From contig MEDY01000259.1 of the NCBI GenBank assembly GCA_001724265.1, positions 1 through 44,092 of the forward strand: a stretch of DNA of 44,092 bases. The letters are read 5' to 3'. The notes below the pieces were generated by a model, which was given only the letters and a program-made list of their open reading frames with translations, did not search any database and was not told the DNA's origin. This DNA is from Rhizaria sp. SCN 62-66. Its lineage: Eukaryota. The position numbers and the translations under genes are program-made. Positions 1-44,092 of the stretch are shown here, in pieces. The stretch's first letter is position 1; every line of letters starts with the position of its first letter.

Positions 1-219
1 GACCTGGGCAAAGTTCTTCTCAACGATCTCGGTGACCTCGAGGATCTCGCCGGTGGAAGCCTTGGACTTGTTGAGCTTGGCAAGGAAGTACCAGAAGCGC
101 GACATGGCGACGGGCTTGTTGAGGGCGAAAAGCTTCATGCGGAAGATCTTGGGGGCGGGGTTCTTCTCGGTGGGCTTGTTACGGCCGACGACCTCGTACA
201 GGCGATTGATGGCAGTCAT
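1..219 (-). CDS. RPL18A: 60S ribosomal protein L18a (eL20), 5' part; runs off the window start
   Basis: Minus-strand translation from ATG at 219: [69 protein letters not shown], matching the eL20 N-terminus. The ATG follows a pyrimidine tract and CAG, a probable 5'UTR intron acceptor. Confidence 0.95.
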
Positions 220-972
220 CTGTTCTATGTGTTTAGCAGCGCACAAAGGGATAGCAACGACGCAAGGGAGAGCGAGCACGGAAAAAAAGAGGGAGTAGAT
301 GCCGTTGTAGAGTAGCAAAGCGCGAAGAGCGAGGACGAGAGGGCAAGAGAGCGAGAGCGGAGGCAAAGAGGGGAGCGAGAGAAAGCACAAGACGAGTGAG
401 TTAAGGCAAGATTAAGAGAGGAATAATGGCAGCGGAGAAAGGCAGAGCGTCAAAGGGAGTCGACAAAAGGCAAGCAGCAATGCGCACGTCGCTGCGGAGC
501 CCCACTAAACGCGCTCGCCACCCTAAACCAGGCCCTGGAGATAGCGACAGCACCAAGCCCCAGCAAAGCCAACGCAAATTGGGGAGCAGTAGCGGTGTTC
601 CCGGGGAGGACGCACGACGCAGCGGGGACGCGAGAGCGGGGCTGGGGACGCGCAGCAGCTGGCCAAGCCCTTGCAGGAGCCGCACGCGGAGCAGGGAGGA
701 GCCCCGGAGCGGGGGCGGAGGCGAGGGCTGGTCGCAACCGGGACGACCCCAGCTCTCTCTCTCTCGACAGCCCAGTCGGAGGGAATGCGCGGCGCGCCTT
801 CGAGCGCGTCTTTCGCGCCGGGTGTCCGCGCAGTAGAGACAGGAGTAGTATGGCAAGATAGAGGACGGTCTGAAGATGTTTTGCAAATACATTAAATAGC
901 CCACAGAGATGCTCACGAGCGATGGGACACGGCGCAGAAAAGCGTCCGAGGCCTTGGTCCCCGGCCGGTCGG

Positions 973-989
973 TCGGTCGCACGGACTGG
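973..989. promoter_or_regulatory. Candidate cis-element TCGGTCGCACGGACTGG in the RPL18A/RPS28 bidirectional promoter
   Basis: 16/17 identical to 3492-3508 in the RPL23A/RPL4 spacer. An inverted copy of the CGGACTGG core lies at 1061-1068. Confidence 0.55.
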
Positions 990-1153
990 TCCGGCGGCTT
1001 AACTTGCGCCACGGGCCCTTAGACTGGCCGCTGTAAGGGCCGCCGGCCGCAACCGGGCCGCCAGTCCGGGGGCCCTGGGCCACCGGGGTGAGGTCGAGGG
1101 CCGATCTTCGAAAGGTCTTTGTTGCACAGAAGCATTCTGTAACAAAAACTAGA

Positions 1154-1856
1154 ATGGTACGTTAGCACTATCACATCATGTTCTTTCTTGTGATTTCTCC
1201 GCGTTTCTGCGCGATGGGCTCTACTTGTGCTGGCGATGTGTCGCGCGATCCGTCCTCGACCCACTGCCCAGCTCCCTCGCATCGCACCACACCTTTCGCT
1301 GCCCTGCGGTGCCTTCTCTGCGCTTCGATTGCCCGCTTTTGCTGCTTCAATACTCACATCCCTGTCTTCTCTATCTTTTCCCACTCTGCTCTGTGCCGCT
1401 GTTTCGCTTCCACAGTCTACCAAGAAGGCCAACAAGAAGGAGGAGGTTGTCGAGGACACCCAGGACGAGAAGCTCGTCGGCACCCACGCCACTGTCAAGG
1501 AGATCATCGGCCGGACTGGCTCCCGCGGTGGTGTCATCCAGGTACGCCTCTACTTTCTCTTGCTTCTATCACTCGCGCGCGCTCTCATGTCCCCTCAATC
1601 CACGCTCTATAGCACCGTCATCAGAACGCACCCCCGCTCACCTTTCCGCACTCGCTCTGTTCTCTCTCTCTTGCTCTCTTGCTGTCTCTCTGTTCGCCCT
1701 TTGCTATCTTTCTGACGCTTGTAGGTTCGCGTCGACTTCCTCGACGAGCGCTCCCGCACCCTCCGCTCCATTCTCCGCAACGTCAAGGGCCCCGTCCGCA
1801 AGGGTGACGTCCTTACCCTCCTCGAGACTGAGCGTGAGGCTCGCCGTGCCATGTAA
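1154..1856 (+). CDS. RPS28: 40S ribosomal protein S28 (eS28), 3 exons, 86 aa
   Basis: Exons 1154-1156 (ATG only), 1416-1541, 1725-1856. Contains [26 protein letters not shown]...[24 protein letters not shown]. Stop TAA. Confidence 0.96.
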
Positions 1857-2353
1857 GTTTTCGTGCCCTTCCGGTAACGAAAATAACAATATCATGACAC
1901 ATCACAATAGTGTGCATGTTCATAATTACGTAATCCAAGCTTAATACAACATGCATGGCCTTCATAAGCACCGAAAACACACTTCCCTTCAAACTCTCTA
2001 CATCTTGAAATGCCCTAGCGCTTTCGCGCACTTGCGCTTCTAGCTCTGCTTATATCACTCTATCACTTTCTTGAGCACTTCAGCGGCATGTAACATCGCC
2101 AGCAGCGCGTCAAATCACTGCTTTGAACCTTACCAGATCCTGTTTGTCCGCACGTGAAGGTCGTTTAATGCCTCCATGCAACAACTGAGTTACTCTTTGT
2201 TGCTCTTTAGTCCAGGTTTATTATAGCGCTTTACGGTCACAATTCAATACATCAGAGGGTTGTTAGTTGCAAGAATAGGTAGATTGGTGTGTTAAGGAGT
2301 CATAAAGAGGGGTTGAGCTATGTGTATTATTCACAACGAGGGGGCCGGATCAT

Positions 2354-3263
2354 TTAGAGGAAGCCGACGCGGGAGGCGACATCGGAGGCCTCAACATCAG
2401 CACCGAGGCGGCAGAAGGCCTTCTTCTTGCCATCGGGGCTAAAGAGGAGGAAACAAAGCACAGAAAAAAGTACAAGAGGAAAAAACAGAGGCTGTGAGTG
2501 AAGATGTTCCGAGAACAAGCAGCTACAGAGGAGAGCAAGGCGAGGACGCTGGCGGACTGCGCAAGCAAGAGTGCGGAGATGACGGGGAACGTACCGGATG
2601 AGGGTGTTGACGCTGACGACGGTGATGTCGTGGAGGTCCTTGAGGGCCTTCTTGATCTGGTTCTTGTTGGCGCGGGGGTCAACGAGGAAGGTGAGGGTGT
2701 TGGCCTTCTCGAGCTTCTTCATCGAGGAGTCGGTGAAGAGGGGGGACTTGATGATGGCGAACTTGTCCATGCCCTTGCCCTTGGCAACCGAGACGCGAGC
2801 GTACTTGGGGGCCGAGGCGAGGCGGAGAGTGTGAGGGCGAGTGAAGCGCACGGAGGTGCGGATCTTCTTGACCTGGGTGGCGGTGCCCTTCTGGACAGCC
2901 TTAGCGGCCTTGGTGGCCTTCTGAACCGCGGTGACCTTCTTAGGCGCAGCTGTAGTCGAGGGGAGGCGAGCAAGGAAAGAAAGGGATAGCGGAAGGAAAG
3001 AGGAAAGCGAGAGAAGACGTGAGCGTGGGTACTAGGGTTAGAATGATAAGAGAGAGCAAGGCGCAGCGCAGCGGAAGCGCTGGGATGGCACGAGTCGTGG
3101 TGCCGACAGCGAGTCGTGAATGGGACAGCGAGATGTTCCCGCCACGCCAGAGAGGCTGCGGGGACTGCAAATGGGTGCGGGGAGTCAAGCGACAGTGCTA
3201 GGCAGAGTGATAAAGCGGTGCAATATCTTCTAGTTAGCAGTAGAACGTACCCTTAGAGCTCAT
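2354..3263 (-). CDS. RPL23A: 60S ribosomal protein L23a (uL23), 3 exons, 150 aa
   Basis: Exons 3263-3251, 2949-2595, 2438-2354. Contains KIRTSVRFTRPHTLRL, IIKSPLFTDSSMKKLEKANTLTFLVD, ANKNQIKKA and VNTLIRPDGKKKAF. Stop TAA. Confidence 0.96.
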
Positions 3264-3491
3264 TTCCTCTGTGGAGAAGCAAAACAAGGGTGGTAGAGTG
3301 GGTGGGGCGAGAGACAGAGAGGCCACAGAGAGCGAACGCAAGTTAGTAATTGGGGGGAGAGATGGTTCTGGCGCGAGATGTAAAAGGATGTGATGGTAGA
3401 TGAAGATACAACATATTTTATACTCGAACGCTAAATCTGTTCAATGGTCTTCGAGTCCACTTGCAGCCCGAATTGATCGTCGCTCGGTCGC

Positions 3492-3508
3492 TCGGTCGCT
3501 CGGACTGG
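3492..3508. promoter_or_regulatory. Candidate cis-element TCGGTCGCTCGGACTGG in the RPL23A/RPL4 bidirectional promoter
   Basis: Near-identical to 973-989, within a short tandem GTCGCTCG repeat in a GC-rich spacer between divergent genes. Confidence 0.55.
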
Positions 3509-3923
3509 GTCCCCCGATACATAGTAGCCCCCCGGGGCCGGACTCAAAGTCAGGCCGCGTCGGAAGGCCTGTCCCGGTCGGGCTCTGGGCCTGCCCTCAC
3601 GGCCGCCCCACGGCTCTTGGCCCCGCTCAAACCACTTGCGATGGCTCTGCGCCCGCTTGATATCCAATTTTTTGTATTATGTTGCGATTGCAACGGTGTT
3701 TTTCTAGCTTGCGCGATTATTGCGCTCTCTCTTGACCGAGCTTTCCCTGTCTAAAGAGGCCTTTTCCCGAGTCCACCCTGAGGCCTGGTTCTCAGTGCTC
3801 TCGAGCCCCCTAGCTTTTCCGCCTTTGCCTTTCCTTCCACACCCCTCACTGACCTCATTTGATACTTTTGTTTCATTCTTGCGCTTCATTTTGTTCTCTT
3901 TTTGCTCTCAACTAGTCTCTAGC

Positions 3924-5372
3924 ATGGCCGCTGTGCGTCCTGTTCTGACGGTTTACAAGCTCAACGGCGAGAAGGCCGCGCAGGTTAAGACCCCCGCCGT
4001 CTTCACTGCCCCGATCCGTAAGGATGTTGTGCACTTTGTGCACACCAACATGGCCAAGAACCGCCGCCAGGCCTACGCCGTTAAGCGCTTCGCCGGTCTC
4101 GGCTACTCCGCCGTCTCCTGGGGCACTGGTCGCGCCGTCGCCCGCGTTCCCCGTATCTGCGGTGGTGGTACTTCCCGCTCCGGCCAGGGTGCTTTCGCCA
4201 ACCAGTGCCGTGGTGGTCAGCGCTTCCAGCCCACCAAGATCTGGCGCCGCTGGCACCGCAAGCTGAGCAAGAACGTCAAGCGTTACGCCGTCGCTGCCGC
4301 TCTTGCCGCTTCCGCCGTGTCGTCCCTCGTGATGGCCCGCGGCCATGCTATCGGCAACGTCCGTGAGATCCCTTTTGTTGTTGAGAACGAGATCGAGTCG
4401 ATCCGCAAGACTAAGGCTGCTGTTGCTGCCCTTAAGACTGTCGGTGCTGACGCCGATGTCATCCGTGCCAAGAACACCCGCAACATCCGCACTGGTGTCT
4501 CGAAGCTCCGTGGCCGTGCCCACACTGGCCGCAAGGGTCCCCTGATCGTCTTCGCCAACGACAACGGTATCACCCGTGCCTTCCGCAACCTCCCCGGTGT
4601 CGAGCTCGCCAACGTCAAGGACCTCAACCTCCTCAAGCTCGCCCCCGGCGGCACCATCGGCCGCTTCATCATCTGGACTGCCGGCGCCGTCGCTGAGCTC
4701 AACAACGTCTTCGGCACCACCACCACCCCTTCTAAGCAGAAGGCCGGCTACACCCTCCCCTACGCCCCCGTCACCAACGCCGACATCGACCGCATCATCA
4801 ACTCCAACGAGATCCAGTCCAAGCTCCGTGCCCCCAAGAAGACCTACGCCTACGTCCAGCGCCACAACCCCCTCACCAACTTCGCCGCCAAGGTTGCCCT
4901 CAACCCCTACGCTCTCTTCGCCCGCCGTGCTGAGGTCGCCAAGCAGGCCGCTACCGCTGCCTTCAAGAAGACCCAGCTCGAGGCCGCCCGTGCCGGCAAG
5001 CCCGTCCCCCTGTCTGCCTCCCAGATCAAGAAGCGCGCTCAGAAGCTTGCCACCCGCAAGCTCTCCAAGATGAACTACAAGCGCTCCGTCCTTGGCCAGC
5101 ACATCTCTGCCGAGGAGACCCGTGCCTCCCAGTTCAACATGGAGACCTACAAGAAGGCCATGAAGGCTACCGTCAAGGGTGCTTCCCCCAAGGCCTTCGA
5201 CATCGCCACCTACAAGGTCCCCGCCGCTGTCACCAAGAAGGTTGAGCACGCTGCCAAGATCGCCGCTGCTGTCGCTAAGAAGAACATCGCTGGCCGTCAG
5301 TACTACGCCAAGCAGGCCAAGGTCAAGGCTGCCGCTGCCGCCAAGGCTGCCACCGGTGCCAAGAAGAAGTAA
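3924..5372 (+). CDS. RPL4: 60S ribosomal protein L4 (uL4), 482 aa, with long K/A-rich C-terminal extension
   Basis: MAAVRPVLTVY...PAVFTAPIRKDVVHFVHTNMAKNRRQAYAV, SWGTGRAVARVPR, FQPTKIWRRWHRK, LNLLKLAPGGTIGRFIIWT. Single coding exon, probably with a 5'UTR intron. Stop TAA. Confidence 0.97.
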   Translation: MAAVRPVLTVYKLNGEKAAQVKTPAVFTAPIRKDVVHFVHTNMAKNRRQAYAVKRFAGLGYSAVSWGTGRAVARVPRICGGGTSRSGQGAFANQCRGGQRFQPTKIWRRWHRKLSKNVKRYAVAAALAASAVSSLVMARGHAIGNVREIPFVVENEIESIRKTKAAVAALKTVGADADVIRAKNTRNIRTGVSKLRGRAHTGRKGPLIVFANDNGITRAFRNLPGVELANVKDLNLLKLAPGGTIGRFIIWTAGAVAELNNVFGTTTTPSKQKAGYTLPYAPVTNADIDRIINSNEIQSKLRAPKKTYAYVQRHNPLTNFAAKVALNPYALFARRAEVAKQAATAAFKKTQLEAARAGKPVPLSASQIKKRAQKLATRKLSKMNYKRSVLGQHISAEETRASQFNMETYKKAMKATVKGASPKAFDIATYKVPAAVTKKVEHAAKIAAAVAKKNIAGRQYYAKQAKVKAAAAAKAATGAKKK

Positions 5373-5885
5373 ATTAGTCAACTTTTTGTTAAAAAAACAG
5401 TTAACTGATGTTACGACTCTTGTGTTGAAGGCTGTCTGAGGACTGTGCTTTGCGTGCGTGGTTGTGGTTGTTGCTGATGTGTATTCATCAGCAGCGCTTT
5501 ACGTGGGTTTTTTGTCACGAGGAACTTGCGTTTCGTTTCTTTCGATCGTTCGTTTTGTACAACAAGAACAAGGATTTTTTCACGGGTAGTTGCTGCTTTT
5601 AGCATGCAAAAAAACTATTCAAAAACTCCAATACAAGCTAGAGACTAAAATACTATTTCTTTTTGCTTCCTATTAGACTGTGTTTCAATGTGCTCTTTGA
5701 TTCCCTTCATGAAATCGATCTCTTAATCGCTGTGACAACTGACTTTGTATTACGTCTCGGGTTGTGACGTGTATGTGTGAGTGCTCAATGCGATTATTAG
5801 TTATGTGAATAAAAGCAATGCTAGATATGAGGTGAACGCATTTTTACATGATTAAGACGCTTTTGTGCTATATTAACGTCGTTTT

Positions 5886-6451
5886 TCAGGAGAAGAGAGC
5901 GAGCTCCTTGTACCGGCCTTGAATAGGCACCACTACGCCCACTGGCTTCGTCATAGTCGCAGGCGCCGTACTCGTGTCTGCTGGAGAAGCGGCTTGACTT
6001 CGAGGCGACGTGGTCGCGGCGGCAACTTGGCTTTGAACCCACGGCTGCGCATCGCTATTGCGCCACATGAAGCTGTTGACGGTCGCCGTCGCTGTGTTCG
6101 TAGTGTCCATGCTTTCCGCACTGTCTAGACCGCTGTTTGCGCGAGGGCTGGAGCTGGTCCACGCGAGCGCGTTGGCGATCTCAGCCGCAAACAGGTGCCA
6201 CGTCAGCTTCAGCCCCATGACCGTGAGCCGGGACACGCACCGCAGCCGACCGTGGGCAGCGCTGGGTGCGTTGTGACTCGGGCCAGAGGTGTTAGGGTGA
6301 CTGTGGCCGTGGGAGTGACCGTGGGAGTGACTGTGAGAGTGGGAGTGAGAGCTGCAACTGCCCGAGTCGCAGCTCGCGTTGCCGGAGCTGTGGCTGTGGC
6401 TGCAGCTTTCAGAGCCGCAACTCGACTTGCTCACGTTGCTGCTGCTGTCGG

Positions 6452-6523
<72 letters not shown>

Positions 6524-8610
6524 CGTCGGTGTTTTCAGGGAAGCAGAATGCAGGCAGCAGAAACGACGGCGTGACGGCAGCACTCGGCCACTGTTCCTGC
6601 TGTTGCTGATGTTGATGTTGCTTCGACGGCAATTGCGACTGCGCCAGTGCGCTCGCCGCAGCTGTTTTTGCGAGTGGAGTCAGAGTGTAGCGACCGAACG
6701 ACCAGTTCAACACGTAGGGCGCAACATCATTCTCCGAGTCTGCTTCCCCAGTCGTCAGAGCTCCCGCCTCACTGGCAGTGCTCCCAGTCGCGTCCGCGCT
6801 GCCCACGGTCACCCCGGCGGGGCTGGTGACCGTGAGCGCAGGCAGCGCCGCCGCCTTGGAGAGCCACACGACGCCCTTGATGCGGATGACGCCGTCGTAG
6901 TACGACACGGTTCGCAAAAAGGACTCCCAGTGAGACTTGGAGAAGCCCTTCTCAACGGAAGCAGTGCTTTTAGAGTCACTACTACTGCTGATGTCGCCAC
7001 CGAGCCATTCGATGTGGCCCACAACGACGTCGTCCTCGTCGTCCGACTGCCCTCGTCCCTGTCCCTGCCCCTGTCCCTGCTGCTGCTGCTGCTGCTGCTG
7101 CTAAGCCTGGTCCTGGTGACTGTGGTAGTACTCGCGCTGCTGCTGCTGCGGCTCGCCGTCGCTAAACGTTGCGATCTGCTCACGGTCGCTCACATCCTCA
7201 GTCTCAGCCCCAGAGTGCGATTGCGCCTGAGAGCGCGTCTTGTTGCGCGAGTCATAGCCGAAGACAAGGGCGGCCGGCACGCGCCCGCGGTCACTGCGCA
7301 GCACGTGCGCGTCGGGGTTCAAGTCGTACACAGCGTCTAGAACCTAAACAAGATGGGGGTTCATGACAGACAAGTAAGTTGCTGTCAGACTTGGTGCAGG
7401 AACGTCGTATTGCAGTTGACTGATCGCAATACAGAGAACATTTCACATCTCGAAATTACAATATAAGACACAAAATAGCAATTACATAGTTGACATTGAA
7501 ATGATTCGACTGATTTCAAGAGATAGGTTCTGAGGACTGCCTGATACGTACCTTTTCGACGTCTTTCCCGGGCGTCTTCTCCGCGAGCTCCCACTTGTTG
7601 AGCACGATGAGGTCGTTGTACTTGGCCTGCATGCGCGCCGTGGACGACGTGTCGGAGTACGAAGTGAAGTTCATCGCATCGATCACGCAGATAACGCTGT
7701 CGAGAGCAACAGGGTGAGCTATACAGTCGCAATAAGCGAAAATAGAGTCAAGTGTTGAATGAGATAAAAGTCGTTTATAATAGTCGTATAAACGATTGAT
7801 AGCCACGAATAATATAGATTATCCAAGTAATCGACAAATATATGAAATTTTCTCATGAAACGCATATACGCCGCAAAGTCGATGATTATGTGCGTACTTT
7901 TGGCGACGCGGTCGATTTCGTGCACAAGCGGGGTGGGGAAAGCGGAGCCAGACGTCTCGATAATAATGCGGTCGGGGTACACACGCTTCGCGGGCGCAGC
8001 AGTGCTCACAGTAGCATCCGCAACAGCTGTTGTATCGGCAGTGTCGGCAGAGACTGAGGAGGCATGAGTCGCAGCGGCGGTGATGAGGTTCGTGGTGTTC
8101 GAGCTCGCGACGCCCGTCGTGATCATAGCGGTCATCGTGACGGTGCCATCCTCGGTCACGCTCTCCGTGACCACAGTTCCCTCGCCGGGCTTGACCTCCG
8201 TGTTAATTTCGGCCTCGACGCCGTTGTCGGCGAGCTCGATAAGCGCGTCGCTGAGGCGGCCGACGAGCGTGCAGCAGAGGCAGCCGTTGAGGAGCTCGGT
8301 GACGCGCGCGACCGACGAGCGAGAGCCTAAAAGCGAGTCAACGGCATTAACACCAAACTCGTTTTTAAGCCAAACAGCGCTAAGAGAGAGAAAGAAAACA
8401 AGGGTGAGTCGAAGTGTTGGGCAACAGTGAGGGCTTCAGAGCATAGTATCTTGATTGAGTGAGGACGTACCGATAGTCAGAGCGCGTGCCTGGAGGACTA
8501 ATCTGGTCAAGCAGCGACATAATCATCGTTGTTTTGCCAGCGCCAAGGTATCCATTGACAATCGTGATGGGAATGCGGGGCCGCTCCGCCTCAAGTGACG
8601 AGGTCGACAT
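5886..8610 (-). CDS. COG0523/CobW-family (ZNG1/CBWD-like) metallochaperone GTPase, 4 exons, about 748 aa if TAG 7101-7103 is sense
   Basis: Exons 8610-8471, 8379-7898, 7718-7552, 7343-5886. Motifs: Walker A GYLGAGKTT, NEFG, GCLCC, IIIETSG, G4 LNKWE, CobW_C-like VIRIKGVVWL...VLNWSFGRY, His-rich tract. Stop TGA. Confidence 0.9.
6453..6523. repeat. (GCTGTT)n hexamer repeat encoding (Asn-Ser)n in the CobW protein
   Basis: Tandem gctgtt units visible in the sequence; the minus-strand ORF reads NSNSNSNSNSNS. Confidence 0.85.
7101..7103 (-). other. In-frame TAG (putative Gln) in the CobW gene
   Basis: Reads CAG GAC CAG GCT TAG CAG CAG CAG CAG CAG CAG CAG. ORFs 7101..7331 and 5886..7022 share one frame. 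Confidence 0.85.
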
Positions 8611-8970
8611 CCGCACTTTGCCGCCGTACAAGCACAGTCAAGAAGAGATAATTGAAAGATATGTGAAATGAATCAAATGTTTTTCTATGTAAAAACGCAT
8701 TGGGCGAACTAAGTATCTTATTGACGGATGTTTGAAGGTCGTATGCCATATTTCCAAAAGCTCGCTTTCGGAGCCTGACGAATCCTTGCAGTCGTGCAAT
8801 CACCACCACAAATTGCATTTCCAAGCTAAAACGGAGGTAAAACAGGATTACTGCCATCAAAATTCATATATACTATATATCACACAAATTAGACTATTAT
8901 ACTAGAATAAGGCTTGAGTTGAAGCATGTTATATAGATGATAACCTTTGCTAGCTCGAACTTCGTCAAGA

Positions 8971-9847
8971 TCATCGATAGTAGCTGTTGCTGTTGCGACC
9001 AGGTGCAGCAGCTGTTGCCGCTGCGGATATCGCTGCGGTGTTGATTGCTTGTACCCACTGCACCACCAGCGCATCACTCCTCGCACGCAGAGTAAGCACT
9101 TCAGCTTCGCTAGTCTCTCCTCCGGCCTCGTTGCCGTTGTCGTCATTGTAGCCTCTCATGTTCCCGCTTGCAGAAGCACTCGCTGAACGCAGTAGTAACA
9201 AGGACCGTGGACGGCGCGGATGCGGAAGAGCACGGAGCAGTTGCGCAAACGGCAACGCACCATCAGGCTATAAAAGACACAATAAGACACAAAAACAAAC
9301 AAAAATGTAAGTGACAAGCAGTAATTGATGAATGTGATTACTGAGACTTATATGAAAGCGAGAGGCTTTAATTTTCTTTTGATATAATCATAAAAATATA
9401 TCCAAAATGGTTTTTCAAGGTGATATCGAAACTATTAACCATTTGTGATGACTAAGATGAGTATTCATGTCAGTTATGCGTACCCTCCCTTCGACCTCAG
9501 CCCCCGTCTCGCCCGCCCCCACCGCCGCCACCGCCGCCCTCGCAGCCGACTGGGCCCGCTCGTACGCCGCGACCGTGGCCCGCGGTGCGGAGCGGTGCGG
9601 CTTAACTAACCGCCACTGCAGTCGGGTACAGTCAGTGTCGGTCCAGACGGAGACTGGGACAGGGACGACCGAGCTGCTCACGGTCGCCGCGCCGCCTGGC
9701 TTCGTCCCGGGCTTGGTGACTGTAGAGAGCGAAGGCAGGATAAGCTCAAACGTGTCGCCGGTGAGCAAAAGCATCTTTGTGTTAAGGTCCAACTGGGATT
9801 GCTGACGCTGCTGTTGCTGCTGTTGTTTCAGTTGTTGCTGGCGAAGT

Positions 9848-9879
<32 letters not shown>

Positions 9880-11870
9880 GTGTTGTTGCTGTTGTTGTTG
9901 CGCATGTGATTGTGAGTCCGACTGCGAGCTCAAGTTTGATTGCGACGGATTGTAGTACCCAGCCCTTAACCGCGCCAGTGCATTACCGCAGCCGCCGACG
10001 CCACTCACGCTGGCGTTGACCCTAAGAGGGGACGAGCCGAACACGGACGCCGCTCCTGCTGCTCCAGTCACTGACACTGACGCACTCTCTCGCTGCGACT
10101 GCTGCGCCTAAGCCTGTGCCCGTGGTTGAGACTGCAAGTGCAACTGCACGTGTGCGCGTGACTGAGCTTGCGCGAGCGACGACTGCACGAGCGCGTCGAG
10201 CGCGTCGTTGTTCGAAGTGAGGCCGCGCAGGTTTGTCGGCGCCCACAGACTACGGGGCTGTTGCTGCTGCTGCAGTTGTAGTTGTAGTTGCAACTGCTGT
10301 TGCTGCAGCTGTTGTTGCTGCTGCTGCATGCCAAGTCCTCGTGACAGCGGCCGTTGGCCCCTCTGAAGACGCTGTTGCTGCAACAAGAGCTCTTGTTGCT
10401 GCTGTTGCAGTTGCAGCTTCTGTTGATTGTTGAGTGAGACTGATGAAACAAGCGAGGATGCAGCTCGGCTAAAACGCTCTTCTTCCTCTTTCTTCAGCTT
10501 GGATTCGTAGAGAGCGTTTTCGCGCGCGAACAAAAGTTTGGCCGCCTGAAGCTTTGCGTGCAGCGTGCGCCTCGTGTCCAGGTTGCTATGAACAGCGTTG
10601 GCGTCTGCACTTGCGTCGCCTGTCAAATGACTGTAAGCACTCGCAGCAGTATTACGAGGCGTATCGATCACAATGTGGTTGCTGCTGCTCCTTGTGTTCA
10701 CGTCAGAGTACGCATTATTGTTGAAGTTGTGTGTGTAGTGATCGTTGTCATCGTCATCGTCATCACATCCGTCAGTCACATTGGCGCTGGCGCTCCCATT
10801 GGCACCGGCACTGGTGCTTGGCCAAGCCCCAGGCGCAGTCCGGCCCCTCTGCGCAGCGTATGCAGCGCCGGAGTTCAAGGCGGTCGCAGCAGCGTCTGCA
10901 TGCCTCTTGTGCGCTGCTGCTGCTGCCGCCGCAGCCGCCTCCGCCGCCCCGGTCGTAGCTGCGGCCGAAGCAGTAGCTGCTGCGTTGCTGCCCGTACCAG
11001 AGTTAGACTGCTGCTGTTGTTTCTGTTGCTTTTGCGCTGCTTTGAATGCGTAATACCCCGCAGCAGCAGAGGCAGCACCAACGCTCTCATAATCGCCGTT
11101 GTTGTTGTTGTCACTGGCGTTGTCGCTGTTCGCAGCGGCGGCAGAATGGCCACGGGCAGCACTATTAACAGCGGAAAAGTGGCTGCGACTCTCTGATGAG
11201 TGACCGTGTACAGCAGCAGGGCGCACTCGTAAGCACAGTGAGTCATACACGAGCTTCTGCTGCTGGTCCGACAAGAGCGTGTAAGCATCGGAGATTGCAA
11301 CGAACGCGGCAGAAGCAGTCTCGGTGGTAGCAGGGTCACTGTCAGTGAGCTTATCGGGGTGACAAAGCAACGCGAGTCTGCGTGATTTCAACAACGAGTC
11401 GACACAAAGCGAGACACAATGAATAATCACAAGTCAGAATAAAGAGAAGTTGTGGGTAAGAAGCTCGTCTTCAGAATTTTGACAGAGATAAGAAACCAAA
11501 CGGAGTACTCAGGCGTATTGCAATATATAAAACTACGTTAGGTATACCATATCCCACTTGAATGAAAGAAATTAAGATATTTGCGTGGGGTATGCGAGGA
11601 AACGTACTGGCGGTACTTGCTCCTGACTTCGCTCACAGTTGCGCTTTGAGGCAGCCCTAAAACAGAGTAGTGGTCGACAAAAGCCACGACTTGCTGCGGC
11701 TATTGCTGCTGATGTTGATTGTACTGCCATTGGTGATAGCCCGCGTTCGCGTTGACAGCGGCGGCGAACGAGGACGCTGACGAAGGCAAAGGACGGAGTG
11801 GCAGGGACTGTGGCTGCGCCGCGCGCGTGACGCGGGCGATTTCCGCTAAGGCAACCGCTACAGCGCTCAT
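8971..11870 (-). CDS. J-domain (DnaJ/Hsp40) protein with Q/A/N-rich linker and C-terminal PH-like domain, 3 exons, about 817 aa with two in-frame TAG
   Basis: Exons 11870-11608, 11377-9484, 9267-8971. J domain: DHYSVLGLPQSATVSEVRSKYRQLALLCHPDK...FVAISDAYTLLSD...YD. PH-like end: RLQWRLVK...DGALPFAQL...LTLRARSDALVVQWVQAIN. Stop TGA. Confidence 0.85.
10108..10110 (-). other. In-frame TAG (putative Gln) in the J-PH gene
   Basis: Reads QSQPRAQA*AQQSQ. ORFs 10108..11430 and 9415..10077 are in frame, 10 codons apart. Confidence 0.8.
11700..11702 (-). other. In-frame TAG (putative Gln) just upstream of the J domain
   Basis: Reads CAA CAT CAG CAG CAA TAG CCG CAG CAA GTC GTG GCT TTT GTC GAC CAC TAC. 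No in-frame ATG lies between the TAG and the J domain. Confidence 0.8.
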
Positions 11871-12228
11871 ATTTGCGCAGAATAACGTTCAATGTATACG
11901 AAAACCGATCTATGAAGCTATGGCAGACCATTTTGTTCAGATAGCGATGATTTGAAGGGCGTTCACGTGCGGTGAGTTTGCGGTGTGGAAAGGCAGTGAG
12001 CGTGTAGGGAATATGAAGGCATAGATCGAATAAAGTAAGCTTTGTATAATAAATAATTTTAGTTTTAGTGAGACTAAGTAACATATTTGTTCAATAAATA
12101 CATTGACGATCATTCCACAGAGAACGCCTCGTCACAATTCCGTCCGTTATATCAAAGAAGCAAGCAAGCGTTCGCTCTTACATTTCACACCGCGTTAGCT
12201 AGAAAGCAGCGGTCACGTTGCGTATCAC

Positions 12229-13092
12229 TCACTGTTGTTGAGACTCGTCACCAGTCCACAGTGACGACGACGATGCTGACAGCAAACGCCGCGCAAAGTT
12301 AAGCCGCCACTCCGCACGACGATGACGAGCAATATCATCATTCACAGCACTCGTACTCGCATCAGCAGCAGCAGGAACAGCAGCAAGAGTGTTGTGAGAG
12401 TTGTTATTGTTGTTGCTGTTGCTGTTGCCTTGGTTATCGGGGTGACCGTGGTCAGCAGGAAGGCGCAGCAGGCGGCTTAGGTTAAAGCTATGCGGCGCAA
12501 CGACAGTCCTCACGGAGCCACCCCACTGAGTCAGGTCGTTGATGTAAGTGCCCACGTTGTCGCTGTTGCTCGAGTAAGTAGCGGCACAGTCAGAAGCGCA
12601 TAGAATAGCCGACATTGAGGTGCCGTTGCTCGTGGTACTTACATTGCCTTCAGTGCTACTTACACCGCTGCCAGAGCCACTATTATCACTGTCAGTGCTC
12701 GCAGCACTTACGCTGGAGCTGGCGGCACTGAGACTGTCGGCGGAGAGCGGGGGAGATGTGAGGCCTAAGTACCCCCCAACTCTATACCAAGCGTAGGCAA
12801 AGTAACCTTGCTGCTGCTGCTGCTCTAGTTGAGATTGCACAGTAACATTACTCTTGTCAGCGATCGTGTTCGAGTCCGCGTTCACAGTGCTCAGAACAGC
12901 AGTCTCTCGCAGGGAGCCAGGCTGCTCCTCCAGCTTCACATCGGGCTCCTGCTTCTGTTCCTGCTTCTGTTCCTGCTTCTGCTCTAGCGTTTGCTCTTGC
13001 TCGAGCTCCATGCTGCTGAACACGGCCACGGGCCGCGCCCGCGCCCTCACGACCGCGGCCGCCGCCGCAGCCTCGGCCTCCGCAGCGGCCAT

Positions 13093-13123
<31 letters not shown>

Positions 13124-16100
13124 GCGCGGGCGCGGGCAGCGAGCGAGAGCGCGAGGAAGTACGCAGGACGCAGCAGCGGGGCATACAAGAGCAGGGAGCG
13201 GGTCGCGCTCTCGCTGCCAACAGCCGCGCTCTCGCTGCGAGCAGCCGCGCTCTCGTTGTCGCGGCCGCGGCTTGCGCTAACCCTAGCGTCGCTGTTGCCG
13301 CCGGCAGAGGCAGAACTCGTCACGGGCGCCACTGCCGCTGCCGCCGCTGAGACACCATCAGTGGGGGCAGAGGCAGAGGTAGTTATAGCGCCGAAATCAC
13401 TGCTCGGCGACCCACTCACGCTCGTGGCGCCCGTGTCAGCAATGCGCGCCGCCTGCGCCGGAGCTGTAGCGCCGTTGTTGCTGCTTCCGACACCTGGGGT
13501 GCCGCCGAAGCTAAGGATATACGACAAGAACGACTGAGACTGCTGCGCCTGCGGCTGTGTCTTAGCCAGCGACTGTACCGACGGTGACTGTGAGTCAGCA
13601 ACCGCAACTGCCTGTGAGCTCTTCGCAACAGCTGACTGCAAGTCAGCGTCGAGGAGGCTAGACTCGTTGCCGTGAGTTTGGGCGTTCACGGACGCGTTGC
13701 CGCTCACAGAGACAGAGTCCGTGGCAATGACTGCGGCCACGCTGTCGTTCCCGCCCGCACTCGCATTGCCACTCGCGCTGGCGCTTGCACTGGGGCCAAC
13801 GCTGCCACTGCTGGCGATCGGAGCGAGGACGTCGTCGTTGGTGATGTTGCCCTGAGCCGTCGCACTACTCCTCGCGGTGTTGCCACCTGCGGTGCTCTCG
13901 TCTGTGTCATCAGCACCGCTCTGATTATGATGATGATGACTATGGTTGTGGTGAAGGTGGTTGTCGTGCTTGTGCGTGTGTGTCAGCAGCCGGATGAGCG
14001 GCCCGAGCCCGGGCAGCTCCCCGGGCTCCGGGTCAGTGACGACAACGCCGACGCAGCCGCAGTCGCCCGCGCTCTGCACCAGGTGCTCACGGTCGCTCAG
14101 CGGCCGCGCGCGGTCGCGCTCAGAGTCGCCGTCGCAGTCCTCAGCATTGTCGTCATAATCGTCGTCGTCATCATCGTCGTCGTTGTTGTTGCTGAAGGTA
14201 TTGTTGCTGAGATCGTCGAGCTGGGCACTTAGCCGGCGGTGTAAGTGCCGCGCCGCGCCGGTTCTCTGTAAGTACCCGTCGTGGTAGTCCACAGGCGAGT
14301 CGCCGCAGCAGAGGCGGCTCGACTTGATGAGGCTGGGTAGACCGACGCTGACGGCCCAGTGCGGCAGCGCGACCGCGACGACGACCTCGTCGCTGGCACT
14401 GCGAGCGCCGCCATCAACCGAGCTCTCACCCGCATTCGCACCCGCACTCGCGCTGGCGTTGGCGCTGACAGGGTCGGCATCGCTCAGGTTCGCGGGGCGA
14501 GCAGTGGAGCTAGCGACGGATGCGTTGGCGTTCAAGATGCCGATGTCGGTCGCGATGTTGTTGGTGTTGTTGTTGCTGATGCTCTTATTGTTCCCATTCG
14601 CATTCACAGTCAAAACAGTCATGCTCTTGTTGTTATTGTGAGTGGCTGCGGCGCTGTCAGTGGCGCCCACGGTGGCAGCGATCGCCGCCGTGGTCGAGTC
14701 GTGGATCGCGGCGGCCGCGGCGGCCACGGCGGCGGCGGCGGCCGCGGCCGTCGTGTGCTTCGCGTACTTGCCTCCACCAGTCGCACTGTTTACACTCGCG
14801 CTGAGAGTGTTTGTGCTGTTACTAGCGGTAGCGTTCGCGAGTATAGCATCCTTCGTGGTAGGCGCGGCCGCAGCTGCATCGACGTCGGCGCTAACCCCCA
14901 AGCTAGCGTTGCTGTTGCTCTTGATGCTGTGCGCGTTAGCAGTGTCTTCGTTGTCGGTGCTGGGGGTCGCCGCGTTGACATTGCAGATGGCAGCGGTCAG
15001 CACAATCATCACTCGCGTGCGCGCGCGCGCGAGCTCATCGTTGAGGTTGATGTCTAAGGGGGCACTTATGTCTACGGGGGTACTTACACCACCAGCGCTC
15101 TCGGTCGCAGTCGTCGCGGCAGGCATAGCTGTCGCAGCATCAGTTGCAACAGCGTTCAAACTCGAGGTTGCATCAGCCACAGCCAAAGTCACTGCCGCAG
15201 ACGCAGCAGCGGTCGCAGTGTCGTCACAGGCGGTGCGCGCTTGAGCTGGTACGCTTGCACCGACCTCAGCGTTGTTGCTGGCATCACTGCTAGCGTCAGT
15301 GTAAGTACTTGCGCGGTCCATGTAAGGGCTGTATCCACTTAGCAGCGACTCAATCATGTCCACCGAGGAGGACCCCGCCATGTAAGCGCCCTCATCCTCG
15401 TCTGTCTAAGGGCCGCGCGCGCGGCGCGTTTGGCTGTAGGTGAACAAGAAGGGGTTCAGACTGTAGTCGTCGGTCAGGGGCTCGAAGCGCACGACACCGC
15501 CACCGCCGCCGCCGGCACTCTTGGCGGCGACGGCGGCGTGGGCGCTGGCTGCAGCTGCTGCAGCCGCCGAGGCAGCAGCGGTGGCGGCGGCAGTGGCAGT
15601 AGCGTCGGCATCGGCCGCCGCAGCGGCCAAGGCTAGCGCAGCGCCCTTCTTTGCGCCCGCACTCGCATCAGCGCCAGCGCCAGTGTTGGCCGCGGCGCTC
15701 TTGTCCAGACTCTGCGACTGCGCAGACTGCGTAGACTGTGTCGACTGCGTGGGTTGCGAAGAGAAGAGCGACCACGTCATGTTGAGCAGCGACTCCACCA
15801 CGCTTACACCGTCGTCGCGTGGAGCACTTACCCCGTCTAAGGGGGCACTTATACCTGCCACTGGAACAGCAGCAACAGCACTTGCACTCGCAGCGTCAAC
15901 AGCGTTATTCGCGCCCACACTGCTGTCGACAACGTTGGCGTTTGAGCTGCTACTGGTGGTGCTATCGGACTCCGCCGCCGTCACAGCGGGCTTCGCCGCC
16001 GCTGCCGCGCTGCTGCTCGGCTGCGCGACGGCGCTGCTGGTGGTGTGCGCGACGGCGAGGTGGCTGTGCGCGGACACGAGGTGCTCGAGGGCCTGCGCGA

Positions 16101-17086
16101 CGAGCAGCAGCCCCGACGTTGGCGATAACAGCGAGGGGGGCAGCACGACTGCCAGCGCCGCCGCCACGGCCAGCGGGTCCGAGCTCGACGCCAGAGTCGC
16201 CAACGCGTCCGCCAGAGACGTCGCGCCAGCGGCACCGTCGCCGTCGTCGCCGTCGCCGTCGCCGTGACTGTCAGCGTCAGCGGCGTCGGGGTGGTGGCCG
16301 TGGTGGGGCAGGAGTAGAGCGGAGTTGAGCTGTGAGTGCGAGTGCGGGTGCAGCGAGACAACGCCGCCAGACTTGCCGTTTCCCGCCTTGCTGGCCCGCC
16401 TCGCGCTACTCTTGGCCTTGCCGCCGCCGCTCTTTGCGTTCAGGGAGCTGTTGCTGTGTGAGTTGTTGCTGTAGAGCGCCGTGGGCGACGAGAAGTCGAC
16501 CGAGGAGAGCATGTCGCGCTCGTACCGGGCCGCTTCCTCGGCCTCCTGCGCGGCCTTAAGCCGCTGGTAGGCGTAGTAGTCCTCCCAGCGCTGACTGGAC
16601 ATGTCGAAGGCGGCGCCGAAGCTGGCCAGCTCGCGGTAGGCGAAGGACCGGACGCGGATGCTGCCCTTGAGAATCGCAGTCTGCGGGTGCACGCGGTTCA
16701 TGTACACGTCCATGAACGTGTCCATGGCGCAGGAGCACTCGCAGGTAACCTGTGCGCGGGCAAAACAGGTCGGGAAGGTGAGTGGCGAAGAGAGAACGGG
16801 AGCAGTGCGCGAATGTGGGGTGAGTGAGATTCAAGCGGGGAACGAGGAGGCTTTGCATTTGCGACTGGGTAGAGACGGAGTCGAGCGCGGAACGTACGTG
16901 TTTGTCTTCGGGAACGTCTTTATAGATAATGACCCCTGTCTCGGGGGTGACGCGGATGGCCCTGACCTCTTCTTTGCCGTCAACATCAACGCGGAACATG
17001 ACGGTGCCCTTGTAGGGCCCGCCCGCGAGATGGGCGAATCGCAGGAAGTCCATCGTCTCGTCAAGCTCTTTTACGCGGTCTGTCAT
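12229..17086 (-). CDS. Large protein with N-terminal SCP2 (sterol carrier)-like domain and long low-complexity tail, about 1570 aa with one in-frame TAG; start uncertain (possible extra exon from ATG 17247)
   Basis: Exons 17086-16898 and 16749-12229. YKGTVMFRVD...VTCECSCAMDTFMDVYMNRVHPQTAILKGSIRVR resembles the SCP2 pattern. Stop TGA. Confidence 0.7.
15406..15408 (-). other. In-frame TAG in the SCP2-domain gene
   Basis: Reads RARGP*TDEDEGAYMAGSS. ORFs 15406..16725 and 12229..15381 are in frame, 8 codons apart. Confidence 0.75.
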
Positions 17087-17876
17087 TTTGAGTCCGTATC
17101 ACACACTGGACAAAGTACCAGGAGTGCGAATTGATACTCGTGCTGACGGCCGGATGAACGTAAGAAATGCACTTTCATCTGTCGCATTTTCAAGCTCATC
17201 TCGCGGGGCTCGACGGGCCCCTCCCAGTCCAGCTTGAGGTCAGACATAGATTTCTCGATTTAGATGATGGTTATTTCAAGATATAGAATAAAAAGTTATG
17301 TTTCCAAATAGAAATACACGGAATTTATTAGAATATACACAAATATGCGCAAAAATCGCAGATGGAAGCGTGTTATACAAGTGGAAAGATGAGGCTCGCG
17401 CCTTCAGGTTGTCCTGACTTCGGCCTTCGCGAACACCGTGCAATAAGTCAATACAGGTGTGATTTTAGCATTCCACGTATATTTCACTTTGTAAAATAAC
17501 TGGAAATATTATCACCAAGTCCCCTAGGCCGATGTACAGCGCAGAATATGAGTTGATAAGACTTGCAGCGACCCGTTGCCGGCCCACAGCAAATTTTTGC
17601 GAACGCAGCCGTGGAGATCTCGTCAACCACATCTCTTCGCAAACACTCTCGCTCTCGGCCAAAGTCCGTTGTTTACAACTGTGACACCAATAGCGCACCA
17701 CAACACGAGCGGACATATTTTGTTTTTATTTTCATTTTTGTTCAGGCCTTGTTAATCTTGCTCCACGCCTTCGTTTCTGTCGCTCTTCTCCCAGTCGTTC
17801 TCCCGTCTCTCATCCCCTTCGCTTCGCGCGTCTACGCACACCAGAGCGCACTCCGGCGCTTTCTAACAGCACTGAG

Positions 17877-20800
17877 ATGGCGAGTCTTGAGCTGTACACG
17901 CTTGCCGGCGAGGTTTTGCGTGACTTTCTGCTCTCCAAGGGTTCGCTCAAGGTTCGTTTTACACCACTCATTCGGTTGCCCAATGCTATCCTAATTCGAC
18001 ATGCCGGTCGACCTAAGCAATATGAATTCTACTCCAGACTAAACTCAATGCCTATATATGTGTTATTGCATCTTTTTGTTGTTGTGCACTTTCACAGAAC
18101 CTTTGTTACGCTGCGCGCATTCCCCCCGCGTTCCGCGCGCCGATCATCTCCCTGGTCAACAACACACTGCGCTTCCGCCCGCTGCTGCTCTCCATCCTCA
18201 CCACCGCACACATCCCCGGCTTCCGCCTCGCAGACGTCGTCAAGTACGAGGCCAACGCGCGCTTCAACGCTCTTCTGGCCCCCGCCGCGAACAACAGCAG
18301 TTCTGCTAGCGCTGGTACTGGCGCTTCTGTTGACGACGACGACGAAAACGGCGGTGTGGAGCTCCCCACGGGCGCTGCGGCCCTTGAAGGCAGCTCGCAG
18401 GCCTCCTGGCAGCCCGCGACCGTTGCTGTTACTCTTAACGTGACTAACAATAATAACGCTGGTGCAAACGCCAACGCTGGCCACAAGGGACAGCAGCACA
18501 ACAACAAAAGCACCTCGTCGACCGTCAAGATCCGCTTCGAGCGCGAGGCGATGCTGATTCTGGCCTACGATATGCTCTTCGGCCAGGGCCTGCCGCGCTT
18601 CGCGGCCGCCAACAGCGCCGCTCCCGGTACTGGTGCCGCTCACGGTCACCCCAAGGGTTCCCATGGCTCTCACAACAACAACGCCGCCGGCGGCGGCGGC
18701 GGCGGCGACCGGAGCGATCCGTACGGCTTCAAGGCCGCGGCTCGTTTGCTCTCGACGCAGCCGTGCCCGCTGCCGCCGCCGCCCGCGGGCAGCCACGCGT
18801 TTGCGGTGACGCCCTCGACCTACACCAAGCCCGCCTCCAAAGCGAAGGAGAGTCAGGTAAGCAAGGACGATAAAGACAGCAGTGCAAGCGCTGATGCTGC
18901 GGACGCTGCCGCGAACGACAGCATCGTCGCGGGCAGCAGCAGCAACAGCTGCCACAGCAACGCGACGGCCATCACAGCTTACGGCCTGCATCTGACCCAG
19001 GCTGCGGCGGCCGGCGCGCTGTCGGTGCTGGTTGACTGGGGCGAGAATAAGGCCCGCGAGGCCGCGGCGGCGGCGGCGAACCCCGCGGCCAACACCAATG
19101 CGAACAACAACAACAAGTTCAACAACAAGAGCTACAACAACAAGTTTGGCAACAACGCGAAGCACACCTCGAACGCTAGTTCCAGCACCGGCGGCGGCGG
19201 CGGCGGCTTCGGCAGTGCCAGCGTCAGTGAGGTAAAGACGGCGATCGTGCGCGCCGCGCAGGCAGTGTGCCGAGTGCTGGCGCTGCCGCTGCCGCCGGCG
19301 CTGGCTGCGCTGGACCCGCAGGCCGCGGCGGCGGGCCCCAGTCCCCACCCATACGCCCACGTGAACAACAACAGCGGCGGCGGCGGCGCGGGCGGCGGCG
19401 CCAACGGCGGCGGTGGCGGCAACAAGGGCTTCAACAAGGGCTCTGGCGGCAACAACAATAACAACAGCAGCGGAAACAACGGCGGCAATGTGGGTAAAGT
19501 GTGGTTTTTGGGCCCGTTCCCCCCCGTCGCCAGCGCCAGCAGCCCCGCACACAGTCTCAAGCTGCCTCTCACCACGATCGTTCCCAGCGCCCCCTCGACC
19601 AGCAGCAAGGCCAACGTCAGTGCCAGCGCCAGCTCGAGCTCTCCTGCGAGTGCGGGTGCAGCGTTGGTGTCACCGCCGCCGCTGCTGGTGGGCTCGCTGC
19701 AATACACTGTGGCCGCCGCTGGCCCCGCGGTGACCGGCGACGACGTCAACAACAACCTGAACACAAAGCAACACTTTAACAACAACAACAACAAGTTTGC
19801 TGGCGCGAGCGGCAAGGATAGCAAGGATAACTTGGCCCCCCGCGACTGGCCTCTGTCGAAGCGGCTTCACTTCCTGCTCGCCTCCGTCGCCCGCCGGCAC
19901 CCAAACTATCCCAATAGCGCCGCCCACGACACTTCCAAAGGCGGCGGCCAGAGCGGCGGTCAGAGCGGCGCGATGACTGTGCGTACCGAGAGCGTGATCA
20001 CCGACGCCGCCCTCGACCCCGCGCACGCGGTGACCGTGGGCCACGCCGCCGCGCTGCTGCTTGCGGCGGGCAGCGCGGCCACTGCCTCCGGAGTGGGCGC
20101 CAACGTCCGCGGGCTGCCCGCCGGTCTGGGCGCCGTCGACCCGTACGCGCACATGCTGCCGCCGGCCTTGGTGTTGGCGACCTCGCAGTCGGGGCCCTGG
20201 AGCACGGTCAGCTCGCGCCGGCCGCGCTACCTGCGCGTCAACACGCTCGTCGACGTCGCCACCGTGGCTAAAGCTGCGATCGAGCTCGCCAACACAGTCC
20301 CCAGCGTCAAAACCAAGGGCAAGCACAGCGCGGACGCTGCTGCCGCGGACGCTGCGGTCGCGGCCGCGGCGAAGGAGGCTGCCGACGCGACCAAGAAGCA
20401 CGGCAAGAAGGGCAAGAACATGGCCGACAGCGACGACGACAGCGACGACGCCACTGACAGTGAAGGCGATGACGATGACGACGACGACGGCGAGAATGAG
20501 AACAACGAGTCCGACGCCGAGTCCGCGTCGAAGCCCAACTCTAGCGAGGCCAACGCAGGCGCGTTCGGTTGCGGCGTGGCCGATGCGCTGGCTCCGCTGC
20601 TAGGCCCGCGCGCCGCGGCGCTGCTCGCGGCTGCGTTGCGCGCGCGGTCGCTGCCCGCGGTCACGCTACTGCTCACGGCGCTCGTCGCGGCCGCGCGCGA
20701 CGCCGCGGCGCGCAAGATCAGGGCCGCGCTGCTCCAGCAGGGCCCCGCGAAGGCCGCGTCTGCTGCTAACGATGCGAACGTTGCTGGTGTCGATAACGTG

Positions 20801-23800
20801 TTCGCCGAGATGGGCGCCGAGTGCATGGACCGGCTGCTCCGCCTGCCTTCTAACAGCGACATTGCTGGTTCGAGTGTTGTGAGCGCCAGCGACGCCGCGC
20901 TGCTGCTGCTGCCCGCGACACACACGCATCTGCCGCTGGCGCGCGTGCTGCTCGCCGTCGCGGGCTACACAGAGGCTGACACGTACACCGTGCAAAGTGC
21001 TGTAACGAACAACAACGCGGTGAGCGCGACGGCTAGTGTCGCTAGCGTCGGGGCCGACGCTGCCGGCGCGAGCGCGAGCGCGAGCGCGAATGCGAGCGCG
21101 GGCGCCGTCGTGCCGGTGCCCAGTGTGTGGGCCTCTGGCGGCGACGGCCCCTGGCGCAACCCCCCCGCCACCCACACCGCTGCGAACGCTCGCTCTGAGA
21201 AGCCGACAATTGCTAGTGCTAGTGCGAGCGGCAATCATGGTAGCAACAGTGCGGTCGTCGCGCCTGCCGCGAACGTGTACTGGCTGGACCCCGGACCCCT
21301 CTTCCCGTTCCTGCTTACGTTCCCGCCCTCGGCCGCAGCGAAGCCGCCGTCTCTGACCCTCAGCCAGAGCAGTGGCAGAGGCGGCAACGTGCTGCCCGTG
21401 GCGCTGCTGGGCACCGCGCTCATCACGAGCGGCGCGCTGATCCCGCAGGACAAGGCCTCCTGCTTCACGCCCGCCGCGCTGCTGGGCCCAGAGCTGCACG
21501 GCATGTGGGGGCAGGTGCTGCCGCAGGTCGCCGCCGCAAGCGATCCCAGTCAAGCGAGCTCTACCGAGGCGCAAATTGACGACGACGTTGACGACTTGAT
21601 CGACGCGTGCGCTGCGCCCGGCAACAAGACGAGTTTCGCCACTGCGCTGACGGACCAAAAGGTGAAGCAGCACGCCTGGCTGCGCTATCTCGCCGCCCGC
21701 GCGCTGCCGAGCAACGGCGAGAACAGCAAGAGCAGCGCTACCGATGGCGCGAGTGCGAGTTCCAGTGCGGTGACGAGTGATGCTGAGAAGCTGAGCCGTC
21801 TCGAGTCGCTGCTCCGTTCTATCAACACCAACGGCAGTGCTTCTGAGAAGAGTGCCAGTGAGACCAAGACCGTGTTCGCGATCGAGCGCAACCACTCCCG
21901 CGCGCAGATGCTGCGCCGCCGCATGGCCCACAGCCACGCGCTGCCCGCCAACGCCGGCAAGCACGGCAGCAGTGACTCCGCGGCGCCCGCTAACGACGGC
22001 GACAGCAAGCTCTGGCGAAGCATCTACGTCGTCACGGACGCGACCAAGCTCCAGCGCGCCGCCACCACCGCCGCCGCCGCTGCCGTTGACGCCAGCTCTA
22101 GCTCGAGCTCTCATGCTGTTGACGCCGAGGTGAGCGCCGCGATCGCCGCCGCGGCCGCGTTCGGCGGTGTGTTCAACGCGAAGACGGCCGCGGTGACGGT
22201 GCTGCATACGTCCTTCTTCCTGCTGGATCCGCAGTCGGCGCAGTTCGCGGCCGTGGGCAGCGTGATGCTCGACCCCTCGTGCTCGGGCAGCGGCAACCCG
22301 TCGCTCGACGCGCTCTTCGCCACGGGCGGGCTCCAGGGCGACTACGAGGACGGCGGCTGTGGGTTCCACTACGACACCCGCAACAGCACTGGCACCAGCC
22401 CTAGCGCCAACAGTCACACCGCTGTGCCGTACAACGCGCTGCTGGCGAACGCCGTGGCGATCGCGCTGGACCCCAGCTCGAAGCGGCCCCGGTCCAAGCA
22501 GCCTCCCTACCGCACGCCCGCGGTGCCGGCGCCCGCGGACGCGCTTAACTCGCCCGCGCCGCACCCTTGCACGCACCTGGGCACGTCGCTGCACGTGCGC
22601 TCGCTCAGCGACCTGCAGACAGCGCTGCTCGCGCACGCCGCGCGCTTCCCCGCTGTGCGCGCCATCGGCTACTCGACGTGCTCCATCTTCACCCGCGAGA
22701 ACGAGGGCGTCGTCATGCGCTTTATGCCGCACGTACGTGATCTTTCTCTTGTAATACGATATGACGACGAACTTTACCTTTGAAACTCATTGTATTTTGT
22801 ATTTATAGTGAAATATCAACCGATTTGAAATCGCTAACTTTGACTAACTTTGATTTTTGTTTTTGCTGTCCTCTCATGTCTGTGCACGAATAGGCTGCCG
22901 CCGCCGGCTTCGCGCTGGCCCCCGCCCTTCCCCGGCAGGCTTGGCGCCGCCGAGGCATCACCGTGGCCCCCGCCGAGCAGCTGCAGGGCGTCGTCACCGC
23001 CGCCACCGCCGCCGCCACCGCGAGCGTGCTCTCGCAAGCCGCCGCCGCCGCCGCCAGTGGGGGTAAGTGCGACGCGGTTCTGGGACAGCTGCTGCCGCAG
23101 GCGCCGCTTGCGCTCGCGGCCCGCCTGCTGCACTACGACGGCAAGAGCACCGGCCCTATCACGAGCTCGACTGACTGCGACATCGACGACGACGACGAGT
23201 GCCAGAGGGCCATCGCCGCCGCGGAGGCTGCCGGTGCGGCCGAACAGGCTGCGCTCGTGGCCAAGGGCACGGCCCTGTTCTGGCGCCTGTCCGGCGTCAC
23301 CATCACCAACGCAAGCCTCACTCCGGCCGTGACCGCGACTGCTGCTGACTCCAGCTCTAGCTCCAGCTCCGGCTTCCGCTCCGGCTCTGGTTGCGACGCG
23401 AGCAGTGCTGTGGGCGTGCTGCCGGTGGTCTCGTTCCCGGGCGGGCTGCTATGCTCCCGCGGCGACCCCGACCACGACTCGATGGGCGGCTTCTTTGTCG
23501 CCGTGTTCCGCCGGCTCAGCGCCCCTCTAGGTGCCCCGCACACCGCGGCGCAGAAGAAGAAGCGGGCGAGCAGCGCTGTGATGCTGCGCAAGTACTTGGA
23601 CCTGTCTAAGTACCAGGGTCCTGGTATTAAGTCGGAGGCGCTGGCAGCCAAGCTCGCGAGCGGAGTGCTCGGACGGCAGGTTGCAGTAAGCAGCAGTGAC
23701 AGCGACATCGGTGCTGTTGATGCTTCTGTTGCTGCTGATGATGGCGAGGAGCAGAAGGAGTCTAGCGTTGATGTTGCGAAGAGTAATAAGAAGCGGACTC

Positions 23801-23895
23801 TTGAGTCTAACACTGTTGCAAAGAGCAATGCCACTGCTATCAGTGGTGACAAGAGCAACTCAATTGCTCCCACAATCAAGAAGGCTCGCAGGTGA
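17877..23895 (+). CDS. NSUN5: NSUN5/Rcm1-like rRNA cytosine-C5 methyltransferase (RsmB/NOP2 family), 3 exons, about 1903 aa
   Basis: Exons 17877-17951, 18098-22732, 22894-23895. Ordered motifs: LYTLAGEVL..KGSLKNLCY, PRYLRVNTL, LIPQDKASC, IDACAAPGNKTS, LDPSCSGSG, YSTCSIFTRENEGVV, LAPALP..W.RRG, GFFVAVFRR. Stop TGA. Confidence 0.88.
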
Positions 23896-24173
23896 TTTCA
23901 GTGAGTGTTCACCCAGCCTAAGGCACATGCTATTGTGCATGATCGATTATTCAGTTTATTTCATTTTTCATACAATTCATAACACAGATGCGTTTTTTTG
24001 ATCTCATTGGACCGTATCATAGAATCGATCGTTTTTATTTCATTATATTTTTCTTTTAAATGAAATTTCGTATATTAACGCAAATATTGCCATTCAAAGG
24101 CATTCATTAATCATCGTAGCATCATCACCTCCCAGCACGCAAGCCACTGTACTTCGACTGTTTGTCTCGGCAC

Positions 24174-26257
24174 TTAATGCTGCTTCTTGGCCTCAGCGCC
24201 GGGCCCCTTGGCGATGGGCAGCGCGTCGGGCTCCGCGGCGGCCGCGGTGACGTACTCGGTCCAGGAGCCGTCGTAAAGCGCGAGATTCTTCTTGCCCAGC
24301 AGGTGCAGGCCCATGTGCAGCGTGCACGCCGTCAGGCCTGCGCAAAGAGAAGCAAATAAGACAATACAGCAACAGACGAGCAAGTCGAAAAAATAAGGGA
24401 GGTGAGCACATGAGGAGGCCGAGCATAGCATAGGAAACACACACATAACATGAGAGGCTGTCAAGAAAAGAAAGTCTGGGTCAATGCTTATTTTAGGCTC
24501 GTTATGACATTGTTGTGAACCTACCGGAACCGCAGGAGAGGACAACGCGGCCGTTGGCCTTGACGCCGCCGAAGTGGATGTTGTGCTTACGCAGGATGTG
24601 CTCGATCTCGCGCTTGGGGCGAAGGTATGCGGCGCCGGAGATCGGGTCGTTGTTCAGGAAGTCGGTGAAGGGCAGGTTCGAGGCGTTGGGGAAGTGGCCG
24701 GAGGGCAGGTGCGCGCGGGGCTCGGGCTCTAATACGGTTCGAAAGCAGCACAAAGAAAAAAAAAAAGAAGCAGACACAACGAGTGTTGGTGAGCGGATGT
24801 TTGAACAGAAATGCGCCGCACTAACGTGGGACACGTGTAACACAATACAAAAGAAAAAATGGCACACAATAGTTTCGTGTCACAGATGATATTTAGATGC
24901 TATATGGGATTGATTTATCGGACGTGAACCTACCGGTGCCCTGGAAGCGTCCGGCGGAGCGCGCGTCGAGGACCATGTCCTCGGCGTGCTCGCCCTTAAC
25001 GAACTCCTTGACCCAGGCCAAGTCCACGACGTTGTTCTCGCGCGAGCGCATCGCGGACAGGTCAAAGCGGCGGCCTTCAACGCCGTTGCCCTTGCTCACG
25101 GTCGCCTTGGCGGCGCGAGCGCTGTCTGCGTCGGCGTGCCCGTGGCCGTGGCCGTGAGCGGCGGCGGCGGAGGCGGAGACGGGGGGGAGGACGATGCCGG
25201 CGTCGGCGAGCTCGAGCGCGTCGGCCTTGCCCTTGCCAGTGACCGTGGGGTAGCCAGCGGCGTTCCACGCGGCCAGGCCGCCCTCGAGGATGCGCACGTG
25301 GAGGAGACCGAAAAAGTCGCACGTCCACCAGAAGCGGGCGGAGCTAAACACATGGACATAACAAGCAGAGGCAAAGTTCAGAAGAATTCGTATTGAGCAT
25401 TAAAGAACATTGATGCACCGTTGCAAAAATAAACACAAACGCACGTATAACGGTTGATGCATGCGGATTCAGGATCTTTGTTGTGGATTAAGGACGTACG
25501 GAGCCATGTTGGTGTCGTCGTAAATGACGACGGTGTCGTTGGCGGCAATGCCCAGCTCCTCCATCTTGGAGGCGAAGAAGTCGGGCGAGGCCAGCGCGTG
25601 CGGCTTCGGGTTCGTGGTGTCGGCAATGGCGTCGATGTCGACGTAGCGCGCAGTGGGGATGTGGCCCGCGACGTAGTTGCTGAGCGGGTTTGGAACAGTG
25701 CGAGTGACGACGAGTTACGAAATTATGAGAATACAGCATATAAACAAGCATTGCAAGCAACAACAGGATTAATTCAGGCAAGTCGCAGTGAAACAACTCA
25801 TAAGACAAGTCTATCGCGAATGAGCCGACTGCGAAAGTATACATCATGAGTATATAAGATATAGTGAAGTTCAAATGATACGAATCCAACCGAACACCCG
25901 TAAAAGACTCTTTTGAGACGCTACAGGAGATGTTTCCTGGAGCAGCAGCACGCAAAGTATATAGACGTACTCGTGGGGCGTGGGCGGGGTGTGAACGAGA
26001 CGCCAGGAGACGTCGAGCAGGTGCACGCGGCCGAGGTGGGCGTGCAGCCACGAGGCCGACACGTAGGGGCGCTCGTAGGAGCCGCCGTTGTTGGCAAGGA
26101 TGATGTCCTCCTTGCGCGCAGCAGCAATCTCAGCAGCCGTCGGAGCAACGTGGTGGTGCGAATGCGAAGTGCCGAAGGCAGCGGAGGCCGTCGCCAGCGC
26201 GGGGGCAGCGACGGGCGAAAGCTTGGGGGTGAGGGAGCGGATAACACTCGACATCAT
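24174..26257 (-). CDS. MPST: 3-mercaptopyruvate sulfurtransferase (tandem rhodanese, Tum1-like), 5 exons, about 414 aa, probable mitochondrial presequence
   Basis: Exons 26257-25971, 25679-25500, 25343-24934, 24728-24525, 24337-24174. Motifs: VSASWL, GHIPTA, SARFWW, ILEGGLAAW, LDARSAGRFQGTEPEPR, GHFPNA, active loop CGSGLTAC, LYDGSWTEY. Stop TAA. Confidence 0.93.
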
Positions 26258-26875
26258 GGTCTAAAAGCAAGTTTTGAAGGACATAAACAAGATGTGTAAG
26301 TACATAATAAAGAGCAAATACAGAATAAAGTATATATTAACGCACCATTCAATGACATGCGCACATTACGATTGTGTGAAGTGATTTACAGTATGATATT
26401 CTCGCGTCGTGCCGTTTGACTTCGATGCCCGCCTAAGCACGCCGACTCTGCGTTACAACGCATACTTCGACTTTGACGAATGCAGAAAGAGATAGAAACG
26501 GCATCTTCTACTATTTTGTGCTGATTTGTCGTTTTTGCAAATGTATCAGCCCTTAGAAATAGTGTTATGCATATGGTCATGAAGTTTAGCGCTGGCGACC
26601 CGGACTTCAACCTCACGCTCCCTCTCTAAGACCGATCAATTTCCTCTCCTAAAGACACTTGTCCCGCTCTCCAACAAAGGTCGTCATACTATGCAACGAT
26701 CTACGGACAGTGGCTTTACACGGCCAGTTTTTATGTTACAAATTGAAGATTGTCGCTCACAACATCGTGATTTGTTGTTATCATCCCACCTCTGTCTTCC
26801 TCAGGTTTATCTCTGCGACCCTGTCTCCCTGTATCACCTGTCGTACGGCCTCACTCTTCGGCTGTTTTCCCACTG

Positions 26876-29773
26876 ATGCCTGCCCCCGCATTGCCCCCGC
26901 TGCCGCAGCACGCGCGCACAGTGGCTAATACGCGCTACACAGGGGCCCCTGTTTGGGTGCCTGCTTTGGCCGTCCCTCTCTCAACACTTGCAGCGCTGTC
27001 GTCGCAAGCGATTGCGTCGACAAGCGGCTCAGCGAGCAACATGACTGCTCAGGATGCTAGTTCTAGCGTGGACATGAGTGACCTTTGTGCTGCAAGCGGT
27101 CCCGGCTTGTTTTTCGCAGAGTCATCCCTCACGCTAGCGCATGACGCATTGACACCAATTCGTGAGGTTGTTGCTGTGAATCGTCCCAACGCTTCCCTCG
27201 GTTCCACACTGCCGTATTTCTCAGCGTTAGCCCAAACAGCTACGTCAGTGGTTGCGAACAGCGATTGTGCTGCGCTTAACACCCACGCAACGGCCGCTGC
27301 TGCTGCTGATACTGCTGCTGCTGTTGCTACCGCTTTCGAGACCGATGCTGTTGCAGCTGTGTCCGCTGCTGCCGAGATGGCGCTCTCGACGGGTTTCTGC
27401 ACTGGCGCAGCTTTACTTCAGCTCAACGGGGCTGGCTGTGCAGCAGATGCGACATCTTGCGCCGCCCAGAACCGTGGTCAGCTGGTGTACGACAGTATTG
27501 TGATGAGTTGCAACGCGCTTGTCAGCTCGCTCTCACAGCTGCTCACGACAGCCGACAGCACTGCGAACATCCAGAACAGCACGAACAGTTGCAGCACAAA
27601 CGCGAGCGACAGCTCACAGTCATTCCAGCTGCCGTCAGAACTCGCCCCTCAGGGACCTCGCGACGGCGCCACGCGCTCTCGCGTCGGGCCATCATTGGCC
27701 TCCGTGGCGGCCGCCGCCGCTCTTGCCGGATCTGCAGCCATAATCGCAGCAAAGCGTTACGACGGCAACGTGACTGGGGACGCGAATGGCCGGGATGCGT
27801 TGGAGTGGCTTGCGGACGAAGACGCGCGCATTCGATCTTGGTTTTTGTCTCACACTGATACGAACTCTGGTGACGCTAGTGGACGTCTGAGTGCTTCTGC
27901 GTTAGGAACCTTTGGGATGACAACGTTTGCACTCCTAATCAATCAGCCTTTTGTTGGCGCTCGTCCCAGCAATGGCTCACCGCAGTCAATGAACACGCAG
28001 ACTCTCGAGTTGCACTGGGACAAGCCTATTCCAACGATGAGCGCGGACAACAACAGCGACGCTAACGCTCGCATGAGCCGCGTCAGCACCACAACTCAGG
28101 TCGAACCCGTCCCTGTCCCTGCTGCTGCCGCCTCTGCGCTGGTGGCTGCCGCAACAGCTGCCCGGCTCTGGCACTGTCTGGACCCCGCCATGGCGACCGT
28201 GGTCAAAGCGGCTGTTGATGTTCCAGCGTCTCCAACTGCAACGAGCCCTGCCAATGCGAGCCGTGACGAACTGTTGACGCTTGCAACAAAGGCGATCTCC
28301 AGCCTGCCACTCACATGTGCACTTAACGCTTACATTGCAGAGGTCACGGGCGCTGAGAAAAACGCGGCTCACAGTCTCTCTCCGCTCAGCGCTGTGTGGC
28401 ACCCCAGCGACGCCTGGGGAGTGGCTGACGCGCGGCCTTACGCGCTTACGCTGTCTCAAGGCCTTGGAGACAAAGACTGTGAATCGCAGTCGCGGGCGCG
28501 GGCGGCGAAGTTGCCGTTTCTGCCCCGCTTGTGCGACTGCTGCTGTGGCACAAGCAGCGGTGAGAGTGGCAGTGGCGTTAACGCAAGTCAGGCTGCTCAG
28601 CGTGCCGGCTGCCCCTTGCAAGTGTCTGCATACATCTACGAAGGCATCGGTGCGCTGACATTCATGCCGCACGCGAGCTACTGCCTGAGCGCGTCTGAGA
28701 CGCCACAGCTTGGCTCATGTTCGACGCAATCTAACTGTGATGAGACGCGTCGGTTTCGCTCTGTCTCCAAGTCATGCTCGGAGTTCTTGGCATTGACTGA
28801 CGGTGAGCAAGATCTGTTAGTTGCCCGTTGTTTCTCTGCAGTCGTGGCAGCATTGCTGGCGCATGTCACAACTCTTACCACGATGACTACGGCGAAGGTA
28901 ACACCAACTGAGACTTTGGCGGCAACTTGCGCTGCATCGAAGGCAACTATGCCCCCCCCTATGCTAGTCACCCCCTCAGCAAGGTCCTACGAAGGCGACG
29001 TCTTGTCAGTCCGCAACGGCGTCTACTACTTAGAAGGCCCGCACTTAGAGGCCGCAGTGGCTCCTTGGCTCGGAGTCACGAACAACATGCTGCCCACCGG
29101 TGCTGTTCAGCAAGAGCAAGCAACGATGACTGCTGCTGTTGCTGCTCTAGACCAAGTGACAGTGCCCACCGCTTCTATGAGCCGTCGCATGGCTCGCGAC
29201 GGGCCATTGCACCACATCACACTCGCGCATCCACTCAACTTCAGGTACGCAGCGCAGATAACATTCATGAGATCCAAGATGTCTTATTGATTTGTGCGCT
29301 TTATTATATGATTTGAGTTGTGTTCAAAACATATGTCGAATCCTGCATTTCCGCAGCGCTGTATGCTAATGATGTCAACTTCATATGTTTCTTTTCTCTG
29401 TTCGCTTGTCACGAATTTCAGTACAATTGAACAATTCGCAAGTTTCTCGCGTCTGCTACCTCAGCTCCGCAGCGACTACACGATTATGGGCCTCGGAAAA
29501 TGCACTGCCCCGTTACCTGCAGCTACGGTAACATCAGAAACATCAGTTGCAACAGCAGCAGCGACGACTGCAACTGCGCCAACCCACACAGAGGCCTTCT
29601 TCTTGGTCCTCGACTGGCCGTCTGCGGCTGCTCTTCGCGCCGCTGCCGGACTGCCCCCTGCCGCTTTCCACATTACGCTGGGCTTCTCCGTCACTGACTT
29701 GCACGGTCCTGGGATCGATAAAGGTCCCAAATCACTTATCATGCATGCGCAGTTGCCTAAAAGCTTGGTGTAA
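26876..29773 (+). CDS. Large protein with C-terminal 2H phosphoesterase domain ('Swiss Army knife' RNA-repair-like type), 2 exons, about 906 aa
   Basis: Exons 26876-29244 and 29422-29773. Two HxT motifs: RDGPLHHITL and AFFLVLDWP..LRAAAGLPPAAFHITLGF..DLHG. Stop TAA. Confidence 0.75.
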
Positions 29774-30363
29774 CAATCTACTAGTTTATGGTCTCTACTC
29801 AACCTTAAACTAAAGTATATTTTTTTTTGTATAGTATCACCATTATTTATATGCAATGTCTATACCCATTGTCTTTTTATATTGTGTATGGTCTCTAAGC
29901 GCATGCTTCAGTCGTTTTTCGAGATAAGCTTTCTTAGGACTTGAAGAAGCACGACTTTACAAACCAATTATACACACTAGTTTCTTGCTTTTTTCGTGTT
30001 GGAACAACATGTTTAAATTATAAACGCATATGTCATTATTGTATTTTGATTTTGAAACGAACTCACTTGAGCAAGGCCTTGTGTGTTACTTTGCGTGATG
30101 TTCGAGTGCGTTTGTGGTTGGCATTGCAACGGATGGCGGGTGGCGGACTCCTCAACCGTCAGAAGACGGGTAAAAGCGAAGGCCTCTACAGCACTGCATT
30201 TGCCGTCTGTTGATCCATCATCAAACTATTAGAATAAATTATGAACAATATCTTTGATCTATTTTCGAATTCACACCAGTCACTTTTATTCCCCTCAATC
30301 TACCCTCTTACTAACCCACATTCTTCCACATCTTTCCCTGGCCATCTTTCTTCTCTTCCCAGC

Positions 30364-31282
30364 ATGTTTGGTCGCGAGCACGGCGCCAAATTCGGCGGTG
30401 GTGACCTTGCCGGCGAGGAGCTCCTTAAGCTCCAGCGCAAGGAGCGCACACGCGCCATTGCGGCCGAGGTCTTCGACCTGAAGAACGACCCCTACTTGAT
30501 GCGCAACCACTTGGGCGGGCTAGAGTGCCGTCTCTGTGGCACCCCGCACACTCACGAGGCCAACTACATGGTCCACACCGAGGGCAAGAAGCACAAGGAG
30601 AACCTCGCCAAGCGCGAGGCTGCGAAGAAGCGTTCTGGCGCGCAGGCCGGCGCGGCGGCGGCAGCGGCGGTGGCGGCGGCGGAGCGGCGGCGCGTGACGC
30701 AGGTGCGCAAGACGGCCAAGATCGGCCTTCCCGGCTACCAGATGGTCAAGCAGCTCGACCGGCAGACAAACAGGCACTCATTGCTTTTCCGCGTACGTCC
30801 ACATATCCCATATTTTTCTTATAATGTGCCGGATCACTTTGCTTATTATGCTCTCATCATCGACATGCTCGCTCACATCCTCTTTGTATCTCTTCGTCAC
30901 TTCCGCTTTGTTGATGTCACGGTTCTTCTCTTCACAGATCAACTTCCCCGAGATTGAGGAGGGCCTGCGCCCGCGTTTCCGCTTCATGTCTGCTTACGAG
31001 CAGCGTGTTGAGGTCCCCAACGACAAGTTCCAATACTTACTCGTCGCGGCCGAGCCATACCAGACCGTGGCCTTCAAGATCCCCAACGAAAAGGTCGACA
31101 CGGCGCCCGAGACGTTCCTCACGCACTGGGATGAGGAGAGCGCTGTGTTTACCATCCAGTTCTCCTTCAAGAAGTCCCTCACCGGCGCCGGCAACGCGGC
31201 TCTCATGCCGCCGGCGGGCGCGCCGGCTGCTGCTGCGGGCGCGGTCGGCGCTGGCGGGTATGGCGGCTACATGGGCGAGTGA
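30364..31282 (+). CDS. SF3A2: Splicing factor 3A subunit 2 (SF3a66/Prp11), 2 exons, 257 aa
   Basis: Exons 30364-30792 and 30938-31282. DLKNDPYLMRNHLGGLECRLCGTPHTHEANYMVHTEGKKH (U1-type zinc finger), KIGLPGY, PRFRFMSAYEQRVE, QYLLVAAEPYQTVAFKIP. Stop TGA. Confidence 0.96.
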
Positions 31283-32112
31283 GGTGTTTGCTGTCGCAAA
31301 AGGTGATGCTCTTGAGCTGCGTCTTCTCAGCTCGACTGTCTTGAAGTTCGAGCCTTGCAGTTCTGTTACTTGAAGAGGCAGTTCTCGATTTTCATGGGGC
31401 CTGATGCCTTAAAATGCGTATTGACGTGAAAACCCCCTGTTTTACGCATAGACTATATAGTGAATATAACAATACATCAATATTGACCTACAGTGTCGTG
31501 ATTTCGCTGTGATACATGTTGGTTTGCCATTGCCACCACAAGCTGCGACCAGTGCAGTAAAGTGACTGTGGGCAACCACTCGGTAGTTATACTAAACCAC
31601 ACAATATCCTGTTAGGTATGCTACAACTGTAACAGAAAAAACTCTTAAAATGGCTAGCTAAGTGTTGCTGATATTCGAAAACGAGTTTCACTTTACCACC
31701 ATAGTGACATTTGAGTACGGAAATTGTCCTTCTCGGCGGCGGCGGAAGACGTCGCCACCGAGAGCCGATGGAGCCGAGCGAGCAAGAGCCGAAGAAAAAC
31801 GTGGCGACTTCACCAACATCTAGCGCCATACTGCTCCGTCCTGTGCACACTTAATTTCGTGAATGCAATAGAAAAAACGTTGGAATAGTATGTTTCTTTT
31901 TAGATTTGCCTTAAAGATGACGTTTTATTGCGTTGTAGCTTCCGCCGCCGCGCGCTTCGCGCACCCTCCACACCACAGCACGAACTCCCCGTCCTCGCAT
32001 TTCCCCGTTTTGCCCCTGAACCCTGCCTATGCCCGCCACCGTTTCTCCTGAAACCCTTCTCTAATCCCACTTTCGCCTCTTTGCATTTTGCTTGCACCGC
32101 GAAACAGCCACT

Positions 32113-33675
32113 ATGTCGTCCTCGGCATTGCTGGATCTGCAGGGCGAAGACAGCGCCAACGCCGTCCTCAACTTCGACTCCCATATCCCGGAGGAGCCTC
32201 TCAAGGCCTCGGATGCGCCCTTTTCTGTTCGCGCGGGCGTGCTTGCCTGCATTATGTGTCTCACGTTTGGCAGTTACTGGGTTTTCGATCTCCCCGGCGC
32301 CATCGAGACGCAGCTGCAGGAGTGGATGGGTCCCTCTTTCACCGAGAGCTCTAACGCCTGGCTCTACTCTGTCGTGTCCTGGCCCAACGTCGTGCTCGCC
32401 CTCGTCGGCGGCTTCATCGTCGATCGCGTGACGGGCATCCGCAAGGGCGCGCTGCTTTTCTGCTTCCTCATCATGATCGGCCAGGTCGTCTTCACGCTCG
32501 GCATCCAGTTCAAGACGTACCCCGTCGCCCTCGTCGGCCGCGTCATCTACGGCCTGGGTTCTGAGTCGCTCACCGTCGTCCAGAACACCATCACCGTGCG
32601 CTGGTTCTCCGGCTCCTCGCTCGCGCTCATCTTCGGCGTTGTCCTGGCCTTTGCGCGCGTCGGCTCGAGCGTCAACTTCGCGCTCACCCCTGTGCTCACC
32701 GAGAAGTCCGTCCCCTTCGCCATGTGGACCGGCACGGCCACGTGCATCTTCTCCTTCCTCGCCTGCTGCGCGCTCGTCGCGCTCGACTACGCCAACGCCA
32801 AGTACGTCGAGCCGCCCGCGCCGTGGGCCGCGGCGCTGGAGCCCGAGCTGGACCCCATCACCAACACGCCCATCATCAACCCCAATAACGGCAGCGGCGC
32901 GCACGGCGACAGCGACGGCTCCGCGGCCGCCGGCGAGGACCAGGTGTCGCTTTCGGACATCGCCAAGTTCCCCCTCAAGGCCTGGGTCATCTTCCTCATC
33001 TGCGTCTTCTTCTACCAGGGCGTGCTGACCTTTTACCAGGTTGCGTCCAAGATCATGCAGGAAACGGGCCGCCACTACTCGCCCAAGACGGCTTCGCTCT
33101 TCCTCGCCATCCCCAACTTCATCTCCATCGGCGCCTCCCCGCTCTTCGGCCGCCTCGTCGACTCCAAGGGCTTCGCGGTCACGTTCCTCATCATGGCCTC
33201 GGTGGTGCTGAGCACATGCCACGTCATGTTCCTCGGCGACGCCTACGAGTGGTTCTTCATCCACCCCGCCGCCATCATGGCCGTGCTGGGCCTGGCCTAT
33301 GCGCTGGGCGCCGCGTCGCTGTGGCCGCTGCTGCCGCACGTTATCGCCAAGAAGCTCGTCTCGACCGGCTTCGGCACCATGACAGCGATCCAAAACCTCG
33401 GCCTGTCCGTCTTCCCCCTCCTCATCTCCTACATCCGCGGCCTGAGCTCCATCAAGGGCACCAAGCACGAGTACGGTGTCCCCATTGTTATCTTCGTCGC
33501 CTGCGTCGCGCTCGCCGCCGTGCTGTCGGTCTGGCTCCTCGTCCTCGACAAGCGCAGCGACGGCAAGCTCAACGCGTCCGCGCAGCAGCGCCAGCAGATG
33601 GAGCTACTCGCCGAGGCCGAGGCCAGCGGCTTTGTCTCCATCAACGACGGCGAGAGCGGCGGCTACCTCCATTGA
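32113..33675 (+). CDS. MFSD1: Major facilitator superfamily transporter, MFSD1-like, 520 aa
   Basis: CLTFGSYWVFDLPGAI, LYSVVSWPNVVLALVGGFIVDRVTGIR, GRVIYGLGSESLTVVQN, about 12 hydrophobic segments. Probable 5'UTR intron 31888-32107. Stop TGA. Confidence 0.88.
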   Translation: MSSSALLDLQGEDSANAVLNFDSHIPEEPLKASDAPFSVRAGVLACIMCLTFGSYWVFDLPGAIETQLQEWMGPSFTESSNAWLYSVVSWPNVVLALVGGFIVDRVTGIRKGALLFCFLIMIGQVVFTLGIQFKTYPVALVGRVIYGLGSESLTVVQNTITVRWFSGSSLALIFGVVLAFARVGSSVNFALTPVLTEKSVPFAMWTGTATCIFSFLACCALVALDYANAKYVEPPAPWAAALEPELDPITNTPIINPNNGSGAHGDSDGSAAAGEDQVSLSDIAKFPLKAWVIFLICVFFYQGVLTFYQVASKIMQETGRHYSPKTASLFLAIPNFISIGASPLFGRLVDSKGFAVTFLIMASVVLSTCHVMFLGDAYEWFFIHPAAIMAVLGLAYALGAASLWPLLPHVIAKKLVSTGFGTMTAIQNLGLSVFPLLISYIRGLSSIKGTKHEYGVPIVIFVACVALAAVLSVWLLVLDKRSDGKLNASAQQRQQMELLAEAEASGFVSINDGESGGYLH

Positions 33676-34784
33676 AGGAACAGTTGCCAAACAACATCTC
33701 TAACGAACTGACAAGTAGAGGTGGGCACTGGTAGACAAAACAACGTTTGTTACCCTCTTTGTCTTGCTTTGTTTCGAGTTACTTCTCATATTTTGTTTTA
33801 TGATGAGAATGGTCATAGGATAACGGTCATCTCAAATAATCTCTGTTGTCTTTGCTATAATGCCGATGCTTGTTTTCACTGTTGTCGCTTTCGTAAAACA
33901 ACAAAAGCAACACATTTTTATTATTATCGCTGCGTTTTTGTTCTGTGTTTTGTTCTGTGACATGTTTAAGGATGGATTCAGCTGATTGAAGTCGTGCTTG
34001 CTCGTATTGTATTTCTACGCTGCATGCACACAGGGCGAAGTTTGCTGAGTTCTTTGTCGACATCTTTAATAGAAATTGCTATTTAGAATCGTAACTGGTC
34101 GTCTGCGTTTAGCTTGCTTCCCTAGTCAATTGATTGGCGTGCAGTATGTTATATCACGCAATGTTTTGAATGAAATATGTATTATTAGGGTGTTATTTGT
34201 GCGAAATATTAAGTAAGCAAGAGTGCAGTTGTCCGCTTTGACAACAACACTCAGAAAGAACAAACGAGAAAAGGAAAAACAAAAGACTAAAGACGGAGGC
34301 TAAGAAAACAAGAGCAAGCGAAAGTAAGAAACTTGCACGCAATACAACTTACAGGTATCGACAGTGTCAACAGATGTAAGCATCGACACATACTATGGAT
34401 GGAAGATATGAGAGACTACAACTCCCCCCAACAGAAATCACAATCAAGTTCTCAAAAGCACAGTCGATGTCAGGAAAGGCGATAAACTGACACATAAATG
34501 ACATCACAGATGCTTGCTAACTTGATCGATAAATACATTTCATGCACTCCTCCAGAACTGCACACATCTTTAACTTATAACCGATGCAGTGTAGATTTGA
34601 AGTAAGGCACAGAAGAGAACAAAAGACGAAGACGAAAATAACGACAATGACCTAATTTAGCTGGATAAAAGCAATGTCGGTAAAAAAAAAGGCAATACGA
34701 ACTTAGACTGCATCCAAACGCAATCTCGTGATAAGATTATCATTCACAACAAGTGCTGACATCGCATCTCAGTAGTATTTTGCT

Positions 34785-36061
34785 TTACTTCTTCTCCTCG
34801 CTGCCCGCGCTCTCGCTCGGGCTCGCAGCGGTAGCCTCCGAACTAGCGCCCGCGGCGCCAGCGCTGGCCGCACCGGGGACATTGACGCGCTTGAGAGTGA
34901 TCGGGCTGAAGCCCAGAATGGGGTCGAGCACGCCAGTCAAGTCGAACATGCCCTTCTTGTTGAGCACGTAGGGGTGCTTAGACGTGCTCACGCACAACGG
35001 GAGGTACTTAGAGGACTGCAGCATCGACTGCGTGATGCGCTCGTCGAGCCCCGTGACGTTGCTGCGCGGAATCGTGGCCGTCTTAGTGCCGAACGGAGTG
35101 TAGACGTTAAGGTGGATCGGGTCCGTCGGGCCGCTCACGGTCATCTAACATGTTGAGATACAACACAATCGGAAATAGATATAAAAGAAAAAATATGTGA
35201 ACACTCATTCAATCAATCTCTAGAAACAACGTATTCTCGATTGGCCCACTTATCATTGCATTCTTCTAACCAATTGCGGTACAGTTACACTCGTGCGTGC
35301 GTCACTGCAGGTATATCACGGATGTTTGCGATCTAACGTACGGTCTTGACAATCCTGCGCACGGCGGCGGAGTGGATCTGGTAGACCAGCGCCATGGACA
35401 CCGTGGCGACGGTGGGCATGAACACGGACGCGGGTGCGCCGCTATGTGTGATGGCGGCGACGACGTAGCTCCAGTACGCCATCTGCGTCACCAGGAAGCC
35501 CGTCGTGAAACGGTGCGCGAGCATCGACGCCGTGTTCTCGAACACCACAAGCGGAACGGACGTGCTCAGGATCGGCTTGCCCGTCGTGGCGTCGGTCAGC
35601 GTCTCCGGGAACACTTCCTCGTAGAGCAGGTGGTAGCCGGCAGGGCGGCCCGCAGCCTCGGCCTCAGCGGCCGCCAGCGCGGCGGCGTCGAACTTCAGCG
35701 GCTTTCCATCCTTGTCCACCTTCGCGCCGGGCTTCGCCGTGGGCTCGGCAGCGGCGGCCGAGGCGTCGGCGGACGTCGCGGCCGCGGTGGCGTCGGCGGC
35801 AGCGCTGTTGTTGTTGGCCTTGCTCGCCTTGCTGTCGGTGGACTTGAACGCGGCGGGGAAGTGCAGGACGGGGGTGTTGTTGATGCTCACAAAAGCGGGG
35901 GCAGACGCAGCCAAGAGGGTAAGTGTGGGCGCGGCGCGGGAAGAGAGCATAGTAGGGTTGGCGGGCGCAGCCGTGAAGGTAGCGGCGGCGGAGACACCGC
36001 CAACTCCCCGGACTGCGAGGCGCTGGCTAAGGCGCGACATGGCACGCATGGAAAGCGCCAT
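34785..36061 (-). CDS. TMEM223: TMEM223-like (TMEM70/186/223 family) mitochondrial inner membrane protein, 2 exons, 359 aa
   Basis: Exons 36061-35342 and 35144-34785. Arg/Ser/Ala-rich presequence, two TM segments, then RRIVKTMTV..VYTPFG..YLPL.V....PYVLNKKGMF..VLD. Stop TAA. Confidence 0.65.
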
Positions 36062-36703
36062 TGGACCTAGAAACAATGAAATTAAGCAGAAAATAGTGTC
36101 AGATGGTGCAAAACAGTAACGATGCAGCGCGTTGTCGGAGATTGGCAGAGCTAAAGATGTGCAAAGTTTGCAGATTTTCGAGAGGACCGCCCGCAGCCCA
36201 GTCACGCTCGACTGCAACGACCGACGACGCGGCTCACGGTCATCGACCGAACAGCGCAAAAGCAGACTCCGCCCTGCCGTCTACCATCGTCTATTAGTAT
36301 TGAAATCAAACTATTACTCCGCCACAGTTTTAAAATATTTGTATTCTTTCCAACGCGTTCACCGAGGTATATCTTCTATGCGTACTCGCTGTGCCGACTC
36401 TCTACGCTCCCGACCACCCTCCTTCCTCGCGCGCTGCTTCTCTCTCACTCTCGCTCTCTCGTTTCGTTGTCTTTTCTACTGTCTCGCTCTTGCCAGGGTG
36501 CACACCGGGTTCTTGTTGTTTGTCAGGCACACAACAAGCAGACCTCGCGCGTATTCCTTTCCCCCCCAGGTGACACTATATCTTTCCCACACGTCTCGTT
36601 TCCCCGTAGTAACAGTAGCAGCAGCAGCAGCAGCAGCAACAGCAACAGCAGCAGTCGGAAGCAGACTAAGACTGCGTCTGACTCCTCTGCCGCGGACATT
36701 GAA

Positions 36704-37999
36704 ATGAGTGCTACGCCTCTCTACAACGGGAACAACAACAACAGCGGCAGCGCTGGCAACTCATCGCGTTCGTACGATGAGAGCAATGGCAACAACAACG
36801 CTGGTGCCAACGCTCTGAGGAACCGCGGCAACACGACCTCCCCGACCGCGCCCGGCACCGGCGCCGGCCTTGGCAGCCCCTCCGGTGGCATCTACGGGAG
36901 TTCGCACGCGTTCGGCACCGCGCCCGGCGGCGGCCGCCACCCGTCGATGCGCAACCTTCGCAACAACAACAACAATAACTCCGTCTCGGGCTTCGGCAGC
37001 CCCTTCGGCCTCTCGTCACCCAACGTCAACGGCGAAGGCAACGGCGGCACGTACAACGCCGCGAATGGCGGCACGTTCAACTCGACCCTGTCCAGCCCCG
37101 GCGGCGGCTACAACGGCAACTCGTTCCGCTCGCCGATCGCGCCCTCGGCGGCGCTCAAGACGCTCACTGCGTCGGCCGCGACGGCCGCCGAGGTCACGCT
37201 CGACGCGAGCTCGGTCCCCGCGGCCGACGCTGACGCGCTGCTGATCCCTGTGTCGGTGGCGCAAGTGCCCGCGCGCTTCCGCCCCAAGGCGCGCGAACGC
37301 CGCAGCCGCGAGAGCTTCATCATGCTGCGCGTCGAGGCCATCGTGCTCTTCATCGCGTTCATCTCCACGGCGGCCATGTTCAGCGAGGGCAACGCCGCGC
37401 TGGTGTGCCTCTGCGTGCTCGGCGCGCTCTTCTGCGTGCTGGGCTTCCACGGCGCGATCCGCGCTGACCCGCACACGCTCTTCGTCTTCTGGGCCGGCAT
37501 CCTCGCCTGGGCCGTGGGGCTCGCTGGCGTGATCCTCTACTACGTCTTCGTGGGCTCCGAAACGCTGGGCATCGCGCGCCGCCGCTGCCGCGACAACCTC
37601 TACGTGGCGCGCTTTGGTGACGGGTGCGCGGTCAACCCCGAGCAGTGTCGCGCTGAGTGTATACACCACGTCGAGACCAACCTCGTCGCCGTCATCGGCG
37701 TCTTCGGCGTCCTCGCAGTCGTCATCCTCGCCTTCGCCGCGCTGCAGGCGCGCGGGCTCTACAAGCGGCTCATTTTCGACGAGGCGGAGGCCGACGAGGG
37801 CGGCGGCAGCGGCAGCGGCGGCAGCGGCGCCTATACCGGCGTGAGCCGCAGCGGCGTCGGCCTCAGCGGGGCCGGAGTCAGCGGCGCGGGCGGCGCCCGC
37901 AGCGGGGCCCGCGGCGGCAACGATGACGATGACGACGGTGTGGTGTTTACCGTGAACGAGGCGCACCAGGCGGACCCCTTCGTGCTCCTGCAGGGCTGA
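36704..37999 (+). CDS. Four-pass membrane protein with tetraspanin-like topology and N/G/S-rich N-terminus, about 431 aa; start may lie upstream
   Basis: Three close TM helices, a 4-Cys loop (CRDN..GCAVNPEQCRAEC), a fourth TM helix, and GC3-rich codon usage. Stop TGA. Confidence 0.7.
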   Translation: MSATPLYNGNNNNSGSAGNSSRSYDESNGNNNAGANALRNRGNTTSPTAPGTGAGLGSPSGGIYGSSHAFGTAPGGGRHPSMRNLRNNNNNNSVSGFGSPFGLSSPNVNGEGNGGTYNAANGGTFNSTLSSPGGGYNGNSFRSPIAPSAALKTLTASAATAAEVTLDASSVPAADADALLIPVSVAQVPARFRPKARERRSRESFIMLRVEAIVLFIAFISTAAMFSEGNAALVCLCVLGALFCVLGFHGAIRADPHTLFVFWAGILAWAVGLAGVILYYVFVGSETLGIARRRCRDNLYVARFGDGCAVNPEQCRAECIHHVETNLVAVIGVFGVLAVVILAFAALQARGLYKRLIFDEAEADEGGGSGSGGSGAYTGVSRSGVGLSGAGVSGAGGARSGARGGNDDDDDGVVFTVNEAHQADPFVLLQG

Positions 38000-38839
38000 G
38001 GCGAAACATGTGATATTCCGTATCTGCGTGCTCGTACAAAGCCGGTATCTTTAGATTGAGCTCTTGCACTTTTGAAGTCTTTGTCAGGAGATAGATTGAG
38101 CAACGATATGGAGCATGCGAATTGCGATGAATGTTTGTTTTGTTGTTTTAAGCTTTGTTAAGGTATCTAGATGTGTGAGTTAGTGCGCTTGTGGCGGGCC
38201 AAGTGTGCTGTATAAGGTTTAGTAGTCTATATAGGTCTTGTTGCGGGAATACAAATAAGAAATACACATAATATCCAATTGAATTATGTTATATGTCTTC
38301 GTATTGATCGTAGAGTCGAACATCTGGGCCAGATATCACATGTTTTGGGTGAACGTAACACGCTGTTGCTGCGCGTTTGTGGTCGGGTTTGGGGACTCTC
38401 TGTCGGCAACGACCGCGGCAAAAGCGAAGAAAAATGAGCCTCTGTAGCAACACAATGGCAACATCAAGTGAAGATGTGGCGAAGTGCTGAGAAAGGGCGT
38501 TGTGTAAGATGTCTATTTGTATTTACGGCAGAGCTGACATTGTTTATTTGGGGCTGCGCATATGGATGCGAAGCGAGTCGGTTCCGCACTCTCACTCCCA
38601 ACCTGAATACTCCCGCACACTACCACATAACGCCATTCAATCTTGGCCCCAAGAAACCAACGTGCTATTTTAAGGTGGAAAACGATGTATAGTCACTTAT
38701 ATTTTGTATTGAATTCCGCTGGTACTAATCTTCTTTCGTAGTCACGTCTTCTCTGTCTTCACTCCACTCACACACTCTCTCGATCCACTCCTGCTTCACT
38801 GTTGTATCGTCTCCGCTGGATCGCATAGTCAGGTGACTT

Positions 38840-40802
38840 ATGTTCGCTACGTGCGCTGTCACCGGTCTCGTGGCCGTTGCCCCTCTGCTCCCCATCTCCG
38901 CCAACTCGTCCTCGGTTTACATCAAGAAGACGACTGATGCTGCTGAGGCGCTGGTGGCTCTGCCCTTCCCGACCTCGCTCGAGACCGCGTCCGCGCTCTC
39001 CCTCGTTCACCCCGCCACGGCCACGCTCGTCGAGGCTGACGCGCATATTGCCGAGGACGCCAATGAGGGCGACGATGACAACGACGACAAGAAGGACGAT
39101 AAGAAGAAGGACGCCAAGAAGGACGCCAAGAAGACTGACGTTGCTGCGCCCGTCAAGGTCCAGACCCCGTCGACGGAGTTCTTCTCCCCCTCTGTCGTGC
39201 GCGCGATGGGCTTCGACCGCAGCGGCAAGTACCTCGTCTGCGCCTCGGACAGCCCGCTTCTTGTGGTCTACGCCGTCCCCGGCCAGGCCGACAGCGGCTA
39301 CACGGCCGAGAAGCCTGTCGCGGCCTACTGCCCGCTCTTCCGCCGCCCCTCGGCGCTGACGTTCACCCCCGACAACCGCTTCATCATTGTCGGTGACCGC
39401 ATTGGCGACGTCTACGCCATCCCGTACGTCAAACATCTTTCGACGGAACCATAACACGAACAAAACAAGTCACATCATCGACTCCCAGTTCGGTCATGTT
39501 AAATTGTTTTGATTGGGATTTGTATCCGATATCATTCTTGTATTGTACCTTCATCTTGCTCACATTTATCTTCCCATCTCCATCCTCTCTGTGCATTACG
39601 CTCCGCCCAGCCTTGCGTCGCTGCTGGCCGGCCGTCCCGCGGCCCCGCGCCTGCTGTTCGCCCACAGCACGCTCGTGCTCACGCTGGCCTTCATGCGCAA
39701 CCCCGCGAACGGCGAGCCCGTGCTGGTGTCGACCGACGCCGAGCGCAAGGTCCGCGTCTCGCGCTGGCCCCACTTCTACGTCATCGACAAGATGTGCGTC
39801 GGCCTCCCCGGCATGCCCGCCGCGCTCCTGCCGCTCGCCGGCAGCGACGCCAGCAGCGCCAGCCAGTTCGTGAGCGTGGCCGCGATCGAGCCCCTGCCGT
39901 CCCATGTGTCGGTGTCGGGTAAGGTCGACACGTTGCCCCCCACGGCCGCGGCCTTCGACGCGCGCGTGTGGTCCACCGCGCTCAACGCCGGCGCCGCCTC
40001 CAACACCAGCGCCGCCGCCGTCGCGCTCGCCCGCGGCGAGATCGAGGTCAAGCCGCGCCTGCCCGCGCTCGGCGAGGGCGCGGTCGCGGCCGACTACTCG
40101 GCCATGGTCTACCCCGCGAGCGCCACACTCGTGGCCGCGGGCTCCGCGCACGTTGCCGTGGTCGCGCCCGCGGTGCTGCGCGCGATCCGCCCCGTGCGCC
40201 GCGGCCTCACCCCGCGCCCCAACGTCCACCTGCCCGCGCTGGCGGACCTGGTCGCCGTCGCCGTCGCCGGCGTCGGCGCTGATGCCGCGGTGCGCCAGGC
40301 CGCCAAGGTCGAGGTTGTCGTGGCCGACGGGGTGGCCGTGAACGCCGAGGAAACCCGCGTCGCGGCGCTCGCCACCGCCTCCCGCGGCGGCGCGCAGATC
40401 GCCGTGCTCACCGCGCGCAACGAGCTGCTCGAGGCGACCGTGGGTGCGAGCGAGGACGGCGCGACAGTAACCGTGACTGTCACCGGCTGCACCGCGCTGC
40501 CCGAGGCGCCCCGCGCCGTGGTCGTGACGCTGCCGTCCCCGTCCTCCACGATGCTCGCGCTGTCGGCTACCAACGCCGCCGTCGCGGCGGCCGCGGCGGG
40601 CGTGGCCGTGGGCGACATGTGGGTCATGTCGACCGAGAACGACCTGCACACGCGCGCGCTCGAGTCGTACTTCAAGAACGAGATCGTGTTCGCGTTCAAG
40701 GAAGCCGTCAAGGAGAACAGCAAGGCTAAGAAGAAGAACAAGAAGGCCGATGGCGCGGCCGAGGCCGAGGCCGAGGCGGCTGAGGAGGAGGATGACGAGT
40801 GA
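38840..40802 (+). CDS. WDR4: tRNA (guanine-N7) methyltransferase non-catalytic WD40 subunit (WDR4/Trm82), 2 exons, about 591 aa
   Basis: Exons 38840-39423 and 39611-40802. RRPSALTF..IIVGDRIGDVY, LLFAHSTLVLTL and VSTDAERKVRVSRWPHFYVIDKMCVG parallel the Trm82 motifs. Stop TGA. Confidence 0.78.
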
Positions 40803-41796
40803 ATGAAGCGTCGCGTTGAATGACTGTGCAAGAGTGAGCAGAACAGCTCAGTATTCATTCATGCTGACTTTTCCGAGTTGTGGTTTCATTATTTCGTAGT
40901 AGCAGGGCCAGAAACACATTCATGATATGACATAATACAATATATACAATTGTTTCAATATTACAGTAACGTTTGACTGTTCAATTCAGGGGTAAGGTGT
41001 TGGGGTGCAGGTACAATAATGTACATACATTTAGAAGACAGATTGTATTGTAAGCTTATTTGATAAAGTGATATTATGAAGGTCGTTAAGATGTTATGAA
41101 CGGAAGTTTTACAAGATCAACGTCGCCGTTGAGATCTTACACACACACAACACGTGTGGCCCATTGCGGTTGTTGTAGTCGTCGTTATTGAGTCAGAACA
41201 ACACATAAACACCCTGACAATGAGTCAAGTGAGGCACATATGAAATCACACAAGGGGCTACATTGTGATCACGAAAAATCAATAACACCAGATTTACGAT
41301 GACAGGACATCAAAACTAGACAGAGACTAGGAGACTGTAAGAAGAGAAACTACGACGAAGACTACAACGATGACGGAACGGGAATGCGAGAACAAGCGAA
41401 GACGGCAGGGCAAGTGTGTAAGAGTGACTTTTCGAATGGAAACAAAAAACGAACAACACTGCGACTGTAGCTACGCGTTGTTGTGAGAAGATGGGTATCA
41501 CAAAAGATTACGGTAACGAGAGTTTGATAAACTAACAAGTGCGAGAGAGCTCGAGCCAGAGTCCAATGCTAAAGAGTGACAACAGTCACCTTTCGAGCAG
41601 TTGAGCAAGAGCAGAATACAGAGCGACGCCGAATAACTGCAAAACAGTTACGCTAGTTATCAAATTAAGATGACGGCAACAGTACGAACAGAACACGAAC
41701 AGGAGATAGGGCAGCAGCAGACAAGTATCCAAACAAACAAGCAGAAACAAACTTAGCACAAAAGCTAGTTTGCGAGTCAAAGCTACTTATGCTTGA

Positions 41797-41820
41797 GTGT
41801 GTGTGTGTGTGTGTGTGTGT
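41797..41820. repeat. (GT)12 microsatellite
   Basis: Read directly from the sequence. Confidence 0.95.
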
Positions 41821-44034
41821 GCGTCCGTTACAGTCATATCTCGAACTCAACCGAGTATCAACGGATTCAGTAGCATATTAGCATTGACAAACCAAATGTC
41901 ATAATACCAATGATCGAAATCTGAACTGAAACCGAAGATATTACAACAAGAAGTTCATCCGTGATGATGAGATACGCGAACAAAATACGTCGTACGTTGC
42001 TTATCAAAGTGTGATGTCGTGATGTAACGTGAGGATAAACATCCATGTGAGATTTGAAACTTTCATTGCTGCGTTGTTGCGGTTGTCGTTGTTGTCGTCG
42101 TTGTTGACGATGTTGTTTCCGCAAATAGAGTCGAAACTCGATCGAGAGTCTTGACTGTAATACGACGTCACATCTCGATAATTATGATGACGATGACGAT
42201 GCTAATTACTGTAATACTAATACTTATACTCATAATTATACATAAAAATACTTATACTGGGGCTAATTACACAAACACTACTCATACGAATAAGAATAAC
42301 ATACTTATACTACGACGTAAGCTTTGACTAAGAGACAAGAGGCGTTGTGATGAAGGGATTTGGGGAATGGGGGGTGGAGTTGATAAAGGGTGCAATTTGT
42401 AATCTGACAAAGGGACAGACAAGCAAAGAAAGTAAGCAACAACAACAAAAAAGGCATGACAAATATGACAAAGTAAATGGTGCTTGTAATGAGAAATGAC
42501 AAGCGTTGCAGTTGTGATGGGGACAGAGAAGACAAAGCCGTTGTGTGAAGAACATTGTGAGTGGCTATGAGTGCAGCACGTGACTGTGAGCAGTGGCAAA
42601 GACCATGACCCTGGTGTCACAAAGACACAGAGCAGACACTGGCACAGACACGAACACGGTCGTAGTCGCAGATGGGAAGAAAGGCTTGTGGTGACCGAAA
42701 GACTATGGGTGTTGTTGTTGGTGTTACATATTGGGAATCTTAATCTAAAAATGTCCTAAAACTCATAAAATAAAATAGAAACTATCACACAACTATTCGA
42801 TAAAAAAATACACACAACATATAGATATATTATAAGAGAAAACTAAACTAAACATAAAAAACGATGATGATGATGAGATGAACGAAAGCACTGCTGCAAC
42901 CAATACTGATTGGTCCGACCACAGACCCCGCCTACACCCAAATGCGAATGCTTTTCAGCACTGAGCCCACTAAATGGAGTTGGCAAGAACAAAAGCATGA
43001 GCGAGAGAGGTGAAGGCGAGAGCGTGTAAAGCCAAGCCAACAGTGACATCACGAGTGAGCGCGCGCGCGAGCGAGAGCGAGCGACACAAGGAAGAGCGAC
43101 AGCAAGGACGGGAAAGAAAGACGAGAGAGAAAAAAGAGAGAATAAGGAGCAGCATCGTAGGATGACACATAAGCGAATGCAAGAAAGGCGCCCGCTGAGT
43201 GACATGTTAAAACACGTTAAACCTTTTGAGATTTCCACTGAAACAACGGTCACCAACATCACAAAAACGGATCGTGTCAGTGTTTTAATGAGAATTCTTA
43301 GTTGAGTTTTTGTGTTTTTGTGATTGGTATTGTTAATGATTGCGCCAAGTACGGGTTAATGTGTACTCGTTGCTCTTTAACTGGTATGAATACATAGAAA
43401 GTGCGACGGTTGATACTACTACGACTACTACTGCGACTATTTCTACTACTCGTGCTGTGATTGCTGTTATTATTATCTATGTTTCAATGCTATAACCTCT
43501 AAAATGTGAGATAGTTGCAGAGTGACACAGTAACAGAGTTCGAACGTACTTAACACCACGATAAACTTCAACAAGCCATAACATAAGATAACATAAAGGA
43601 AAATAAACATATGAATACAACAAACTAGAACACACAAACACTATCTACAGCAAAGCCAAACTGAAGCGTAACTATCACCAGCTCAATATTCCAAACATCG
43701 AGGAAAGGCGAGTCAGTCAGTCATGCAATAATCAAATCAAGCACGTTTCGTTTTTTAAACTGCGCGAATCAACATGAAAACAAATGAAGACACAGAGACA
43801 GACACACATACATATAAACAACATGAAATGAAACTGAAAGCATGAGAAAGCAAGCAAGAAGGCAAATGGACAAACAAGCAAGCAAGAAAAACCAAAGAAT
43901 CAATCAAGCACTGCGAAAAGATGAAGTGAAGGTGTTATGCGTCTGTGTGTGTGAAAATAAAAAAGAAGAGCAAAGCAAACATAGAAACTATACAGTGTTG
44001 TGAATGCAGGATGAGAAAATCCATAACAAAAAAA

Positions 44035-44035
<1 letters not shown>

Positions 44036-44092
<57 letters not shown>
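44036..44092. repeat. (AC)n microsatellite running to the window end
   Basis: Perfect AC repeat of 57 nt, possibly a contig end. Confidence 0.97.

What the first reader, a model, noticed from the sequence alone, without database searches (positions are those of the whole stretch)
7101..15408. Variant nuclear genetic code: UAG appears to encode glutamine while UAA and UGA remain stops
Seen: four in-frame TAG codons in three minus-strand genes (7101, 10108, 11700, 15406), each with the frame open on both sides. Three lie in Gln-rich context (DQA*QQQQQQQ; RAQA*AQQSQ; QHQQQ*PQQ). No internal TAA or TGA occurs in any gene model, and none of the 14 complete genes ends in TAG. Known: UAA and UAG are nearly always reassigned together. 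UAG-only reassignment is rare, reported as Gln in the fornicate Iotanema and some phyllopharyngean ciliates, and as Leu in an uncultured rhizarian. Inference: GC-rich exons, 91-301 nt introns and a TMEM223-like mitochondrial gene fit neither a fornicate nor a typical ciliate, so this may be an independent origin. Caveat: all four sites are in poorly conserved linkers, so Gln is inferred from local context, not from alignment columns.
Basis: partly seen in the sequence, partly recalled or inferred. Interest (0 to 1): 0.95.

Follow-up and report, generated by a model that had tools for sequence, protein, structure and literature searches.

The report
In-frame TAG codons, probably read as glutamine
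Three neighbouring genes of an uncultured wastewater protist carry four in-frame TAG codons that are best explained by TAG being read as an amino acid, probably glutamine, while TAA and TGA still end genes; this kind of genetic-code change is rare but already known.

Summary
Four TAGs (7101, 10108, 11700, 15406) lie in frame inside minus-strand exons of three genes: CobW-like, DnaJ, and SCP2-like with a long low-complexity tail. Contigs from two other studies carry the same letters at three of the sites; 7101 is not covered by any listed piece.

"Frame open on both sides" is weak evidence here, because non-coding frames show the same pattern. Gene structure is the real support:
- TAG 11700 lies between the only in-frame ATG and the J domain.
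- TAG 7101 lies between the CobW GTPase end and a weak CobW_C match.
- The frames after the TAGs have 0 stops, against 7-63 in the other sense frames.
- No GTACG[TC] splice donor could remove any of the TAGs.
- 0 of 13 modelled genes end in TAG (5 TAA, 8 TGA).

Glutamine rests on local context only (3 of 4 sites are Gln-rich). No tRNA gene, eRF1 sequence, genome or RNA piece crossing a TAG was available.

An RPL4 tree puts the organism in a clade with Guttulinopsis. That is near the rhizarian in which UAG=Leu is known, so an independent origin is unproven.

Verdict: probably a real UAG-only reassignment, and a new member of a known kind.

The parts
7101..7103 (-). In-frame TAG in exon 4 of the CobW-like gene, directly 5' of a (CAG)8 run
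   Evidence: It lies between the 'LNPDAHV...' end of the GTPase domain and a weak CobW_C match. It was not covered by the independent contigs listed.
10108..10110 (-). In-frame TAG in exon 2 of the DnaJ gene
   Evidence: Same letters in X4 and L001. 207 stop-free codons follow, up to a GTACGC donor at 9483, against 7 and 7 stops in the other sense frames.
11700..11702 (-). In-frame TAG, codon 57 of DnaJ exon 1, eight codons before the J domain
   Evidence: Same letters in X3, X4 and L001.
15406..15408 (-). In-frame TAG in exon 2 of the SCP2-like low-complexity gene
   Evidence: Same letters in X3, X4 and L001. 1058 stop-free codons follow, against 39 and 63 stops in the other sense frames.
5886..8610 (-). 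CobW/ZNG1-like GTPase gene. ATG at 8610; three introns with donors at 8470, 7897 and 7551; exon 4 is 7343-5889; stop is TGA at 5886.
   Evidence: Pfam cobW E=1.8e-11 on exon 2; gene model read; donors.
8971..11870 (-). DnaJ-domain gene. Exon 1 11870-11608, intron 11607-11378, exon 2 11377-9484, intron 9483-9268, exon 3 9267-8974, stop TGA at 8971.
   Evidence: DnaJ profile positions 1-22 fall in exon 1 and 22-63 in exon 2. Junctions were read; splicing restores 'YRQLALLCHPDK'.
12229..17086 (-). Gene with an SCP2-like N-terminus and a low-complexity tail of about 1500 aa. Exon 1 17086-16898, intron 16897-16750, exon 2 16749-12232, stop TGA at 12229.
   Evidence: Only the first ~60-119 residues of the 800-aa query (exon 2 from its ATG at 16725) have homologues, 24 in all. 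Two of the nine hits scanned carry weak SCP2 matches.
7344..7346 (-). TAG that is the 3' end of CobW intron 3, not a codon
3921..5372 (+). RPL4 gene ending in TAA; used as the control for TAA = stop and for placing the organism
2354..3263 (-). RPL23A gene, three exons, ending in TAA

Best explanation
[quoted passage not shown] In this organism UAG is no longer a terminator but a rare sense codon, most likely glutamine, while UAA and UGA end genes. This matches NCBI table 15. TAG makes up about 1.2% of putative Gln codons here (4 TAG against 255 CAG and 87 CAA).

The likely mechanism is inferred, not shown. Either a tRNA-Gln with anticodon CUA or near-cognate reading by tRNA-Gln(CUG) decodes UAG, together with an eRF1 that recognises UAG poorly. 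New TAGs would then arise by neutral CAG-to-TAG transitions, which explains why three of the four sit in or beside CAG/CAA runs.
For: Shown:
1. The TAGs are real DNA. Three of four are identical in contigs of two other studies.
2. They lie inside exons. In DnaJ exon 1 the only in-frame ATG (11870) is 56 codons upstream of TAG 11700. The J domain starts eight codons after the TAG (profile positions 1-22, E=5e-4). It continues exactly across the intron into exon 2 (positions 22-63). No ATG lies between the TAG and the J domain.
3. TAG 7101 lies between the CobW GTPase part and the only Pfam family expected downstream, CobW_C (E=0.006-0.012 against 24,736 models). For one family named in advance, that corresponds to p of about 1e-7 to 1e-6 (my inference).
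4. The frames after the TAGs are kept open: 0 stops in 404, 207 and 1058 codons, against 10/12, 7/7 and 39/63 in the other two sense frames. Exon 2 of DnaJ then ends at a consensus donor and splices in phase 0 into a further 98-codon open exon.
5. In a codon-usage model trained on Pfam-supported genes, the coding frame scores best for 6 of 8 100-codon flanks and for 5 of 6 whole flanking segments, with post-10108 a tie. It scores best for 0 of 6 control stretches that follow real stops.
6. Every intron I modelled starts with GTACG[TC]. No such donor lies upstream of any TAG except those already used by annotated introns.
7. 0 of 13 modelled genes end in TAG (5 TAA, 8 TGA). RPL4 and RPL23A end in TAA where the homology ends.
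8. A context test counting Gln in the flanking 2-5 residues on each side, against all residues of 24 exon segments (9,374 codons), gives Gln a posterior of 0.98-0.99 and Leu 0.001 or less under a flat prior.
Against: - There are only four codons, and none lies in a conserved alignment column, so the amino acid is not demonstrated.
- No listed RNA piece crosses a TAG.
- The window holds no tRNA gene, and no genome is held for it.
- Site 7101 lacks independent DNA support.
- Site 10108 has low-complexity flanks on which the codon model is ambiguous.
- At 15406 an ATG lies nine codons downstream, and homologues of the N-terminal domain are 65-524 aa long. Two abutting genes therefore cannot be ruled out for that site alone.
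- The CobW_C match is below Pfam's cut-off. PDB, NCBIfam and Atlas searches did not confirm it.
- The nearest organism known to read UAG as sense (rhizarian exLh) reads it as Leu (PMC5304391, sections 5, 6, 8 and 9 read).
- The context test assumes that TAG sits in the same contexts as its synonymous codons, and it has only three informative sites.
Confidence: 0.62

Rival explanations
1. TAG is a sense codon but encodes another amino acid, most plausibly leucine as in the sainouroid rhizarian exLh.
For: RPL4 places the organism in a 20-row clade (support 100) with Guttulinopsis vulgaris, the closest sequenced relative of exLh (PMC5304391). Leu does occur inside Gln runs of the same DnaJ protein (QQQLQQQQLQLQLQ). 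TTG to TAG is a single change.
Against: The context test gives Leu 0.001 or less against Gln 0.98-0.99. Usage is very different: 4 TAG in about 9,400 codons here, against 384 in 71 genes in exLh (PMC5304391, section 6). No TAG occurs in the Leu-rich MFS or NSUN-like genes. TAG 7101 looks like a mutated first unit of a (CAG)9 run.
Confidence: 0.15
2. The code is standard and the TAGs are true stops. The genes would then be truncated or pseudogenes, or each TAG would separate two abutting genes, or low-level read-through would make minor isoforms.
For: Long open frames arise by chance in this GC-rich, repeat-rich DNA. At 15406 an ATG follows after nine codons, and homologues of the N-terminal domain are short. 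At 10108 an ATG follows after about 117 codons. No listed RNA piece crosses any TAG.
Against: The J domain would have no start codon. CobW would lose its C-terminal domain. The frames after the TAGs are free of stops while the other frames are not, and they score as coding. The gaps between tandem genes that I measured in this window (stop to next ATG) are about 360 nt and AT-rich, not 27 nt at over 60% GC. All four interruptions are TAG and none is TAA, TGA or a frameshift. 0 of 13 genes end in TAG. The TAGs are unchanged in samples of 2017 and 2025.
Confidence: 0.12
3. [quoted passage not shown]
For: Thirteen gene ends are too few to exclude some TAG terminators. TAG is very rare as a sense codon here.
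Against: No TAG terminator is seen (0 of 13). The known dual-meaning codes listed in PMC11687900 (passage read) involve all three stop codons, whereas here TAA and TGA are ordinary stops.
Confidence: 0.08
4. The TAGs are an assembly or sequencing artefact, or a strain-specific mutation.
For: 7101 lies at a repeat edge and was not independently covered.
Against: Three sites are identical in contigs of two other studies, with no variant at the sites.
Confidence: 0.02

Closest known systems
Iotanema spirale (Fornicata): UAG = Gln, UAA and UGA are stops (PMC5304391)
   Same: UAG alone is reassigned, and UAA is kept as a terminator. UAG is a minority Gln codon (about 8% in Iotanema, section 8 read).
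   Different: It is an unrelated lineage. Here TAG is rarer (about 1.2% of putative Gln codons) and TGA is the commonest stop (8 of 13). The Gln meaning in Iotanema was shown at conserved columns and by likelihood; here it rests on context only.
Rhizarian exLh (Sainouroidea): UAG = Leu, UAA and UGA are stops (PMC5304391)
   Same: Probably the same broad clade (RPL4 groups with Guttulinopsis). UAG is sense and never a terminator. It is absent from, or rare in, ribosomal protein genes.
   Different: In exLh UAG is Leu and abundant (384 in 71 genes). Here it is rare, and its contexts point to Gln. The placement here rests on one protein with one named anchor.
Ciliates with UAG = Gln only: Hartmannula sinica, Trochilia petrani, Protocruzia tuzeti (NCBI table 15; PMC11687900, abstract and passages read)
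   Same: The same code table is proposed.
   Different: Those are ciliates in which UAA is by far the preferred stop. This contig has introns of about 90-300 nt with a strict GTACG[TC] donor, and its RPL4 groups away from them.
Scotinosphaera: UAG = Ser, UAA is a stop (as cited in PMC11687900, passage read)
   Same: UAG and UAA are decoupled.
   Different: Ser is not favoured by context here (posterior below the six best).

Membership tests
UAG-only stop-to-sense nuclear code (table 15 type) | In-frame UAG inside otherwise intact coding sequences | tested here: met
   Four sites in three genes. They lie inside exons by start-codon and domain logic, by open frames and by the codon model.
UAG-only stop-to-sense nuclear code (table 15 type) | UAG is not used as a terminator | tested here: met
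   0 of 13 modelled genes end in TAG. The sample is small: chance is about 0.01-0.05 if TAG were 20-30% of stops (my arithmetic).
UAG-only stop-to-sense nuclear code (table 15 type) | UAA and UGA terminate and are not read through | tested here: met
   5 TAA and 8 TGA ends. RPL4 and RPL23A end in TAA at the end of homology. No gene model needs an in-frame TAA or TGA, though this is partly circular because exons were delimited as ORFs.
UAG-only stop-to-sense nuclear code (table 15 type) | UAG aligns with conserved Gln in homologues | tested here: inconclusive
   No homologue aligns across any site. Only local context favours Gln.
UAG-only stop-to-sense nuclear code (table 15 type) | A cognate tRNA with anticodon CUA | not testable with these tools
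   The window has 0 tRNA genes and no Rfam match. No genome is held.
UAG-only stop-to-sense nuclear code (table 15 type) | An eRF1 N-domain altered for UAG recognition | not testable with these tools
   eRF1 is not in the window and no genome is held.
UAG-only stop-to-sense nuclear code (table 15 type) | Transcripts or peptides run across the UAGs | tested here: inconclusive
   Poly(A) RNA-library contigs lie at 6596-6882, 13595-13936 and 14319-14549, all downstream of TAGs, but none of the listed pieces crosses a TAG. DNA carry-over in that library is not excluded.
exLh-type code (UAG = Leu, Sainouroidea) | Abundant UAG at conserved Leu positions | tested here: not met
   4 TAG in about 9,400 codons, and none in the conserved domains of the RPL4, MFS, NSUN-like or SF3A2 genes. 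Context gives Leu 0.001 or less.
exLh-type code (UAG = Leu, Sainouroidea) | Membership of Sainouroidea | tested here: inconclusive
   RPL4 falls in a clade with Guttulinopsis with support 100, in FastTree on 120 rows and in an IQ-TREE quick search on 52 of those rows. No other named rhizarian is in the tree. The RPL23A search gave no rhizarian name.
CobW/ZNG1 GTPase family | N-terminal P-loop GTPase domain plus a CobW_C domain | tested here: met
   cobW E=1.8e-11, and the GAGKT P-loop is visible in exon 1. CobW_C is only at E=0.006-0.012, below the cut-off.
J-domain proteins | J domain with an HPD motif | tested here: met
   DnaJ E=3e-7 on exon 2, which contains HPDK. Exon 1 supplies profile positions 1-22.

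The most novel reading that the evidence does not exclude
A free-living relative of the sainouroid rhizarians reads UAG as glutamine at a very early, low-usage stage (about 1% of Gln codons), while its relative exLh reads UAG as leucine. The clade would then have lost UAG as a terminator once, and different lineages later captured the free codon for different amino acids. Guttulinopsis already uses UAA almost exclusively as its stop (PMC5304391, section 8), which fits this picture.
Probability: 0.2. Interest if true: 0.85.

Novelty: new member of a known kind. Interest (0 to 1): 0.62.

Why it matters
Nuclear codes in which UAG and UAA have different meanings are known from only a handful of lineages: exLh, Iotanema, a few ciliates and Scotinosphaera. 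A further case, in a GC-rich, intron-bearing protist that recurs in wastewater and bioreactor samples over ten years, would add an accessible organism.

If the rhizarian placement holds, one clade would have two different UAG meanings. That would allow a direct test of codon-capture against ambiguous-intermediate models.

There is also a practical consequence. Standard-code gene callers split this organism's genes at each TAG. For example, the 1506-codon exon containing TAG 15406 reads as 474-aa and 1058-aa ORFs.

Tried and rejected
- I looked for orthologous loci of relatives, hoping to see TAG/CAG substitutions. The metagenome scan with the CobW exon returned only L001, which is identical to the window. 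The genome contigs and viral-contig scans with RPL4 found nothing.
- The RPL4-alignment scan of genome contigs gave nine eukaryotic contaminant contigs. I examined two of them: L010 is at 39% GC with RPL4 spread over 8 kb, and L005 is at 32% GC. Neither holds CobW, DnaJ or SCP2 matches. The other seven (41-60% identity to RPL4; six are under 1.6 kb, L009 is 7.7 kb) were not examined.
- The representative search with 800 aa across TAG 15406 gave 24 hits, all to the first ~60-119 residues only. None crosses the TAG.
- The homologue search for the DnaJ C-terminal part scored 3,391 candidates and none passed. It covered only proteins of 369-1176 aa.
- For CobW exon 4, the PDB search gave only low-complexity hits, NCBIfam gave nothing, and the two Atlas searches gave no usable lead.
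- Intron hypotheses were rejected. No GTACG[TC] donor is available. A 31-nt GTACTA...TAG interval at 7101 would shift the frame (my reading). The one U12-like donor match lies at 13513, 3' of the TAG and at chance level.
- The RNA contigs cover no TAG.
- The ORF 42282-43355(-), with two in-frame TAGs, is pyrimidine-rich and non-coding by eye and by the codon model.
- The TAA-joined ORF pair 35637-36707(+) is antisense or off-frame to a minus-strand gene. The TAA-joined pair 401-1549(-) stays unresolved.
- Errors of my own: one search's training set held one wrongly oriented ORF (39432-40847 minus strand), which I left out. My CobW exon 3 segment was mis-framed, and I left it out of the counts.
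- Supplementary tables of the papers were not available.


Full report
**What the window is.** The contig is 57% GC and carries spliceosomal introns and ribosomal protein genes. Nearly all of its sampled words occur in contigs of bioreactor, wastewater and sludge runs dated 2015 to 2025.

**Checking the observation.** A fifth in-frame TAG at 7344 is the acceptor of CobW intron 3 (TTGTTTAG|GT). At the DNA level, contigs of run X3 cover 11700 and 15406 with no differing letter. Contigs of run X4 cover 10108, 11700 and 15406, and their only differences lie elsewhere (4 in one piece, 1 in the other). X3 and X4 come from two studies other than the likely source sample. Site 7101 sits at the edge of a (CAG)8 repeat where contigs break, so no listed piece confirms it. 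L001, a JGI contig, is identical to window 7820-15825 but may not be independent.

**Why open frames alone prove little.** This DNA is full of long chance ORFs. Examples are a 706-aa ORF antisense to the NSUN-like gene and a 403-aa ORF antisense to CobW exon 4. I re-listed ORFs letting one stop codon at a time be read as sense. Junctions between pieces of at least 80 codons then also appear in non-coding frames. For TAG these include 5877-7466(+), 15058-15840(+), 19960-21234(-), 20034-20882(+) and 22803-23897(-). TAA and TGA give similar cases.

**Gene models.**
- *CobW-like gene (minus strand).* The ATG is at 8610, with a GAGKT P-loop in exon 1. Introns start at 8470, 7897 and 7551. Exon 4 runs 7343-5889 and ends with TGA at 5886 (Pfam cobW E=1.8e-11).
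- *DnaJ gene (minus strand).* The ATG is at 11870. Exon 1 ends at 11608 in phase 2, the intron is 11607-11378, and exon 2 starts at 11377. Splicing gives ...SKYRQ|LALLCHPDK, a complete J domain. Pfam places profile positions 1-22 in exon 1 after the TAG (E=5e-4) and positions 22-63 in exon 2. Exon 2 ends at a GTACGC donor (9483) in phase 0. Exon 3 (9267-8974) is open in that phase for 98 codons, up to TGA at 8971.
- *Large gene (minus strand).* It has an upstream exon (17086-16898) and an intron (16897-16750). Its N-terminus resembles the end of an SCP2 domain. There are 24 homologues of the first ~60-119 residues of the 800-aa query. Two of the nine hits scanned carry weak SCP2 matches, and the model was read. 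It ends with TGA at 12229.

**Are the TAGs inside coding sequence?**
- *11700.* The reading frame is fixed by the J domain. The TAG is codon 57, eight codons before the domain. The only in-frame ATG lies upstream of it, and no ATG follows before the HPD motif.
- *7101.* The exon starts with the conserved 'LNPDAHVLRSDRG' end of the GTPase part. After the TAG, the best or second-best Pfam hit in two scans is CobW_C (E=0.012 and 0.006, below the cut-off). For a single family expected in advance this is strong, by my inference. However, PDB, NCBIfam and Atlas searches gave no independent confirmation.
- *All sites.* The frame after the TAG has no stop in 404, 207 and 1058 codons, while the two other sense frames have 10/12, 7/7 and 39/63.
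- *Codon model.* I trained a model on Pfam-supported genes. The coding frame scores best for the whole segments before and after 7101 and 15406 and before 10108. The segment after 10108 is a tie. With 100-codon flanks, 6 of 8 favour the coding frame, and both 10108 flanks do not. None of 6 control stretches that follow real stops favours it. That run's training set held one wrongly oriented ORF, which I removed.
- *Local composition.* GC within 20-150 nt either side of the TAGs is 0.48-0.76, not the 0.36-0.42 typical of the intergenic spacers and several introns. RPL23A's introns are not AT-rich, so composition alone is not decisive.

**Could introns remove the TAGs?** Every donor I modelled reads GTACG[TC]. 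These are the CobW donors (three), DnaJ (two), RPL23A (two), the large gene, NSUN-like, the 2H-SAK gene, the gene at 35 kb and the gene at 39 kb. On the minus strand, no such hexamer lies between 7101 and 7551, between 10108 and 11607, between 11700 and 13186, or between 15406 and 16897. The hexamers at 7551, 11607 and 16897 are donors of introns that end upstream of the respective TAG, and the one at 13186 lies inside the preceding gene's exon. The one U12-like donor match is at chance level and lies 3' of the TAG.

**Stops.** Of the 13 genes I could model, 5 end in TAA: RPL23A at 2354, RPL4 at 5370, the gene ending at 24174, the 2H-SAK gene at 29771 and the gene ending at 34786. Eight end in TGA and none ends in TAG. 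One apparent TAG end, at 35333, is part of a GTACGTTAG donor. RPL4 and RPL23A stop at TAA where the homology ends, so TAA is a terminator. The two TAA-joined ORF pairs are non-coding or unresolved.

**Which amino acid?** No TAG lies in an alignable column. The homologue searches across 15406 and for the DnaJ C-terminal part found nothing that spans a site. I therefore used context. I counted Gln in the flanking 2, 3 or 5 residues on each side and compared the four sites with all residues of 24 exon segments (9,374 codons). Under a flat prior, Gln gets 0.98-0.99 and Leu 0.001 or less. TAG 7101 is followed by (CAG)8, 11700 sits in CAG CAG CAA TAG CCG CAG CAA, and 10108 is followed by GCG CAG CAG. 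This fits neutral CAG-to-TAG transitions. It is an inference from three informative sites and not a demonstration.

**Who is it?** The closest RPL4 in the protein collection is 70% identical and unnamed. The best named hit is Guttulinopsis vulgaris from EukProt, at 63% identity over 71% of the query. In FastTree (120 rows) and in an IQ-TREE quick search (52 of those rows), the query and its 70% relative fall in a 20-row clade with Guttulinopsis. Support is 100 in both, and the clade is separate from rows named Andalucia, Pythium and Symbiochloris. No other named rhizarian is in the tree. An RPL23A search, limited to 43 candidates, returned Mucorales, Vitrella and Diphylleia as its named hits and no rhizarian. 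The placement is therefore a lead from one protein.

The placement matters because Guttulinopsis is the closest sequenced relative of 'rhizarian exLh'. That organism reads UAG as Leu and uses only UAA and UGA as stops (PMC5304391; abstract and sections 5, 6, 8 and 9 read).

**Comparison with what is known.** UAG-only reassignments are documented for the following:
- exLh (Leu) and Iotanema (Gln) (PMC5304391).
- Phyllopharyngean ciliates (Leu once, Gln twice), Protocruzia (Gln) and Scotinosphaera (Ser) (PMC11687900; abstract and passages read).

UAG = Gln with UAA and UGA as stops is NCBI table 15. Three full-text searches found no report of a rhizarian with UAG = Gln in the held library. Subscription journals and supplementary files were not searched.

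**Verdict.** I put the chance that TAG is a sense codon in this organism at about 0.85, and the chance that it is Gln, given that it is sense, at about 0.75-0.8. It is a new member of a known kind. Its interest lies in its rarity of use, its recurring and accessible habitat, and its possible kinship with the UAG = Leu rhizarian.

Noticed in passing
whole window; e.g. minus strand 8470, 7897, 7551, 11607, 9483, 3250, 2594, 16897, 35341; plus strand 22733, 29245, 39424: The 5' splice site is unusually strict: every intron modelled starts with GTACG[TC]. Most of the acceptors I read (7 of 10) end in TAG, so TAG trinucleotides next to exons are common here and can mimic in-frame stops (7344, 9268, 22891, 35333).
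   Followed up: partly
window 18092-22786 minus strand; 6129-7340 plus strand; 39429-40847 minus strand: Very long antisense ORFs (525-706 aa, 403 aa, 472 aa) lie opposite high-GC3 genes. The 39429-40847 minus-strand ORF looked like a gene, but the codon model shows that the plus strand (38837-39423 and 39513-40802, joined by an intron) is the coding one.
   Followed up: yes
window 2354-5372: RPL23A (minus) and RPL4 (plus) form a divergent pair. A relative's RPL23A (85% identical, P0164) and RPL4 (cluster of P0005/P0124, 70% identical) are each recorded on a JGI contig of the same length, 7,569 nt. The pair is therefore probably conserved, and that contig would be the nearest available relative.
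   Followed up: no
window 12229-17086 minus strand: The large low-complexity protein starts with an SCP2-like domain that is split by an intron. Twenty-four database proteins match only this N-terminus.
   Followed up: partly
window 12967 (run X4): The 2025 sample differs from the window by a 6-nt deletion inside the part of the large gene that follows TAG 15406. The length is a multiple of three, but the deletion lies in a repeat. C>T is the commonest class of difference in that run (16 places).
   Followed up: no
window 41400-44092: The contig ends in an AT-rich (0.34-0.40 GC), pyrimidine-rich stretch with no convincing gene. ORF 42282-43355 (minus strand), with two in-frame TAGs, looks non-coding.
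   Followed up: partly
L002-L010: Nine contigs filed under bacterial or archaeal genome records (e.g. Rhizobium, Microbacterium, Desulfosporosinus MAG) encode eukaryotic-type RPL4 (uL4/L4e). They are likely eukaryotic contamination of those assemblies; the Wukongarchaeum (archaeal) record, with the weakest match (41%), may be native.
   Followed up: partly
window 8974-9771 minus strand: The C-terminal ~190 residues of the DnaJ protein (split by the intron 9483-9268) are not low-complexity. No homologue or Pfam family was found for them.
   Followed up: partly

What the first reader, a model, noticed from the sequence alone, without database searches (positions are those of the whole stretch)
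7080..7130. TAG heading a CAG run between the GTPase and CobW_C domains
Seen: GCT TAG (CAG)7. Stopping here would remove about 400 residues including the CobW_C-like domain, yet that region is open and motif-bearing. The two nearest upstream GT dinucleotides would shift the frame if this TAG were a splice acceptor. This is the strongest single site for UAG=Gln.
Basis: seen in the sequence. Interest (0 to 1): 0.7.

Follow-up and report, generated by a model that had tools for sequence, protein, structure and literature searches.

The report
Protist reads UAG stop as glutamate
This wastewater protist no longer uses UAG as a stop signal and most likely reads it as glutamate rather than glutamine, while UAA and UGA still end genes, a genetic-code variant I did not find in the papers searched.

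Summary
The TAG is real: codon 344 of a four-exon, 748-residue CobW-family GTPase gene (minus strand, 7103-7101), followed by (CAG)8, not 7. UAG is a rare sense codon genome-wide. In about 940 kb of the own genome, 71 genes end in TAA, 45 in TGA and none credibly in TAG, while 28 TAGs lie inside coding frames, one in the only eRF1 gene found. The amino acid is probably Glu, not Gln. The genome holds one tRNA with a CUA anticodon, built on its own tRNA-Glu and carrying the C32-A38 change that makes human tRNA-Glu an efficient Glu-inserting amber suppressor. The two TAGs at strongly conserved columns face Glu/Asp (eRF1 116 of 117; CFAP21 142 of 149). eRF1 has T32S at the residue that contacts the G of UAG. 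Against Glu: 6 of 28 TAGs lie in Gln-rich tracts, this site among them, and one faces Gln in NEK1. RPL4 groups the organism with Guttulinopsis (Sainouroidea, Rhizaria), the group of the known UAG=Leu case. Site 7103 itself could not be checked in reads. New variant of a known kind.

The parts
7101..7103 (-). In-frame TAG, codon 344 of the CobW-family gene; sense codon, most likely Glu
   Evidence: classed internal by the coding model
7077..7100 (-). (CAG)8 poly-Gln run in a low-complexity linker
8471..8610 (-). CobW gene exon 1 (ATG, Walker A motif)
   Evidence: Pfam cobW 24.4 bits
7898..8379 (-). CobW gene exon 2 (CLCC metal motif, ETSG)
   Evidence: Pfam cobW 44.6 bits
7552..7718 (-). CobW gene exon 3 (NKxE motif)
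   Evidence: Pfam cobW 34.8 bits
5886..7343 (-). CobW gene exon 4: holds the TAG, low-complexity inserts and a His-rich tract; ends in TGA at 5888-5886
   Evidence: RNA contig of run X5 lies on 6596-6882, depth about 3 (weak)
6846..6938 (-). Partial CobW_C-like segment downstream of the TAG
   Evidence: PF07683 17.2 bits, below cut-off 22
11700..11702 (-). In-frame TAG in exon 1 of a DnaJ-domain gene, in a Gln run just before the J-domain start
   Evidence: covered without difference by contigs of runs X2 and X4
10108..10110 (-). Second in-frame TAG of the DnaJ-domain gene, Gln-rich context
   Evidence: unchanged in X2, X4 and an RNA contig of X5 that passes it by only 14 bases
15406..15408 (-). 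In-frame TAG splitting a 1,533-codon frame, acidic context
   Evidence: unchanged in X2 and X4 contigs
3924..5372 (+). Ribosomal protein L4 gene, ends in TAA; used to place the organism

Best explanation
The nuclear genome uses a code in which UAG is a rare sense codon for glutamate, while UAA and UGA terminate. Shown: TAG is internal and not terminal; one tRNA gene with a CUA anticodon on a tRNA-Glu body exists (G000:C84:76008-76080, minus; L110:1486-1558); eRF1 carries T32S and G57S. Inferred: a copy of tRNA-Glu gained C36A (CUC to CUA) and C38A, is charged by GluRS, and outcompetes an eRF1 whose grip on the third-position G is weakened. Decoding is probably inefficient (one gene found, about 1.5 UAG per 10,000 codons), so UAG is selected against in conserved genes. 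The TAG at 7103 is most simply a CAG-to-TAG transition in a poly-Gln linker, giving a harmless Gln-to-Glu change and a full-length CobW protein.
For: Stops: terminal TAA 60, TGA 37, TAG 0, and internal TAG 17 against internal TAA 0 and TGA 0, in 837 kb (2 of the 17 look wrong-frame). A further 102 kb: terminal TAA 11, TGA 8, TAG 1, that one wrong-frame on inspection. The only eRF1 found has a TAG in mid N-domain, identical in a separate assembly, L117. tRNA: ARAGORN CUA, Rfam tRNA 58 bits; best match is own tRNA-Glu(CUC), 47 of 73, next 36, Gln tRNAs not in the top 15; acceptor and T arms match Glu. Columns: eRF1 E107, with E 107, D 9, V 1 of 117; CFAP21/EFHB E in 5 of 5 PDB alignments shown and E 100, D 42, Q 1 of 149, closest relative E. 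Human tRNA-Glu(CUA) with C32-A38 suppresses over 20-fold better, and the engineered variant inserts about 95% Glu (PMC12204705, passages). Thr32 bonds the G of UAG (PMC5304391, passages); T32 and G57 are invariant in 117 of 117 homologues.
Against: Neighbour composition of 27 TAG sites fits Gln 14 bits better than Glu; 6 of 28 lie in Gln-rich tracts, like Gln codons (19.4%) and unlike Glu codons (1.5%, p 3e-6); 3 of 24 without the window's own sites. The NEK1-like site faces Gln in its best PDB hit, Val in the four others. Pfam scores under Glu against Gln over 7 domain sites sum to only +1.1 bits, MORN favouring Gln by 0.8. The eRF1 column is relaxed in the lineage: closest relative has Val, locus L121 has Gln. 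C36 is a GluRS determinant and U35 a GlnRS one in E. coli (PMC9976931, passages); an E. coli tRNA-Glu suppressor gave 59% Glu, 17% Gln. Only two strongly conserved sites were found. No proteomics.
Confidence: 0.68

Rival explanations
1. UAG is ambiguous between Glu and Gln: the Glu-bodied CUA tRNA, having lost C36, is charged by both GluRS and GlnRS, so TAG is tolerated at both kinds of site.
For: TAG occurs both at conserved acidic columns and in Gln tracts or facing Gln; E. coli precedent of 59% Glu, 17% Gln.
Against: The human tRNA-Glu suppressor gave about 95% Glu, the rest Lys and Met. Transition bias plus tolerance of Gln-to-Glu in disordered tracts explains the Gln contexts without mischarging (inference).
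Confidence: 0.16
2. UAG = Gln as in Iotanema, through a Gln-derived CUA tRNA missing from the assembly, or through GlnRS taking over the tRNA found.
For: Context fits Gln best; NEK1 Gln; MORN +0.8 bit; CAG to TAG is one transition; the assembly may be incomplete.
Against: A DNA search with tRNA-Gln(CUG) gave only 5 identical CUG copies. A pattern that both Gln scaffolds would satisfy gave 11 matches, one a tRNA, and it is Glu-like. It needs Glu-to-Gln at two columns that are 99% and 95% acidic.
Confidence: 0.11
3. Standard code: the TAG is a sequencing error, nonsense allele, pseudogene or splice acceptor.
For: TAG is very rare in exons (none exonic in 10 dynein loci; none in 20 ABC matches; 4 of 9 lone TAGs in kinase matches were splice acceptors). 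Site 7103 is not verified in reads, and an in-frame GT exists at 7193.
Against: No credible terminal TAG against 116 TAA/TGA ends; TAG in the only eRF1 found; a dedicated CUA tRNA; three other window TAGs unchanged in contigs of two runs from two other studies; the candidate intron is unlike real ones.
Confidence: 0.04

Closest known systems
Iotanema spirale, Hartmannula sinica, Trochilia petrani, Protocruzia tuzeti: UAG=Gln, UAA stop (PMC5304391, PMC11687900; passages)
   Same: UAG alone reassigned; UAA and UGA terminate; eRF1 GTS threonine changed (T32G in Iotanema, T32S here)
   Different: CUA tRNA here is Glu-type; conserved columns are acidic; UAG far rarer (about 0.3% of Glu codons by my estimate, against about 8% of Gln codons in Iotanema)
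Rhizarian exLh (Sainouroidea): UAG=Leu, UAA stop (PMC5304391; passages and section 8)
   Same: UAG-only reassignment; probably the same higher group (RPL4 clade with Guttulinopsis)
   Different: No Leu at the conserved columns; tRNA has a short variable arm and a Glu body; eRF1 keeps L69 (exLh has L69A)
Oligohymenophorea sp. PL0344: UAG=Glu, UAA=Lys (PMC10553269; passages)
   Same: UAG=Glu through tRNA-Glu-derived CUA tRNAs
   Different: Here UAA is the main stop; one CUA gene found against ten; not a ciliate
Peritrich ciliates and Blastocrithidia: UAR=Glu (PMC11687900, PMC5304391, passages; PMC12153298, start of abstract)
   Same: Glu at UAG
   Different: There both UAA and UAG code for Glu; here no internal TAA was seen
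Engineered human tRNA-GluV13(CUA) (PMC12204705; passages)
   Same: Glu body, CUA anticodon, A37, C32-A38
   Different: Natural gene; has U31-A39, the poorest 31-39 pair in the human scaffold, and no G30-C40

Membership tests
UAG-only reassigned nuclear codes | In-frame UAG inside conserved genes | tested here: met
   eRF1, a ubiquitin-conjugating enzyme, five kinases, MORN, CFAP21
UAG-only reassigned nuclear codes | UAA and UGA terminate, UAG does not | tested here: met
   71 TAA and 45 TGA ends; the one TAG call is wrong-frame; no internal TAA or TGA. Sample: about 940 kb of 34.9 Mb
UAG-only reassigned nuclear codes | tRNA with CUA anticodon | tested here: met
   L110:1486-1558; expression not tested
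Iotanema-type code (UAG=Gln) | TAG at conserved Gln columns | tested here: not met
   Two conserved columns are Glu/Asp; one single-homologue Gln; few sites
Iotanema-type code (UAG=Gln) | CUA tRNA derived from tRNA-Gln | tested here: not met
Iotanema-type code (UAG=Gln) | Altered eRF1 GTS motif | tested here: met
   GSS against T in 117 of 117 homologues; Ser, not Gly
exLh code (UAG=Leu) | TAG at conserved Leu columns; Leu-type tRNA | tested here: not met
PL0344 code or UAR=Glu codes | UAA also a sense codon | tested here: not met
   no internal TAA; UAA is the commonest stop
UAG=Glu (any) | Glu inserted in protein | not testable with these tools
   needs proteomics or charging assay
Pyrrolysine system | PylRS and tRNA-Pyl | not tested
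   ARAGORN's 'Pyl' label follows the anticodon; PylRS was not searched; the body matches own tRNA-Glu
CobW family GTPases | cobW nucleotide-binding domain | tested here: met
   three exons above cut-off
CobW family GTPases | CobW_C domain | tested here: inconclusive
   partial hit below cut-off; no homologue for exon 4
Sainouroidea (Rhizaria) | Phylogenetic placement | tested here: inconclusive
   RPL4 quick tree, SH-aLRT 99 for a 17-row clade with Guttulinopsis vulgaris; one gene; 18S contig not placed

The most novel reading that the evidence does not exclude
A young nuclear code with UAG=Glu alone, caught early (one suppressor gene, codon still nearly absent), in which the UAG inside the eRF1 gene acts as a feedback switch: excess or too-eager eRF1 terminates its own message at codon about 110, ahead of two introns, setting the balance between release factor and suppressor tRNA. 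With exLh this would make Sainouroidea a second hot spot of UAG-only recoding, with two different amino acids. Chance of a TAG in a 437-codon gene at the observed rate is 3-6%, so this is suggestive only.
Probability: 0.15. Interest if true: 0.9.

Novelty: new variant of a known kind. Interest (0 to 1): 0.76.

Why it matters
UAA and UAG almost always change meaning together. The UAG-only nuclear cases listed in the papers read are Gln, Leu and Ser; Glu appears only with UAA also recoded. A UAG=Glu, UAA=stop code would be a new entry and a candidate intermediate on the way to UAR=Glu or the split PL0344 code. tRNA, eRF1 and codon use are all in one genome, so the questions of how eRF1 tells UAA from UAG (T32S, G57S) and whether recoding passes through an ambiguous, low-efficiency stage become directly testable. 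The natural tRNA has arrived at the same C32-A38 change as an engineered therapeutic Glu suppressor. In practice, standard annotation truncates this organism's genes, eRF1 among them.

Tried and rejected
Reads at 7103: the repeat 7047-7110 was skipped and all four runs were contigs. A naive long-frame test could not separate the three stops because of antisense frames (TAG 9, TAA 9, TGA 18). Dyneins (10 loci), kinesins (51 matches; the one lone TAG was a splice acceptor) and ABC domains (20 matches) gave no exonic TAG. Kinase paralogue columns were too variable. Pfam Glu/Gln scoring was inconclusive. The ubiquitin-conjugating site faces Asp or Ser, the MORN site varied residues, the CaMK site Ala. 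The first tRNA pattern found a non-tRNA; a pattern for Glu/Asp tRNAs found only the CUA tRNA and one coding stretch; tRNA-Glu(UUC) was never seen. The metagenome scan with eRF1 found no close relative besides the identical L117, so the code of relatives is unknown. Homologues of CobW exon 4 were not found. Earlier scan notes: nothing. An in-frame intron from 7193 was rejected on composition. The careful RPL4 tree did not finish; the quick one is quoted.

Full report
Observation. The minus strand reads GCT TAG (CAG)8 with the TAG at 7103-7101. It is codon 344 of a four-exon gene of 748 residues that ends in TGA. Exons 1-3 match Pfam cobW above cut-off. The 404 codons after the TAG are open and carry a partial CobW_C hit below cut-off (17.2 against 22 bits); no homologue of that exon was found. 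The nearest GTs would shift the frame. A GT at 7193 would keep it, but that 93-nt stretch is 62% GC and scores as coding, unlike 99 predicted introns (mean 38% GC). The base itself could not be checked, since the read tool skipped the repeat.

Setting. The window is contig C259 of a 34.9-Mb eukaryotic assembly; runs that hold it and name a habitat are wastewater, bioreactor, sludge, biofilm or fuel-cell metagenomes. It encodes many dynein heavy chains and CFAP21, so it is probably a flagellate (inference). The best named RPL4 relative is Guttulinopsis vulgaris, and a quick tree of 63 rows (top 60 of 120 hits plus 3 named ones) puts both in a 17-row clade at SH-aLRT 99. This suggests Sainouroidea (Rhizaria), on one gene only.

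UAG is a sense codon. The window has three more in-frame TAGs (11702, 10110, 15408), all unchanged in contigs of runs X2 and X4 from two studies other than the possible source. A hexamer coding model on 837 kb of the own genome classed stops that follow clearly coding sequence. Terminal: TAA 60, TGA 37, TAG 0. Internal: TAG 17 (two probably wrong-frame), TAA 0, TGA 0. After a splice donor: TAG 5, TAA 13, TGA 11; 2 unclassed. A further 102 kb gave terminal TAA 11, TGA 8 and one TAG that proved wrong-frame. The classification is noisy (at least one TAA 'end' runs out of an intron), and the model was seeded partly on window frames. Of 142 kinase matches, 9 held a lone TAG, 1 a lone TAA and 4 mixed stops; 5 of the 9 are exonic. 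The only eRF1 found has a TAG in its N-domain, identical in a separate assembly that may come from the same sample. The codon is rare: 28 curated sites in about 190,000 coding codons, none exonic in ten dynein loci.

Which amino acid: for Glu. A pattern scan for CUA tRNAs gave 11 matches (reversed control 20), one a true tRNA: G000:C84:76008-76080 (Rfam 58 bits), followed by a T run. Against the tRNAs found in fetched DNA, it scores 47 of 73 with own tRNA-Glu(CUC), 36 with the next, and Gln tRNAs are outside the top 15; acceptor and T arms match Glu. Its loop has C32-A38 where own tRNA-Glu has C32-C38 (read). In human tRNA-Glu(CUA) that one change raised suppression over 20-fold, and the engineered variant inserted about 95% Glu (PMC12204705, passages). 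The eRF1 TAG faces human E107: E 107, D 9, V 1 of 117 homologues (three fused top hits dropped; query read with Gln). A TAG in CFAP21/EFHB faces E in all 5 alignments shown of 8 PDB hits (query with X) and E 100, D 42, Q 1 of 149 (self fragment dropped; retrieval query read with Glu).

Which amino acid: against Glu. The neighbourhoods of 27 sites fit Gln 14 bits better than Glu. Six of 28 lie in Gln-rich tracts, as Gln codons do (19.4%) and Glu codons do not (1.5%); without the window's four sites it is 3 of 24. A NEK1-like site faces Gln in its best hit. Pfam scores under Glu and Gln over seven domains differ by only +1.1 bits in sum. The eRF1 column has Val in the closest relative and Gln in L121. 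My reading (inference): CAG to TAG is a transition, and Gln to Glu is cheap in disordered tracts, so many UAGs arise at Gln sites under a Glu code, whereas a Gln code would need rare changes at two acidic columns and a tRNA that was not found. Mixed charging stays possible: C36 is a GluRS and U35 a GlnRS determinant in E. coli (PMC9976931, passages).

Mechanism. eRF1 has T32S and G57S, both invariant in 117 homologues, and T58K, shared only with the 84%-identical relative P0004. Thr32 bonds the G of UAG and is Gly in Iotanema (PMC5304391, passages; PMC9161772, passages). So a weakened eRF1 and a Glu-charged CUA tRNA most likely compete at UAG, and the tRNA wins often enough. One gene found, a U31-A39 pair that was poor in the human scaffold, and the rarity of the codon suggest low efficiency. 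All of this is inferred. The UAG in eRF1 itself could give feedback; eRF1 autoregulation by readthrough and NMD is known in plants, there through the 3' UTR (PMC5397192, abstract). Chance of such a site here is 3-6%.

Comparison. Nuclear UAG-only codes in the passages read are Leu (exLh, marine phyllopharyngeans), Gln (Iotanema, Hartmannula, Trochilia, Protocruzia) and Ser (Scotinosphaera); Glu occurs with UAA=Lys (PL0344) or UAA=Glu (PMC11687900; PMC10553269). Guttulinopsis most likely, and Rosculus on one gene, keep the standard code (PMC5304391, section 8); the Rosculus vilicus genome paper has no occurrence of 'genetic code' or 'stop codon' (PMC10770858). Searches showed no report of UAG=Glu with UAA as stop; subscription papers are not covered and no supplements were read.

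Verdict. Observation confirmed; recoding supported (about 0.95); Gln probably wrong. Glu 0.68, mixed 0.16, Gln 0.11, artefact 0.04. New variant of a known kind; interest 0.76.

Noticed in passing
L191:1501-5945 (G000:C706): The only 18S rDNA found is 4.4 kb, AT-rich and very divergent, with several long insertions, the first holding a His-Cys-box-like stretch. It resembles heterolobosean rDNA by recall only and may be a contaminant of the bin.
   Followed up: no
L002:1117-1827 (-): Besides T32S, G57S and T58K, eRF1 has M34V, L124M and K130Q near the stop-recognition motifs; P0004 shares V34 and K58 but keeps T32 and G57.
   Followed up: partly
28 curated TAG sites: The base after internal TAG is C in 12 of 28 against 26.5% background (p 0.04), the context usually thought to favour readthrough (recalled).
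   Followed up: partly
window 9415-11870 (-): DnaJ-domain gene with two in-frame TAGs, both in Gln-rich stretches, one ahead of the J domain.
   Followed up: yes
window 18026-23895 (+), 12229-16830 (-): Proteins are greatly lengthened by Ala/Ser/Asn/Gln low-complexity inserts; an RsmB/NOP2-like methyltransferase spans about 1,900 codons.
   Followed up: no
window 6270-6400 (-): The CobW protein has a Cys/Ser/His-rich tract inside its C-terminal part, a likely metal-binding segment.
   Followed up: no
tRNA list: Some tRNAs have non-canonical T loops (Ala AGC and UGC; one Met CAU); tRNA-Glu(UUC) was not seen in the DNA fetched.
   Followed up: no
window 12362 and 12967: Run X2 differs from the window by small in-frame indels in repeats and 7 substitutions over 10 kb, so a second strain carries the same three TAGs.
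   Followed up: partly
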